From positions 2,713 through 66,712 of the forward strand of contig JBNKHE010000001.1 in assembly GCA_050290185.1 (NCBI GenBank): a stretch of DNA of 64,000 nucleotides. Reading direction: 5' to 3'. Below the pieces are notes generated by a model. The model did no database searches. It saw only the letters and a list, made by a program, of their open reading frames with translations, and was not told the DNA's origin. The stretch is from Pontiella sp. Its GTDB lineage: Bacteria; Verrucomicrobiota; Kiritimatiellia; Kiritimatiellales; Pontiellaceae. The position numbers and the translations under genes are program-made. Shown here piece by piece: positions 1-64,000 of the stretch; the stretch's first letter is position 1; the number at the start of each line of letters is the position of its first letter.

Positions 1-150
1 CAATTCACACCTAGTAAAATCCACTAAATAATCCCCAATGGTGTATTTGATGACTCACAAAGAAATTGACTACACTATTCTTATTTTATGGGGACTAATG
101 ACTCAAACTTGTTCGACCAAGGACGGCAGTCTATCCAGATCAAATTATGA

Positions 151-241
151 ATCGAACCAGCGCGTGGACCTTACGCGGTAAAACGCACAATTTTCATGCC
201 TGACGTTGGTAGTCCCGCGCAGGTCACACGTAACGTTGGCT
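151..241 (+). repeat. attC-like site 1
   Basis: ATCGAAC-cagcg-cGTGGACCTTACGCGG...CCGCGCAGGTCAC-acgtaac-GTTGGCT; inner arms pair with two bulged bases. Confidence 0.9.
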
Positions 242-257
242 TAAAATAGAGGAAACC

Positions 258-581
258 ATGTTCGGACTAATTAAGAAAAAAGAACAACCATGGCCATTTG
301 ACCAGCCTGAGAATTGTTCCGTTTTCACCCTAAAACAAATCATGGAAAAACAACTCCCTATTCTGACGATATATCATGATCAAGATGATGACGGATGGCA
401 GTTCCTTAGCAACACAGATTTGAATATGGATGATGCCATGTTGGTGACGTTGAAGAATGTGGTTGAGGTAGATTCATCTGTCTTAGAAGTAGCTCACATC
501 AAGCCTGGATTTCATGCATGGAGATCTAAGGTTGGAGATAGGTGGAACATCGAAGTAACACCACCTGATGAAGATGAATAA
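258..581 (+). CDS. Cassette protein, DUF2185/Imm33-like hypothetical
   Basis: RBS GAGG; motif P-I-L-x-x-Y-H-D-x-D-D-D-G-W-Q-F resembles DUF2185-type proteins (from memory); no signal peptide. Confidence 0.7.
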   Translation: MFGLIKKKEQPWPFDQPENCSVFTLKQIMEKQLPILTIYHDQDDDGWQFLSNTDLNMDDAMLVTLKNVVEVDSSVLEVAHIKPGFHAWRSKVGDRWNIEVTPPDEDE

Positions 582-588
582 CAAATGA

Positions 589-679
589 AGCCAACCAGCG
601 CGTGGACCTTACGCGGTAAAACGCACAATCTTCGTGCCTGACGTTGGTAGTCCCGCGCAGGTCACACCAAACGTTCGGT
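589..679 (+). repeat. attC-like site 2
   Basis: AGCCAAC...GTTCGGT; near-identical to site 1. Confidence 0.9.
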
Positions 680-688
680 AATAAAAAT

Positions 689-1147
689 ATGAAACTCTCT
701 ATCTACGTAATAGCATCAGTCATCTTTCTTAATGGTTGCAACAAGGAATCCACGACTCTTGAAGAACCTCAAGTTTTGAATGAATCCCAGAACATTGAAG
801 ATTCTGTGGCTTACTCTCAATCTGCTATGCAGAGCAGTTCCAGTGATATTTCTCCTCAACAGATTACAGTGCGATATCAGGAATTAATTTCATATTGCAC
901 CTCGATTGGTCTGACACAGCAAAGCGAAGGAACGACCTCGAAGAATAAGAGTGCTGTGCTGAGGGGAGAATTGGATAACGGTTCCACTATGTCCATAATT
1001 CCTTACCTTCAAGTTGAGGATAACGGAAACAGGAGAATCGTTGGATATTCTCTTGAGTATTCTCATCCACAGGGAAACGATCAGATCTATAATGATTACC
1101 AAGAATTAGTTCATAACTTGACTGCAATAATAAGAAAGCATAACTGA
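689..1147 (+). CDS. Cassette lipoprotein, hypothetical
   Basis: ATG after attC; MKLSIYVIASVIFLNG-C lipobox; stop overlaps next core site. Confidence 0.8.
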   Translation: MKLSIYVIASVIFLNGCNKESTTLEEPQVLNESQNIEDSVAYSQSAMQSSSSDISPQQITVRYQELISYCTSIGLTQQSEGTTSKNKSAVLRGELDNGSTMSIIPYLQVEDNGNRRIVGYSLEYSHPQGNDQIYNDYQELVHNLTAIIRKHN

Positions 1148-1285
1148 CCGAACCAGCGCGTGGACCTTACGCGGCCGAAAGCGCAGCGATAGATAATTTC
1201 CGAAGGAAATAACGAAGTGGTTCAAATCGCACAATCTATCGTGCCAAACGCTTATATCCCGCGCAGGTCACACGTAACGTTGTGC
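1147..1285 (+). repeat. attC-like site 3 (expanded central region)
   Basis: ACCGAAC...GTTGTGC with conserved arms; 139 bp. Confidence 0.85.
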
Positions 1286-1327
1286 GATAAAAATAATGCA
1301 CATCAAAGCAAACCAAGGAAAATATAT

Positions 1328-3073
1328 ATGAACATGCACCATCCATTCGGGGAAGCACGTAAATCTAACCCAATCATGAAATCACCTATGATCATCGCAC
1401 TTGCATTTCTACTGTCACCGCTGACTGTTTTTGCAGGTACATACGGCGATCTGAGCTATACCTCGGATGATTCGACCATCACCATCACGGATTGCGAAAC
1501 ATCCGTAACTAATGTGGTCATTCCCGACACCATTAACGACCTTCCGGTTACCAGCATAGGAAATTATGCCTTTTACAGTTGTGCTGATCTATCCAACGTC
1601 ACAATTCCAAACAGCATTACCAATATCGGAAATTCTGCCTTTCTTAATTGTATCAGCCTGTCCAGTATCGTGATTCCCGATAGTGTAATCAACATGGGGT
1701 ACTGGACTTTTCAATCTTGCACCAACCTATCCAACGCCACTCTCGGCAATAGTATAACCCGTATTGGAGGTGCTTTTAATAAGTGCACCAGCCTGAAAAG
1801 TATAACAATTCCTGACAGTGTTACCTCTATCGGATGGTCGAGTTTCTACACCTGCACCAGCCTGACTAACCTGTGGCTCGGCAGTGGAGTTACCAACATA
1901 GAGGACGAAGCATTCCGACTCTGCAACAGCCTGCCCGAAATTAATGTGGATCCGGAAAATGCTTACTACAGCAGTCTTGATGGAATTCTTTTCAACAAAA
2001 AACGGACATCAGTTATTCAGTGTCCGGCCGGCAAAACGGGAAGCTATGCAATTCCCGATGCCGTAACCAATATCGGCTACGCGGCATTCAACAATACCGG
2101 CCTGACCAACGTGTTTATCCCCGCCGGCGTTGTAAATATCGGGGACTGGGCCTTTGAATGGTCCACCAACATTTCGGACATCAACGTGAATGACGCCAAT
2201 CCCTTTTTCAGCAGTACAAATGGAATTCTTTTCAACAAGGATCTAACCACAATCATTCAGTATCCCGGAGGGAAGACCAACAGCACCTACGCGATACCAG
2301 ACAGTGTCGTGAATATCGGAGGCGGAGCATTTTCCTTCAGCTATCATCTATCTGAAATTCCCATTCTCAATGGCGTGACCAATATTGGTCCCGCCGCATT
2401 TCGAGACTGCCTCGGCTTTAATGAAATAATCATTCCCGACAGCGTCATCAAACTTGAATGGATGTGCTTCTACAATTGTGCCAATGTAACCAATGTTGTC
2501 ATTGGGCAAAACGTTACCGGCATTGGCTCTGGATATCATTATGGCGTCTTCGAATCCTGCACCAATCTAACCCGTTTCACGATTTCTGACAGCGTCACCA
2601 ATATATGCTACAGATGCTTTGCATCCTGCACCGGTTTGACTAATGTCATAATTGGTCAGGGAATCTCCAGTATTGGCAACTATGCTTTCGATAGCTGTCC
2701 CAGCTTGAAATATGTTTTTTTTGAAGGAGATAAACCTGCTGTAGAGACATACACCTTTCCGATAGACAGCAAGGCCTCGGTCTATTATCTGCCGGGAAGC
2801 AGCGGATGGGGAACAACTCTCAGCAGACGACCTGTTAAGCTTTGGAATCCCATTATGCAGTTGGGGGAGGAGTATGGTGCAACGACAAACGGATTTTGCT
2901 TCAACATTTCCGGCACAGTCAATATTCCCATTAAAATCGAAACTTGCACCGACCTGACGGAAGGGAACTGGGTTCCATTACAGTTCACTAAACTTTCGGA
3001 CGGTTCTCTGGATTTTATCGATCCCGCCTATGTTAGCCATCCAATGCGTGCGTATCGAATTGCCGCACCCTAA
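1328..3073 (+). CDS. Cassette BspA-type leucine-rich repeat (LRR_5) surface protein
   Basis: Many IPDSVTxIGxxAFxxCxxL repeats; signal peptide (alternative start 1376); C-terminal ...F.DP....P.R.YR domain. Confidence 0.9.
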   Translation: MNMHHPFGEARKSNPIMKSPMIIALAFLLSPLTVFAGTYGDLSYTSDDSTITITDCETSVTNVVIPDTINDLPVTSIGNYAFYSCADLSNVTIPNSITNIGNSAFLNCISLSSIVIPDSVINMGYWTFQSCTNLSNATLGNSITRIGGAFNKCTSLKSITIPDSVTSIGWSSFYTCTSLTNLWLGSGVTNIEDEAFRLCNSLPEINVDPENAYYSSLDGILFNKKRTSVIQCPAGKTGSYAIPDAVTNIGYAAFNNTGLTNVFIPAGVVNIGDWAFEWSTNISDINVNDANPFFSSTNGILFNKDLTTIIQYPGGKTNSTYAIPDSVVNIGGGAFSFSYHLSEIPILNGVTNIGPAAFRDCLGFNEIIIPDSVIKLEWMCFYNCANVTNVVIGQNVTGIGSGYHYGVFESCTNLTRFTISDSVTNICYRCFASCTGLTNVIIGQGISSIGNYAFDSCPSLKYVFFEGDKPAVETYTFPIDSKASVYYLPGSSGWGTTLSRRPVKLWNPIMQLGEEYGATTNGFCFNISGTVNIPIKIETCTDLTEGNWVPLQFTKLSDGSLDFIDPAYVSHPMRAYRIAAP

Positions 3074-3104
3074 AAGGCTATCATTGCGTCAAAGTAGAAT
3101 GTAG

Positions 3105-3212
3105 GCACAACTAGGGCATGGCCTCGACGGAGTCCGGCAGTAAATTTCAACAGTTGTGTGTCCCGAAAGAGTCGCTCCCCACCATTTTCGCGGGTCACAC
3201 CAAACGTTAGAA
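3105..3212 (+). repeat. attC-like site 4 (divergent)
   Basis: GCACAAC...gtcacaccaaac-GTTAGAA; arms partly degenerate. Confidence 0.75.
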
Positions 3213-3220
3213 ATAAGAAA

Positions 3221-3712
3221 ATGAAAAATATCTTCATCCTACTGTTGGCTTCCATCCTGATATTTGGGTGTGTTCCAAAACAAAATATTTACACAGATGA
3301 TCAGTTGGGAATTCAGATAGTAACTCCCGATAACTGGAAACCAATTTCTTCAGCTGAAGCGGGACAAGCCAACATCGTATGGGAAGAAGGACAAACCCCT
3401 CCAGTCGATGAACTGTTGCTCGGATATTTTGATCCCGATACTGGAAATCATGAAGGTACATTCATCTTGTTTAAGGGAGGAACAATAACTTCAATGCAGG
3501 ATCTGGAAGATTTAGAAAAAGGCATGACAGGATACGATAAGATCCATTGGAAAAATTATATGTGTTATCATGGGATTCAGATATCCGAAAAAAACTCAAC
3601 GTGCGAAAGCTATACCATCATTAAGGATGATGAGGTAGTGAGCTTCATGATTGGGTACTCAAAAAACCACGCTGACCCAGTGAAAAACATTTTAGATAAA
3701 ATTATTTTCTAA
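3221..3712 (+). CDS. Cassette lipoprotein, hypothetical
   Basis: MKNIFILLLASILIFG-C lipobox; TAA stop inside TTCTAAC core. Confidence 0.8.
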   Translation: MKNIFILLLASILIFGCVPKQNIYTDDQLGIQIVTPDNWKPISSAEAGQANIVWEEGQTPPVDELLLGYFDPDTGNHEGTFILFKGGTITSMQDLEDLEKGMTGYDKIHWKNYMCYHGIQISEKNSTCESYTIIKDDEVVSFMIGYSKNHADPVKNILDKIIF

Positions 3713-3794
3713 CGAGGGCATGGACTTTACCGAGAAAACGCCCGTTGATTAGGTCAAAGTTTGATTCCCCGGAAAGTCACACCAAACGTTCTTG
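3707..3794 (+). repeat. attC-like site 5
   Basis: TTCTAAC...tGGACTTTACCG...CGGAAAGTCAC...GTTCTTG. Confidence 0.8.
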
Positions 3795-3814
3795 CGGACT
3801 GCGCTACGCTTGCC

Positions 3815-3908
3815 GCAGAATCAGGCCGCTGCACCAACATTCCGGCTGGCCGTCCGCAGGCTCCGCCTGCTACCGTCCACCCGAAAGTTGGTGAGCGCCG
3901 CATTGGGT
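3815..3908 (+). repeat. attC-like site 6 (different family, AAT/ATT core) closing an ORF-less mini-cassette
   Basis: GCAGAAT-caggc-CGCTGCACCAAC...GTTGGTGAGCG-ccgc-ATTGGGT. Confidence 0.7.
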
Positions 3909-3920
3909 CAGGAGAATATA

Positions 3921-4469
3921 ATGAAATTTAAAATCCTCATCTTGTCATTATGTGTAGCATCTCAAGGGCTAGCTTGCGGGAAACAATTCGATGTATCCCC
4001 TGAAACCATCAACCAATTCCCCGTATGCTGTACAATTCATCCCCAACCATCTGGAGAACATTTCGTTTTTACTGTGTTTCTGTGGAAAGTCGGTAATTTT
4101 AAAAACATGCGCGATGCAGGTGTCGTGATAGGAAAAGACAATGACGGAAGTGATTTTGCGTGCAATTTAATGCTTAATAAATCGGATATAATTAGCGATC
4201 TATACTACATCGAATTCAATGTCTCTAAAGAACAGTTAAAAGATTCATTTATTGGGATTAGTTCCGTATCTGAAGTTGTCGATGGAAACAAGATCCATAT
4301 AGCACCTTACGTTCATATGATCCCATTGGGTGCGCTGTATGATGAATTTAAAAACAACCAATTCGACCTTTACGATGATAACTGGAAAGAAATGGTTGAG
4401 AAGTTTCTAAACCAAAAATTCGAATACAACATTGAGGTAACATCCCATACGAAGAAAGTAATACGATAG
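3921..4469 (+). CDS. Cassette exported protein / probable lipoprotein, hypothetical
   Basis: RBS AGGAG; MKFKILILSLCVASQGLA-C. Confidence 0.8.
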   Translation: MKFKILILSLCVASQGLACGKQFDVSPETINQFPVCCTIHPQPSGEHFVFTVFLWKVGNFKNMRDAGVVIGKDNDGSDFACNLMLNKSDIISDLYYIEFNVSKEQLKDSFIGISSVSEVVDGNKIHIAPYVHMIPLGALYDEFKNNQFDLYDDNWKEMVEKFLNQKFEYNIEVTSHTKKVIR

Positions 4470-4470
4470 G

Positions 4471-4560
4471 ACCCAACCAGGGCATGGACCTTACCCGGTG
4501 AAACGCACAATCTATCGCGTCGGAGTTTATGTCCCAGGCAGGTCACACCAAACGTTCGAT
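4471..4560 (+). repeat. attC-like site 7
   Basis: ACCCAAC...GGACCTTACC...GGCAGGTCAC...GTTCGAT. Confidence 0.85.
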
Positions 4561-4572
4561 GAAAGGAAATAT

Positions 4573-5175
4573 ATGAACAAAGTAATAATATTTGTTATGG
4601 GCATTTCGGTTATTTGTGGTTGCACGCATCTACAAGATCAAAGTGCTGAGCAGAAGAGCAATGCTCCTATTGACTTGTCAGAATCATACTATGACACACT
4701 AAAATCCCTTCTTGGCACATACACATTCAATATCAGACCCAAACCCACAGAGCGTGATGTCAACCTGATCGAGCCCGAAAAGGGAGGAATGGGCGTTCTC
4801 TTTGGAGCGACGATGGAAGAAGTTTTTGCTGTATGGGGCAAGCCGGCAGGAATCTGGATAAGAGGCGGTGAAGACCTTTGGGAATTTGAGATCGGTGCTT
4901 GTGATTTCGCCTTCATTGATAATTCGCTTGTAGGAATTGAAATTCATGAAGCATCAATGGAGAATGCATACTTTGAAAATGGCATCAATTTTACTTCATC
5001 AGTAGAGGAAGTAAAAGCAGCCTTTGGAGAACCCAGCGAGGAAACAAAGTACGGACTCGAATATTATACAAAAAACGGGTACTTCATTGATTTCCAATTT
5101 ACTTCTTCGGATGACAAAAATGGAGATCCAGCACTTATTAACATCTCTATTTATCACCCTGATGCTGGAAAATAA
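4573..5175 (+). CDS. Cassette lipoprotein with two internal repeats (BamE/BLIP-like motif)
   Basis: ICG-C lipobox; repeats FGATMEEVFAVWGKP and FTSSVEEVKAAFGEP. Confidence 0.8.
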   Translation: MNKVIIFVMGISVICGCTHLQDQSAEQKSNAPIDLSESYYDTLKSLLGTYTFNIRPKPTERDVNLIEPEKGGMGVLFGATMEEVFAVWGKPAGIWIRGGEDLWEFEIGACDFAFIDNSLVGIEIHEASMENAYFENGINFTSSVEEVKAAFGEPSEETKYGLEYYTKNGYFIDFQFTSSDDKNGDPALINISIYHPDAGK

Positions 5176-5179
5176 AATT

Positions 5180-5270
5180 ATCGAACCAGGGCATGGAGCT
5201 TACACGGTAAAACGCACTTTCTATCGTGCCTGACGTTTATGTCCCTTGCAGCTCACACGTAACGTTAGGT
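5180..5270 (+). repeat. attC-like site 8
   Basis: ATCGAAC...GGAGCTTAC...GCAGCTCAC...GTTAGGT; compensatory change relative to GGACC/GGTC of other copies. Confidence 0.85.
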
Positions 5271-5281
5271 AAGGAAAAAAT

Positions 5282-5770
5282 ATGAAGCACATAATTAAAT
5301 TTATAATGATCATGATGTTGTTCAGCGCATTTGGTTGCTCACGGAACCAAAAACTAACATGGTCAATGTCCTATCGAGATGAAGGAGGAAAAATTGTTTT
5401 CGTCTGCGACGGCTTCGATTTGATTTTAGAAAATTGCCAGTGGGATCATGATCCCGATACATTCTTGGCAGGTTCAACCATCTTTCCCGTTAAAAAGAGT
5501 CAAAGCATTTCAATTTCGACATCAACTACTCCTCCAAATCCAATCTTGATAAATGAGAATACAGTCGAATTTAGTTTCCCTAAACATAAGGTGAGATTGA
5601 TTGACGGGAAATTTCTAGAGGTAAATGAAAAACAGTTTGATTTATCTGAAGAAAGAAAATGCATAACGGCAAACCAAAGTGGAGAGATAATATCTAGCTC
5701 AGCTCCCAGCAAAGGTTTTGCCGATATTGACTACATTAAAAACCTCAGCACAGCAGGCAAAAATCCCTAA
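5282..5770 (+). CDS. Cassette lipoprotein, hypothetical
   Basis: RBS AAGGA; MKHIIKFIMIMMLFSAFG-C lipobox; stop within core site. Confidence 0.8.
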   Translation: MKHIIKFIMIMMLFSAFGCSRNQKLTWSMSYRDEGGKIVFVCDGFDLILENCQWDHDPDTFLAGSTIFPVKKSQSISISTSTTPPNPILINENTVEFSFPKHKVRLIDGKFLEVNEKQFDLSEERKCITANQSGEIISSSAPSKGFADIDYIKNLSTAGKNP

Positions 5771-5854
5771 CCAGAACTTGGAGCTGACACGGTACAACGC
5801 CCAATTTTTATGCCCAAAGCACAAGGCCGTGTCAGCTCACGTTTAACGTTGGAA
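5765..5854 (+). repeat. attC-like site 9
   Basis: CCCTAAC...GAGCTGACACGG...CCGTGTCAGCTC...GTTGGAA (12-bp perfect inner stem). Confidence 0.85.
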
Positions 5855-5868
5855 GAAAAGTAAATAAC

Positions 5869-6510
5869 ATGACACGATGGCTTTACCTCTCTCTTTTTAT
5901 TACATGCCTGTGGGGTTGTTCCTCGACAAAACCAGAATACCTGTCGGATGATTTGAATGAGTATCTTCTGCAAATGTCATTAGAACGAAACTCTAGTCTG
6001 ACTGATGTCTTAAAAACTGATGCCATAAAAACTGCCCATGAATTTGGAATAAAAAAAATCGATAGTATTCAACTCGGCCATACACTCCCTCTTCTTGAGC
6101 AATTCATCCGTGTTCAAGGTGATGAGGTTGTTCGTGATGGAAAAGGTCAATACAAAGATTTGATCATTCCCATTGAAGGGACGTTTACAATCGAGAAACC
6201 CGAATTTGATGTCGTTGAGTTCGTTGAAATAAAAATAAGAGGTGTGGAAACGCGGATCAGTACTTACGGAATCAATCTCGATGTTGCACAGGATGTACTG
6301 ACAAAGTTCTACACAACAAAGCACTACTATAAATCATCGCTAAACGATGAGTCTCGTCCTCCCGATGAATGTGTCCTCAAACCTAAAGCTCTCAGCCATG
6401 ACGAAGAAGAAGATGAATACGATATCTGTCTTGCAGGATGCTATATTATTCACTTCAGAATCGTAGATGGCCAGATAGTCATCATTGATTATGATCATTA
6501 TATACCATAA
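5869..6510 (+). CDS. Cassette lipoprotein, hypothetical
   Basis: MTRWLYLSLFITCLWG-C lipobox. Confidence 0.8.
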   Translation: MTRWLYLSLFITCLWGCSSTKPEYLSDDLNEYLLQMSLERNSSLTDVLKTDAIKTAHEFGIKKIDSIQLGHTLPLLEQFIRVQGDEVVRDGKGQYKDLIIPIEGTFTIEKPEFDVVEFVEIKIRGVETRISTYGINLDVAQDVLTKFYTTKHYYKSSLNDESRPPDECVLKPKALSHDEEEDEYDICLAGCYIIHFRIVDGQIVIIDYDHYIP

Positions 6511-6514
6511 ATGC

Positions 6515-6661
6515 TTCCAACCAGCGCATGGACCTTACGCGGTAAAACGCACAATATGAACCACTCCCCATGGTCGTTATTTTCTGGGTAAAATTATCAA
6601 TCGCGTTGCTCATGATATGCCCAACGCATATAGCCCGCGCAGGTCACACGTAACGGTGTAG
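6515..6661 (+). repeat. attC-like site 10 (expanded; R' mutated to GGT)
   Basis: TTCCAAC...conserved arms...taac-GGTGTAG. Confidence 0.8.
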
Positions 6662-6663
6662 AT

Positions 6664-7023
6664 ATGAAGAAAAGAAACAAAATCATCATCGCTTGTGTAT
6701 ATCTGCTTGCAATCATTTCCAGCATCCCGCCATTGGCAAGTCACTTTGGCGATTCTGGACGATACGTGTCTTTACTTCCCTTGGGAGAACCCTATCAAAG
6801 GATAATTGAATTAGTTCCCCAAAGATTAATCCGTGAAGACATACATGTCTTCGATGATACGGATTGGAACTGGGCTGTAACTCAAGCGCCTCATATGGAG
6901 GAAAAGCCATCATATGTAATGATTCTCAGCAACAGATATTTACCATTCACAGCTCCATTAGGCTACGCACTGTATTTTGATGAAAACAAATTGCTAACCG
7001 GTTCAACATGTTCGGGATTATAA
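6664..7023 (+). CDS. Cassette exported/membrane-anchored hypothetical protein
   Basis: Basic N-terminus plus hydrophobic stretch; fills the space between two attC sites. Confidence 0.7.
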   Translation: MKKRNKIIIACVYLLAIISSIPPLASHFGDSGRYVSLLPLGEPYQRIIELVPQRLIREDIHVFDDTDWNWAVTQAPHMEEKPSYVMILSNRYLPFTAPLGYALYFDENKLLTGSTCSGL

Positions 7024-7031
7024 TAAATTAG

Positions 7032-7229
7032 GCACAATCAGCGCGTGGACCTTACGCGGCCGACACGAAGTGAGGCTGGACCAGAGACAGCAATGACGTA
7101 AAGCGGAATGGCAACCGGAGCGCAAATAATTTATCGGAGATAAATAACGAGTGAAACGAGAGGTTCAAAACGCATAATCTATCGTGCCAAACGTTGGTAG
7201 TCCCGCGCAGGTCACACGTAAAGCTGGGA
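7032..7229 (+). repeat. attC-like site 11 (198 bp; cores degenerate AAT/GCT)
   Basis: GCACAAT-cagcgcgtggaccttacgcgg...cccgcgcaggtcacacgtaaa-GCTGGGA. Confidence 0.8.
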
Positions 7230-7260
7230 AGGTAAAAATAGAACATTTGGAGTATTAACC

Positions 7261-8274
7261 ATGGAAAAACAGTATTTCAATCCAGTCATGAAACGGGTGC
7301 TTGTATTTTATATATCATTTTTTCTTCCTTTGGTTTCTTTTTCTGAACTACGGCAGTGGACAGATTCCCATGGCAGAAAAATGGAGGCAGAACTCATACG
7401 AGTAGATGGAGACACGATAACGCTCCAACGTGCGAATGGAAATGAAGGAGACGTTCAGCGTTCTGACCTATCCGAAGCAGATCAAAACTATGTGGATAAA
7501 TGGGAAAAGGACCAAGAAGCAGATGCACTCCATCAAAATGAGACATATGATAATTGCTTACAGGGAACATTCTACAGCTTGACGAAAACAGCCGATGATA
7601 AAGCTTCCGACATCGGAAATTTATTTGCCGGGAGCGGCCAATCTGAAAAGGCGGATAAAGCGGCAAAGAAACTCGTGGAGTCATTTGTTAGCTCCGGATG
7701 GCGGAGTCATAAACTCAAGGAATATTATCATACGTCCGAAGTAGCGCCTCGAAATAGCTTTTATTTGACGTCTTTCGAAAAAGTCGGAGTAAAAGAAGGC
7801 GTCGATGAAAACTACTGGGTTTGTCTATACAGCGGAATGATTGCTCCAGAACAGCCGGGGAGATATCGCTTTATCGGGAGTGCCGATGACTTTCTTATGG
7901 TTCGCATAGACGACAAACTGGTATTGGATGCCAGCAAGAAGTCTATTGCAGGTTTACTCTCTGACTGGGCCAGCTCTGAGAGTTCAAATACATATGGGAG
8001 TGAGTATCTAGTTGCTGGAGACATATTTTACCTAAAGAGCGAACCGGTTCAAATGGAGGTATTGATCGGAAATTTTGATAAGCCATTCCGCGCTTCTTTG
8101 TATATCGAGCAATTGGGAGAACCATACAACGTTGTTAAAACACCTACTGGTGGACGACGTGTCCTTCCGTTATTTCAGATGAATCCTATTGGCACTCCAG
8201 AGGCAGTCAAGCTGGGGATAAACCCAGATGTTGGCACCGTAGATGGACCTGCATTTGGCGTAAAAACAAACTAA
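7261..8274 (+). CDS. Cassette secreted protein: SHD1-like domain + PA14-like domain
   Basis: Signal peptide; LRQWTDSHGRKMEAEL...LSEADQNYV (SHD1-like); GRYRFIGSADDFLMVRIDDKLVL (PA14-like). Confidence 0.8.
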   Translation: MEKQYFNPVMKRVLVFYISFFLPLVSFSELRQWTDSHGRKMEAELIRVDGDTITLQRANGNEGDVQRSDLSEADQNYVDKWEKDQEADALHQNETYDNCLQGTFYSLTKTADDKASDIGNLFAGSGQSEKADKAAKKLVESFVSSGWRSHKLKEYYHTSEVAPRNSFYLTSFEKVGVKEGVDENYWVCLYSGMIAPEQPGRYRFIGSADDFLMVRIDDKLVLDASKKSIAGLLSDWASSESSNTYGSEYLVAGDIFYLKSEPVQMEVLIGNFDKPFRASLYIEQLGEPYNVVKTPTGGRRVLPLFQMNPIGTPEAVKLGINPDVGTVDGPAFGVKTN

Positions 8275-8307
8275 CGATAACAAGGGGAAACTCGGCGAAA
8301 ACAGTTT

Positions 8308-8555
8308 CCCCAACCAGCGCGTGGACCTACGCGGCCGAAAGCGCCGCGACAGATAATTCCCAAAGGCGCTAAGCCATAATTTCCTGAAGAGAAATAATGA
8401 ACAGAGAGAACGGTTCAATAACGAAGTGGTTCAGAACGCACCCTCCCCTGCCAAGGTTTCATCCTTCGCTGAAGCTACGGCAGACGAGATGGCGAACAGG
8501 CAAATTTTCATGCCTGACGTTGGTAGTCCCGCGCAGGTCACATGTAACGTTGGGG
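8308..8555 (+). repeat. attC-like site 12 (248 bp; contains a REP-like insertion)
   Basis: CCCCAAC...GTTGGGG with family arms; central region expanded. Confidence 0.8.
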
Positions 8556-8563
8556 TAAAAGGA

Positions 8564-9295
8564 ATGAATAGAAAACTGATCTATCTTATTGCTACCTGCT
8601 TTGCGATTTTGTCTTTAATGCCAGTACGCACACATGCAAATCCAGACCATCTCACTCCTTGCCCTGTTTATTGCACTACTTATGACGCTGCGGTGTTTTC
8701 TGCCCTGTTAAACAATACAAAGCCACGCCTTTGGATGATCGTGTGGCCTGGTCGTGGAGGACAATCTGCAGTAATCATTGACGAGAAAATTGAGTATGAG
8801 GAAACTGACAATTCTTATGAAGTCAAGAGCCGACAACTATTCCTGAAATATGTCGCATTTAAAAATAAGTATTCCCCGCACCACATCCCATGGTCTTATA
8901 ATCCGGACGATCATTATAATGTTGATATGTCAAACGATCTCGAGCGTTGTGAGATTCCTATTGATATTGATTTTTCCACCACAATGGAGAGCGCTTGGAG
9001 TCGTGTACTGTCGACCACGAAGTATTCAGACGGGTATAACGACGGATCATCATACGTATTCTATTGTGATAGCCGCTTTGGCTGCACAGACTATTCCCCG
9101 GGAGGTGGCCTACCGCTGAAGCTTTGCGATCTTGGAGAAAAACTTTGCTTGTTGGCACAATCGGAAAATGAAGACAGAGATTCACTCACACAGCAGTGTC
9201 TCGAACTAGCTGCAACCATCAAGAAAACAACGAACCCCAACCAGGGTATGGACCCTACCTCGGCCAACGCACAATCTGTCGCGCCTGAAGATTGA
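8564..9295 (+). CDS. Cassette secreted hypothetical protein (Cys-containing); C-terminus encoded by attC 13
   Basis: RBS AAGGA; signal peptide ending ...THA; stop lies inside the attC. Confidence 0.75.
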   Translation: MNRKLIYLIATCFAILSLMPVRTHANPDHLTPCPVYCTTYDAAVFSALLNNTKPRLWMIVWPGRGGQSAVIIDEKIEYEETDNSYEVKSRQLFLKYVAFKNKYSPHHIPWSYNPDDHYNVDMSNDLERCEIPIDIDFSTTMESAWSRVLSTTKYSDGYNDGSSYVFYCDSRFGCTDYSPGGGLPLKLCDLGEKLCLLAQSENEDRDSLTQQCLELAATIKKTTNPNQGMDPTSANAQSVAPED

Positions 9296-9325
9296 GTACG
9301 AGGCGGATCACACGTAACGTTCTGC
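9235..9325 (+). repeat. attC-like site 13
   Basis: CCCCAAC...GGACCCTACCTCG...CGAGGCGGATCAC...GTTCTGC. Confidence 0.8.
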
Positions 9326-9337
9326 AGAGGAAAAAAG

Positions 9338-10918
9338 ATGAAACTACCAATTATGATTTTAACGTCGGCTCTATTGCTCGGAGGTTGCTCCCGCAAACAG
9401 AGGGAAATCACAATCACTCTACCGGAAGAGCGCATTGAATCCGGTTGGATGTCTTGTCCTGAAATGGATGTGTATCTGAAAGAGTTCAGTAATAATCACA
9501 AAGGTGATCTCTACTGGATAGATGCTGTTGATGGACGCTGGGAGAATGATGAACTGCAGTTTCGCCTGAGACAAAGTCAAGTTCCCGCCAGTGCGGGGCA
9601 TATGTGGTATTGGTGGTTTAATCAGGATGAGAGCTCATTTCAAGGACATCTACAGGAGATGAAAAGGCAAGGCATCACGCTCGTCTACCGTCAGGAATTT
9701 AAACTACCTAATGGCGAAACACGATTCCAGGGCGTTTGGCAACAGGTCTATGGGACGGATGGAAACCAGCGCAAACCTTTTAAGACCCCGAAGTCCGAGC
9801 TCGAAGAAATGCTCCACGAGCTGGATTATGGTTGGGAGCCTGCCGATGAATATCAAAAAAAATATGCCGACCGCTTGGACCGCTCCGCACTTGCGCTATG
9901 CCTCTTAGGTGAGCGATATGGACGTGAGGGTCATCATAAGAAAGCCCTCGAAATGCTCCAGAAGGCCGTACAGGTTGAAGCTAACCGAACGACGCGGAAA
10001 GCCTTAGCGAAACAATATCTCAGAATGGGCGATACCGAGGCTTGGCTGGATCAAATGTTGGCCATCCTTGACCAGCCGGAGAGTCGCATGGACGCTATTT
10101 TAACCCACCAGGAAATGGCGGATTATTTTGTTGCGGTCGGAGAATGGGATAAAGCATGGCCCCACATTGGCCCTTCCACAGAGAGTAACAGCTGGTTGCC
10201 ACTGATGAAGGCTGCTTGGTATTATGGACTTACCGGACACTCCGCCGAGGGAGTGAACTGCCTCGAGCAAATGGCGAGCGGATTTGGAAGCGAAGATATC
10301 TACAACTATCTTCTCGCATTTAACTTTAAACCAACCGGCCCTCTTCAGAAACAGCTGAATCAGACCTACCAATGGCAGGCCAACGGGGATCATGTTTCTC
10401 TATCAAAGGCCGCCTGTATTTCATTGGTTAATCAGGACATTGAAGATGCCGCAGCCCTACTGATGAATGCGTTGAAGTTATCTAATGATCCCTGGTATGG
10501 CGTCTTCGGTGCGATCATTTGTGATCAACAAGAATGGCATAAGCAGCGGGATGAATTTTTACAGGAAGCGGTTATCCGCTTCCCCAAACTAGAAAACCCG
10601 TCCAATAACCGGCAGGGGCTCAGACAGTTTCTTGATCTATATATCAAAGCCAATGCAGAAGGCATTTCCCCCGAACTCAAAGTGCAATTCAAGGAGTTTT
10701 CCACCTCCTATCGTTATGAAGGCTTCAATGTGGATGCGCATGCCTTCGCTGGCGAAGTTTTACGCCTCAACGGTGAAACCGAACTCGCGACGGAAATTTT
10801 CGGTGAAGCCATCAGACCATATTTGCAACAGCGTATATGTGAGTTTCTAGTATATCAGGGACTACGTTCAATGGGGGAAGACCCCAAATTAATGCTTGCC
10901 CAAGAAAATAAAAAATAA
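9338..10918 (+). CDS. Cassette lipoprotein with TPR-like helical region
   Basis: LLLGG-C lipobox; TPR-like pattern LGERYGREGHHKKALEMLQKAV. Confidence 0.8.
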   Translation: MKLPIMILTSALLLGGCSRKQREITITLPEERIESGWMSCPEMDVYLKEFSNNHKGDLYWIDAVDGRWENDELQFRLRQSQVPASAGHMWYWWFNQDESSFQGHLQEMKRQGITLVYRQEFKLPNGETRFQGVWQQVYGTDGNQRKPFKTPKSELEEMLHELDYGWEPADEYQKKYADRLDRSALALCLLGERYGREGHHKKALEMLQKAVQVEANRTTRKALAKQYLRMGDTEAWLDQMLAILDQPESRMDAILTHQEMADYFVAVGEWDKAWPHIGPSTESNSWLPLMKAAWYYGLTGHSAEGVNCLEQMASGFGSEDIYNYLLAFNFKPTGPLQKQLNQTYQWQANGDHVSLSKAACISLVNQDIEDAAALLMNALKLSNDPWYGVFGAIICDQQEWHKQRDEFLQEAVIRFPKLENPSNNRQGLRQFLDLYIKANAEGISPELKVQFKEFSTSYRYEGFNVDAHAFAGEVLRLNGETELATEIFGEAIRPYLQQRICEFLVYQGLRSMGEDPKLMLAQENKK

Positions 10919-10996
10919 GCAGAACCAGAAAACTGACTTTACGGTGAAAGCGCCGGTTTACGCTATGCTCACCGAAAGTCATGTTCAACGTAGGGC
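10919..10996 (+). repeat. attC-like site 14 (last; R' side reads GTA)
   Basis: GCAGAAC...GACTTTACGGTGA...TCACCGAAAGTC...aac-GTAGGGC. Confidence 0.8.
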
Positions 10997-11023
10997 GCAG
11001 GCCAGACGCAACGTTCGTACAAT

Positions 11024-12370
11024 CTACTTGCAGCCGCAGGAACCGGATCCGCAACCACTCGCGGTTTTCGCGGCCAGCTCCCGAATGGTGGTGTACGGAA
11101 AGAAGCCGGTGTTGTGGCCGTCGGACCAGTCGACCGTAATAGCATAGTTTCCGATGGTTCCGATCTTTTCCGCATGGATGTCCATGGGAATGGATTTCGG
11201 GTCGAGCAAAGGTGCCCGGGTCATTTCATCGACGCACAGGGCACAGCTGCAAGCCCGGCGCAAGGCGGCGTTGGAAACCGTGGCGGTTTCGCCGTCGGAC
11301 CAGGTCAACGTTATCGTCTTGGCATCAAAATCAATCTGCGGCTTGCTCGGCTTTTCCATCACCTTCTTACCGAGTGTGCGTATAATGATATCGGTCGTCT
11401 CATTGGCGATTCCGCTTTCAGCCAACGCGTCGAGCGAGCCGCTCAGGTTGCCGGTAATCGGCAGCTCGGCAATTGTTTCCAGGCCGAAGCGCTCTTCGAG
11501 CGTCTTTCCGCCGGCTTCGCCGAAAATGTAGTGCTTTTTGTCGCACCCGTCACAAACAAAGTAGGCCATGTTTTCCACCACACCGAGTACAGGCACATTC
11601 ACCTTGTCGAACATCATGATGCCCTTGCGCACGTCGGTCAGAGAAAGCTGGTGGGGGGTGGTGACGATAACCGATGCATCAATCTGTACGGATTGGGAAA
11701 TCGTCAACTGGATGTCGCCGGTACCGGGCGGCATGTCGATCACCAGATAGTCGAGATCGCCCCACACCACGCCATGCAGCAGCTGCTGCATGTATTGGGC
11801 AACCATGGGCCCGCGCAATACGGCCGGCCCATCGCCCATCAGAAAACCGAATGACATGAGCTTCAGGCCATCGACTTCGTTGGGGATAAACTGTTGCTCC
11901 GGTGTAGCGCGAACACCCGGCTCATGCAGATTGAACAAGGTAGGAATCGAGGGTCCGTAGATATCGGCATCCAGCAACCCGACCTTGGCACCGCGGGCCC
12001 CCAGCGTCTTCGCCAGCAACGCGGCTACCGTGGACTTGCCCACCCCGCCCTTGCACGAGCTGACGGCGAGAATAAACTTCACATCCTTCAGGCCGCTGTT
12101 TTCCGCGGACAACTGCCGTCCCTCCCGCTTACGTGCCGTCATGTTCACCAACACCTTTTCAACGCCGGGAATATCGCCAACGAGATCAACGGCCTGCTTC
12201 TGGAACACAGGGCTCAGCGGACAGGCCGGGGTCGTCAGCTCGATCGTGAACGCAATCGTTCCACCCTCAATCTTCATATCCTGCACAAAACCCAGCGAAA
12301 CAATATCGCGGTGAAAGTCGGGATCGATAATCTTGCTCAACTCTGCGAGCACCTGCTTTTCAGTAATCAT
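11024..12370 (-). CDS. apbC: Mrp/NBP35 Fe-S cluster carrier ATPase with N-terminal DUF59 and C-terminal DUF971 (HCF101-like architecture)
   Basis: IIDPDFHRDIVSLG (DUF59); SCKGGVGKST P-loop; DMPPGTGD; VVENM..CDGC; LRRACSCALC...WSDGHNTG (DUF971). Confidence 0.9.
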   Translation of the reverse strand: MITEKQVLAELSKIIDPDFHRDIVSLGFVQDMKIEGGTIAFTIELTTPACPLSPVFQKQAVDLVGDIPGVEKVLVNMTARKREGRQLSAENSGLKDVKFILAVSSCKGGVGKSTVAALLAKTLGARGAKVGLLDADIYGPSIPTLFNLHEPGVRATPEQQFIPNEVDGLKLMSFGFLMGDGPAVLRGPMVAQYMQQLLHGVVWGDLDYLVIDMPPGTGDIQLTISQSVQIDASVIVTTPHQLSLTDVRKGIMMFDKVNVPVLGVVENMAYFVCDGCDKKHYIFGEAGGKTLEERFGLETIAELPITGNLSGSLDALAESGIANETTDIIIRTLGKKVMEKPSKPQIDFDAKTITLTWSDGETATVSNAALRRACSCALCVDEMTRAPLLDPKSIPMDIHAEKIGTIGNYAITVDWSDGHNTGFFPYTTIRELAAKTASGCGSGSCGCK

Positions 12371-12386
12371 GGAAATCCTTTCAAAA

Positions 12387-12431
12387 AGCCGCCAAGATGG
12401 CGGCGATACGTATCGCAGGCTGCCAGCCTGC
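12387..12431. repeat. Two REP-like short palindromes
   Basis: GCCGCCaagatGGCGGC and GCAGGCTgccAGCCTGC in the sufT-mrp spacer. Confidence 0.55.
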
Positions 12432-12435
12432 CTTG

Positions 12436-12789
12436 TTAAATCAAACCCAGTGCGAGCAATGCGGCGGTGGACATTTTCTCCCGTGTCCACGGGGGATCAA
12501 AAACCAGGTCGATATCAACGTCGCTTACACCTTTGGTCATCTTGACCGCATTGTAGATATTTCCGGGAATATATTCCGCCTCGGGACAGTTGGGCGCGGT
12601 CAGCGTCATCTGAACGTAGACCTTATTATCTTCGTCCACCTCGAGCTTGTAGATCAGGCCAAGGTCGTAGACGTTGACCGGAATCTCCGGATCGAAAACC
12701 ATTCGCAACGAACGGACCACCTCAAGGAACAGTCCCTCGTCAGCATCCTTCAATAGCTTGCGTTCTTTCTTCTTTCTAAAAATCGCCAT
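12436..12789 (-). CDS. sufT: Fe-S assembly protein SufT (DUF59)
   Basis: VFDPEIPVNVYDLGLIY...MTLTAPNCP...FDPPW. Confidence 0.9.
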   Translation of the reverse strand: MAIFRKKKERKLLKDADEGLFLEVVRSLRMVFDPEIPVNVYDLGLIYKLEVDEDNKVYVQMTLTAPNCPEAEYIPGNIYNAVKMTKGVSDVDIDLVFDPPWTREKMSTAALLALGLI

Positions 12790-12792
12790 GTT

Positions 12793-13242
12793 TTACTCCG
12801 TACTGATTTCACCCTGAAACTTTCGAAGCGCGGCATCGAAGGTGTGCCAGGCCAGCGTGGCGCACTTGACGCGCACAGGATAATCCTTCACTCCCGTGAG
12901 CACCGCCAGCTTGCCAAGCGGGACATCTTCCGGATGTGGTGCGTCTTCCGTCAAGGCATGATGGAAACTCTCGAACAAGGCATGCGCTTCCTTTTCCGTC
13001 TTACCCTTCAGCACCACGGTCATCATCGAAGCCGACGAGGTGCAGATCGCGCACCCGTGCCCATCGAACGAAACGTCCTCGACAATACCGTCCTTCAGCT
13101 GGATATACACATCGATCTGATCGCCGCACAACGGATTATTTCCATGGGCGAATCCGTCCGGATGCTCCATCTTGCGGCAGTTCCGCGGGTTCTTGTTGTG
13201 GTCGAGAATGACCTCCTGATAGAGTTCTCTTAAATTCTCCAT
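12793..13242 (-). CDS. sufU: SUF system NifU-family protein SufU
   Basis: LYQEVILDH, NPLCGD, GCAICTSSAS, RVKCATLAW. Confidence 0.95.
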   Translation of the reverse strand: MENLRELYQEVILDHNKNPRNCRKMEHPDGFAHGNNPLCGDQIDVYIQLKDGIVEDVSFDGHGCAICTSSASMMTVVLKGKTEKEAHALFESFHHALTEDAPHPEDVPLGKLAVLTGVKDYPVRVKCATLAWHTFDAALRKFQGEISTE

Positions 13243-13264
13243 ACCCGTCCTCAATTAATATTCA

Positions 13265-13330
13265 AACCGCGGAATATACAAAATACACGAACTCCCGATC
13301 GACACTTTTCCATTCGTGTATTCCGTGGTT
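13265..13330. repeat. 9-nt-periodic inverted repeat element
   Basis: AACCGCGGAATATACAAAATACACGAA ... TTCGTGTATTCCGTGGTT; related to 63262-63328. Confidence 0.65.
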
Positions 13331-14562
13331 CATTTAAACATCGTTATGGTTTTAACGATGGCCTCGGCCAGGGCGTCGACTTCCTGAAAGGTGTTATACA
13401 TGGCAAACGATGCCCGCGCAGTGGCCGGCACCTTGTACCGTTGCATCACCGGCTGGGCGCAGTGGTGTCCTGTTCGGATGGCGATGCCGTCGGCATCGAG
13501 GAACGTTCCGATATCATGTGGATGCACAGCATCGAGAATGAACGAGATCAATCCGGCTTTCTGGTCGGCCTCGCCGATGATGTGCAAGCCGTCGATCTGC
13601 TTCAACCGGGCCGTTGCATATTCAAGCAGGCCATGTTCGTGCGCGGCAATGGCGCCGAGCCCAATCTTCTGCACATATTCAATTGCAGCGCCAAGACCGA
13701 TCACACCGGCAATATTCGGCGTACCTGCTTCGAACTTGTAGGGCAGCGTATTGTATTCCGTCTTTTCAAAAGTCACTGACAGGATCATATCTCCACCGCC
13801 CTGGTATGGCGGCATAGCGTTGAGAAACTTTTCCTTGCCGTACAGCACGCCGACCCCGGTCGGACCATAGAGTTTGTGTCCGGAAAAAACATAGAAGTCG
13901 GCATCCAGTTTCTGCACGTCAACCGGAATATGCGGCACGGCCTGTGCACCGTCGACCAGCACGGGTATTCCTTTTGCGTGGGCGGCATCGATGATCGTCT
14001 TGACGGGATTAACGGTACCCAGTGCGTTGGAGACATGGACCACCGAAACCAATTTGGTTTTTTCGGAGAGCATCTCGTGGAAGCGATCCATCTCCAGTTC
14101 GCCCTTGTCAGAAATCGGAACCACCTTGAGCTCGGCACCGGTCTGCTGACAGACCATCTGCCACGGCACAATATTGGAATGGTGCTCCATATGGGTGATC
14201 AGGATTTCATCGCCCTTCTTGAGCAATGGCCGCGCATAGCTCTGCGCCACCAGATTGATCGAGTCGGTCGTGCCCCTCGTGAATATGACCTCATGCACAC
14301 AGGACGCATGGATAAAACCACGCACGGCCACGCGCGCATCTTCGTACAGGATCGAAGCTTCCTGACTCAACTGGTGGACGCCGCGATGGACATTGGCGTA
14401 GTGCGACTCGTACAACCCGGTGATGGCATTGATGACCTGTGCAGGACGCTGGGTCGAAGCAGCGTTGTCTAGATATACGAGGGGTTTCCCATGAATGTCC
14501 CGGCCGAGGATAGGAAAGTCATTCCGGATCGATTCCACATCGTACTGGGCCACATTGCTCAC
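13330..14562 (-). CDS. sufS: Cysteine desulfurase SufS
   Basis: YLDNAAST, SGHKLYGPTG, RTGHHCAQP. Confidence 0.97.
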   Translation of the reverse strand: MSNVAQYDVESIRNDFPILGRDIHGKPLVYLDNAASTQRPAQVINAITGLYESHYANVHRGVHQLSQEASILYEDARVAVRGFIHASCVHEVIFTRGTTDSINLVAQSYARPLLKKGDEILITHMEHHSNIVPWQMVCQQTGAELKVVPISDKGELEMDRFHEMLSEKTKLVSVVHVSNALGTVNPVKTIIDAAHAKGIPVLVDGAQAVPHIPVDVQKLDADFYVFSGHKLYGPTGVGVLYGKEKFLNAMPPYQGGGDMILSVTFEKTEYNTLPYKFEAGTPNIAGVIGLGAAIEYVQKIGLGAIAAHEHGLLEYATARLKQIDGLHIIGEADQKAGLISFILDAVHPHDIGTFLDADGIAIRTGHHCAQPVMQRYKVPATARASFAMYNTFQEVDALAEAIVKTITMFK

Positions 14563-15758
14563 GCAGAAACCTCATCAAGCCAGTCATGCACCATCTTCTC
14601 AATGTGCTCTTTGGCCGTTTTGCACTTCACTTCATCGAGTACTTCATTGGCAAAAGCGAAGGTCAGCATGGCGTGCCCGGAAACCGGATCGATCCCTCTA
14701 GTCTGAAGATAGTAAAGCGCCTGTTCATCCAGCTGTCCAACGGTAGCACCATGGGTGCATTTTACATCGTCCGCGTAGATTTCAAGCTGCGGCAGGGTGT
14801 TTATTTTAGCCGTACGCGAAAGGAGCAAATTCTTATTCGACTGAACAGCATCGGTTTGCTGTGCGTCCTTCTGAACCAGTATCCTGCCGCAAAACACGGC
14901 GCGTGCCTTTTCGTCCAGAATACCTTTGTAAAGTTCGTGGCTGTTGCACTTCGGCACGGCATGATCCATGAACATGTGGGTATCGAACAGCTGCCGTTCC
15001 TTCAGCAGGTAGAGTCCGTTGCAAATCGCTTCGCCGCCCTCTCCCGTAAGCTTTCCGCGAATATCGTTGCGGCCAAGCTTTGAGCCGATCGTGACCGCGT
15101 GATTGCTGAAGACCGCATCCGTTCCGAGATGCGCTTCCAAGGTCTGGAAGTGAAAGGACGAGGTGCTTTCACGCTGGACCTTGTAATGATCCACCGAACC
15201 AGCATCACCCACGAAAACCTCTGTGACGGCATTCGTCCAATAGGACGGAGCGGCTGCATCCGACCGACCGATGTACTCCTCGATAACAGTCACCTTTGAA
15301 CCAGCCCCGGCCGCAATCAGATTCCGCAGATGGAACGCCGCCCCATCGGAATCGGCCAGATAGATGAGATGGATGGGCTCGGAAAGTTCCACGCCATCCG
15401 CGAGTTCAATGAACGCGCCATCCGAGAAATAGGCGGTATTGGCGGATACAAACGCGCTTTGCGAATCGGCCAATGTTCCAAGCCGGTCATCGACCCGGTC
15501 CATGATGGAACCAATGCACACGCCATCCGGCAGACCATCAAAGTTTGATTTTTCGTGCGAGAGCTTTCCGTTCTCGAAAACCACCACGATTTTGCCGATG
15601 GGATCGAATCCGATATCAGCGGGTTTCCATGCACAAGTAAATTCGGCCTGCGCCACCGGCGTAACATCGGTGAACCGCCAGAGTTCTTCTTTGGTCGAAG
15701 GAAAGCCGCACTCCTTGAAGGTGGCTTCCGCCTTTTGTCTTAGTTCTTTCAAATCCAT
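14559..15758 (-). CDS. sufD: Fe-S cluster assembly protein SufD
   Basis: PQLEIYADDVKCTHGATVG; operon position. Confidence 0.95.
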   Translation of the reverse strand: MDLKELRQKAEATFKECGFPSTKEELWRFTDVTPVAQAEFTCAWKPADIGFDPIGKIVVVFENGKLSHEKSNFDGLPDGVCIGSIMDRVDDRLGTLADSQSAFVSANTAYFSDGAFIELADGVELSEPIHLIYLADSDGAAFHLRNLIAAGAGSKVTVIEEYIGRSDAAAPSYWTNAVTEVFVGDAGSVDHYKVQRESTSSFHFQTLEAHLGTDAVFSNHAVTIGSKLGRNDIRGKLTGEGGEAICNGLYLLKERQLFDTHMFMDHAVPKCNSHELYKGILDEKARAVFCGRILVQKDAQQTDAVQSNKNLLLSRTAKINTLPQLEIYADDVKCTHGATVGQLDEQALYYLQTRGIDPVSGHAMLTFAFANEVLDEVKCKTAKEHIEKMVHDWLDEVSA

Positions 15759-15780
15759 AATATTGATTCACTTTGATGGA

Positions 15781-15808
15781 AAACCGCCTGAAGGCGGAAC
15801 TACAAACT
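15781..15808. repeat. REP-like palindrome (GTAG-type)
   Basis: aaCCGCCTgaAGGCGGaaCTAC in the sufC-sufD spacer. Confidence 0.6.
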
Positions 15809-15811
15809 TTT

Positions 15812-16567
15812 CTACGCCTCTGCAACGGCCCAACTGGCATAGCCTTCGCTCTCCAGCTCGAACGCGAGTTCCTTGCCACCGGACTTTACGATCTGGCCAT
15901 TGACAAGCACATGCACAAAGTCCGGTACGATATAATCCAGCAGGCGCTGGTAGTGGGTAATCACCAGAAAACCGCGATCGGGACTGCGCAGCGCATTTAC
16001 GCCGTCGGCAACCACTTTCAGGGCATCGATGTCGAGGCCGGAGTCGGTTTCATCGAGGATGCCGAGCCGGGGTTCGAGCATCGCCATCTGGAAGATTTCA
16101 TTGCGCTTCTTTTCGCCTCCGGAAAAGCCGGAATTGACCGCACGGGCGAGCAGGTCCTCGCGAATGTTGACGATCTTCTTCTTCTCCTCAACCAGATCAA
16201 GAAATTCCATGGCATCGAGTTGATCCTTGCCTTGGTATTTTCGTACGGCATTGACCGCCGCCTTGAGGAAATACATGTTGCTGATGCCGGGAATCTCTAC
16301 CGGATACTGAAAAGCGAGGAACATGCCCGCGCAGGCGCGTTCGTGTGCGGCCAGCTCGTCGATGTCCTTTCCATCGAGCAGGATCTGGCCTTCGGTCTTT
16401 TCATAGGCTTCATTGCCCGCCAGTACGTTCGAGAGCGTGCTCTTGCCCGAGCCGTTGGGCCCCATGATGGCGTGCACTTCGCCGGGTTTGATCGTCAGGT
16501 TGATCCCCTTGAGGATCGGCTTGTCCGCCACGCTGGCGTGTAAATTCTTAATTTCCAATAGTGCCAT
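15812..16567 (-). CDS. sufC: Fe-S cluster assembly ATPase SufC
   Basis: [30 protein letters not shown]. Confidence 0.97.
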
Positions 16568-16652
16568 TTTCTTCTCCAGATTCTTGGACTGGATAACGGG
16601 ATTTGCAGGAATCCCTATTCATCCAATCCATCCTGTTATCCTTCTAAAACTT

Positions 16653-18107
16653 TTACCCTACCGACCCTTCAAGACTGATGCCGAGGAGCTTTTGCGCTTC
16701 GACGGCGAATTCCATCGGCAGTTCCTTAAACACCTCTTTGCAGAAGCCGTTAACAATCAGATTGACCGCCTCTTCCGTTTCCAACCCACGCTGATTACAG
16801 TAGAAAATCTGATCTTCACCGATTTTGGTGGTGGTGGCTTCGTGCTCCACCTGAGCGGTTGGGTTGTTGACGTCAATGTACGGAAAGGTATGCGCCCCGC
16901 AACGGTCGCCGATGAGCATCGAATCGCACTGCGAAAAGTTGCGCGCATTTTCGGCGGTTTCCTGAATACGCACCAGACCGCGGTAGCTGTTCTGCGCCTT
17001 TCCGGCCGAAATGCCCTTGCTGATGATCGTACTCTTAGTGTTCTTACCCAGATGGATCATCTTCGTTCCGGTATCGGCTTGCTGCATGTTGTTGGTGACG
17101 GCGACAGAATAGAATTCGCCGACCGAGTTGTCGCCCTTGAGTACACAGCTTGGATATTTCCAGGTGATGGCAGAACCGGTCTCGACCTGCGTCCACGAGA
17201 TCTTGGAGTTGTCGCCCCGGCAATGCCCGCGCTTGGTCACGAAATTGTAAATCCCACCCTTGCCGTCCTTATCGCCGGGATACCAGTTCTGGACGGTGGA
17301 ATACTTAATCTGCGCATCCTTGTGGGCAATCAGTTCAACCACGGCTGCATGCAGCTGGTTTTCGTCGCGTTGCGGTGCGGTGCATCCTTCGAGATAACTG
17401 ACATAGGCGCCTTCGTCGGCGATCAGCAGCGTTCGCTCGAACTGGCCGGTGTTGGCGGCGTTTATACGGAAATAGGTAGAAAGCTCCATCGGGCAACGCA
17501 CCCCCGGAGGCACGTAGCAAAACGAACCGTCGGAAAAGACGGCAGAGTTTAGCGTAGCGTAATAGTTGTCCTTATAGGGAACGACCGTTCCGAGATATTT
17601 TTTCACCAGCTCGGGATGATCCTTCACCGCTTCGGAAAAGGAGCAAAATATGATGCCCATGTCATTGAGCTTGCCCTTGAAGGTGGTAGCCACGGATACC
17701 GAGTCGAAGACCGCATCGACCGCTACAACGCCAGCGAGCACTTCCTGTTCGTGCAACGGGATCCCGAGTTTTTTATAGGTGTCGAGCAACTCGGGATCGA
17801 TTTCATCCAGACTTTTCGGACCATCGATCTTTTGCTTGGGTGCGGAATAATAGCTCAGCGCCTGGTAGTCGATCGGGGGAAACTCCACCTTGGCCCATGT
17901 CGGTTGTTCCAGCGTGGTCCAATGATGGTACGCTTTGACCCTCCACTCGGTCAGCCATTCCGGTTCGTTCTTCCGCAGGGAAATTGCACGGACAATCTCC
18001 TCGTTTAACCCCGGCGGAAGGCTATCGGATTCAATATCGGTCACAAAACCGTACTTGTATTCCTTCTCTGAGATTTCATCGAAGGATTTTTCGTTTTCAA
18101 TCTTCAT
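16653..18107 (-). CDS. sufB: Fe-S cluster assembly protein SufB
   Basis: [33 protein letters not shown]. Confidence 0.97.
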
Positions 18108-18173
18108 GATTAAACCTGTGGATTGAGCGGCAACCAGATCGCCGCTGTAACTTGTCTGTCACGTGGGTTATTG

Positions 18174-18569
18174 TTATCCGTTGGACATGTCGGCCAGCGT
18201 CAGCCCCGCAAGGGCACCGATTACGGCATCGTTGACTTGTTGCCAGCTGGGGCTGACCGGACAGTTCCGTTCGCAGCCCTCGGCGCTGGAACAGTCGGTG
18301 ATGGCCACCGGACCTTCGACAGACTCAATGATTTCCGCAGCGGTAATCAGCTCGGCCGTCTTTGCCAGGGAGTAGCCTCCCTTGCTGCCTTGGTGCGACT
18401 TTAGAATGCCGCCCTGGGTAAGAATCTTAAGTACCTTGCTGACGGTCGGCAACGGGATGCCTATCGCGGAGGATAAGTCCTTGGCATTATGCAGCATGCC
18501 CTCTTCCTGATTGGCCATGTGTGCCAGCAGAATAAAACCGTAATCTGTTATCTTTGTAATTCTAAGCAT
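18174..18569 (-). CDS. Rrf2-family SUF system regulator
   Basis: MLRITKITDYG, GSKGGYSLA, three Cys; first gene of the suf operon. Confidence 0.9.
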   Translation of the reverse strand: MLRITKITDYGFILLAHMANQEEGMLHNAKDLSSAIGIPLPTVSKVLKILTQGGILKSHQGSKGGYSLAKTAELITAAEIIESVEGPVAITDCSSAEGCERNCPVSPSWQQVNDAVIGALAGLTLADMSNG

Positions 18570-18780
18570 ACGTTGCGCCCTCTAATACCATACCTATTTG
18601 GTCTTAATTCGAGATCACCGTATCAGAAGGTCGCAGACGGACAAGCCTTTATTAACAGATTTAGTACTATATCCACGCGAGGCGTGATCCATGAGGCGCA
18701 AGGCGTCGATCGTGGTTCCGATTCCGCGCCTCGCCTTTTCCAGGATTCACGGATCATCCGTCACGTACCTCACCCCGCAA

Positions 18781-19848
18781 TTAGAACGGCACGAAATTGG
18801 TCTGTGGCGTGATCTTCCCGACCGTTTTTGCAATCAGGTTCACACACTGTTCAAGATCCTTGAGGCTGATCATCTCACAAGGGCTGTGCATGTAGCGCAA
18901 CGGGATGCTGACCAGCGCGGTGGCCACCCCGGCACGGCTGAGCTGCAGCGCATTGGCATCGGTTCCGGTACCGCGCGGTTCGGCATTGATCTGCACGGGT
19001 ATTTTTTCGGCCTTGGCGGTTTTTACGAGCAGATCAAACAGCTTGTGGTTGATGTTCGGCCCCCGGGTCAGGACGGGCCCCTCGCCCAGCTCGATCAGGT
19101 TTTCGCGCTTCATGGCCTCGGCCATATTTGGATGGTCGGTGGCGAAAGTCACATCGACGGCGATGGCGACATCCGGATCAATCCCGAACGCAGCGGTCGT
19201 TGCTCCGCGCAAACCGATTTCCTCCTGCACGGTAGCCACGGCATGGATTTCAGCGTTCGGGTTCTGCTTCGAAAGTTCGCGAGCCGCCTCCAACACCACA
19301 AAAGCCCCCGAACGGTTATCGAATGCGCGACCCACGGCCAACCCATTGGCAATTTCCTCAAAGCCATAGGCCACGACCAGCGGATCGCCGACCTCGACCA
19401 TCTTTTCGGCCTCTTTCTTGTCTTTTGCGCCAATGTCGACCCACAGGTCCTTGACTTCCGTCACCTGCTTGCGCTGTTCAGGCGTCTGCATATGGATCGC
19501 CATTTTTCCGACCACGCCGCGAACGATCCCCTTCTTCGTCATAATCTGCACGCGCTGTCCCTGGGCAATCTGCGGATCCCAGCCGCCGAGCGCCTGGATC
19601 CAGAGGAAGCCTTGGTCATCGATATAGGAAATCTGGAATCCGATTTCATCATAGTGGCCGGCAAACATGACGCGCGGCGATCCGCCGGGGTTGACAATGG
19701 CATGCGAGTTGCCATGGGTATCGGTCCACACTTTGGAGGCAAACTTGTCCGCCTCGGCTTTCCACACCTTGGCCACAGGTTTTTCATACCCCGAGGGGCT
19801 CATGCTGTTGATCAGATCCGCTAAAAACTGTTTGGTTTGCTTGGTCAT
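18781..19848 (-). CDS. M42 family metallopeptidase
   Basis: SPSGYE, GHYDEIG, DNR, VQEEIGLRGA, GTGTDA, RYMHSP. Confidence 0.92.
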   Translation of the reverse strand: MTKQTKQFLADLINSMSPSGYEKPVAKVWKAEADKFASKVWTDTHGNSHAIVNPGGSPRVMFAGHYDEIGFQISYIDDQGFLWIQALGGWDPQIAQGQRVQIMTKKGIVRGVVGKMAIHMQTPEQRKQVTEVKDLWVDIGAKDKKEAEKMVEVGDPLVVAYGFEEIANGLAVGRAFDNRSGAFVVLEAARELSKQNPNAEIHAVATVQEEIGLRGATTAAFGIDPDVAIAVDVTFATDHPNMAEAMKRENLIELGEGPVLTRGPNINHKLFDLLVKTAKAEKIPVQINAEPRGTGTDANALQLSRAGVATALVSIPLRYMHSPCEMISLKDLEQCVNLIAKTVGKITPQTNFVPF

Positions 19849-20212
19849 GGGTCTCCTTTAATTCGCAGCGTGTTATTCGTAATTGCTGAACCGGCCAAAA
19901 TCAAACCATCTCCCCCGAATTCACTGCTTAAGTTATGAATTACACATCATGGAGAACCTGGGTATCATCATTACCTTCGCCGCCTACTTCGTCTTCATAC
20001 TGGCGACCGGCAGCTGAACAAACGGGTCTCAGCCATGAGTGCGCAGGCCTCGGATATGAACGGATGGCTGCAACCTGGTCTTCCGGGAAATGCCTACCTG
20101 CAGGGGATGAAAGCCGCCTGGATTGCCTTCGGCCTGGCGCCGGGCACCTACTTGTATTGGCGATTCGTTGCACGGCGTTTGCGCCCGCTTCGATGAAGCT
20201 CATGGGTAGCCA

Positions 20213-20941
20213 CTAGATAGAACCCCGCGTCCGGCTGCGGGGCTTGGGCTCCGCGGAAAAAACCGAAGAGGCTCCCACCAAAGCAATCAACAGGAGAAGA
20301 CCGATGGCCGTACCGATCGGAAAAACAATCAGATTCAGAACCGCCAGCAGATAGCCAAGGGACAATCCCCAGGTCTTTTTTTGGAAGATCCCTATCGCGG
20401 ATATGATGGGAATCAAAATAAAAACAGAACTCAGCGTTGAGAAAAGCCACATCCCCAATGTGTTTCCGAGTCCCTGACCGTATAGAACCGAAAAAATGCC
20501 CGCATAGATCAGGGGAAGAACGATACAAATAATCTGTAAAAGCCCCATCCAGATTGCAGGAAGATCCCGCGCCGGACGGTATTTGAATTTATGGGAACGG
20601 GAACTGGATCTCCGCTTTCCCTGCCACTCATCTCTCGTTTCCGGAGTGGAATAGATGTTGGATACATTGCCACTCTCGGATTCACGGATCATCTCGTCGG
20701 TATAGCGCCGCTCACCATACCTGCGGTCACGGGAAGAGTTGCCCAACCGGCGGACTTCATATGAACCTAATGAAAGTAACGCCGTTATCGATACCGCAAA
20801 GAGCGTGATATCGGCTTTCCGCTGGCTGTTGTACGGCTCAAACAGTCGTCTCGACTCATACATCGTGTAGAGCGAATTAGCCGAATAACCCACAATCAAG
20901 GCGAAAACAATGATCCCAATCACTCTAAGCATCCTCAACAT
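20213..20941 (-). CDS. Hypothetical membrane protein
   Basis: Long ORF with about six hydrophobic segments. Confidence 0.7.
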   Translation of the reverse strand: MLRMLRVIGIIVFALIVGYSANSLYTMYESRRLFEPYNSQRKADITLFAVSITALLSLGSYEVRRLGNSSRDRRYGERRYTDEMIRESESGNVSNIYSTPETRDEWQGKRRSSSRSHKFKYRPARDLPAIWMGLLQIICIVLPLIYAGIFSVLYGQGLGNTLGMWLFSTLSSVFILIPIISAIGIFQKKTWGLSLGYLLAVLNLIVFPIGTAIGLLLLIALVGASSVFSAEPKPRSRTRGSI

Positions 20942-21032
20942 AACTCTCTCCCTCCTACCCCATTCGAACAGCAGGAAATCCTACGCCGAACACTCCCATA
21001 GTAGGCATGAAAGAGAGTCTGTCAACATTGCA

Positions 21033-23639
21033 CTAGTATTTTTTACTACTTTTATTAAACCTCTGCTTGAGAATGAGTTCACCATTTTCCACCGCGACAT
21101 CAACGGTCGATCCACCGGGCAGGTTCCCGGCAATAATCATACGGGAAACCGGCGTTTCGAGGTGTTGCTGAATGAAGCGTTTCAGCGGTCGAGCACCGTA
21201 AACCGGATCGTAGCCTTCCTTCGCAATATACTGTTCGGCCATCTTTTCAACCTCCAGATGAATGCCCTGAGCAGCCAATCGCTGGCTAAGATCCTTCAGC
21301 AACAGTGCGACAACGCGAGTGATTTCCTCCAGCGTGAGCGGCTTGAACAGAACCGTTTCATCGACCCGGTTCAGAAATTCCGGACGGAAATTCGCCCGCA
21401 GCATTTTCATCACGTCTTCCCGCGCCGCTTCGCTGATGTGCCCATTCGGGTCAATGCCTTCCAGCAGATGGGTCGAACCTATGTTGCTGGTCATGACCAC
21501 AATCGTGTTTTTAAAGTTTACAGTCCGGCCGTGTGAATCGGTCAACCGGCCATCCTCAAGAATCTGCAACAAAACATTAAATACGTCGTGGTGCGCTTTT
21601 TCGATTTCATCCAGCAGGACCACGCAATACGGCTTGCGCCGAACCGCCTCGGTCAGCTGGCCGCCTTCTTCGAAGCCGATATAACCGGGAGGCGCACCGA
21701 TCAGCCGCGATACGGTGTGCTTCTCCATGTATTCGCTCATATCGATTCGGACCATATTGTTCTCGGAGTCGAACAACTCCCACGCCAGCGTCCGGGCCAG
21801 CTCGGTTTTTCCGACGCCGGTCGGCCCCAGAAAGAGGAACGACCCGATCGGCCGTTTCGGACTCTGGATGCCGGCCCGCGAACGCAACACGGCATCCGCC
21901 ACGGCCTGCACGGCATCGTCCTGACCGATTACCCGCTCGTGCAGCACCGCATCAAGCTTCAACAGCTTTTCTCGCTCGCCTTCCAGCAGCTTGGTCAGCG
22001 GGATGCCCGCCCAGCGCGATATCACTTCAGCGATCTCCTCCTCCGTCACCTCTTCACGCAGGAGCGTTCCTGCTTCACGGTCGGCCATGGCGGCTTCCGC
22101 CCCGGCCAGTTTCTTTTCAATCTCGGGAATGGTTCCATGACGCAGCTTGGCCACGCGTTCCAGGTCATATTGCCGCTCCGCCTTTTCCGCCTCGGCCTTG
22201 GCCAGTTCCAACCCTTCGCGCAGTTCGCGTACCTTCTCGATGCCGCTCTTCTCGTTTTCCCATTGGGCCTTCATGGCATCGGCATCGGCTCGCAGGTCGG
22301 CCAATTCCTTGCGAAGGACTTCCAGGCGTTGCTTGCTGGCCGCATCCTTTTCATTCTTCAGTGCGGTTTCCTCGATCTCCAGCCGCATCACCTTGCGGGT
22401 GATTTCATCCAGCTCGACCGGCATGGAATCAATTTCCGTCCGGATCGTTGCACAGGCCTCGTCCATCAGGTCGATCGCCTTGTCCGGCAGGAAACGGTCG
22501 GAGATATACCGGTCCGACAGCACGGCCGAAGAAACCAGTGCCGCATCCTGAATGCGGACGCCGTGATGCACCTCGAAGCGCTCCTTCAGCCCCCGCAGAA
22601 TGGAAATCGTATCCTCCACGCTCGGCACGTCCACCATCACCGGCTGAAAACGCCGCTCCAGAGCGGAATCCTTTTCAATGTACTGACGGTGCTCGTTCAG
22701 TGTCGTGGCCCCGATACAATGCAGTTCGCCGCGCGCCAGCATCGGTTTGAGCATGTTGCCCGCATCCGAAGAACCTTCCGTTTTGCCGGCCCCGACAATG
22801 GTGTGCAGTTCATCAATGAAAAGAATGATTTGTCCTTCCGAAGCTTTGATTTCCTGCAATACCGCCTTCAGTCGCTCCTCGAACTCGCCGCGATATTTCG
22901 CACCCGCCATCAAAGCGGTCATATCCAGTGCCCAGATCGACTTTTCCTTCAAGCCTTCCGGCACATCGCCGCGCACAATACGCTGAGCCAGCCCTTCCAC
23001 GATGGCGGTCTTGCCGACGCCGGGCTCGCCGATCAATACGGGGTTGTTTTTCGTCTTGCGTGAAAGAATGCGTATGACCGATCGGATTTCGGCATCGCGA
23101 CCAATCACCGGATCCAGCTTGCCCGAACGGGCCGCATCGACCAGATCCATGCCGTACTTGCTCAACGCTTCGTACTGCCCCTCCGGATTGTCGGAGGTAG
23201 CGCGCTGGTTGCCGCGTACCTTCTGAAGCGATTCAAGCACCGCCTTGCGCTCAACGCCGGTTTCCTTCAGGAACTTGAGTTCATCGGCGAATACCAGCAA
23301 CAGGTGTTCTACGGAAATAAATTCATCCTTCAACCGCTTGGCTTCGTCGCCGGCCTTTACAAGCAGTTGGTTGAGCCGTTGGGTAATGTACACCTTGCCG
23401 GCCTCGGTGGCGCCCTGCACACGCGGACGCTTTTCCAGTTCCTGTTCCACACGGGCGCGCACCACCGGCACCGACGCACCGACATTCTCGATCAGGCGCG
23501 GTACCAATCCGCCCTCCTGATCAAGCAAGGCGAACAGTACATGTTCGGCGTCCACTTCCTGATGACCATAGCGCAACGCCTTCACCTGCGCCTGCTGCAA
23601 CGCCTCCTGAACCTTCTGGGTTGTCTTCGATAAATCCAT
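21033..23639 (-). CDS. clpB: ATP-dependent chaperone ClpB
   Basis: Two AAA+ modules ([16 protein letters not shown]) with coiled-coil middle domain; RBS AGGAGG. Confidence 0.97.
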
Positions 23640-23757
23640 AATGTCCTCCTTCGGCAAAAACCATTACCACTAAATTCTCTCACAAAGGCGCAGAGTGATA
23701 TTTATTCATGCTCAGCGCTCTCTCCATTACTGCGAGGGATTTCTTCTGACTCCCCTA

Positions 23758-23774
23758 TTGCATCGAGTGTGCCA
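23758..23774 (-). promoter_or_regulatory. Putative sigma-54 (-24/-12) promoter upstream of clpB
   Basis: Minus strand TGGCACACTCGATGCAA = GG-N10-GC. Confidence 0.5.
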
Positions 23775-23994
23775 CCGCTAGAATGACCGCTTTTACAGCC
23801 CTTGTATCTAGCCAACCTTCGAAAAATGCGCCAAATCAGCCCACTCCATGCGCCACATTGTCGCATAGCCATTGGTAGAGACAGCTGTCCCAGCTGTCCG
23901 CCCGCACGTCAGGCCGATCCCGATCGTACGTAATACAACTCGCCTCCGGAAAAAAATGATGTTCCCCCGCATCCATCTCCTGTACAACGTCCCC

Positions 23995-25038
23995 ATGCAA
24001 TTCTTTGAACACTTGATAGGGACCCAAACCGGATTGGTCATCGCGTTTATTGCGGTGGCGGCCATAGTGGTTTTGTCGGGCATCCGCCTGAGTCTCTATG
24101 GCGATGCGCTGGGCGACCGCACCGGGCTGGGCAGCGGATTGATAGGCCTCGTGTTTCTGGCCGCGGTCACCAGCCTGCCGGAGCTGGTGGTATCGCTCAC
24201 CTCCGTAATCAAAAATCCGGATGACCTGGCCAAAGGCGCCGACCTTGCCACCGGAAACATGCTTGGATCAAATATCTTCAACCTGCTGATTCTAGCCTTC
24301 ATCACCCTCCTCTTTCCCCACAAGTTCAAACCCTGGAAAATGGAAGACAAGCATACCGGATCGGCCGTTTATGGACTGATCATGCTCGGCATTTTTGCCG
24401 TCGCCTTCCTGACCACAAACATGACCGCCATGCGCGTACCTCTACTCGGGTGCAGCTTGCCCGTACTGGCACTGCCGATCGTATACGGTTTCATCATCCG
24501 GCGGGAACACGGCCAATTGGAAGCCGAACCCGATAACCACCTGCCCTCCGAAAGCCAACTGGCCCATCTTCCCGCGTCCCGTTTTTACAGCGTCTTAGGA
24601 TTGCTCTGCGCCTGCATCATCGGCGGCGGTGTCCTGCTCTCCATTCTGGGCGGCCGCATGGCGCTTCCTCCGGAACAGGGCGGCTTCGGCCTTGAGGCCA
24701 GTCTGATCGGCACGATTTTTCTCGCCATCTCCACCAGCCTGCCGGAATTGGTCATTTCCTTCTCGAGCGTCCGCATGGGCTTCCTCGACATGTCCGTCGG
24801 AAACGTACTGGGAAGCAACATGTTTAACCTGCTGATCATCTTCGCGGCCGACGTCACCATGCGCGGCGGCAGCATGCTCCGCCATGCCTCGCCCACGAAC
24901 TGGACCAGTGTCGGCCTGATCCTGGTGCTCACACTGCTCGCCGGCGCACTGCTCCACGCCCGCCGCACCCGCGAATCCGTGACCGTGGCCAGCGTAATGC
25001 TCCTTCTTTACATCGCCGCCATGACGTTCTTCGCCTAG
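23995..25038 (+). CDS. Sodium/calcium exchanger (CaCA) family antiporter
   Basis: Two alpha repeats TSLPEL...GNxLGSNxFN. Confidence 0.9.
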   Translation: MQFFEHLIGTQTGLVIAFIAVAAIVVLSGIRLSLYGDALGDRTGLGSGLIGLVFLAAVTSLPELVVSLTSVIKNPDDLAKGADLATGNMLGSNIFNLLILAFITLLFPHKFKPWKMEDKHTGSAVYGLIMLGIFAVAFLTTNMTAMRVPLLGCSLPVLALPIVYGFIIRREHGQLEAEPDNHLPSESQLAHLPASRFYSVLGLLCACIIGGGVLLSILGGRMALPPEQGGFGLEASLIGTIFLAISTSLPELVISFSSVRMGFLDMSVGNVLGSNMFNLLIIFAADVTMRGGSMLRHASPTNWTSVGLILVLTLLAGALLHARRTRESVTVASVMLLLYIAAMTFFA

Positions 25039-25086
25039 AACCGGCAGCTTCATCCCAGCCCCCCCCCCCTTGACGTAACCGCCCCC

Positions 25087-25166
25087 AGAGAGAGGGATTG
25101 CCGTTCCCGTTGGTCACTGCTTTCGCAGACTCAAGCGTCGCGTCGAACTGCAGTTCTCATCCCTCT
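25087..25166 (-). repeat. tRNA-3'-end-copying structured element (Ser copy)
   Basis: AGAGAGAGGGATT identical to 25221-25233; CGCGTCGAAC and GTTCTCATCC motifs shared with 59291-59400. Confidence 0.6.
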
Positions 25167-25172
25167 TCCTCC

Positions 25173-25210
25173 AAAAAGAAAGGCTGCATGTTTTTCGACA
25201 TGCAGCCTTT
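25173..25210 (-). terminator. Rho-independent terminator after tRNA-Ser
   Basis: AAAGGCTGCATGT/ACATGCAGCCTTT stem with T tract on minus strand. Confidence 0.75.
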
Positions 25211-25213
25211 AGA

Positions 25214-25302
<89 letters not shown>

Positions 25303-25425
25303 GTGTGGAAGAACGCGGAATGTATAAACCCGATGTTTTCAACGCAAGACCATTCTCATCCCAATGAGAAGTTGCAAACCTTAAGTCTTTTGGTTTGAGC
25401 GCGCTGAGGACGGCGTGCTACTACC

Positions 25426-27807
25426 ATGACTATGTTTTTCATCGCCAAAGCAAAGCGTCATACCCATCGGCCGGCCATGCTGATTATTGCCCTGCTTGCC
25501 GCGCATACTGCGTGCGCAGATGAAGTACCGATATTCCGCGTGGACGGCGGGGGTTCGGGCCATGTGGCTACTGGTCGTACATGGAAATCTGCTTTTACCG
25601 GATTGCAGGAAGGCATCGATGCCGCATTCAATGCCGGCGGGGGTGAGGTCTGGGTCAAGGCGGGTGTATATCAACCCTCCGGCGACGGGCGCGATTCCTC
25701 CTTTGAACTCAAGCCCGGAGTCCGGCTATACGGCGGATTCCGCGGCGTGGAGAACGAATGCGGGGAACGGAACCCGAAGGCCAACCGGACGATCCTGAAC
25801 GGCGATATCGGAGCCGTCGGCGACGAATCGGATAACTGCTATCATCTGGTGACGGGAGCCACCGACACGCGGATTGATGGATTCATTATTTCGCGCGGCA
25901 ATGCCAACGGATTGAAGCAGAAAGGTACGGGGGGTGGCATGACCATTCCTGCCGGCACCAGGAAGATGACGGTTGCCAACTGCACGTTCGAAAAAAACAA
26001 TGCCGGCTGGCAGGGGGGCGCCATCTATGGCGGAAGCGTCGAACTTACGGTGACCAACTGCACCTTTTTCTCGAATGCTGCCGCAAATGGCGGCGGGATT
26101 TCGATCAAGGGACCCGCCCTCATCGCCCTTGAAAACTGCGCTTTTTCAGCCAATACCGGGAAGACGGCCGGCGGGGCGATCAATCTGGAGAACGAGATCC
26201 ATGCATCCATGGTAAATTGCCGATTTCTCTCTAATTCGTCCGGAGGGAACGGAGGCGCACTGTTGATGGAAAGCGGCGGTGAAACGAATGCCACGCTTAA
26301 AATCACGGATTGCCAATTTACGGATAACCGATCCGACACCACCGGCGGCGCCGTGTTTATCAAGGGAGCGTTTTCTTCCTGGATAGAACAATGCAGCTTT
26401 ATCCGTAATAGCGGCAACGAGGGGACTGGAGGCATCGTTGTTTCCAGAGGGGCCCTGGCCCTCATCCAGCAATGCACTTACAAAAAAAACCGGGGAGAAA
26501 AGGATCAACGCGACCTGTTCTGCGATGATACGTCGCAGATCTTCGACACCCTCGAAGCGCTTCAGGCCTCTTTCGAACCCGAAGAGGAAAAGCCGGTAGC
26601 AGTACCGCTCAAAATGCTTAATGATGTGTATGTTTACAATCCGCGGAACACGCAGATGAAACTGCGGCTTATTCTGGCCGCCAAGCCGTGTACGGTTCTT
26701 GTACTGGGCGATCTTACGGATCCTGATTTTATCGAGAACTACCGCAACCTTGAAGCGGTCGCGAACGACTATAAACCACTCGGCGCTCAATTCTTCTATG
26801 TCTACCGGGCTCCGCTCCACCCCGAGAACAACGGTTATCTTCAGCCTTTCAGCATTCAGGAGCGTGCTCGGCAGGCTCAGCGGGCCACCACCCTGCTGAA
26901 AACAAAAACCCCGTGGCTGTATGACTGCATGGACAACCAAACGCTGGCGGCCTTGATGGACGACAGCGACGGGAATGTCTTTATCTATTCGGCGGAGGGG
27001 AGCGAACACTACCACGGAACCCTGGATGACACCCGGGCCCTGCGCAACGCGTTAAAGAAGCTCGTGGGGGAGGCCTCTACGGAAACTTCTCCGAACCGAT
27101 TCCCCTCTCCCGGAATTTCCCCCAAGGACGTGGGAACCCCCGATCTGCTTGACCGGATTCGGTTCGACCCTGAAACCGAGCCTTTTTCGCCGCTTCTCAT
27201 CACTCCGGTCTCTTCCCGGTTTCCGTTCTATGTAAAGTTGAGGGCCGAAGGCGATGACGACCTCCTGAAAACCGGCAGAGGAAGACTCTATCTCGGTTTC
27301 CATGTAGATCCGCTTTATCAAACCCAATGGGACAACAAAGCCGAACCACTGGAATATATGATCCGGGCGCCCCGAGGAGTCGCCGCGCCGTCCACGGACG
27401 ATGCGCCGGAAATCAAGAGTCAGCAATACGACTCCGAACCACGGGAGTTTGTACTTACCACCCGGCAGCTGGATCCCTCCAAACCGCTTAACCTTCGCGT
27501 CGAATACACGGTCTATTCCCCTCAACAGGACAAAAGCATTACCGTGACGCAGCTCTATACCATTCATCTAAAGCGCGACCCGTTTGGAGGAAAGGCCTTT
27601 CGGCGTCAAATCCTGCACACCGATCCACCCCGTAAACAACAGGCCCTCATGCCGGTTGCCCTCCGTGATTTCGATTCAAACGGGGATGGGAAGCTCAGCC
27701 GAGGGGAACTGAGCGGCAACCTGTGGAGCAAGTTTTCTAAGATCGACACCGACGGCGACGGCTATCTCAGCGCGGATGAATATGCGGACTATCTCGCCAG
27801 CCGCTAA
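25426..27807 (+). CDS. Secreted multidomain protein: parallel beta-helix (GGAI/FxxN repeats) + deiodinase/thioredoxin-like domain + EF-hands
   Basis: Signal peptide; FxxN..GGA repeats; LVLGDLTDPDF...YVY...HP...ER...D.MDN; DSNGDGKLS and DTDGDGYLS. Confidence 0.75.
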   Translation: MTMFFIAKAKRHTHRPAMLIIALLAAHTACADEVPIFRVDGGGSGHVATGRTWKSAFTGLQEGIDAAFNAGGGEVWVKAGVYQPSGDGRDSSFELKPGVRLYGGFRGVENECGERNPKANRTILNGDIGAVGDESDNCYHLVTGATDTRIDGFIISRGNANGLKQKGTGGGMTIPAGTRKMTVANCTFEKNNAGWQGGAIYGGSVELTVTNCTFFSNAAANGGGISIKGPALIALENCAFSANTGKTAGGAINLENEIHASMVNCRFLSNSSGGNGGALLMESGGETNATLKITDCQFTDNRSDTTGGAVFIKGAFSSWIEQCSFIRNSGNEGTGGIVVSRGALALIQQCTYKKNRGEKDQRDLFCDDTSQIFDTLEALQASFEPEEEKPVAVPLKMLNDVYVYNPRNTQMKLRLILAAKPCTVLVLGDLTDPDFIENYRNLEAVANDYKPLGAQFFYVYRAPLHPENNGYLQPFSIQERARQAQRATTLLKTKTPWLYDCMDNQTLAALMDDSDGNVFIYSAEGSEHYHGTLDDTRALRNALKKLVGEASTETSPNRFPSPGISPKDVGTPDLLDRIRFDPETEPFSPLLITPVSSRFPFYVKLRAEGDDDLLKTGRGRLYLGFHVDPLYQTQWDNKAEPLEYMIRAPRGVAAPSTDDAPEIKSQQYDSEPREFVLTTRQLDPSKPLNLRVEYTVYSPQQDKSITVTQLYTIHLKRDPFGGKAFRRQILHTDPPRKQQALMPVALRDFDSNGDGKLSRGELSGNLWSKFSKIDTDGDGYLSADEYADYLASR

Positions 27808-27824
27808 ACCACTAGCTACGTCCA

Positions 27825-29762
27825 CTATAGCGTTGCATCAAATATGCCCTGAGGAATGGCCCATTCCCGGTCACTATTGATCGGCCGCGGCGGGGCTACC
27901 CGTATGCACTCCTTGTCGAAGTGCCGCGTTACGGGAACCTCCTTCAAGCGGGCGATATATTTGAAAAGGAACTCGTTCGAGGTCCGGTGCGCTATGATTT
28001 CCCCGCGCTGATCGGTTACCGTCACCAGATAGCCGTCATATACTTCACCGCGCATGCGGCTGCCCGCCTCAATCTGCATCGACTTGCAGACGCGTCGGAT
28101 CGGGCTGCCACTGGTAAACTCGACCATGAACTTGTTTTCCTTGCCGGGGGTAAAGGTCTTGGACCCTCGTTTCCATAAAACATAGTGGTCTCCTTCACGT
28201 TCCCGGCCAATGGCGAAATATTCAACCGTAAGCGGATAGGTGTATCGCACGGTATCCATCACCTTGACCCGGGTCTTAAAGGTGTAGTCCCTGATCTCAA
28301 CCGGACGACGCGTGTCATTAAACCGATCGCCGGGGTTCGGCGGTTGTTCAAGGGTGTCGATTTTTTCAGTAAAATCGATTCTCAACCTGGGCGGATTGCA
28401 CAGCACCAGATACTCCCGGTCCTCTTTTGAAAAACGGTCAACCGGTAGTTTTATTTCCCGACCATCCCCGGCTTTCATCCACACCGTCTGGCTTGTCTGG
28501 TTCGCCAGCTCCGCTTCAATGGTTTTTCCATCGCTCAGCGTCCAGGTGCGCAACGTGGACTTTACCTCCGGCACGCTGGCCCCCTCTTCTTCCGGTTCCG
28601 AATCCTCTTTTGCCACCTGTTTAGGGGCGAAGTCCTGAAAGATGGGCCCCTCGTTTATGGAGGCATCACCGGGATAGATCACGCGTTCCAAGTCCTCCAC
28701 CTGGGTGCGCGACTGGAGCGCGGTCTGGAAAATCGGCAGTGTTCGCCCACCGAGAAAAGGATTGGTAGGATATTTCTCGCCCTCGACTTCAACGCATAGC
28801 ATGAAACTCGAACCGCCACCATCGAACTCACAGATCAGCACTTGGAGCTTATGCGGTTCCCCGGCCTTCAAATCAATCCACTGCCCCTCGTGGGCATAGG
28901 CATAGGTCAACGGCGTAGGTTTTGCTTTCCAGCGGGCATACTCCCCGAAATAACTCCCGCCCGACCCCGCATAATTGCCAAGCCAAACCGCCAGCTTGGT
29001 TTCTCCGTCCACCGCCACACCTAGAAAATTATCTCCCATCCCCCAGAAGCGGAAGCGGATATCCTCATGCGACACCAGCACGCCCTCGTAAAGAGCTGCC
29101 CAGGCCCATCCCCCGATCCTGGGATCTTCGCCAAAAGCCAACGGGGCTGCCACGGAGGGTGTTTCCGGAATGACGATCGTGGTGGTATACAGCTTTTTAT
29201 TGGAGTGGTAGTAACGCTCCAGCTCGGACTTTTTCCAGCCGCTATCCAGAAACGTCCTCAAAATGGGACAAATCGTGTTGCTATGCGGATCATTGCCCGC
29301 AGCCGTCCAGTTTCCGTTGTTTCTTCGCTTAAGGTCATAGAACGTTCCCACCAAATCGTTCCCGCTACTTTCCGGCGTCCCGAAAATGCTCATTTCCCCG
29401 ATTTCCGGCAGGTCCATGAACTCGCCGCCAAGGCCGTCTCCCCCCCCCAGCAAACCCTCACCCGTTCCCATCAGATCCGGCAGCTGAATCTCCGGCATCT
29501 GCTTGGTTTTAATCTTGGCCACGATGCGGGACGAAGGTTTCGGCTGGGAGCTCTTCTTGACCTTTACTTTCGGCTTCTTGAGCTTCATCCTGGGCCGTTC
29601 GATCGGAGGCGGCGCCGCGAACTCGGGTTCCGGGTTGTTCACCACGGTAAAGATCACAAACAGGCCCGCGATGAAGAACGCGGCGGCATGGAAAATCAAG
29701 CTGATGACAAAGCCACTCGGAGCACCTTTATTAACCTTGTTTGCTTTGCTGGATTTAGTCAT
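27825..29762 (-). CDS. Membrane-anchored protein with PA14-like and SHD1-like domains
   Basis: N-terminal TM (SLIFHAAAF) and Pro/Lys-rich linker; RFRFWGMGDNFLGVAVDG; LRTWTLSDGKTIEAEL. Confidence 0.75.
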   Translation of the reverse strand: MTKSSKANKVNKGAPSGFVISLIFHAAAFFIAGLFVIFTVVNNPEPEFAAPPPIERPRMKLKKPKVKVKKSSQPKPSSRIVAKIKTKQMPEIQLPDLMGTGEGLLGGGDGLGGEFMDLPEIGEMSIFGTPESSGNDLVGTFYDLKRRNNGNWTAAGNDPHSNTICPILRTFLDSGWKKSELERYYHSNKKLYTTTIVIPETPSVAAPLAFGEDPRIGGWAWAALYEGVLVSHEDIRFRFWGMGDNFLGVAVDGETKLAVWLGNYAGSGGSYFGEYARWKAKPTPLTYAYAHEGQWIDLKAGEPHKLQVLICEFDGGGSSFMLCVEVEGEKYPTNPFLGGRTLPIFQTALQSRTQVEDLERVIYPGDASINEGPIFQDFAPKQVAKEDSEPEEEGASVPEVKSTLRTWTLSDGKTIEAELANQTSQTVWMKAGDGREIKLPVDRFSKEDREYLVLCNPPRLRIDFTEKIDTLEQPPNPGDRFNDTRRPVEIRDYTFKTRVKVMDTVRYTYPLTVEYFAIGREREGDHYVLWKRGSKTFTPGKENKFMVEFTSGSPIRRVCKSMQIEAGSRMRGEVYDGYLVTVTDQRGEIIAHRTSNEFLFKYIARLKEVPVTRHFDKECIRVAPPRPINSDREWAIPQGIFDATL

Positions 29763-29970
29763 GAGCCATCAGTTATTATTGCCCGTGCAAGTCATGCTAT
29801 CAAGTGAACCCATACGCACCGGAAATTTCCCTATCTACATGGAGAGTACCGTATTGCGGTTCGCACATCATTAGTTTTGACTGAACCGCTTTTTGACATT
29901 TTCACGCATAAAACAAGCAACCGTTGACCCGCCCGGCTTCTGTTCCGCCTGGCGACCCTCTTGCGCATCA

Positions 29971-31233
29971 TCAGTTGCCTTCGGGCTTCTCAGCACCGGA
30001 AGCCAGACTTGCGGGAATTCCCAGACGGTCCGGATCGTCTGGCCGGGAAGGATCAAACGTTCCAACATCAGGTCGCAGGGATTTGGCCAACTCCGGCACC
30101 TCGGCCTTGATGCCTTCGACGACGCAGCGCGCAAGCTCATATGCTCCATAGGCATTGTGGTGTGTATCGTCCTTAAGCTTTTTTTCCTGACCGGAAAAGG
30201 TATTGGCCGGATAGTGCACAAACGCCTTTGTTGAACCATCCTTCCCCATAGCTGCATAGAATTCCAGGCTCATGGCGTGCAGGTCGATAACCGGTACGTG
30301 CTGTTCCTTGCCCACCTGCCGCATGGCCTCGGCATAATCCGTCAGGGTTTCCTGCGGCTTGCCTCCGCTCCAGCGGCGACGCTCCATCGGGGTCACGAGC
30401 ACGGCATGGGCATCCTTGGTGCGTACCTTGGCAATATACTCCTCCAGTTCCTCTTTGTAGGTGGTAAATGGCCCAGAACCTTCCCGTTTGTCTTTCTGGT
30501 CGTTGTGGCCGAATTGAATAAACAGGTAGTCACCCGGCTTGATGGTGCTGATGATCTTGTCGAGGCGCTTTTCCCACAGGAAACTGAACAGCGCCCGGCC
30601 CGATTCCGCATGGTTGGCTACCGCAACATCAGGCTCAAAAAAACTGGGAAGCAACTGTCCCCACCCGGTCCAAGGCTCGCTGCGCTGATCGGTTACCGTG
30701 GAATCGCCAGCGATATATACGGTCACGGCATTGGGATTCGGATCGATCTTGATGGCTTCAACCCCTTCGATGCCCGGCAGAAACTCGAGCGTCAGCAGAT
30801 CGTCCCAATGGGCAATCATCGTGGGCTCTGATTCGCGACTGTTTAGCTTAACGCTTCCGCCGCCCTCGATCTCCGGTCGGCGAATGTTTACCGTGAATTT
30901 GCGGATATTGCCGTCGGCCTGCCCCTGCGACTTCAGCATCAACCGGCGCGATTCAGCCTTCACGGTGGCGTTGCCTGCCGCTTCGGGACTTTCAAAGGCA
31001 ACGGTTACATCATAGTTGCCTTCCGGCAGTTCGACGGCAAAAATATTGGGGTGCTCTTCCTGCCACCCATAGCTCCGGCTGTCGATGTATTCCTTATGGG
31101 GGGTCACCCGTGTAAATCCATCAGGCAGCTTTCCTTTCCCAAAATAAAATTTTTCGCCTGATTTCGTGCCGGCGCACGCCACCGACACCAACGCAACCCC
31201 CAAAAGAAGTAGTTTTGTAATTCCGGATTTCAT
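29971..31233 (-). CDS. Rhamnogalacturonan acetylesterase (CE12, SGNH), lipoprotein
   Basis: AGDSTV, GWGQ, NHAESG, QFGHND, DDTH; lipobox-like signal. Confidence 0.9.
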   Translation of the reverse strand: MKSGITKLLLLGVALVSVACAGTKSGEKFYFGKGKLPDGFTRVTPHKEYIDSRSYGWQEEHPNIFAVELPEGNYDVTVAFESPEAAGNATVKAESRRLMLKSQGQADGNIRKFTVNIRRPEIEGGGSVKLNSRESEPTMIAHWDDLLTLEFLPGIEGVEAIKIDPNPNAVTVYIAGDSTVTDQRSEPWTGWGQLLPSFFEPDVAVANHAESGRALFSFLWEKRLDKIISTIKPGDYLFIQFGHNDQKDKREGSGPFTTYKEELEEYIAKVRTKDAHAVLVTPMERRRWSGGKPQETLTDYAEAMRQVGKEQHVPVIDLHAMSLEFYAAMGKDGSTKAFVHYPANTFSGQEKKLKDDTHHNAYGAYELARCVVEGIKAEVPELAKSLRPDVGTFDPSRPDDPDRLGIPASLASGAEKPEGN

Positions 31234-31441
31234 ACTGTCCTCCATGCCAGATTAATTACCAAAATATATATCTTCCCGCGGGCACTGCTGTTGGTTAACC
31301 CCCGGGTTCCATAGTCCGTTGGCACGATACACCGTCATTAGCAAAACACCCACACGACGCAGCAATCCGCATCTGTACAATTCCAAACGTGATACCATTT
31401 ACTGAGCCCCGGCCGGAACGGGAACACGACAACCACCCACT

Positions 31442-32743
31442 TTATTTATCGAGCGAAAATGGTTGCCCGTTCACATTCACGTCTTTCAAAGTAACGGTAT
31501 GTACCTTGCCGCCAACATCCAGTGCCGCATCCCTGGCCGTCACATCAACATGCTGAAGTATGATATCACCGAATTGGGTCATTTTGTTCCCCTTGATCAC
31601 ACCGAGCGAACCGATGGATCCCGTGATGTTGGAAACCGTGATATTACGAACATAGGAAGTCGGTTCCGGCTGGCCCTGCGGATCGAAATACTGGCTCCAC
31701 TCCTTAATCTGGAACAGCGTTGCACCATCCGACGTCATGGAAATGTTGCGGACCATAAAATCCTCGTAGCATTGCGGCGTGTCCGGACGCAACTTAAGCC
31801 GCACGAGCGGCATCGGACCCATGATCTCGCAATCCTCCACGATCACATCTCGTACGATTGTAGCCTCGCTACCGCAGGTCACCACACCGTGTCCGCGTTT
31901 GAAGACACAGTCGGAAACCCGGATCTGTTCCACCGGGGGACTTGATTTATCCTCCATCGCAAAGGGGCCTTTCGTACCCTTGAGCGCGATACAATCGTCG
32001 TTGACTGAAAAATAGCACCCCCGAATGGTGACATTCTGGCAGCTGTCCACATCAACCCCGTCCGAGCTCGGCGGCTTTTCATCATCCGGCACCTCAAAAT
32101 GAACATCGTCCACCGTCACGCCTTGGCAATGGTAAAGGTGAAGATTCCAGAATTGGGCATCTTTGAAAGTGATCCCTTTCACCGTCACATTTCGGGAATT
32201 TGAAACCATGCAGAGCCGAGCGCGCGGGACATCAAGATTCTTGAATTCGCTGTTGCCGGCCCGCAGTTTCCAGAACAGATCCCAGATCGGTTTGCCGGCA
32301 CCGTCGAGCGAACCCTCGCCGCTGATCACCAGGCCGTCGCATTCATCAGCATTGATCAGTGCCGGGTTAAAATGTTCCTCGAAGTGCCCTTCGATGCGGG
32401 TGCGCTGCTCCGGGAAGTTTTTCATATCGGTAGAACACTGGAGCACGGCATCCTGCTCCAAACGCAGATTTACACCCGGCTTCATAAACAGCGCACCGCA
32501 GACAAACACCCCTTTGGGGACTACAACGGTTCCTCCGCCACTCGAGGCCGCTTGATCGATGGCGGACTGAATGGCTGCCGTATTCAGGGTCGCTCCGTCT
32601 CCCTTTGCACCGAATCCGGAAATATTGACCTCGTCGGCAAATGTCACCGAACCTGCCAGAAGCATCAGCGATATTACTTTGCAGATCCGCCGTCGCAGCA
32701 TAACCATGTCAAGCCTCACCCATTGCATCACTCTACCCTCCAT
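31442..32743 (-). CDS. Glycoside hydrolase family 28 (polygalacturonase-like)
   Basis: FGAKGDG, SSDGVD, NDDCIALKG, GHG, RLK motifs; start uncertain. Confidence 0.9.
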   Translation of the reverse strand: MEGRVMQWVRLDMVMLRRRICKVISLMLLAGSVTFADEVNISGFGAKGDGATLNTAAIQSAIDQAASSGGGTVVVPKGVFVCGALFMKPGVNLRLEQDAVLQCSTDMKNFPEQRTRIEGHFEEHFNPALINADECDGLVISGEGSLDGAGKPIWDLFWKLRAGNSEFKNLDVPRARLCMVSNSRNVTVKGITFKDAQFWNLHLYHCQGVTVDDVHFEVPDDEKPPSSDGVDVDSCQNVTIRGCYFSVNDDCIALKGTKGPFAMEDKSSPPVEQIRVSDCVFKRGHGVVTCGSEATIVRDVIVEDCEIMGPMPLVRLKLRPDTPQCYEDFMVRNISMTSDGATLFQIKEWSQYFDPQGQPEPTSYVRNITVSNITGSIGSLGVIKGNKMTQFGDIILQHVDVTARDAALDVGGKVHTVTLKDVNVNGQPFSLDK

Positions 32744-32896
32744 TATTGTTACCTATGGCAACTGTGTTTGACCACGCAACTATGACAAGCCATAGTTTCA
32801 ATTAAATGGATTGCGCTCAATTGCGAATTTCATGCCGTATTAAGCGTACGCATGACACAAATGGTCTGGCTGTTTACATTGTTGCTCCCTGTCACG

Positions 32897-33067
32897 GACG
32901 CACTCGACTCCGGTGGATTTACAGAATACGCCATCGCAGCCTGATCGACATCGAGCTCCCCGCTGTGGCTTTGCCGCAGCATCTGCATGATGCCGGAGCT
33001 GTCGCCGGGTTACCTCGATCCGGAGCGGCGGATGCGCGTCGAACATATTGGGGTAGATCCACGCACA
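32897..33067 (-). repeat. Possible degenerate tRNA-3'-end-copying element (Arg copy)
   Basis: CGCACTC matches tRNA-Arg acceptor; GTGGAT...ATCCAC; CGCGTCGAAC; terminal CGCACAC as in the Pro copy. Confidence 0.4.
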
Positions 33068-33099
33068 CGTTCTCTGTTTTCTTGAAGCATGGAGGAAAA

Positions 33100-33175
33100 T
33101 GGCGCACTCAGCAGGAGTCGAACCTGCAATCGACTGGTTCGAAGCCAGTTGCCCTATCCATTAGGCCATGAGTGC
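33100..33175 (-). tRNA. tRNA-Arg (TCG)
   Basis: GCACTCA acceptor, ACTGG-CT-TCG-AA-CCAGT, GTTCGACT, CCA. Confidence 0.95.
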
Positions 33176-33496
33176 GGCGAGTCATAATATGGGAGAAAGA
33201 CCAAGGGCGTGTAAACAAAGAAACATCAGCTCAACGTGCAGAAACAATGCCTCCAGACACTAAAAACAAACTCAACACGTATAAGAGCGGATTCAAGGAG
33301 TTTCAGGTATCGAAGGACGGCATCATCACCCCCACCGCCTGGCTACAGCACAACGTCCTCAAAATGTTGTGGTGCACGCTTTTCTTGCGTCAGGGGCTGC
33401 TCACGGAACGGGTTGCACAAGGATCTGTTTTCACCAAACCGGTAAAGCGCATGTGAGAATCCGTGGAATCACAAGGAATTTTTTTAAAATCGGGGG

Positions 33497-33525
33497 TTGG
33501 AGGGCCGTGTTTGTTCCTCTATATT
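33497..33525 (+). promoter_or_regulatory. Putative sigma-70 promoter of hisG
   Basis: TTGGAG-N17-TATATT. Confidence 0.45.
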
Positions 33526-33560
33526 CCCGCCTTTCCCAACGCTAAATAGGAAAACGATTT

Positions 33561-34433
33561 ATGAAGAAACTGGTTATCGGACTACCCAAGGGAAGCTTGC
33601 AGGAATCGACCTACGAGCTTTTCAAAAAGGCGGGATTCACCATTAAAGGCGGATCGCGCTCCTATTTCCCGTCCATCGATGACGATGAAATTGAAATTCG
33701 GATTTTGCGCGCCCAGGAAATGAGCCGCTATGTCGAGCATGGCATGCTTGACGCCGGCATTGCAGGGCTGGACTGGATCGAAGCCAACGGCTCGGATGTG
33801 GTTGATCTGTGCGATATGGTCTACTCCAAGCAGAGCAAGCGCCCGGTCCGCTGGGTACTCGCGGTTCCGAACGACTCCCCCATCAATTCCGTGAAGGATC
33901 TGGAAGGCAAAAAAATCGCGACAGAGGGCGTCGGTATCGTGGAACGCTGGCTCGACAAGAACGGCGTAAAGGCCGAGGTTGAATTTTCGTGGGGTGCTAC
34001 CGAAGTGAAGGTTCCCGATTTTGTCGACGCCATCGTGGACATTACGGAAACCGGAAGCTCGCTGCGGGCCAATAATCTGAAGATTGTTGAAACGCTTATG
34101 GAGTCGTACACCAAGTTTTTCTGCTCCAGGGATGCGTGGGCGGATGACTGGAAAAAGGACAAGCTCGAGAAGATCGCCCTGCTGCTGAAGGCGGCTCTGG
34201 ATGCCGATGACAAGGTCCTGTTGAAACTGAATGTTGAAGCGGACAACCTTGAAAAGGTAAAGAACCTGTTGCCCGCACTGCATTCCCCCACGGTCAATTC
34301 ACTTACTGATGATGGCTGGTATGCCATCGAAACGGTGGTCGACGAATCCGTCGTTCGCGAGATCATCCCCGATCTCAAGGCCAACGGAGCCGAAGGAATT
34401 ATAGAAATTAGCTTGAACAAAGTAGTGGCATAA
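33561..34433 (+). CDS. hisG: ATP phosphoribosyltransferase (long form)
   Basis: GLPKGSL, DAGIAGLDW, GATEVK, DITETGSSLRANNL, C-terminal ACT-like domain. Confidence 0.96.
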   Translation: MKKLVIGLPKGSLQESTYELFKKAGFTIKGGSRSYFPSIDDDEIEIRILRAQEMSRYVEHGMLDAGIAGLDWIEANGSDVVDLCDMVYSKQSKRPVRWVLAVPNDSPINSVKDLEGKKIATEGVGIVERWLDKNGVKAEVEFSWGATEVKVPDFVDAIVDITETGSSLRANNLKIVETLMESYTKFFCSRDAWADDWKKDKLEKIALLLKAALDADDKVLLKLNVEADNLEKVKNLLPALHSPTVNSLTDDGWYAIETVVDESVVREIIPDLKANGAEGIIEISLNKVVA

Positions 34434-34473
34434 CTATTGTAGTTGCCCTTTTGAGACGAAACCGGAGATTAAT

Positions 34474-34563
34474 ATGGGTACCATTAAGAAATGGCGTAAA
34501 AAGAAAATGTCGAACCATAAGCGGCGCAAGCGTCGTCGTGCGGACCGTCATAAGAAGAAATAG
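34474..34563 (+). CDS. Small basic protein, bS22/AURKAIP1-COX24 family (29 aa; absent from ORF track)
   Basis: RBS GGAG; MGTIKKWRKKKMSNHKRRKRRRADRHKKK*. Confidence 0.85.
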   Translation: MGTIKKWRKKKMSNHKRRKRRRADRHKKK

Positions 34564-34587
34564 GCATATCGAATGCCCGATTGATTT

Positions 34588-34630
34588 CAAGGCTGTTCGC
34601 TCCGGGCGTTCAGCCTTGCTTTTGTTTTTT
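34588..34630 (+). terminator. Putative terminator
   Basis: CAAGGCTG...CAGCCTTG stem followed by T-rich tract. Confidence 0.55.
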
Positions 34631-34694
34631 CAATCCTTGGAAGCCCACGGCTTTCAGGGATTGTTTTTTATTAGGGTGTAGCGATCCCCCGTAC

Positions 34695-35615
34695 TCAGCC
34701 GAGAATCCTACCCTTGGCAAGCGGATGCCCATTGAGGAACGATACCGCCGACATGCGCCCTTTCCCGGTCGGCTGGATTTCAGTCAGGCGCAACGCTCCT
34801 GTTCCGGTGGCCACGAGCAACGCATCATCCAGCAATTCACCCGGTTGTCCCGCACCATCCGCCAGACTGGCCTTCCAGACCTTGAGCGTATCCCCATCAG
34901 GCAACTGACAATAACTCCCCGGCCAGGGATCGAACGCCCGGATCCGGTTCCGGATGGTTTCCGCCGGTAGCGTCCAATCGATTTTCCCATCGTCCTTGCT
35001 CAGCTTGCGGATCTCGACGGCTTCGTCTTCGTTCTGCACGGTTCTGGCGACGCAGCCCTTCCGGATATCGTTAATGGACTTGAGCAGCAATACCGCGCCG
35101 AAATCGGCCAGTTTGTCATGCAGTGTGGCAGAGGTATCGTCGGATGCGATGGGATAGCTTTCCTGCCGGAGGATATCTCCCGCATCCATCTTTTTCGCCA
35201 GATAGATGATGCTCACGCCGGTGACGGTATCCCCGTTCAGAATGGCCCACTGAATTGGGGCAGATCCGCGGTATTTTGGCAAAAGCGATGGATGAACGTT
35301 GATGGCTTCGTGCCGGGCAAGCTGAATGACCTTTGACGGGATGTATTGTCCATAGGCGACCACAACGATCAGATCGGGCTCGAGAGATGCCAACGCCTGA
35401 ACCGATTCCGGCTCGCCCACCTTTTCAGGGGTCATTACGTTCAATCCATGCTCATCGGAAAAAGCCTTGAGCGGACAGGGCGTGAGTTTTCGCTTTCTTC
35501 CCGCAGGACGATCCGGCTGGGAAACCACGCCGACCACCTGGTCTTCGGCACTGTCGAGCAAAGCTTTGAGCGACGGCACCGCCAGCGCGGCCGATCCCAT
35601 GAAGATGATACGCAT
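34695..35615 (-). CDS. fmt: Methionyl-tRNA formyltransferase
   Basis: QPDRPAGR, INVHPSLLPKYRGSAPI, MDAGD. Confidence 0.96.
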   Translation of the reverse strand: MRIIFMGSAALAVPSLKALLDSAEDQVVGVVSQPDRPAGRKRKLTPCPLKAFSDEHGLNVMTPEKVGEPESVQALASLEPDLIVVVAYGQYIPSKVIQLARHEAINVHPSLLPKYRGSAPIQWAILNGDTVTGVSIIYLAKKMDAGDILRQESYPIASDDTSATLHDKLADFGAVLLLKSINDIRKGCVARTVQNEDEAVEIRKLSKDDGKIDWTLPAETIRNRIRAFDPWPGSYCQLPDGDTLKVWKASLADGAGQPGELLDDALLVATGTGALRLTEIQPTGKGRMSAVSFLNGHPLAKGRILG

Positions 35616-35638
35616 GTGCGCTCTCCCTATTGTACGGC

Positions 35639-37396
35639 TTATTCCGTTGCTCCGGCATCACCCCAACGGTTGCGGTCGCTGAAGAACATCTGATCCCGCC
35701 GCAACAGCGCCGTGCCTTGCTTGAGCGGAAAGTCGGTGGGTGTTCGGCCGCTCATAATCGGCAACCAGCTCTGTTCAGGCCCATCGAGCAACTGCCGAAC
35801 AAACGGCTTATTTTTCGTGAGCGTAGTGATATACAGGCCGCTGATATACTGCTTGTAGTCGTTGATTTGATAGAACTGCTCGACGTCCTTCGGCAACAGG
35901 ATTGAAACACGGTCGCCGTACCAAGCCGTGGCCCAGGGCATATCGGTGCACATGACTTCCCGGGGATTGAGCAGTTCCGATACCTTGCCAATGGCCGGCA
36001 CATAATAGGGCGGATAAGTCCCGTTCTCATGGGGCGGCATAAGCGTAAGAAAAAAAGGAAGTGCGCCCAACAAAACAATCAACAGTTTCAGGCCTATGTC
36101 ATACAACCGAACGCCTAGATCCAGACGATCGATCAGGATATAAAAGAAGGCCAGCGCATACAGAATGACAAATGGCCAGAAGGCGTGAATCATGCAGATG
36201 GAAGACTCGGAGAAAAAGCCGGCGATTAAAACGGTCAACAACAACGAGATCCCCACGCCCCACCGGAGATAGTTCACCTGCGGCCGGATAAAGTGGTAGA
36301 AGAACGCGACGATGAAAAAGGACATGAGAATGCCCCCGCCCATGGCAGGAACCGCTACGCTGTCCTTGCCAGAATAGTTCAGGATCCACTTCTCTTTGAG
36401 AGTTTTTACGCTGCCCAATATCGTAACTTCAGGATTGGGTTCGCGGGCCAGGGAATTATCCGGATATTTCGGGCTGTCCTCCAAAGCGGCATAGCCAACC
36501 ATACCCACAGGATTCCCGCAAATCTGGTAGTTCCGGACCAGCCAGGGGGAAATCATCAGGGCATACAGAAAGACAAAGATCACCACAAAACGCGTTCCTC
36601 CACGCAACCGTCCACTCATCAACCATGCGAACAGGCACAGCCCCGGAACCGCGGCAATCGCCACATAGCGGGTCAGGAAAGCGATCGCCGCAAATACAAT
36701 GGAAAACAGATAGGGAGCAACCCAATACAGCTTTGCCTCTCCATCCCGCTTGTTCAACATCGCCACGATCATGGTATAGAACGAAGCCATAATGAAAAAG
36801 ACGGCCATTGATATGTTGAGCCCCGAGATGGAATCACGCCACACGAGATCACTTAGATAGTAGATCGTCATCCCGAGGAACCCGATTTCCCTCGAAAACA
36901 ACCGTTTTCCCAACAGGAATAATAGCCCGCCGGTGAGGATGGCAAAGAAATGGTTGACCGCAAGAACGACCCACTGCTCGGCATGCATAGGGACCCCGGG
37001 GCCTTCCGGTATCCCGAAAACATCTACGCCGATCAAATCAAAAAATTTGAACCCGGCTCCCAGCACCACCGGATAGGCCGGAGGATGCAAAAGATCGGGA
37101 TGCCCGAAAATCTGTGAATTTTCATTGGCAGTGCGTGTCGACATTTTCCACATCGTCATCGGTCGCACACATTTGGTGACCAGACCGTCCTGAACGGAAA
37201 AATTACGGCCCAACTGGGCATAGTCCATGGCTTCCTCAGTCTTTAGACCGCGGAACTGGGTGGCGGTATAGACCATCACAACCACCAGGAGAACCAGGAA
37301 ATACAGGCAGACCCGGATGATCTTCAGACCAGTACCCGTGTCGATACTATAAACGATATCGTGTAGTGTAGACTCAAACGATTTGTTGTCGGCCAT
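35639..37396 (-). CDS. Membrane glycosyltransferase-like protein (GT-C / ArnT-PMT-like)
   Basis: Many TM helices; DYAQLGRN, HPPAYP, PWLVRN. Confidence 0.7.
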   Translation of the reverse strand: MADNKSFESTLHDIVYSIDTGTGLKIIRVCLYFLVLLVVVMVYTATQFRGLKTEEAMDYAQLGRNFSVQDGLVTKCVRPMTMWKMSTRTANENSQIFGHPDLLHPPAYPVVLGAGFKFFDLIGVDVFGIPEGPGVPMHAEQWVVLAVNHFFAILTGGLLFLLGKRLFSREIGFLGMTIYYLSDLVWRDSISGLNISMAVFFIMASFYTMIVAMLNKRDGEAKLYWVAPYLFSIVFAAIAFLTRYVAIAAVPGLCLFAWLMSGRLRGGTRFVVIFVFLYALMISPWLVRNYQICGNPVGMVGYAALEDSPKYPDNSLAREPNPEVTILGSVKTLKEKWILNYSGKDSVAVPAMGGGILMSFFIVAFFYHFIRPQVNYLRWGVGISLLLTVLIAGFFSESSICMIHAFWPFVILYALAFFYILIDRLDLGVRLYDIGLKLLIVLLGALPFFLTLMPPHENGTYPPYYVPAIGKVSELLNPREVMCTDMPWATAWYGDRVSILLPKDVEQFYQINDYKQYISGLYITTLTKNKPFVRQLLDGPEQSWLPIMSGRTPTDFPLKQGTALLRRDQMFFSDRNRWGDAGATE

Positions 37397-37505
37397 CTTA
37401 TCTCCAGTGCTAGTGCTTCAAGATTTGAAAATGAACGGCCTATTATTCATGAAGCATAGGGAAAGACAAGTTAACAGCCGTTCGAAAAGGAAGTGTTCAC
37501 ATGGG

Positions 37506-38423
37506 TCATGAACGATGTGAAAAATGTTCAAAGGCCTTTTTTCCCAGCACGCTTGAAGACCCATCGGACAACTGCAGCTTCAGAGATCCAACCTCCTCCG
37601 TAATCCGGCCGATGGAAACCGGCGGATCGACGAATTGCTTGCTCCAGCCTTCAAGCAAGCGGCCTTCACTTTCCGCCGGCATCGTAAACAAAAGTTCGAA
37701 GTCCTCGCCATCGTACAGCGCTTGATCCAGCGTTCCCTTCCGGGGAATCCTTTTCCCATCCAGCTCCGCACCAGCTCCGCTCTTTTCGAGGATATGCCGA
37801 AGATCGGTGGCGAGGCCATCACTGACATCCATCATGGCACCAATCAGCCCCGATTTTCGCAAAAAAACCCCTTCCGCTACCCGAGGGACAAAATCGAGAT
37901 GCCGGCCCTCCCGGCTGCATCCCAATGGTCCTGTCACAAAAATTGAGTCCCCCGTCTTCGCGCCGGAACGCAGCAAAGCACTTCCGGAAGGGAGCGTTCC
38001 GGTACCGAAAACATGTATTTCCAGATGATTACTTTGAGCCAGATCTCCACCGATAATCGTGGCACCGAACCGGTTGCAGAGATTGGACATACCTTCGTAA
38101 ATTCCCTCCAGCAGACTGAAGTCGAGATCCCGGGGAGCAACCACATTCACCAGGAGCCACTGGGGTTGCGCCCCCATAGCGGCTATATCGCTCAACACCC
38201 GCCCGGCGGCTTTGTTTCCAATCCGCAAGGGCTCATCAGTGGGCAGAAAGTGTACGCCCTCGACAATGGGATCAGTGGTAAAAACCTGATCGAGGCCGCA
38301 TCCATTGAGCTTTGCCACTGCACAGTCGTCGCCGGCGCCTACGACCAGATCCGGATGGCTTCCGAGTGTGGAAACAAGTCGTCGAATGGCTTCATGCTCC
38401 CCGATATCTCCAAGCGTTGTCAT
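37506..38423 (-). CDS. thiL: Thiamine-monophosphate kinase
   Basis: GDDCAV, EGVHF, SDIAAMGA, DVSDGL, GEDFEL; start uncertain. Confidence 0.93.
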   Translation of the reverse strand: MTTLGDIGEHEAIRRLVSTLGSHPDLVVGAGDDCAVAKLNGCGLDQVFTTDPIVEGVHFLPTDEPLRIGNKAAGRVLSDIAAMGAQPQWLLVNVVAPRDLDFSLLEGIYEGMSNLCNRFGATIIGGDLAQSNHLEIHVFGTGTLPSGSALLRSGAKTGDSIFVTGPLGCSREGRHLDFVPRVAEGVFLRKSGLIGAMMDVSDGLATDLRHILEKSGAGAELDGKRIPRKGTLDQALYDGEDFELLFTMPAESEGRLLEGWSKQFVDPPVSIGRITEEVGSLKLQLSDGSSSVLGKKAFEHFSHRS

Positions 38424-38460
38424 ACGCACAACACTAGCCAAATCCGTTCGGCAAACAACC

Positions 38461-39744
38461 CTATTCGTGACGTAGCGCGTCGATCGGATCCATCATGGCC
38501 GCACGACGTGCCGGATAAATGCCGAATATGACGGATACGGTAACCGACACTGTAAATGCCACCGCGAAGGAGGGAAAAGTCAGCACCGTTTTTACATTGG
38601 TCATCGCCGTAATCATCAGAGGAATTACAGCACCGAAAACCAGACCGATCACTCCGCCGGATATGGAGAGAATGAGCGTCTCCATGAGAAACTGCAGCAC
38701 GATATCGCGCCGGCGGGCACCCAGAGCCCGGCGAATACCGATCTCCCGGGTACGTTCGCTGACGGTTGCCAGCATGATATTCATGATTCCTATGCCACCT
38801 ACAATCAGCGAAATTGCGGCAATAGAACCCAGTACGATGTTGAACAGCCGACGCGTTTCGCGGGCCTGACGGATCAGCTCCAGAGGAACAACAACGCTGT
38901 ACTCCTCCTTGTCGTGGTTCTTTTTCAGCATACGGCGCAGGGCATCCACGGCACGAACCACGTTATCCTGCTTGTCGATGCTCAGAATCACTTCATGCAG
39001 CTCGATTTTTTCGGCAGTGATCCCTCCCTCCTCCCGCTGGATAAACATATCGCCGCGTTTTTGCCGATACGTACGCAGGGGGATGTAGACATTCTGGTTT
39101 TCGCCTTCCAGCCACAATTCATTATGAACCGGGATTTCAGACTGGGCAATGTCACCCACGACTCCGACCACGGTATAGGCATCGCCGGCAATATTCAGCG
39201 TCCGGTTCAGCGGATCGTAACCCGCAAAGAGAATACGGGCCAAACGAGAACCGATCACACAGACCGGGACCCCATACTCCATGTCCGTACTGCTAAGAAA
39301 ACGTCCGCGCAGCAAGCGATAGTTTTGAACTGCAAACAATCCGGGCGTCGTGGCAATGACATCGGTTTGCAGCTTCCGGGCCTTGTACTGCACATCGAAC
39401 CGCAACACCTTCATCAGAACGATGGACTCAAGGTTCGGGACGTATTGAGCGCACTGCTCCGCATCCTTGTAGGTCAAGCCATAGGAGGCAACGAAGTTCT
39501 GGTTATTTTGGTTGTTGTTCGCATCCTGGGGAACCTTGACACTTTTGATCAAAATATTTTTGCTGCCCATGCGCTGGATCTTTTCCTGGATTTCCCGGTT
39601 GGCGCCCTCGCCCACGCTAAGCATCGCCACCACGGAACAGACCCCGAAGATAATCCCCAGCATGGTCAACCCTGCGCGCAGTTTGTACTGGCTCAGGTTT
39701 TTGACGGCCAGTTGCACCATTCTTCCCGGACTCATCGACTTCAT
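38461..39744 (-). CDS. MacB-like ABC transporter permease
   Basis: LTMLGIIFGV, VGGIGIMNIML..V.ERTREIGIRRALGA; ATGA overlap with the ATPase gene. Confidence 0.92.
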   Translation of the reverse strand: MKSMSPGRMVQLAVKNLSQYKLRAGLTMLGIIFGVCSVVAMLSVGEGANREIQEKIQRMGSKNILIKSVKVPQDANNNQNNQNFVASYGLTYKDAEQCAQYVPNLESIVLMKVLRFDVQYKARKLQTDVIATTPGLFAVQNYRLLRGRFLSSTDMEYGVPVCVIGSRLARILFAGYDPLNRTLNIAGDAYTVVGVVGDIAQSEIPVHNELWLEGENQNVYIPLRTYRQKRGDMFIQREEGGITAEKIELHEVILSIDKQDNVVRAVDALRRMLKKNHDKEEYSVVVPLELIRQARETRRLFNIVLGSIAAISLIVGGIGIMNIMLATVSERTREIGIRRALGARRRDIVLQFLMETLILSISGGVIGLVFGAVIPLMITAMTNVKTVLTFPSFAVAFTVSVTVSVIFGIYPARRAAMMDPIDALRHE

Positions 39745-40442
39745 AGCTGGGATACCCCTTTCCAGTCGTTGGAAATGATGTCCCCATCGCTCACCCGGAT
39801 AATCCGTTCCGCACGGTGGGCGATAGCATCGTCGTGCGTGACCATAACGATCGTCTTGCCCTCGGCATGCAGTTCGTCGATTACTTCCAGAATTTCTTCT
39901 CCGGTCTTGGAGTCCAGGTTGCCGGTCGGTTCGTCGGCCAGCATGAGGATCGGATTGCATACCAGCGACCGGGCAATCGCCACACGCTGTTGCTGACCCC
40001 CGGAGAGCTCCATGGGCTTATGCTCCAAGCGATCTTTCAACCCCATTTTCAAGGCTAACTTCGTGGCACGCTCCCGTGCGTCTTGCTGGGATACCCCCTG
40101 ATAGAAAAGCGGCACCTCGATGTTCTCAAGTACGTTGAGTTGCTGAATCAAATTGTAGGATTGGAAAATAAAGCCGATCTTACGGGACCGTATTTCAGAG
40201 AGTTGATCATCGGAGAGGTTGGAAACGCTTTCACCCCCCAGGCGGTAGTCGCCCGATGTGATGTGATCGAGACATCCGAGTAGGTTGAGCATCGTGGATT
40301 TTCCCGATCCGGACGACCCCATAATCACGGCATATTCTCCCTGATTGATGCACAGGTCGATGCCGCGCAACGCAGTAACCCGAAGCGGGCCGTTCGCGTA
40401 TTCCTTGACGACCTTATTCAGCTCGACGATCGGAATGCTCAT
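39741..40442 (-). CDS. ABC transporter ATP-binding protein (MacB/LolD-like)
   Basis: [31 protein letters not shown]. Confidence 0.95.
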   Translation of the reverse strand: MSIPIVELNKVVKEYANGPLRVTALRGIDLCINQGEYAVIMGSSGSGKSTMLNLLGCLDHITSGDYRLGGESVSNLSDDQLSEIRSRKIGFIFQSYNLIQQLNVLENIEVPLFYQGVSQQDARERATKLALKMGLKDRLEHKPMELSGGQQQRVAIARSLVCNPILMLADEPTGNLDSKTGEEILEVIDELHAEGKTIVMVTHDDAIAHRAERIIRVSDGDIISNDWKGVSQL

Positions 40443-41986
40443 TTCCGGCCTTTCTCCTCCCCGGAGTTATTCTCGCCGTCCTGGTCCAGCGGGCTTTTCG
40501 TGAGCTTGGCATTGATCTCCTTCTCCACCTCGGCATAGAGCAGTAGCTCTTCGCCCTCCTTTAAACCACTTCGGATCTCGATATACTGGGTGTTGTACTT
40601 GCCGATCTCCACCTTGCGCAGCTCCTTGCGGTTGCGCTTGATGACATAAACATAGTGGTCATCCTGATCGGATACAACGGACTGGATCGGAACATAGAGA
40701 ACATCGCGCAACTGGTCGGTTACGATCTCAACCGTGGCAGTCATCCCTGGCTTGAGTTGTTCATTGGTCTCGGATACTACCTCGATAATGATGGCATAGG
40801 TCTTGGTACCGGAGTTGAACCAGTCCTGTGAATCCGGAACCGCGCCGATCTTGCTGATTCGCCCTCGCAGGACGAGGCCGGAAATGGCATCGACGGTTGC
40901 GACCGCCTCTTGACCAATGGCTACCTTGTCAATCGACGCCTCGGGAATTCCCACGTTTAAGTTCCACGAACTCAAATCCGGATAGGAAAGGATCTTCTGC
41001 CGGTAGTTGATGGTCGCTCCCTTCTCGATTTGCGTTCCCCTCCTGTAGCGCTCGGTCGGATAAAACACCTGTCCGTTGAAGTCGGCATAGATCTTGGTAT
41101 TGTTCAGTTGCCGCTCCCGATTGGCCAACTGGTTCTTTTGGATCGCCAGCGCGGTCTTCTGCGCCTCAATGCGCGATTCGCTGCGGGACAACTCGGCGGT
41201 GTAGGTTTTTTTAAGACGTTCAAGATCCGCTCCGGCGTTCTTCACGTTGTTTTCGAGCTCCTTGAGTGTTTTAACATAGGTGTAGTCCTGCAGAATTTCG
41301 AGGTCCTTGGTTTTGTTCCGCACTTCGATCTCCTGCCGATCCACCTTCAACTGCGCCGATTCTAGCTCCAGTCGGCTGGAGAAATCTTTTTCGAAAAGCT
41401 CCTGCGTACCTTCCAGCTCTCCACGCGCCTTCTTCAGTTCCTGTTCGGCCAGTTTGATGTCGGACTCAGCCTTCAGCACCATCTGGGGATATTCGGCCTC
41501 ATTGTATTTCTTAAGCGCAAGTTGCGCCAATTCGACCTTGAGCTTTGCGCTATCAACATCTGTTGCATGCTTGAGTTTTTCGATTTCCAACGCCTCTTGC
41601 GAGTGCATTAGATCGGCCTCGGCAGTGGCTGCCGAGGACTTCTGCTGTAGATAGCGATCTTCCAGATCTGACGATTCCAGTTCCACGATCAACTGACCGT
41701 TGGTCACATAGTTGCCATCATCCACAATCTCCACGATCTTGGCATTGCCGCTTGCTTCGTTGACAATATCCTGGCTTTTTCTTGCGGCCAGCTCCCCCGA
41801 CTGCAAAATGCTAACCACCAGATCACCGCGTTGGACGAAAAACCGTGGAGCATCTTCTGGAACCTCGTCGTCGGATCCTCCTCCTACGAACAGCGATGCA
41901 ACCACAAGAACAGCAACAACTCCTGCGGCGATCTTTACGTTACGGCGTTGCCACAGGTTCTTCAGAATCTCGATCTGTCTGTTCAT
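40439..41986 (-). CDS. Periplasmic adaptor (MacA/HlyD-like membrane fusion protein)
   Basis: N-terminal TM, long coiled coil, LKPGMTA, VPIQSV. Confidence 0.88.
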   Translation of the reverse strand: MNRQIEILKNLWQRRNVKIAAGVVAVLVVASLFVGGGSDDEVPEDAPRFFVQRGDLVVSILQSGELAARKSQDIVNEASGNAKIVEIVDDGNYVTNGQLIVELESSDLEDRYLQQKSSAATAEADLMHSQEALEIEKLKHATDVDSAKLKVELAQLALKKYNEAEYPQMVLKAESDIKLAEQELKKARGELEGTQELFEKDFSSRLELESAQLKVDRQEIEVRNKTKDLEILQDYTYVKTLKELENNVKNAGADLERLKKTYTAELSRSESRIEAQKTALAIQKNQLANRERQLNNTKIYADFNGQVFYPTERYRRGTQIEKGATINYRQKILSYPDLSSWNLNVGIPEASIDKVAIGQEAVATVDAISGLVLRGRISKIGAVPDSQDWFNSGTKTYAIIIEVVSETNEQLKPGMTATVEIVTDQLRDVLYVPIQSVVSDQDDHYVYVIKRNRKELRKVEIGKYNTQYIEIRSGLKEGEELLLYAEVEKEINAKLTKSPLDQDGENNSGEEKGRK

Positions 41987-43610
41987 ACCACATACCCCTT
42001 GGGTCTATTTGAAAACGTTCAATTGCATTCCAGAAACGAAGCCGGTTGATGGTGTAGTCCACCAGCGCGATAGTGGCATCGTTCTGGGCATTCAACAGGT
42101 CGTCCTGTGCATCCAACCGGTCGCGCGTCAACGCTTTCCCCTGTTTTAACAGCAGGATTGTGTTTTCCATGCGCCGCTCCGCCAGCTTCACGCTGAGCAG
42201 TCTGTTTTTATAAACGGAACGGTTGCGCTCAAGCCTGCGCCAAAGTTCGCGAACGTCGCGCTGCACGCTCCACTCATCTTCCTCCATTCCCCGACGCTCA
42301 CGCTCCAGATTGATCTGGGCAATACGATAGGCATTCCGCTTTTCCGTCCAATCAAACGGAATATTAACGCTGACCGATGTATCCTGACTCAGTCCTTCAC
42401 TGGAGGACTTTTCCATGTCATAGGATGCGCCATAGCTTACATCCAGGCTGGGAAGAAAGTTTCGTTTCGTGATTTCAAGTTTGCGCTCCTGATCCTCAAC
42501 TTTCTGGCGGCGGGTAATCAGATCAAGCCGGTTCGAAATCGCGCTGTCGACCGCTTCGTCGAGCGTGATATCCAGCCCGACCAATCCACGGTCCGTCAAG
42601 GCATCGAGCTCGGCCGGATCAGGTTCGATGTTCAGATCAATCGGCAGACCGAGGGTAAACCGGAAATTGTCGAGCGCTGACTCGTAGTTCGCCCGGGCTG
42701 TGGCCCAGTTGTCGGCGGAGTTCAGCTCGCTCTGCCGTGCCTGGGCAGCCTGAAAGTCGGCAATGCGCCCAGCTTCGGCATACGCTTCGGTCTGCTGAAG
42801 GCTTTCGTACGCGTTTTCATAGTTCTTTCGCGCATTGTTCAACTGATCGCGACTGCGCAGCGTGGAGTAGTATAGCGAGGTGATATCAATCACGAATCCC
42901 TGCTGGTAGCGTTTGAAGTCACGTACCGCATAGATCATATCGCGCTCGGCTTGCCGCAACGGCTCCTTGCTCACCAGCGGACCGAATCCGTTCAACAGCG
43001 GTTGAACTACATTGAACGTCGCAATTCTGCTTTCCGACGAGCTGTCCGGGTCGGTAAAATAATCCACGATTTCCTGGGTAACCCCCAGCGTTACTTTCGC
43101 CCCGGAAATCAGGGTGCGGCCGACCGAAAGATTCAATTCCCCATCCACCCCGTTGTCGCCGAAGGTCTCGGCAGTCGTTCCATAATCAGAGTACGTACTG
43201 CTGGCCGAGAGGGATGAAGCGCTGGTATCCCAATTAAAATTCTTCTGGATCTCGGTCAGATACAGCGCTGTAATAAACAGGCTTTCCTTCCGGGATTGGT
43301 AGGAGTGGCTGTTCGCCATGGCAATGGCCAATGTTTCCGAAAGGGAAAGCAGGGTTGGCGCTTCCTCATTCGACTCCGCCTCCAGCATTTCGCGAATCCG
43401 GCGCCCTTCCGCATCATCGATTGTAAAGTCATCAAAACCGCCCAGGGCCCGGTTCTGGGCCCCGTGTATGTTCCCATACGCCGCCCGATCGGCACGTTTC
43501 TCCGCGAAATTCCCGATTTGCGTACAAGATACCAGGGAAAGCGCAACTATAACCAGCAGGGAGGCATTCCAACACCAATGACGAACTGTACATTTCATAT
43601 TTAGCGACAT
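41940..43610 (-). CDS. TolC-family outer membrane protein
   Basis: Lipobox-like LVSC; VQPLLNG, LPSLD; operon with MFP and ABC genes; start uncertain. Confidence 0.82.
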   Translation of the reverse strand: MSLNMKCTVRHWCWNASLLVIVALSLVSCTQIGNFAEKRADRAAYGNIHGAQNRALGGFDDFTIDDAEGRRIREMLEAESNEEAPTLLSLSETLAIAMANSHSYQSRKESLFITALYLTEIQKNFNWDTSASSLSASSTYSDYGTTAETFGDNGVDGELNLSVGRTLISGAKVTLGVTQEIVDYFTDPDSSSESRIATFNVVQPLLNGFGPLVSKEPLRQAERDMIYAVRDFKRYQQGFVIDITSLYYSTLRSRDQLNNARKNYENAYESLQQTEAYAEAGRIADFQAAQARQSELNSADNWATARANYESALDNFRFTLGLPIDLNIEPDPAELDALTDRGLVGLDITLDEAVDSAISNRLDLITRRQKVEDQERKLEITKRNFLPSLDVSYGASYDMEKSSSEGLSQDTSVSVNIPFDWTEKRNAYRIAQINLERERRGMEEDEWSVQRDVRELWRRLERNRSVYKNRLLSVKLAERRMENTILLLKQGKALTRDRLDAQDDLLNAQNDATIALVDYTINRLRFWNAIERFQIDPRGMWYEQTDRDSEEPVATP

Positions 43611-43739
43611 ATAACGGCGACAGTATGAAAACAGATGTATACGGAGCAAATTTATTTGTGACATTTCGCCCCCGAATCTCAGTTCACAACCTTGTCAAGT
43701 TGTGTTACAAGACTTCAATTAACGGAATGAGACGCCTCG

Positions 43740-44618
43740 ATGAATCAAGTATTGGTACTAATTAATTCCAAATCGGGCGCTGGAAGCCCCTATCGCTACA
43801 TCTCCGCAATAGAAAAGGTGTGGGATACCCCGGACCATGACGTCGTGTTCCAGTTCAGCCAATCTGCCCGTGACGGGGCGGACAAGGTACGCCGGGCCAT
43901 CGAGCGTGGCACGGATACCGTACTGGTCGTCGGCGGCGACGGCATGGTCAATACCATCGGGAGCGTATTGGTCAACACGAAGGTAAGGCTCGGCGTTGTG
44001 CCGGCCGGCAGCGGAAACGGATTCGCCCGCCACTTCAAGATTCCGCTCCATCCCGATGCGGCTGCAAAAGCCCTGCTCGACGGCTACACGGCCTCCATCG
44101 ATGTCGGCAAAGTCAACGGCCGGCTCTTTTTCGTCACCTGCAGCATGGCCTGGGACGGCGCCCTCGTTGAAACCTTTGAAAAATTTCCGTTCCGCGGCAT
44201 CGTCCCGTATGTACTGGCCGGCGCGTCGCAACTGCTCGAATACAAGGCCCAGCCGTTCCGTGTCGATATCGACGGCGAAGAGATCAACTTCAAGCATCCG
44301 CTCATCTTTACGGTGGCCAACCTATCACAGTTTGGCAGCGATGTGCTCGTGGCTCCCGATGCCCAGGCCGACAGCGGCGACCTGGAACTGGTGGCCATCG
44401 AGAAAAGCAGCATGCCTCTCGTCCTCAGCCAGGTACACCGCTTCATCGAAAAGACCTTCCACCAGCATCCGCATGTCACCAACCGCCACTTCAAACGGAT
44501 GACCGTTGAACGGGAAAACGACTCGCCGATCCAGATCGATGGTGAAATCTTCGATGGTGGAACCTTCATTGAAGTAGAGGTTCTTCCCAGCGCCCTCAAC
44601 GTAATCATTCCGACCTAG
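43740..44618 (+). CDS. Diacylglycerol/lipid kinase family protein
   Basis: NSKSG, GGDG, PAGSGNGFAR, QIDGE. Confidence 0.9.
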   Translation: MNQVLVLINSKSGAGSPYRYISAIEKVWDTPDHDVVFQFSQSARDGADKVRRAIERGTDTVLVVGGDGMVNTIGSVLVNTKVRLGVVPAGSGNGFARHFKIPLHPDAAAKALLDGYTASIDVGKVNGRLFFVTCSMAWDGALVETFEKFPFRGIVPYVLAGASQLLEYKAQPFRVDIDGEEINFKHPLIFTVANLSQFGSDVLVAPDAQADSGDLELVAIEKSSMPLVLSQVHRFIEKTFHQHPHVTNRHFKRMTVERENDSPIQIDGEIFDGGTFIEVEVLPSALNVIIPT

Positions 44619-44626
44619 GACATGCC

Positions 44627-45130
44627 ATGGACAATCTTTCCCCCGATATACTTTACATGCATATGGCGTTGCGCGAAGCCGAACGCGCCGCCGAAGAAGG
44701 TGAAGTGCCCTGCGGGGCCGTGATTGTGTTGAACGATGAAGTCATTGGTAAGGCACACAACCAGACGGAAACGCTGAACGATCCCACGGCCCACGCCGAA
44801 ATCCTGGCGATCACACAGGCCACGCAGGCTGTCGGAAACTGGCGGCTGAACAACGCGGTGATGTATGTGACCAAGGAACCCTGCCCCATGTGCGCCGGCG
44901 CGCTAGTGCTCGCCCGCATGAAAAAAGTGGTCTGGGGCATGACCGATCCCGTCCGCGGCGGTGCGGTCTCCAAATTCCAGATTCTCAACACCGCCGATCT
45001 AAATCATGCCGTGGAGGTTGAAACCGGATTGATGGAGCCCGACTGCAAAGCCGTCATGCAGGCATTTTTCCAGAACCTGCGCCAGTCCGCCAAAGAGAGA
45101 AAACGATCAGAACGGGAGCAAGAAGAATGA
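44627..45130 (+). CDS. tadA: tRNA adenosine(34) deaminase
   Basis: GEVPCGA, AHAE, EPCPMCAGA. Confidence 0.9.
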   Translation: MDNLSPDILYMHMALREAERAAEEGEVPCGAVIVLNDEVIGKAHNQTETLNDPTAHAEILAITQATQAVGNWRLNNAVMYVTKEPCPMCAGALVLARMKKVVWGMTDPVRGGAVSKFQILNTADLNHAVEVETGLMEPDCKAVMQAFFQNLRQSAKERKRSEREQEE

Positions 45131-45618
45131 GGCACGCAACAGAAAACGACTTGCCTGCGATTGTTGAAATCTACAATGCATCCATTCCCTCACGCATGGC
45201 GACCGCAGACCTTGAACCGGTCAGCGTGGAATCCAAAAAGGACTGGTTCCGTTTGCATGCACCGGAAGACTACCCCTTGCTGGTGCATGAAATCGACGGC
45301 AAGGTCGTTGCATGGGTGGGCTTTCAACCGTTTTACCGCCGCCCCGCGCACCGGCACACAGCGGAAATCAGTTTTTATATCGCCCCGGATCATCAGGGGA
45401 AAGGACTTGGCCAAGTGCTCCTCACAGAAGCCCAGCAAACCGCTGCAGATGCAGGCATGATCAAAACACTACTGGCATATGTATATGCACACAACCTCCC
45501 AAGCATAGCATTGCTCCAGCGTTGTGAATTTACGGAATGGGGTCACTTCCCCAACGTATCGGAAATGGACGGTCGGGAATACAGCGTGGCTATCCTTGGA
45601 AAACGAATCAATCCCTAG
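45127..45618 (+). CDS. GNAT N-acetyltransferase (phosphinothricin acetyltransferase-like)
   Basis: IVEIYN, TAEISFY, QGKGLG, HNLPSI. Confidence 0.85.
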   Translation: MRHATENDLPAIVEIYNASIPSRMATADLEPVSVESKKDWFRLHAPEDYPLLVHEIDGKVVAWVGFQPFYRRPAHRHTAEISFYIAPDHQGKGLGQVLLTEAQQTAADAGMIKTLLAYVYAHNLPSIALLQRCEFTEWGHFPNVSEMDGREYSVAILGKRINP

Positions 45619-46259
45619 AGCAGATCCATCTGGTTGAGCTCGGCAACGGGTCGGAAGGATTGGCGATGCAAGGGTGTTGCTCCATATTTCTTCAGCGCGT
45701 CCAGATGTTGTTTTGTACCGTATCCCTTGTGCCCCGCAAATCCATACCCGGGATATTGCGCATCCAACTCGACCATGATGCGGTCGCGCGTCACCTTGGC
45801 AATAATGCTGGCTGCGGATATTGAGATACTTAGGGCGTCGCCCTTGACGATGCTTTTGGACTCGCAGGGAAGTCCTTTGACCGGAAGTCCGTCGACCAGT
45901 GCAAACTGAGGATCAATCTGCTGGGCGGCCATAGCCATGGCCTTGTGCGTGGCCTTAAGAATATTGATGCGGTCGATCTCTTCGGGATCAACGATTCCAA
46001 CACCAACCGTCACAAATTCCGAACCGGTCAGCAGTTCGAAATATTCCTCGCGCCGCGGCTCGGACATGGCCTTGGAATCGGTCAGCCGGTCATAGGTCGA
46101 ACACAGCTCGGCCTGGATGTAATCGGGGTCGAATAGGACTGCCGCCGCTACAACAGGACCGGCCAACGGGCCGCGGCCCGCTTCGTCGATTCCGGCCAGA
46201 CGTAAAAAACCCGACGCCCAGGCTTCTTTTTCGTAAAGCAGGACATCGGGAGTTTTCAT
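45615..46259 (-). CDS. rnhB: Ribonuclease HII
   Basis: [26 protein letters not shown]. Confidence 0.96.
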
Positions 46260-46260
46260 T

Positions 46261-46360
46261 TTGATTTTCGATTTCCGATTCTCGGAACTTAATCGGCGTT
46301 GGCCTCTTCTTAGTAAGACGCTGTCGCAGACCTAAAAATCAGCAATCGGCAATCAACAAT
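46261..46360. repeat. Heptamer-periodic inverted repeat
   Basis: TTGATTTTCGATTTCCGATT ... AAATCAGCAATCGGCAATCAACAAT. Confidence 0.55.
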
Positions 46361-46363
46361 GAT

Positions 46364-46711
46364 CTAGACGCGGCGTTCTTTAATGCGGGCCTTCTTACCG
46401 GCCAGATCGCGCAGGTAGTACAGCTTCGCGCGGCGGACCTTACCATGACGATCAATCTCGATCTTGTCGATATTCGGGCTGTTCAGCGGGAAAATACGCT
46501 CAACACCTTCGCCATAGGAAACACGGCGAACGGTGATCGATTCCATAACCCCACCACCCTTGCGGGCAATGACCGTGCCGGTATAAACCTGAATACGCTG
46601 CTTGCCGCCTTCTTTAATCCAATAATGGACCTTGATGGTATCACCGATTACGAAATCGGGGTGGCGATCCTGCTTGGCCTGTTCCTGACTGATTTTTTGT
46701 ACCGTGTTCAT
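46364..46711 (-). CDS. rplS: 50S ribosomal protein L19
   Basis: [17 protein letters not shown]. Confidence 0.98.
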
Positions 46712-46773
46712 AAATTATCTCACTTCTGGATTTATTGAAAGAGCGCCCGATAATAGCTGACTGCGTTTCGCGG

Positions 46774-47490
46774 TCAAGCGTTGTTTTCGCCATTTTTACC
46801 GCGATCCTTCAGAAGATCGGCGCGGCGTTCCCGTGTGCGCTCCAAAGCTTTCCGGTGGCGCCAATCGGCAATTTTTCCATGATCTCCACTAAGCAGGATT
46901 TCAGGCACCTTCATGCCCCGAAATTCCGGTGGCCGCGTATATTGGGGATATTCCAGCAATCCCGTCGAAAACGACTCCTCCTCGGTAGCGGCCTCTCCGC
47001 CACCCAGCACACCCGGCCGGAGCCGTACTACGGCATCGATGACTACGTTCGCGGCCAGCACTCCGTTGGTCAGCACATAGTCCCCAATCGAAATTTCCTC
47101 GTCTACCAGCGCTTCGTGCACCCGCTCATCGATGCCTTCGTAGTGGCCGCAGATAAAGATCAGATGGCTGTGCTCGTCGCACAAACGGCGGGCATCCGAC
47201 TGCTCAAAGGTCTTTCCTCCAGGCGTCAATAGGATCACATGGCTATCCGGCGTCTGAATTGACTCGATCGCAGCGAAGAGCGGCTCCGGCTTCATCACCA
47301 TCCCGGGACCGCCGCCAAAGGGCCGGTCATCGGTGGTGTTGTGCCTATCGGTCGTGAAGTCGCGCGGGTTGACCGTGCGAAATTCAACGAGCCCGGCATC
47401 CGCCGCCCGCTTCATCATGCTCTCCTGCAGAAACCCGTTCAGCATCTGCGGGAACAGCGTCACAACATCGATTTTCAGCGCCTTGTCCAT
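46774..47490 (-). CDS. trmD: tRNA (guanine37-N1)-methyltransferase
   Basis: DDRPFGGGPGMV, CGHYEGIDER, SIGDYVL, PQYTRP. Confidence 0.97.
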   Translation of the reverse strand: MDKALKIDVVTLFPQMLNGFLQESMMKRAADAGLVEFRTVNPRDFTTDRHNTTDDRPFGGGPGMVMKPEPLFAAIESIQTPDSHVILLTPGGKTFEQSDARRLCDEHSHLIFICGHYEGIDERVHEALVDEEISIGDYVLTNGVLAANVVIDAVVRLRPGVLGGGEAATEEESFSTGLLEYPQYTRPPEFRGMKVPEILLSGDHGKIADWRHRKALERTRERRADLLKDRGKNGENNA

Positions 47491-47575
47491 GGTTTGCTAT
47501 CTTTAACAGAAGGTCGCAAAGGGTAACCACCCTCCAGTTCTGGCGAACTTCCGATTAAATGTATATTCCTGAAAA

Positions 47576-47609
47576 CGAAAAAGAGCGGCCACACGGCTCG
47601 CTCTTTTCG
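47576..47609 (-). terminator. Terminator-like hairpin after khpA
   Basis: GAAAAAGAGCG...CGCTCTTTTC. Confidence 0.6.
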
Positions 47610-47636
47610 CGGTTTCCTACGCTGGGAACAAATGAA

Positions 47637-47867
47637 CTAATCGACCACTTCAAGCATGGCCTTGCGACCCTGCTTGGCGGCCATCGAGTTCAGGATGGTC
47701 CGCATTGCACCAACCGTCTTCCCGCTCTTGCCGATAATCTTGCCGACATCCTTGGCATTACAACGAAGTTCGAAAATGATGGTTTTTTCACCATCGACTT
47801 CCGTGATCTCAACTTCGTTGGGCGAATCGACCAGCGATTTCGCAATGGTTTCGAGTACCTGCTTCAT
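47637..47867 (-). CDS. khpA: KH-domain RNA-binding protein
   Basis: DVGKIIGKSG; position after rpsP. Confidence 0.92.
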   Translation of the reverse strand: MKQVLETIAKSLVDSPNEVEITEVDGEKTIIFELRCNAKDVGKIIGKSGKTVGAMRTILNSMAAKQGRKAMLEVVD

Positions 47868-47869
47868 GC

Positions 47870-48301
47870 CTAGGCTTTTGTTTCCTCGTCCGCCGGAGTT
47901 TCCTCGGCAGCGGGTTCAGCAGCTTCCTCGGCAACCTCTTCAGCGGCCGGCTCGTCTGCCGTAGTTTCGGCGGCGGCTTCTTCAGCCACTTCTTCCGCTT
48001 CAACGGCGGCTTCCGGAACCTCAGCTTCAGTCACCGTGCCGGACACGGCTTTTTCAGCCGGAAGGACGCGGGCCTTGACAATCAGGCTGTTCGCGGTGTC
48101 GGACGGCTGTGCGCCGTTGCCGAGCCAGTAGTCAACACGGTCAAGGTTCAGCGAAAAATTGTTGCCGTCCTGTTTGGGGTCGTACCAACCCAGCGTTTCA
48201 ATGAATCGGCCAGTCGGTGCATAACGCGCATCCTGAACGATTACACGGTAGAATGCGGCGTTGCGGCTGCCCATTCTGCGAAGTCGAATCTTTACTGCCA
48301 T
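47870..48301 (-). CDS. rpsP: 30S ribosomal protein S16 with acidic Ala/Glu-rich tail
   Basis: MAVKIRLRRMG, GRFIE.LG.YDP, WLGNGAQPS. Confidence 0.96.
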   Translation of the reverse strand: MAVKIRLRRMGSRNAAFYRVIVQDARYAPTGRFIETLGWYDPKQDGNNFSLNLDRVDYWLGNGAQPSDTANSLIVKARVLPAEKAVSGTVTEAEVPEAAVEAEEVAEEAAAETTADEPAAEEVAEEAAEPAAEETPADEETKA

Positions 48302-48347
48302 ATCGTATTTTCTCCGTAGTATATCCCTGCTATTTCGGGTAAAGGGG

Positions 48348-49691
48348 CTACTTTGTAGTGAACTTTTTGCGGTGTCGCAACCTTTTTCCCATCTTTTTGA
48401 ACTGCTTCCCCATCTTCCCCATCTGCTCAAATCGTTTTAGCAACTGGTTGACATCCGCGAGCTTGCGGCCACAGCCGGAAGCAATCCGCAGACGGCGGCT
48501 TCGATCGATCTTCTTGGGGTTCCGGCGCTCCCATGGCGTCATGCTCTGGATGATTGATTCAAAGCGCTTCATTTCCACTTCTGAGGCTTTCGCGGCCGCC
48601 TCCTTCTGCCTGGCGTCCATCTTCATGACATTGCCCGGAAGCGCGTCGAGCAGATTGCTTATGGGCCCCAGCTTTTTCATCTGCTGGATCTGCGAAAGGA
48701 AGTCCTCCAGGTCGAGCTCGTTTTTCGCCAGCTTTTCCTGCATTTTAAGCGCTTCGTCCTGATCCACGATCTCCTGCGCCTTTTCCACAAAGCTGACCAC
48801 ATCGCCCATGCCCAGAATGCGCGAAGCCATCCGGTCGGGATAGAAGGGCTGCAGATCGTCCATCTTTTCGCCTACACCGGTCATCAGGATCGGGCATCCG
48901 GTCACAGCGTGCACCGAAAGAGCCGCCCCACCACGGGCGTCACCGTCAAGCTTGGTCAGGATCATCCCCGTCAATCCAACGGCATCCCGGAACGTTTCGG
49001 CCACATTTACCGACTCCTGTCCAATGGCGGAGTCCAGCACCAGCACCTTGTTGTTCGGCTGGGTTTCGGCCTCGAATTCCTTCAGCTCCTGCACCAGCTC
49101 GTCGTCGATCTGGAACCGGCCTCCAGTATCGTAGATCACCACATCGTACTTGCTCTCTTTCGCCGCAAGGGCAGCGCGGCGGCCTAATTGCGGCACCGTT
49201 TCGCCGGGATTGGGTTTAATGATATCGCACCCGACCTGCCCCGCCAGTATCGACAGCTGCTCCACGGCCGCCGGGCGGCGGATATCGCAGGCCACCAGCA
49301 AAACGCGGCGGCCGCTCTTCTTCCATCGATATGCCAGCTTTCCGGACGAAGTGGTCTTACCGGAACCATGCAGCCCCATCAGCATTACCGCCGCGGGATG
49401 ACCGGTCAGGTTGAATTCCTTGTGCGCACCGCCAAACAGTTCAACCAGCGCATCATTCACGTGTTTTACGACCTGCTGACCGGGCGTGACACTGCTCAGC
49501 ACGTCTTCCCCGAGACAGGTTTCCTGCACTTGCTTGATAAAGTCGCGTGCGACCTTGAAGTTGACATCAGCCTCCAGCAGCGCCAGCCGTACCTCGCGGA
49601 GGGCATCTTTGATGTTTTTCTCGGACAGCTTGCCGTAGCCGCGCAGGTTCTTGAAGGTTTTCTGCAGTGCAGTTGAAAGGTTTTCGAACAT
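48348..49691 (-). CDS. ffh: Signal recognition particle protein
   Basis: GLHGSGKTT, DTGGR, TKLDGDARGG, M domain. Confidence 0.97.
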   Translation of the reverse strand: MFENLSTALQKTFKNLRGYGKLSEKNIKDALREVRLALLEADVNFKVARDFIKQVQETCLGEDVLSSVTPGQQVVKHVNDALVELFGGAHKEFNLTGHPAAVMLMGLHGSGKTTSSGKLAYRWKKSGRRVLLVACDIRRPAAVEQLSILAGQVGCDIIKPNPGETVPQLGRRAALAAKESKYDVVIYDTGGRFQIDDELVQELKEFEAETQPNNKVLVLDSAIGQESVNVAETFRDAVGLTGMILTKLDGDARGGAALSVHAVTGCPILMTGVGEKMDDLQPFYPDRMASRILGMGDVVSFVEKAQEIVDQDEALKMQEKLAKNELDLEDFLSQIQQMKKLGPISNLLDALPGNVMKMDARQKEAAAKASEVEMKRFESIIQSMTPWERRNPKKIDRSRRLRIASGCGRKLADVNQLLKRFEQMGKMGKQFKKMGKRLRHRKKFTTK

Positions 49692-49901
49692 ATTCCAGTT
49701 GTTGGTTTGAGGCTATTGGTTATCGGAAAGTCCGGCAGTTAAGCGGAATACCCCGCACAAGGCAAAGCGAAAAGGATACCGCACCTCACCCGTCCCATTA
49801 TTGGCTCGCCATCCATTGCGACTGCGGTACTCTTGGATCAGACATAGAACGCGTGTGCTGAAGCACTCCGAACGCATAAATGGAATGACAAGGCAGACAG
49901 C

Positions 49902-50948
49902 ATGAGCGAAACATCTCCAGAACAGCCGGTAACACGGCAGGAACTGAACAAGATTATTCTACCGTTCACCAAGCCCGGTCGCGGAAAAGCAGCCTGGCAG
50001 ATGATCAATACCCTCATCCCCTATTTTTCCCTATGGGCCGTGGCGATATATATCATCAACAGCAATATCCCGTCATGGTACGCACTCATTCCCATTCTAA
50101 TTGCCGGCCCCTTCCTCGTCCGAACGTTCATCATATTTCACGACTGCTGCCATTCCTCCTATTTTAAATCCAAATGGGCGAACACCCTGGTTGGATATTT
50201 AACCGGCATTCTCACCTCCACCCCTTTTCGTGACTGGGCCCAGGCACATATCAGCCATCATGCCACTGCAGGAAATCTGGATAAACGCGGGGTTGGCGAT
50301 ATCTGGACGCTGACCGTCGAGGAATATATTACCGCGCCAAAACTGAAGAGAATCACGTATCGCATATTCCGGCACCCCCTCTTTATGTTCGGAGTAGGAC
50401 CCTCCTATGTATTCCTGGTTTTCCACCGGTTTTCCCAGAAGGGTATCAAACACAAAGGACGGCTCAGCGTCTACATTACCAACCTTGGCCTGCTCGCCCT
50501 GCTGTTGCTGGGTGGCGCAACCATCGGCTATAAAACCTACCTGCTGATCCAGTTGCCGATCACCATCATCGCGGCCACGCTTGGACTGTGGCTTTTTTAC
50601 GTGCAACACCAATATGAAGAGGTCTACTGGGCGCGCGACGACGTCCGCGACTCGCTTAAGGCCGCGATGGAAGGAAGCTCCTACTACAAGTTGCCGAAGG
50701 TAGCCCAGTGGTTTACGGGAAACATCGGCCTGCACCACATCCACCATCTGAATCCGGCGATTCCCAACTACAACCTCCAGGCCTGCCACGACGAAATCCA
50801 GAAACTGCAAAAAATTCCCCCGCTGGGAGTCCGCAAGAGCCTCAAGTCGCTCCGCATCCATCTTTGGGACGAAGAAACCCGCAAGCTCATCAGCTTCAAG
50901 GCCATGAATCTCATCCGCAAGGCCCGCCGCAAAAAAGGCGAGAAATAA
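49902..50948 (+). CDS. Membrane fatty acid desaturase
   Basis: His boxes HDCCH, HISHH, HHIHH. Confidence 0.92.
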   Translation: MSETSPEQPVTRQELNKIILPFTKPGRGKAAWQMINTLIPYFSLWAVAIYIINSNIPSWYALIPILIAGPFLVRTFIIFHDCCHSSYFKSKWANTLVGYLTGILTSTPFRDWAQAHISHHATAGNLDKRGVGDIWTLTVEEYITAPKLKRITYRIFRHPLFMFGVGPSYVFLVFHRFSQKGIKHKGRLSVYITNLGLLALLLLGGATIGYKTYLLIQLPITIIAATLGLWLFYVQHQYEEVYWARDDVRDSLKAAMEGSSYYKLPKVAQWFTGNIGLHHIHHLNPAIPNYNLQACHDEIQKLQKIPPLGVRKSLKSLRIHLWDEETRKLISFKAMNLIRKARRKKGEK

Positions 50949-51048
50949 ACGTCCGCCAGGAAGTATACCAAGCAATCCAAAGACGAAAGCGCTTCGAGTT
51001 CTTCGTGCCTTGGTGTTTAAATATCCGTTTTAACCATTGGAAGCGATT

Positions 51049-51498
51049 ATGACCAACAACGACACCCTGCGCCGATTGCGCTATGCCCTGAACATCGACG
51101 ACACCCAAGTCGCCGAAACCATCGCGCTGACTGGACGCGCAACGAAGCCCGAAGAAGTGATCAACTGGCTCAAGCGCGAAGACGAGGACGGCTACACCGA
51201 TCTGCCCCATTCCATTCTATGCCGCTTCCTCGACGGCCTCATCATCGACAAACGCGGCCCCCACCCTTCCGGATCCATTCCCGAACCGCTCGACTTCCTG
51301 CCCAACAACGAAATCCTCAAAAAGCTGCGCATCGCACTCAATCTAAAGGAAGAAGACGTTCTGGCCGTTTTCAAAAAAGCAGACTTTGTCGTCACCAAGG
51401 CCGAGCTCGGCTCCTTCTTCCGCAAGGAAGGCCACCGCAACTACCGAAAATGCCCGGAACAAGTTCTCCGAAAATTCATTCACGGCCTCAGCATCTGA
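51049..51498 (+). CDS. DUF1456 family protein (YehS-like)
   Basis: MTNNDTLRRLRYAL and NNEILKKLRIAL duplicated domain. Confidence 0.88.
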   Translation: MTNNDTLRRLRYALNIDDTQVAETIALTGRATKPEEVINWLKREDEDGYTDLPHSILCRFLDGLIIDKRGPHPSGSIPEPLDFLPNNEILKKLRIALNLKEEDVLAVFKKADFVVTKAELGSFFRKEGHRNYRKCPEQVLRKFIHGLSI

Positions 51499-51562
51499 TC
51501 GCGGGCATTTAACTATTCATCCGGCGATCCCATAGCGACGGAATGGATTGAAAGGCGATGAA

Positions 51563-52105
51563 ATGCGGGCTAAATTAATTTTATCCTTGGCAGTGCTACC
51601 GGTAGTTTTCTGCGCATTATTTGTCAGATATACTCCTCCGATACATAATGTTGATGATATTCGGTCTGAATGTTGTCAGAAGCCGAAGGCCGGTGATGCA
51701 ATTTGGGACGGGGAGACCTTATCTGAAATAATGGATCATGCTGCTACTGGAAGCTATCATCATGTCCAGGCGTTGGTTGCCCATTATTCACAGTATTATC
51801 CCTTTGGTGATGAAGACTTCTACTGGCTAAGAAAAGGGGCAGAACTTGGCTATGAAGAAATGGAGCGTTGGCATGCTAATTTTTACGAGGATAAGAAGAA
51901 TCCTAATCTGAATGTGTATATCTCAAACGCCAACACTGAAATGCTTCGAAATCGGCATCTTTATGAAGTGATGGAGTCTGCTTTTTCAGGAGACGTGGAA
52001 TCCATTAGAGATCTGATGGTTTACTATGAAGAAAATTATCCAGAACGTGAAGAAGGGACGTACTGGAAGAATAAACTTGAATCGGTTGAGGAACGGGATC
52101 GGTAA
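51563..52105 (+). CDS. Membrane-anchored hypothetical protein with two Sel1-like repeats
   Basis: N-terminal TM; repeats L.E.M..A..G......L...Y...YP......YW; AT-richer. Confidence 0.7.
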   Translation: MRAKLILSLAVLPVVFCALFVRYTPPIHNVDDIRSECCQKPKAGDAIWDGETLSEIMDHAATGSYHHVQALVAHYSQYYPFGDEDFYWLRKGAELGYEEMERWHANFYEDKKNPNLNVYISNANTEMLRNRHLYEVMESAFSGDVESIRDLMVYYEENYPEREEGTYWKNKLESVEERDR

Positions 52106-52110
52106 ACATC

Positions 52111-52268
52111 AAAGGTATCAACGACCATCGTGAGCGGCAAAACCATGCTGCTGACAACAGGAAAAAAAGATCGTCCAAAAGCCGTCAGTCCATAAAAACA
52201 TCATTTTCCACTTCGCCAAGCTCGTTGCCGGCATAGTAACGCCCGCCTCTTTCGCCTATAGGCTCAGG
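52111..52268 (+). repeat. Direct repeat, copy 1
   Basis: Highly similar to 53550-53683 apart from two short indels. Confidence 0.85.
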
Positions 52269-52425
52269 TCGCAGGAACGACCCTTTTTCAAAATGCTACA
52301 ACCGAGCGATAAGCGAGCTAGGCACCGCAACTGCGGTGCAACGAAGTGGCAATGTACGGGCTGACCCCTATCCTCTTGTCTATTGAGGAAGTTCCGAAAG
52401 GAAAATAATGAAGTTACTGGAATGT

Positions 52426-52459
52426 AAAAAAGCTCTGAATATTATGTTCAGAGCTTTTT
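52426..52459. terminator. Bidirectional terminator
   Basis: AAAAAAGCTCTGAA...TTCAGAGCTTTTT. Confidence 0.8.
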
Positions 52460-52512
52460 GTTAATAAGTTTTAATTCTTTTTAGACCAGCTAGATTTGCT
52501 AGTCGATTTTAC

Positions 52513-53235
52513 TTAATACTGAAGCACGAATTCTTCCAAGGTAAGCCCATCATATGATTCTCCCGGCGCGCTCATGATAACCTCACGTGGATCAATCTTG
52601 TCTAGCTTGATAACTGCATTGCTTCCAGTTACTAAACGAATGCCGTTTTCGGCATAAACGTTGAACTGGTCATTCGTAGTCGAACTGAAAACATAGTCGT
52701 TTGACAGATTGCTGGATGACCATACAAATGTGTCGTTATGAGCGGCCCGTGCCATGAGTCCATTTGCATACGAACTGTAACCAAGGGCCTCACAAAACCA
52801 ACCGTTGGCCGATGAAATCACACCTGAGGCGATTGTGTATACGCCTTGAGCGTGAGAGACGGGGGCGCGGGCTTCCGTGTAATAGCCTTCTGCATGCGCA
52901 TAAAAGTTCGATGCCACTGAATAGTAGCCTTCCGCATGCGCGGCATAGCCATAGGCCGCTGTCAAGGAACCTTCAGAGTGGGAGTGTTTCCCGGAGGCCA
53001 ATGTTTGATACCCTTCGGCATGTGATGATTCCCCCGTAGCATGAGATGCCAAGCCCGCTGCATATGAATAATCCCCATCTGCAAGGCATGAAAATCCCTG
53101 TGCATGCGAATCCTTTCCATTCGCTGCCGTAAAGCTTGATCCGCTGGAAAAACTACCCGCGTGATCTATTGCATTGGCAAAACTACACAAACCAACAGCT
53201 GCAGTAATTATGAGGGTTTTATTGCACACTTTCAT
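52513..53235 (-). CDS. Secreted protein with 14-aa SHAEG repeats (YadA-head / tail-fibre-like beta-roll)
   Basis: Signal peptide; repeated A.G..SHAEG units. Confidence 0.75.
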   Translation of the reverse strand: MKVCNKTLIITAAVGLCSFANAIDHAGSFSSGSSFTAANGKDSHAQGFSCLADGDYSYAAGLASHATGESSHAEGYQTLASGKHSHSEGSLTAAYGYAAHAEGYYSVASNFYAHAEGYYTEARAPVSHAQGVYTIASGVISSANGWFCEALGYSSYANGLMARAAHNDTFVWSSSNLSNDYVFSSTTNDQFNVYAENGIRLVTGSNAVIKLDKIDPREVIMSAPGESYDGLTLEEFVLQY

Positions 53236-53549
53236 ATTATTCCTTTCAGTTTATGGTGTTTACATTTATCAGGCAGAGACAATGTCCCGATGTAGTCAAG
53301 ACTCTATAAATGCAAGATATAAAAAGTGATATCAACACAAAACATTATATATATTTAAATACTTTTAATTTAATATCATTCCAGAATTAAAATATGCCAA
53401 ATAAGCCTTGCTGCGGAAAGAGTAGCGCCGTTCTTGAAAAGGATAAGAACTCCGGTCTCGCCTTTGGAATATCGGATATTCATGTATACATGGAGACCGA
53501 TGAAAGCAATGGTAGGGGAAAAAGGTCGGGATGCGTCGCGTGGCAGCGA

Positions 53550-53683
53550 AAAGGCAGCAACGACCATCGAACCATGCTTCTGACAACAGGAAAAAAGGAT
53601 CGTCCAAAATCCGTTAGTCCAGAAAAACATCCAAGCTCGTTGCCGGCATAGTAACGCCAGCCTCTTTCGCCTACAGGCTCAGG
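53550..53683 (+). repeat. Direct repeat, copy 2
   Basis: Shares CAACGACCATCG, CTGACAACAGGAAAAAA and CCAAGCTCGTTGCCGGCATAGTAACGCC with copy 1. Confidence 0.85.
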
Positions 53684-53712
53684 CCATCTGACCTCCCCCC
53701 TGCTGGTTTTTA

Positions 53713-53748
53713 TCTCGCAGAGACGCAGAGGTCGCAGAGGTCGCAGAG
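53713..53748 (+). repeat. Short 8-9-mer tandem repeat
   Basis: tctCGCAGAGaCGCAGAGgtCGCAGAGgtCGCAGAG. Confidence 0.7.
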
Positions 53749-53835
53749 TAAAATATCAGGATGCAATGCTGCCTCCATTGAGAGGAAAGGACCGACCCTT
53801 CCGCTGCGATCGCTTGCAGGCAAGGCGTTCGGGTT

Positions 53836-54684
53836 CTAGGTACGCCGACGTTCTCGGGTATGAATGACCAAACCAATGCCGGCCAGTATGGCGATGCCGG
53901 CCAGTACCAGCCGGAGTGTGATCTGTTCGTTCAGAAAGATCACGCCGCCAATAGAGGCCAGCAGCGGAACACTGATCTGGACGGTGGCTGCAACGCTGGT
54001 CTTCAGCAGCGGCAACAGGCTGTACCAGATCACATAGACCAGGGACGAAGCGATGGCCCCGGAGACGATTCCCAGCATGACGCCTTCAGGCGATACATGC
54101 AGATGGGACCAGGCAAGTAAAAGACCGATGACCGCAAGCGGGAGCGTCCCGATAAAATTCCAGGCGGTATTGGCAACCGGATCCACCGCGCTAGCCCCGC
54201 GAATGGAATAGATACCCCACGCCACGCCGGCGATACCCATAAGGAACGCGCCGTGCACCGAAGGCATCGACACCCCCGGCAGCAGCAGATACACCATGCC
54301 GCCCAGCGCCAGCACCATCCCGCCCCATTCCCCTGTCCCCGACCGACTGCCTTTCAGCAGACCGACCGTCATCATGGTAAACTGCACCGCCCCGAAAAGG
54401 ATCAACGCTCCGGTCCCTGCGGACAGTTCCAGATAGGCCAATGAGAAGCAGCAGGCATAGGTAAATAACGCGACGACTGCCATGGGATCCTTTTTGCCGG
54501 TGGCTTGCGAGGATGTATGCTTCCTGAGCCCCAGCAGGATCGCCAGCGCAACGGCGCCGCTGATTAGTCGCAGCGCCGTAAAGGAGACTGCGTCGATCCC
54601 CGCACCGCCCAGGGCAAGCCGTCCCAGAATGGAGTTCGCGGCAAACCCCACCATCGTAACAATAATCAGCAACTGGGTTTTCAT
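53836..54684 (-). CDS. DMT/EamA family transporter
   Basis: FAANS.L.RLAL, about 10 TM helices in two repeats; start MKTQ. Confidence 0.88.
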   Translation of the reverse strand: MKTQLLIIVTMVGFAANSILGRLALGGAGIDAVSFTALRLISGAVALAILLGLRKHTSSQATGKKDPMAVVALFTYACCFSLAYLELSAGTGALILFGAVQFTMMTVGLLKGSRSGTGEWGGMVLALGGMVYLLLPGVSMPSVHGAFLMGIAGVAWGIYSIRGASAVDPVANTAWNFIGTLPLAVIGLLLAWSHLHVSPEGVMLGIVSGAIASSLVYVIWYSLLPLLKTSVAATVQISVPLLASIGGVIFLNEQITLRLVLAGIAILAGIGLVIHTRERRRT

Positions 54685-54927
54685 GGCCCCATCCATCCAC
54701 GATTGGGCAACATCCGTCAAGAAGGATGACCCCGACAGTGTCAGCGACAGCATCATCTGGCCAATGCACTGGTACAAAAATAACGGTGGTGGTGGAAAAA
54801 CAGATCCGGGATGCGGAAGTATAAAAAACCGCCTGTCATGAGCGCAGCCGAAAGGTCCGTCATGATTCGTCCCCCTTCCGACCTTCACTTAAATCCGAGG
54901 AGTGACCCGTTGCCATACCATTGCTGA

Positions 54928-55458
54928 TCAAGGAATGTGGCGCGTGGCCACGGTCTCTGCGATCATTCTGACCTGACCGTCGGCATTGAAATAGGTGGCA
55001 TGAGTGTTCATGGTGCTCCCATCGAAGGTTGTAACCGCCCGCATGGACAGCGATCCATCTGCATTGAACCCCTCTCTTAGAACCTCATCGCTTTCAGTTT
55101 GCTTCAGCGTTCCATGACCCGTCCTGCCATCCGAATACCGGCTTACAGTAGATGCCTCCGTAGCAGAAGTGCGGCGATATTCCACGTTGAACGACACCGG
55201 TTCGCCATCCGCGACACGAACCTCCCCTGTCATCCGGTAACATGCATTTTCTTTGTCCTGCACACACTCCCAGGTGGTAGACGCTTTCGCCATGATTTTG
55301 CCGTTAGGATTTTTCAGAACCGCCGTCTCGGTCCACTTGCCGCATATAAAATCGAGATAGTCGTTTTCGAACTTCTTGCCGGAGTGTGCTCCAGGCAGAC
55401 TGAAGCCAAATATAAACGGTACAATCAACAGCACCATGCCCCGCTTGAATAAACTCAT
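54928..55458 (-). CDS. Secreted hypothetical protein (beta-barrel-like, GKW motif)
   Basis: Signal-like N-terminus; LDFICGKW. Confidence 0.65.
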   Translation of the reverse strand: MSLFKRGMVLLIVPFIFGFSLPGAHSGKKFENDYLDFICGKWTETAVLKNPNGKIMAKASTTWECVQDKENACYRMTGEVRVADGEPVSFNVEYRRTSATEASTVSRYSDGRTGHGTLKQTESDEVLREGFNADGSLSMRAVTTFDGSTMNTHATYFNADGQVRMIAETVATRHIP

Positions 55459-55529
55459 GCCGCTCCCCCCTTCTTCTTTACCGCCGCTTTCTTCTTCCAG
55501 GAAATGTTACAATGTACGGGCTGCCGGGG

Positions 55530-56294
55530 TCATGAATCGAGCATCGCGACCACACGGGCGGGTGCGGCGGATCCGCCTTTTATCTTCAAGGGAAAGGCGG
55601 CCACGGTAAAGCCGGAATCCGGCAGCGCATCCAGGTTCGTGAGCTGTTCCATGTGGCAATATTCATGGTCCACCCCCACTAAATGAGCCTCCCAGAACAA
55701 TTCCGGATTGTCGGTTTTCTTCGCCTCGCGGATCAGGTGCGGAAGAGGAAGATCCCAGCCCCACTGATCGATACCCATCACCTTGATCCCCTGCTGAATG
55801 AGCCATTCCGTTGCCGCGGCGGACATGCCCGTCCCCTTCTCGAAGAAGGCTTTCGTTCCCATGTATTGATCCCGCCCGGTTTTAATCAGCACAATCATGC
55901 CCGGCTGGAGCTCGATCGATTGCTCGTCCAGAAAACGCTGAATATCCTCTACCGTGATGGGATCAAAATCGTCCTTGTGCTTCATATCGACCACCACGCC
56001 CGGACCATAACACCAGTCCAACGGAACCTCATCGATGGTTTTAGCCGGCTGGCCGGCACAAGTCGGGGCATAGTGCCAGGGCGCATCCATATGCGTCGTT
56101 GAATGAACCCCCATCTTTTTGATGCAGTCGTCGGCCCAGCCGGTAAATTTTTTGGGGAACAGGCGGAAAGGAAGCCCGAACAAGCGAATCAACCATTTCG
56201 ACCGGGCATGCGCCTTGTGGGCAATCTTGACCTTCATGAAGACCGGATCCCCGGGCTGGTACTGGATCGTTTTTGATAGATCGATTATCTGCAT
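55530..56294 (-). CDS. Cyclase family (kynurenine formamidase-like) metallohydrolase
   Basis: IIDLS, HSTTHMDAPWH, GID, E.L.NL, G.AAPARV. Confidence 0.9.
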   Translation of the reverse strand: MQIIDLSKTIQYQPGDPVFMKVKIAHKAHARSKWLIRLFGLPFRLFPKKFTGWADDCIKKMGVHSTTHMDAPWHYAPTCAGQPAKTIDEVPLDWCYGPGVVVDMKHKDDFDPITVEDIQRFLDEQSIELQPGMIVLIKTGRDQYMGTKAFFEKGTGMSAAATEWLIQQGIKVMGIDQWGWDLPLPHLIREAKKTDNPELFWEAHLVGVDHEYCHMEQLTNLDALPDSGFTVAAFPLKIKGGSAAPARVVAMLDS

Positions 56295-56301
56295 GTTGCA
56301 T

Positions 56302-57228
56302 TCACTCCACAAAATTACTTAATCGCCCAATGCCTTCGACTTCCAGTGCGATCCGATCACCACGCTTGAGCATGCGGCCGTTCTCAATGCCCGAGCACAT
56401 GGGCAGCGTTCCCGACCCAAAGAGTTCGCCAGGATGGAGGTCTTCTTCCCACGAGGCATAGGCAATCGCCTCCTGAAACGAGTACCGTTTGCCTTTGGAC
56501 GAACTTTCCTCCACCACCTCGTCATTGATCAACACACGCGCACGTAGTTCATCGATGACGTCCAGCAGTTCGGGTTTCCCGACCACCACCGACGATATGG
56601 CATTCCCGAAATTTTTCGATTTAACCGGACCAAAACCGCTCTGCATTTCATCCAACTGTATATCGCGCGCACTGAAATCGTTCAGGATCACAAATCCGGC
56701 GATCGCATCGGCGACCTCCTCGGGCAATGCGTTTTTCAAGGGCTTCGCGATGACCGCCGCAATTTCCAGTTCATAATCCAATTCGCGTGTATAGGCCGGC
56801 ATGGCGATCGGCTGGTTATTGGTGATAAAGTTGAGGTGGTTCCCCATGTAATAGATCGGAAACCGATAATAGCGTCGTGCCGGCTTGAGCTTTGGGAACA
56901 CTTGCCCGGTCAACCGCTCGAACAGGTTCACGATCGGCAAACGGCGCGGCATGTACTTTCGAACAAATCCCCGGGCTGCATTAATGGCATGCTGTTCATA
57001 CAGCATAAAATCCCGGTAGGCCACCGGATGAAACGGCAGGAGCTCCTCATATTCATCTTCGTTGCAGGGCATCAGTTCAAAAGTCTCAACCAACTCCGCC
57101 AACGTATAGTCCAGCAGGGCCAGCATGTTCCCGGCGGATCCTTGATCCAGCAACATCCAGCGTCCGGAAACCTCCGCCGCCAAATAGACCGATCCGGATG
57201 TGCGATGCCGCATGCGCTTTAATTTCAT
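56302..57228 (-). CDS. Fumarylacetoacetate hydrolase family protein
   Basis: LDYELE, NDFSARD, KSKNF, GSGT. Confidence 0.9.
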   Translation of the reverse strand: MKLKRMRHRTSGSVYLAAEVSGRWMLLDQGSAGNMLALLDYTLAELVETFELMPCNEDEYEELLPFHPVAYRDFMLYEQHAINAARGFVRKYMPRRLPIVNLFERLTGQVFPKLKPARRYYRFPIYYMGNHLNFITNNQPIAMPAYTRELDYELEIAAVIAKPLKNALPEEVADAIAGFVILNDFSARDIQLDEMQSGFGPVKSKNFGNAISSVVVGKPELLDVIDELRARVLINDEVVEESSSKGKRYSFQEAIAYASWEEDLHPGELFGSGTLPMCSGIENGRMLKRGDRIALEVEGIGRLSNFVE

Positions 57229-57404
57229 ATGCTGCCACCTCCTTTTCCAAACCCACCACCGCCGGGCGTTTCGATAATAAGCTGATCGCCGGAACCTAAT
57301 GAAAGTTGCGTCTTTTCAGGAAGAGTGATGGGAACGGTCTCTCCGGCGGGGAGGAGCTGGTTCTGGCCGGCAACAGGCTCAGTCCTAAGAAATGATATTT
57401 TCAT
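57225..57404 (-). pseudogene. C-terminal fragment of hydantoinase B/5-oxoprolinase
   Basis: GDQLIIETPGGGGFG terminal motif only. Confidence 0.6.
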
Positions 57405-57729
57405 CCAATCCCCCCTGAAGTTTACCAATAGCAAAACCGTAGAATAGTTTGAGAATTTACCCACTTACCTAAAATGAAACAAAGCAATTTCTACCTTCGC
57501 TTAAATCTACGGCGGGCGAGCAGGAGCAATGGCATGTGCGGAATGGCCGGTCCATAAGGCGGTGCGGTAACCGCTCCGGCGGCGGATCCGCATCCAAGGT
57601 ATGAATAGAGGAAAAGCTGGGAGGGATTGAACTTGGACGGGGGCTTTAACAAGAAGGCAACACGGTTACTCGGTTACGGGACCGGCACCTTCCCCGAATA
57701 TTAAAAGATAAAACCGCCCTGATTCCTCA

Positions 57730-58851
57730 TCAGCGGGAATGTCCGGGAACTATTTTGATCCACTGCGACCGGTCGCCGCCGGGGGGCTTGGCCTGCACTT
57801 CAAATGCCTTCCCTCTTTTCCTGAACTGGCCCTTTTCCATATCGCCGTCCGGATAATAGGTAACATCCTCGTTGGTGCACACGAACTTGTAGGTCGTTGT
57901 TTTTCCGTTCTCTCGTTCCGCGGATCCGACAAAGCCGAGCAACGTCTTGTCCGGCGCACGGTAGACGCACGCCGCGCTCCAGTTTTGCTCCACCGCAACA
58001 AATGCCAGGCGCGAGCCCTGGCAGGCTCGCATAAAGTTTCCGCGCGCCTCGTTGATCGGTCCCCACCAGGCCAGATAACCGGCCCCCACATCGGCGGCCA
58101 CCATCGCTTCGGCAATAGAATGCGATTCGGGACAAAAAAACTTTTTCCGATCGTCTATAACCTCTTCACCGAAGTCGATGAACTGCGTCATCGATCCATA
58201 AAGGGTGTGCGTGCTGCCGGCATCTATGTTCCGGTCGATGGCATCATACCACGAATCCGCCCACTCCGTATTCATGACGCTGGGGCCGACACGCAAAACG
58301 TGCCATCCCTTTAACCGCTCGAACAGCTCATCCAGGTCATCCTCGCTACCCATATTCCAATCGCCATAATCCGGCTCGTTGAACACCTCGACATACACCA
58401 CCTTGTGTCCCTGTGCCTCGATGTGCTCCCGGCTCTTTTCCATTACGTTGTACCAGCGCTCAATATCGGCACTTCCGTCGGAATCCTTGTACCAGTCGAT
58501 AATCTTTGCCTCGTTGTGGGGGGTGATCATGATTGGAATGTGCTTCCCGACCATCCGGGCGCAGTCCAAGGCCTCGTCCAGCTTGCGGATCTGATCGTCG
58601 CTCAGACTGCCGTCGTCCTTGGTTTTCTCGTGCATGTAAAACCCGACCCGCACAAAATCGATTTCCGGCCCCGCGTTTTTGACCGATTCCTGCGTGTTGT
58701 TCCAGCTCACCCAGGTGGAATCAATGCCCCACTCCTGAATCGCTTTCTTCTTTCCCGGGTCGCGGGTATTGAACTTGAGCGTTTTAACCGTTTCCGCCCC
58801 GCTCGAGAGCACCGCACCAGCCATCAGCGCACTGAAAACCCATCGCTTCAT
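57730..58851 (-). CDS. Secreted putative glycoside hydrolase (clan GH-A-like TIM barrel)
   Basis: Signal peptide; RBS AGGAG; FNEPD and later PESH candidate catalytic Glu residues. Confidence 0.65.
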   Translation of the reverse strand: MKRWVFSALMAGAVLSSGAETVKTLKFNTRDPGKKKAIQEWGIDSTWVSWNNTQESVKNAGPEIDFVRVGFYMHEKTKDDGSLSDDQIRKLDEALDCARMVGKHIPIMITPHNEAKIIDWYKDSDGSADIERWYNVMEKSREHIEAQGHKVVYVEVFNEPDYGDWNMGSEDDLDELFERLKGWHVLRVGPSVMNTEWADSWYDAIDRNIDAGSTHTLYGSMTQFIDFGEEVIDDRKKFFCPESHSIAEAMVAADVGAGYLAWWGPINEARGNFMRACQGSRLAFVAVEQNWSAACVYRAPDKTLLGFVGSAERENGKTTTYKFVCTNEDVTYYPDGDMEKGQFRKRGKAFEVQAKPPGGDRSQWIKIVPGHSR

Positions 58852-59103
58852 GTTGCTACTCCTTTAAAAACCCGCGAAAACAGGATTGCCTGTTCGAGGT
58901 TCCGTTCCGTTGAAGATATATTATCCGAAGGAAATAGCGAAGCGCTTCAACTCAACATTTCATAAACCATGCGACAAGATTTCCCGGCACCGCCTTGGTG
59001 TGGAAAGCCGGTTATTCACCTTCAGAAGCGCGTTGTGAATGAAATACGAAGTTAAGCGGTATCCAGATCACATTTAGTTCCGATATTGCATGAATACAGG
59101 CAC

Positions 59104-59139
59104 AAAAAAAACCTCCAACCCATTAAGGATTAGAGGTTT
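59104..59139 (-). terminator. Rho-independent terminator after tRNA-Phe
   Basis: AAACCTC...GAGGTTT stem with T run on minus strand. Confidence 0.75.
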
Positions 59140-59143
59140 AAAG

Positions 59144-59219
59144 TGGTGGCGACTCCCAGAGTTGAACTGGGGACACGCGGATTTTCAATCCGCTGCTCTA
59201 CCAACTGAGCTAAGTCGCC
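59144..59219 (-). tRNA. tRNA-Phe (GAA)
   Basis: GGCGACT acceptor, GCGGA-TT-GAA-AA-TCCGC, TTCAACT loop, CCA. Confidence 0.97.
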
Positions 59220-59290
59220 GTAAAAATGAAGCGCGCAGTATACGGGAACGCAATCTTCAGTCAACCGCTTTCGTTTCCAAAAGCGGAAGA

Positions 59291-59400
59291 ATGGTCGGGG
59301 CGACTGGATGGCTTCGCCCTTCGGGGTTGCAGCTTCGCAGCAACCTCGCTCGCCAGCTCGCGTCAAACCAGCTTCGCTGGTTCTCACCCAGTCCGCACAC
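59291..59400 (-). repeat. tRNA-3'-end-copying structured element (Pro copy)
   Basis: ATGGTCGGGGCGACTGGAT identical to 59417-59435; internal hairpins; CGCGTCAAAC and GGTTCTCACCCAGTC. Confidence 0.7.
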
Positions 59401-59417
59401 ACATTTAAAAAGAACAA

Positions 59418-59494
59418 TGGTCGGGGCGACTGGATTCGAACCAGCGACTTCTACGTCCCGAACGTAGCGCTCTACCAGGCTGAGCCACGCCCCG
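59418..59494 (-). tRNA. tRNA-Pro (CGG)
   Basis: CGGGGCG acceptor, CTACG-TT-CGG-GA-CGTAG, GTTCGAAT, CCA. Confidence 0.97.
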
Positions 59495-59556
59495 ATTGAC
59501 CAAAAGAAGTGCGTAGTGTACGAATCCGCCGCGGAATGGCAAGCGGGAAAAGAGAG

Positions 59557-59595
59557 GAAACTTGAAACGCGAAAGTTGAAATTTGAAACCTGAAA
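59557..59595 (+). repeat. Heptamer tandem repeat (nnTGAAA)
   Basis: GAAACTT GAAACGC GAAAGTT GAAATTT GAAACCT GAAA. Confidence 0.6.
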
Positions 59596-59650
59596 TATGA
59601 AACGTATCGCTGGCTCCCTGAAGAGGTGATACCGGGAAGGCAAATGAACC

Positions 59651-60604
59651 TCAGGCCCGTGGATGGGCGAGCTGGTAGACCTCTTTGAGGCGCTCGACGG
59701 ATACGTGGGTGTAAATCTGCGTGGTGGAGAGCGAGGCGTGGCCCAGCAGTTCCTGCACACTGCGCAGATCGGCGCCGGCATCAAGCAGATGGGTCGCAAA
59801 GCTGTGGCGCAAACTGTGGGGCGACAGCTCGGCATTGAGGCCGCAGAACAGGACATATTTCTTCATCATGCGCTCGATGGAGCGCGCAGTAATCGGTCCA
59901 CCGTTTTTATTGAGGAACACCGGACTGCGGACATCGCGCCTGCCTTCGAGCAGCCAGACGTTTTCCCGCAGCTCGAGATTTTTCATCAACGTCCGGATGG
60001 CGGGCGAACCCAGCGGACAAAGCCGCTCCTTCTTGCCTTTACCGCGCACACGTGCCACGCCGGAAAGCAGATCGATGCGCTCCTCGGGCAACTGCACCAG
60101 TTCGTTGATGCGCATGCCGGTGCTGTAGAGAAGCTCCAGAATTGCGGAGTCGCGCGCGACCATGTATTCGCGCCACAGCTGTTGCTTCGGATTTCCCGAG
60201 GCTTGCGTTTCGTTGTATTTGGCCGGCGCATCGAGCAGTTTCCCGGCTTCATTCACCGAAAGAATCTGCGGTAGATAATTGCCCTTTTTCGGCAGACTCA
60301 GGCCGCTGAACGGATTCTGTTCCACATATTCCTCCCGCAGGAGAAACTTGTAGAACGAGCGCAGGGCGGAAAGCTTGCGTCCCGTGGTGGTCGGCGCCAT
60401 TTCCAGTTTCTGGAAAAACACCAGAAACTTGCGCGCCGTAAAACGGTCGGCCTGACCCCACTTGTAGGGCGGTTGCGCATTCTCGCCCCAGGTGATTTCG
60501 CAGAACTGCCGGATATCGATCAGATAGTTGCTGATTGTATGCTCCGAGGCGTTTTTCTCGCCTTCGAGATACTTTACAAAATGCGCTATGCACGGATCGT
60601 TCAT
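59651..60604 (-). CDS. xerC: Tyrosine recombinase XerC
   Basis: STGMRINEL, GKGKKER, HSLRHSFATHLL, LLGH, TQIYTH; dprA-topA-xerC synteny. Confidence 0.9.
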   Translation of the reverse strand: MNDPCIAHFVKYLEGEKNASEHTISNYLIDIRQFCEITWGENAQPPYKWGQADRFTARKFLVFFQKLEMAPTTTGRKLSALRSFYKFLLREEYVEQNPFSGLSLPKKGNYLPQILSVNEAGKLLDAPAKYNETQASGNPKQQLWREYMVARDSAILELLYSTGMRINELVQLPEERIDLLSGVARVRGKGKKERLCPLGSPAIRTLMKNLELRENVWLLEGRRDVRSPVFLNKNGGPITARSIERMMKKYVLFCGLNAELSPHSLRHSFATHLLDAGADLRSVQELLGHASLSTTQIYTHVSVERLKEVYQLAHPRA

Positions 60605-60685
60605 ATTATTCACACCCGCTCCGCTCAAGACCGCAAAGAACACAAAGGTCATTCCTTCGCGATCCTTGCGCTCTTTTATCTTAAA

Positions 60686-63241
<2,556 letters not shown>

Positions 63242-63261
63242 TTCATTTCCTTACTATTGTG

Positions 63262-63328
63262 AACCGCGAAAGACACAAACCACACGAAACCATTCAATCT
63301 TTTCGTGTTTTTTGTGTATTCCGTGGTT
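63262..63328. repeat. 9-nt-periodic inverted repeat element
   Basis: AACCGCGAAAGACACAAACCACACGAAA ... TTTCGTGTTTTTTGTGTATTCCGTGGTT. Confidence 0.65.
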
Positions 63329-64000
63329 AGCTCCTAAATCCTGTTTTTAAATCTTCCGCAAGTTCGACGATGCGGCCCGGCAACATCCGTATGACTCTTT
63401 TCATTTCGAGGCCGAGCAGAATGCCGCTCAGTTCATGACTCTTCAGCTCCGTAGCGCGCGCCAGCGAATCGACGTCTAGCGGCTCCTGCCAAAGTGCTTC
63501 CACGATGGTTGTCTCCGTTTCCGTCATGGGAACATCCGGCCTTGCAGCGGTCGCCGCCTCCGGCGCTTCCCTTTCCGATGGCGGAATCAGAAACTCGTAC
63601 TCCTCCAAAATATCATCGAGCGACTCGACCAGCTTCGCCCCATTCTTGATCAACCGATGTGGACCGCGCGCGCCGGGCGTATCAATCCGGCCCGGCAGGG
63701 CAAAGACCGTGCGGCCCTGTTCCATGGCCGCATCGGTCGTGTGCATCGATCCGCCCTTCACGGCCGATTCGATCAGCAACACGCCCATGCTCAGTCCGCT
63801 GATGATGCGGTTACGGTACGGAAACGTCATGCGATCCGCCTGCCGCCCCATGGGATATTCACTGATGACTGCACCCTGTTTGGCAATCTTGTTTGCCAAC
63901 TGCTCATTTTCAGGCGGATAGAGACAATCGATTGCGCTACCCAGCACGGCAATGGTACGGCCCCCGCTCTTCAGGGCTCCGTTGTGCGCCGCCGTGTCGG
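63327..64000 (-). CDS. dprA: DNA-processing protein DprA (5' part outside window)
   Basis: SEYPMG, FPYRNRIISGLS, FALPG, LIKNGA; C-terminal winged helix. Confidence 0.93.
   Translation of the reverse strand, partial: DTAAHNGALKSGGRTIAVLGSAIDCLYPPENEQLANKIAKQGAVISEYPMGRQADRMTFPYRNRIISGLSMGVLLIESAVKGGSMHTTDAAMEQGRTVFALPGRIDTPGARGPHRLIKNGAKLVESLDDILEEYEFLIPPSEREAPEAATAARPDVPMTETETTIVEALWQEPLDVDSLARATELKSHELSGILLGLEMKRVIRMLPGRIVELAEDLKTGFRS

Follow-up and report, generated by a model that had tools for sequence, protein, structure and literature searches.

Related Integron Systems

An example of a sedentary chromosomal integron is the superintegron of Vibrio cholerae, whose repeats are known as VCR. 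The array at the left end of the window, i.e., the whole 64-kb stretch of DNA analysed, resembles this system in its homogeneous attC family, its chromosomal location, and an A+T content above that of the core genome. Furthermore, the source genome holds more than 100 small cassettes, mostly of unassigned function, and the alignment of its integron integrase (IntI) with the structure of IntI from V. cholerae extends from end to end. Differences concern the host, which belongs to the Kiritimatiellales (PVC group) and not to the Gammaproteobacteria, the distribution of the cassettes over several arrays of which only one adjoins an integrase gene, the length of the sites (up to 240 nt), and an additional N-terminal region of approximately 148 aa in IntI.

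Sedentary chromosomal integrons with lineage-specific attC sites form a class described in PMC4889954 and PMC9024848. For large sedentary arrays, thresholds of more than 19 sites (Cury et al. 2016, PMC4889954) and of more than 10 sites (suggested by Neron 2022, PMC9024848) are given. CALIN (clusters of attC sites lacking an integron integrase) were originally defined by a minimum of two attC sites with no intI within 4 kb; in that survey, 83% of them contain fewer than 6 and only 6.6% more than 10 sites, and it was proposed that an integrase gene located elsewhere can provide for the mobilisation of their cassettes (Cury et al. 2016, PMC4889954). Similar to the CALIN of PMC4889954, the array in the window contains a minimum of two attC sites with no intI nearby, and its genome also carries a complete integron as well as a lone, In0-like IntI. 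Unlike most of them, it comprises at least 19 sites on its own contig (C1) and at least 29 if contig C3 joins C1. It appears to have kept an attI-like head, a feature which was not scorable in that survey, since attI is unknown for most integrons. Chromosomal integrons of Xanthomonas are reported to be fixed at one locus (bioRxiv 10.1101/2025.06.18.660453). Compared to this account, the array likewise adjoins housekeeping genes at a chromosomal site that is fixed in its genus, but this site is occupied in some species only and empty in three relatives, and the head is devoid of an integrase remnant.

Considering all observations, window 1-11015 probably represents the distal end of a sedentary chromosomal integron array, in the form of an attI-headed CALIN served in trans. 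The integron-type array itself is confirmed; it is an element of known kind, here very large, in a little-studied lineage. The latter had been presumed in the initial annotation and fits the literature searches, which retrieved no publication on integrons and Pontiella, and for integrons and Kiritimatiell* resistome and microbiome surveys only, as judged by title.

The Array in the Window

Thirteen attC-type sites, all on the + strand, are distributed over positions 155-11015 (Table 1), and both AAC and GTT are present in 11 of them. The 16-nt pattern GGTCACACSWAACGTT, with up to 3 mismatches, matches 12 of these sites and occurs 12 times in the 64-kb window, exclusively on the + strand between 222 and 11015; in 100 shuffles a mean of 1.09 and a maximum of 4 matches were obtained, and none reached 12. 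The 13th site (5769-5850) was recovered by the attC profile and the covariance model R1. The initial annotation had listed 14 related palindromes. Its consensus (AAC-cagcg ... acgtaac-GTT) is correct, and the family is real, co-oriented, far above chance, and located where it had been placed, but 13 sites were counted; the additional one may correspond to a different, G+C-rich hairpin at 3791-3913.

As described earlier, the cassettes carry single co-oriented ORFs: in all 12 a single + strand ORF was found, which starts 6-130 nt past the preceding GTT, and the G+C content is 0.44 for the array vs. 0.54 for the adjoining 5 kb. To the right, 8 bases separate the end of the array from an Mrp/ApbC-type Fe-S gene. 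The claim that it ends just before a suf operon holds for the position and only approximately for the name, since the genes of the flank form a cluster for Fe-S cluster biogenesis, composed of an Mrp/ApbC-like NTPase, FeS_assembly_P, NifU_N, and a class-V aminotransferase. The terminal site looks like a composite: inspection of the sequence suggests a hairpin at approximately 10923-10992 followed by an apparent leftover 3' half-site ending in AACGTT. To the left, the array continues to the start of C1 with 6 further attC sites at C1:270-2571, and positions 1-239 of the window are 100% identical to C15:2051-2289 and 98% identical to C16:6648-6887.

In agreement with the initial annotation, no integron integrase above the TIGR02249 cut-off (265 bits) is encoded in the window; only two stretches below the cut-off were found, both in one Xer-like frame, and no IntI occurs right of the array across 53 kb.

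Table 1. Features of the array and its right border (window positions).
Feature	Position	Strand	Remarks
Cassette end, start left of window	1..235	+	array continues to contig start
attC 1, 83 nt, AAC...GTT	155..237	+	pattern, profile, covariation
Cassette 1 ORF, 107 aa	258..581	+	weak Imm33-like match below cut-off (E 2.6e-4, 21.2 bits vs. 25.4)
attC 2, 83 nt	593..675	+	
Cassette 2 ORF, 152 aa	689..1147	+	lipoprotein-like N-terminus; no Pfam match
attC 3, 131 nt	1151..1281	+	long central insert
Cassette 3 ORF, 581 aa	1328..3073	+	BspA-type leucine-rich repeats (PF13306, E 1.2e-78); signal-like N-terminus
attC 4, 100 nt, divergent	3109..3208	+	arms unpaired in minimum-energy fold
Cassette 4 ORF, 163 aa	3221..3712	+	lipoprotein-like; no Pfam match
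attC 5, 80 nt	3711..3790	+	
G+C-rich hairpin element leading cassette 5	3791..3913	+	directly past GTT of attC 5; outside the array's attC family
Cassette 5 ORF, 182 aa	3921..4469	+	lipoprotein-like; no Pfam match
attC 6, 82 nt	4475..4556	+	
Cassette 6 ORF, 200 aa	4573..5175	+	lipoprotein-like
attC 7, 83 nt	5184..5266	+	
Cassette 7 ORF, 162 aa	5282..5770	+	lipoprotein-like
attC 8, 82 nt	5769..5850	+	strongest hairpin, z-score -3.97
Cassette 8 ORF, 213 aa	5869..6510	+	lipoprotein-like
attC 9, 139 nt	6519..6657	+	R' core mutated to GGT
Cassette 9 ORF, 119 aa	6664..7023	+	
attC 10, 190 nt	7036..7225	+	both R cores mutated (AAT ... GCT), thus probably no longer a crossover site
Cassette 10 ORF, 337 aa	7261..8274	+	SHD1 and PA14 domains
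attC 11, 240 nt, longest	8312..8551	+	insert shares modules with attC 3
Cassette 11 ORF, 243 aa	8564..9295	+	74% DNA homologue in G046
attC 12, 83 nt	9239..9321	+	
Cassette 12 ORF, 526 aa	9338..10918	+	lipoprotein-like; weak TPR matches
attC 13, terminal	10923..11015	+	z-score -3.03; apparently composite
Mrp/ApbC-like Fe-S carrier NTPase gene	11024..12490	-	first conserved core gene; converges on array

Structure and Covariation of the attC Sites

A single strand of these sites would fold into an imperfect hairpin, in which the R box (AAC/GTT) is followed by a spacer that is unpaired in part, the L box (GACCT/AGGTC) with bulged bases on its flanks, a stem of CGCGG, and a loop varying from approximately 30 to 190 nt. 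When 28 sites are aligned, pairing is observed in 95.6% of the cells, compared to 86.1% in shuffles, and compensatory changes on both sides were observed for 9 of 17 pairs (40 cells). None of 500 shuffles reached any of five covariation measures, and sliding the partner by 1-3 columns reduces pairing to 14-42%. The R-box pairs are kept in 28/28, 27/28, and 28/28 sequences, AAC...GTT being almost invariant, and the bulges are situated at fixed columns. Regarding the energies of individual bottom strands, z-scores of -2.9 or lower were obtained for 3 of 11, while the remaining 8 range from +0.33 to -1.31 and are unexceptional; among the minimum-energy folds, 8 of 11 show arm-to-arm pairing of the L boxes, which are unpaired in the other 3. 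The hairpin is maintained via compensatory changes, though single-site folding energies are mostly unremarkable; the attC architecture recognised in the initial annotation stands, the folding check named there not having refuted it. The repeat has no Rfam match at E up to 1.

Arrays, Integrases, and attI-Like Sites in the Genome

One attC family is present on all array contigs, with approximately 150 complete sites. The profile gave 176 matches, about 26 of which are cut by contig ends; with no more than 150 candidates scored, the covariance model gave at least 147 matches. The assembly is broken in every array, and sites are present on 42 of 149 small contigs. All sites of any one array lie on one strand, and sites occur solely where A+T-richer single genes form arrays. 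Except for 4 inter-site segments skipped for N, all 124 could be used; 93 of these 120 contain a same-strand ORF, 16 an opposite-strand ORF, and 11 no ORF. An internal integrase-less array occurs as well, and at least two further heads (start of C5 with intI, end of C5) and two further tails (C7, C14) were found. The homogeneity of the family had been taken as pointing to a resident, sedentary platform, and the array that reaches into the window is large (19 sites on C1), chromosomal (805-kb contig), and adjoined by core genes. Considering the 41 genomes searched, including the source genome (G000), the attC family is present in 29 and IntI above the TIGR02249 cut-off in 18.

The genome itself encodes two intact IntI genes, both on contigs other than C1, with 406 and 365 bits for TIGR02249, whereas none of 14 control genomes scores above the cut-off; the lack of any IntI, which the initial annotation would have held against an integron, therefore does not apply. 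The IntI of C5 aligns to residues 8-318 of the V. cholerae structure 2A3V (E 2e-85) with no more than short gaps across the IntI-specific segment, and keeps the motifs GLRLMEC, GKGGK.R, HTLRHSFATHLL, GH, and IYTHV. Its gene and an array of this attC family are arranged divergently, and the array runs off the contig start. The second IntI gene is a lone one at 254 kb on C3.

A 36-nt site ending in AACTGTTGGA directly precedes the first cassette and, with up to 8 mismatches allowed, is present in only two copies genome-wide. Of these, one lies on C5, 45 nt from the intI start, and its twin at C3:5884-5919 is identical to it in 33 of 36 positions. By position and conservation the site is presumably attI-like: of 14 IntI loci scanned in relatives, 5 show its core beside intI, and these include the four closest IntI orthologues (64-69% identity).

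Genomic Context in Related Species

The Mrp gene bordering the array is conserved at 68-82% DNA identity across the genus. On C3, a hup-like gene heads a contig-end array that begins with the attI-like site, and both genes, hup-like and Mrp, face their contig-end arrays in matching orientations. In G011, G061, and G006 the two genes directly adjoin in the orientation that a join of C3 and C1 needs, and no attC site was detected between them using the model with filters off. In case of G023, the hup-like gene and Mrp are separated, in this order, by a ZnuABC operon, an attI-like core, two ORFs, and one attC, i.e., a mini-array with one attC is situated at the Mrp site. These four genomes have the highest Mrp DNA identity among relatives with a readable flank. 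Regarding the left flank in the 15 relatives examined for it, hup lies directly beside Mrp in 3 and a few kb off in G023; in 8, the Mrp neighbours map elsewhere in the source genome (C7 at about 140 kb in 7, C5 at about 184 kb in 1), and in 3 the sequence is too short to tell. The locus was rearranged in the genus. Due to the hup-Mrp adjacency in relatives and the attI-like head beside the hup-like gene of C3, the array in the window most likely is the tail of the C3-headed array, a join suggested by synteny and not by sequence. Since the site is empty in relatives with 77-82% identical Mrp, the array is younger than those splits. Gene order among relatives, whose invariance had been considered adverse to the integron reading, is variable, with the site empty in three relatives and holding the mini-array in G023.

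The initial annotation left open whether a distal chromosomal integron end or a CALIN was present and advised to look left for intI or attI. Leftwards, the 6 additional sites reach the start of C1 and, by synteny, the attI-like head on C3 probably follows. An integrase beside the array, as in complete integrons, is absent from the window, and searching 10 kb around the C3 head and the C1 tail revealed neither an integrase nor IntI fragments. With 19 sites on C1 and no IntI over 53 kb to the right or within 10 kb of the C3 head, the evidence favours a CALIN, an assignment bounded on the left by the contig break and including a head placed by synteny. A head without integrase would make the array a CALIN by definition, though one headed by its own presumed attI.

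Proposed Mechanism and Cassette Mobility

In the host, which its relatives place in the Kiritimatiellales near the Pontiellaceae, the array would start at the attI-like site adjoining the hup-like gene of C3, with no integrase beside it, pass through unassembled cassettes into the window as its distal and oldest part, and end 8 bases short of the Mrp/ApbC gene. Each unit consists of one short, putatively mostly promoterless gene and the attC following it. The C5 integrase, equipped with its own attI-like site and array, and/or the lone IntI of C3 may act on this array in trans. By analogy with the established integron mechanism, recombination between attC sites (attC x attC) on the folded strand would excise cassettes, which would form circles and be re-inserted at either attI, and the distal cassettes would be a largely silent stock.

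Comparative data suggest that cassettes shift as units bounded at G|TT. A homologue of cassette 12 in G007 (84% identical) is located approximately 2.75 Mb from the Mrp gene of that genome; the homology is cassette-exact, as it starts with the first T that follows the crossover G and stops within the attC of the cassette. In G061, a 94% identical homologue is situated behind a cassette that is found in the C4 array of the source genome; the hup-Mrp site of G061 is empty. Thus, cassette 12 occurs in other contexts in two species, and gene order is not invariant in this respect either. In G046, core genes surround the homologue of cassette 11, and no attC match was obtained at that locus.

Alternative Interpretations

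Since the C3-C1 join is based on synteny, the assembly is broken, and other heads and tails exist, the window could belong to the intI-bearing integron, i.e., be the distal end of a complete C5 integron (intI, attI, cassettes), whereas the C3 array would end elsewhere, e.g., at C7 or C14. The C5 head is the sole one linked to an integrase, its array leaves the contig start in the right orientation, all contigs share one attC family, and the hup-Mrp neighbourhood is not conserved genus-wide. We nevertheless regard this as rather unlikely, given that a hup-like gene adjoins Mrp or is a few kb from it in G023, G061, G011, and G006, that both genes face contig-end arrays in matching orientation, and that an attI-like core occurs at this very site in G023. 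Still far less credible is a chance positioning of palindromes unrelated to recombination (REP/BIME-like, MITEs, terminators) between small genes. It is favoured by the sites being imperfect palindromes 3' of ORFs with mostly shuffle-like folding energies, and opposed by the single strand per array, the invariant AAC...GTT ends and bulges kept while the stems co-vary, the restriction to arrays of A+T-richer single genes, an array starting beside an integron integrase, and homology between species that begins at G|TT.

It is doubtful, yet a real possibility, that the array is a fossil, built by a past integron, no longer recombined, and now ordinary accessory chromosome. The loss of the GTT core at 2 of 13 sites (GGT, GCT), in one together with AAC, speaks for decay; the terminal site appears composite and an integrase in cis is absent. 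In addition, paralogue groups among the 93 cassette proteins number only 3, two of which may be assembly redundancy of C15/C20, and in 4 public runs (contigs) neither a direct trace of recombination nor a trustworthy rearrangement joint was found, all candidates having sides of 22-29 nt inside the repeat. These observations are opposed by the two intact IntI frames with retained catalytic motifs, by cassette 12 being common to two species with different neighbours, and by the young age of the array relative to the species splits. Moreover, many sites are 90-100% identical to one another, and high attC similarity has been linked to active, large arrays in the survey cited above (Cury et al. 2016, PMC4889954). 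An attI-headed CALIN served in trans remains the preferred reading.

Apart from the attC family, the G+C-rich hairpin leading cassette 5 (folding z-score -4.3) has no Rfam match. A near-identical copy leads another ORF in the C4 array, and more full or partial matches are located on C7, C14, and C150, at or beside attC arrays.

Cassette array in the window

The array in the window is a real integron cassette array, i.e., an element of a known kind, and this reading of the initial annotation was borne out by the covariation of its attC sites, by cassettes with one ORF each, and by an integron integrase (IntI) gene beside an array of the same attC family. Within window positions 1-12000 the repeated unit is composed of a short plus-strand ORF followed by an imperfect palindrome with AAC at its start and AACGTT at its end. 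Twelve matches to a 16-nt pattern of the 3' arm (at most 3 mismatches) were obtained in the 64-kb window, all on the plus strand between 222 and 11015; 100 shuffles gave 1.09 matches on average and none reached 12. One additional site was recovered by a sequence profile and by the covariance model, and 13 sites are therefore counted. Thus the repeats of the initial annotation are present, but their number of 14 is replaced by 13, as found by pattern, profile, and covariance model; the presumed fourteenth may be another hairpin, the G+C-rich element directly behind attC 5.

The attC sites range from 80 to 240 nt and delimit 12 cassettes (438-1927 nt), every one with a single plus-strand ORF starting 6-130 nt past the preceding GTT. 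The G+C content is 0.44 in the array vs 0.54 in the following 5 kb, so that the single, co-oriented, AT-richer ORFs described earlier between the repeats were found again. A CRISPR or tandem-repeat reading was set aside given units of this length with an ORF in each. An Rfam scan of window 1-12000 (E up to 1) matched neither the attC sites nor the G+C-rich element. To the left, the array extends to the start of contig C1 with six further sites, and window 1-239 recurs on contigs C15 and C16 with 100% and 98% identity, respectively. When 52 further genomes of the genus were searched at the DNA level, all window sequence right of 11022 proved to be core (68-82% identity); the cassette region is not common to these relatives except for attC matches and a few cassettes. 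An Xer-like tyrosine recombinase frame of 344 aa within the window was ruled out as integron integrase; the integron integrase model TIGR02249 (cut-off 265 bits) matched it in parts, its 79 and 31.5 bits falling well short of the threshold.

Coordinates of the arrays, integrases, and further features (G000, genome under study; window, positions within C1:2713-66712)
Feature	Position	Strand	Remark	attC sites
C1 array	C1:270-13730	+	runs off contig start	19
C3 array	C3:420-5443	-	runs off contig start	10
C5 array	C5:174-2685	-	runs off contig start	5
C5-end array	C5:286733-287146	+	runs off contig end	2
C7 array	C7:245250-247670	-	near contig end	6
C4 array (L009)	C4:245362-257650	+	internal, integrase-less	18
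attC 5	window 3711-3790	+		
Site found by profile and covariance model	window 5769-5850			
attC 9	window 6519-6657	+	GGT at 6655-6657	
attC 10	window 7036-7225	+	GCT at 7223-7225	
attC 13	window 10923-11015	+	terminal site	
Loop modules (D12, D15, D18)	window 1168-1232, 8328-8441, 7116-7227			
G+C-rich element	window 3791-3913		about 123 nt	
Cassette 12	window 9320-11013			
Mrp gene	window 11024-12490	-	first core gene right of the array	
Xer-like frame	window 59696-60145 (G000:C1:62408-62857)			
C5 IntI, TIGR02249 match	C5:3602-4534		406 bits	
C5 IntI, N-terminal extension	L001:1057-1500 (G000:C5:3158-3601)			
C3 IntI (L002)	G000:C3:254447-255805			
C3 IntI, TIGR02249 match	C3:254837-255775		365 bits	
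C3 IntI, N-terminal extension	L002:1111-1500			
C-terminal IntI match	G000:C5:285978-286037			
Mini-array of G023	L105:1696-2499 (G023:C47)			
Cassette 11 homologue of G046	L129:3739-4447 (G046:C53)			

Architecture of the attC sites

The sites follow the attC layout, R''-L''...L'-R': the spacer is unpaired in part, bulges recur at the same alignment columns, and the loop varies. In an alignment of 28 sites (11 of the window, 6 of the 2.7 kb to its left, and 11 of contig C15), RNAalifold recovered the L-box and inner stems with compensatory changes in 9 of 14 predicted pairs; the R-box pairs were put in by hand on top of this structure before pairs were counted. Pairing cells amounted to 95.6% vs 86.1% in column shuffles, both-sided changes occurred in 9 of 17 pairs (40 cells), and none of 500 shuffles matched the observed value on any of five structure measures. 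Pairing fell to 14-42% when the 3' partner was shifted by 1-3 columns. The AAC/GTT pairs of the R-boxes are retained in 28, 27, and 28 of the 28 sequences, respectively. Bottom strands of 11 sites were also folded as DNA, with z-scores from -2.9 to -4.0 for three and from +0.33 to -1.31 for eight of them; the L boxes are unpaired in the minimum-energy fold of three. Due to weak folding energies beside strong covariation, the structural support is comparative rather than energetic. Hence the attC-like hairpins of the bottom strands, which the initial annotation named as a check, are backed by covariation, but the energies of single sites are mostly unremarkable.

The GTT core is lost at attC 9 and attC 10, the latter also carrying AAT instead of AAC. 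The terminal site attC 13 looks composite, an additional 3' half-site standing behind a good hairpin. Central loops of long sites share inserted modules of the repeat families D12, D15, and D18, as if attC loops were put together from reusable pieces.

Arrays across the genome

The assembly comprises 163 contigs and 3.58 Mb. A DNA profile of the 28-site alignment matched 176 times genome-wide, with about 26 matches cut by contig ends, and R1, the covariance model built here from aligned attC sites, matched at least 147 times. Sites occur on 42 of the 149 contigs shorter than 10 kb. The attC repeat evidently broke the assembly, and for annotation these 42 contigs are to be regarded as cassette fragments. 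Among 124 inter-site segments (ORF minimum 40 aa), 93 contain an ORF on the same strand, 16 one on the opposite strand, and 11 none; 4 segments with N were left out. At least about 90 kb of the 3.6-Mb genome is given to cassettes of a single attC family, counting the array regions of the large contigs and 51.5 kb on small contigs with sites. Many sites of the C4 array fall into a class about 145 nt in size, with lower R1 scores (30-65 bits), and this array has cassette relatives in G061, another genome of the relatives.

Integron integrases

TIGR02249 exceeded its cut-off twice in the genome and in none of 14 control genomes. The question of whether an IntI exists anywhere in the genome is thus answered by two intact ones, on contigs C5 and C3. 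In case of the C5 IntI, a frame of 460 aa, residues 151-458 align with residues 8-318 of the Vibrio cholerae IntI structure 2A3V (E 2e-85), with short gaps only across the IntI-specific segment and with the catalytic motifs retained. Its gene and the C5 array, which has the same attC family, are divergently oriented, and C5 therefore carries a complete integron. The C3 IntI is situated between hisF-like and hisI-like genes, named from N-terminal translations alone. As it has neither an attC nor an attI-like motif nearby, it resembles an In0, i.e., a lone IntI.

In both proteins the usual SAM-like domain is preceded by an N-terminal extension of about 130-148 residues. This extension has no Pfam match in the C5 IntI, and the SAM-like domain (PF13495) is reported as two stretches in the C3 IntI; the extension may be a second SAM-like domain. 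It contains the conserved motifs LGR...WQFRQ and DW..W....H.TL.RE and is common to IntI labelled Zetaproteobacteria, Gammaproteobacteria, Desulfohalobiaceae, Syntrophorhabdus, and Pontiellaceae. Within 10 kb of the array ends on C3, C1, C4, and C7, no IntI remnants were detected. Ahead of the C5-end array, about 0.7 kb from its first attC, a marginal match to 20 aa of an IntI C-terminus (70% identity, E 0.002) lies on the opposite strand and may represent a remnant of a lost integrase.

attI-like sites and placement of the window array

The 87 nt between the intI start codon and the first cassette ORF on C5 contain two TTCTACCTAA repeats and end in ...CCTAATCAACTGTTGGA. The C3 array has at its head a nearly identical 36-mer (33 of 36 positions) that immediately precedes the first cassette ORF, and a genome-wide search allowing up to 8 mismatches found no third copy. 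A 17-nt core adjoins intI at 5 of 14 IntI loci of relatives scanned, namely those of G007, G036, and two of G032, which are the four closest orthologues (64-69% protein identity), and at L077 (49%). Because of its position and conservation, the 36-nt site is the predicted attI of this IntI clade. The C3 copy is preceded by 330 nt of non-coding sequence and, beyond them, a hup-like gene (PF00216); no integrase is situated upstream, and no IntI fragment was detected within 10 kb.

The left flank of the Mrp gene was read in 15 relatives, of which three offered too little sequence to tell. In G011, G061, and G006 the hup-like gene directly adjoins the Mrp gene, in the orientation required for the reverse complement of C3 followed by C1, and with filters off R1 found no site between the two genes. 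In G023 the order is hup-like gene, ZnuABC-type operon, attI-like core, ORF, attC (104 bits), second ORF, and Mrp gene. Gene order at this position is thus variable among relatives, a point raised by the initial annotation, the hup-mrp site being empty in three genomes and occupied by a mini-array in G023. Judging from this gene order, the hup-mrp spacer probably carries a single insertion with its edges at about 6130 on C3 and about 11020 in the window, and the window would then be the tail of an attI-headed array without its own integrase. The joined C3-C1 array would comprise at least 29 sites plus a share of the small contigs. Alternatively, the window might be the tail of the C5 integron, whose array has the same attC family and an integrase in place. 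This is unlikely. A synteny link to the C5 integrase was sought and failed, the left neighbours of Mrp in more distant relatives mapping inside C7 (about 140 kb) in seven cases and inside C5 (about 184 kb) in one.

It is conceivable, if doubtful, that the integron of this Kiritimatiellales genus is a distributed system. One integrase or two would then act in trans on several arrays, among them some that start with an orphan attI functioning as a second landing pad. At least two species, G000 and G023, would have such a pad at the hup-mrp site. If true, an attI and its array could be maintained, and perhaps enlarged, in the absence of a cis-encoded integrase. The twin attI-like sites, one of them without integrase, offer a natural test of an integrase feeding a remote array in trans.

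The G023 mini-array has an ORF of 94 aa before the attC and one of 133 aa after it, without an attC behind. The ZnuABC-type operon occupies the place expected for an integrase, and the 89%-complete G023 genome has no IntI above the cut-off.

Comparative evidence of cassette movement and public sequence data

Cassette 12 has an 84% identical copy in G007, about 2.75 Mb from the Mrp gene of that genome; the homology begins at the exact TT past the crossover G, and the copy is then followed by a different attC. A 94% identical copy occurs in G061, behind a cassette whose homologue in the genome under study sits in the C4 array; the hup-mrp site of G061 is empty. A homologue of cassette 11 (74% DNA identity) is located among core-gene homologues in G046, where no attC was detected, not even when filters were off. 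This homologue is either a former cassette now missing its attC or one of those ordinary genes that give rise to cassettes.

Four public runs of one study contain 91-96% of the sampled words. The best-matching run is not independent, since it is possibly the source sample of the genome itself. Placed as Logan contigs on window 1-12500, single contigs span 1256-3779, 3876-5237, 5216-6547, and 9446-12023, the last covering the tail junction, and several cassette adjacencies were confirmed. No trustworthy rearrangement joint was found in the Logan contigs of the four runs; all 15 joints listed have sides of 22-29 nt inside the repeat and are read as repeat artefacts rather than excision or reshuffling. 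Logan depth over repeat bins is unreadable as copy number.

Relatives and spread

Among 41 genomes searched, the one under study included, 29 contain R1 matches and 18 an IntI above the cut-off; two other species have at least 103-104 R1 matches. Compared with the genome under study, IntI-flanking genes share 89-94% protein identity at L087 ('Kiritimatiellales bacterium', syntenic), 77-87% at L078 ('Kiritimatiellales bacterium'), 78-83% at L077 ('Verrucomicrobiota bacterium' MAG), 62-86% at L088 ('Pontiellaceae bacterium', syntenic), and 47-60% at loci of Lentisphaeria and Victivallaceae. On these values the host falls within Kiritimatiellales, close to Pontiellaceae.

Large sedentary integrons are best known in Vibrio and a few other Proteobacteria, and the Kiritimatiellales are a polysaccharide-degrading lineage of the PVC group. 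The array adds an under-described lineage and an unusual scale to a known kind of element, its special feature being a predicted attI without integrase. The known range of 'superintegron'-scale platforms is thereby widened, with the same attC family in relatives. If true, about 150 cassettes in a 3.6-Mb genome, together with more than 100 R1 matches in two more species, would mark a superintegron lineage outside the Proteobacteria. Complete integrons, In0, and CALIN (clusters of attC sites lacking an integrase) were defined by Cury et al. 2016 (PMC4889954), where CALIN reach up to 114 sites, their origins are listed as integrase loss, rearrangement, and secondary-site insertion, and mobilisation of their cassettes by an integrase elsewhere is suggested as a possibility. 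According to Neron et al. 2022 (PMC9024848), 93% of complete integrons occur in Gammaproteobacteria; its main text contains no term beginning with Kiritimatiell, Verrucomicrob, Planctomycet, or Lentisphaer, and its supplementary tables may list such genomes. A literature search for integron together with Pontiella found nothing, and papers pairing integron with terms beginning with Kiritimatiell are, judged by title, resistome or microbiome surveys throughout.

Cassette content and a G+C-rich element

Pfam matches were obtained for cassette 3 (BspA-type leucine-rich repeats), cassette 10 (SHD1 and PA14), cassette 12 (weak TPR matches), and, below threshold, cassette 1 (Imm33). The other eight window cassettes have no usable match, cassette 11 giving only a 16-bit Haemadin match far below the cut-off. 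Except for one disregarded match (E 0.0067), no PADLOC defence family was found among the 12 proteins. Judged by eye, the N-termini of 7 of the 12 are lipoprotein-like, with a hydrophobic stretch ending in G/A-C at residues 17-19, and 4 further ones are signal- or membrane-like; on this judgement the array content is strongly biased to exported proteins. Genome-wide, a lipobox regular expression matched roughly 21 of 93 cassette proteins, a rough figure because the expression was poorly tuned, missing clear cases and matching one doubtful one. The cassettes are also a source of functionally uncharacterised proteins, many of them exported and lipoprotein-like by the same judgement.

The G+C-rich element forms a strong hairpin (z-score -4.3) and begins directly after the GTT of attC 5. 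Possible identities are a promoter or leader carried by the cassette, a cassette without an ORF, and a small mobile insert that targets the crossover point. A near-identical copy in the C4 array lies ahead of a different ORF and behind a different attC subtype, and C7, C14, and C150 have other full or partial copies, each at an attC array or next to one.
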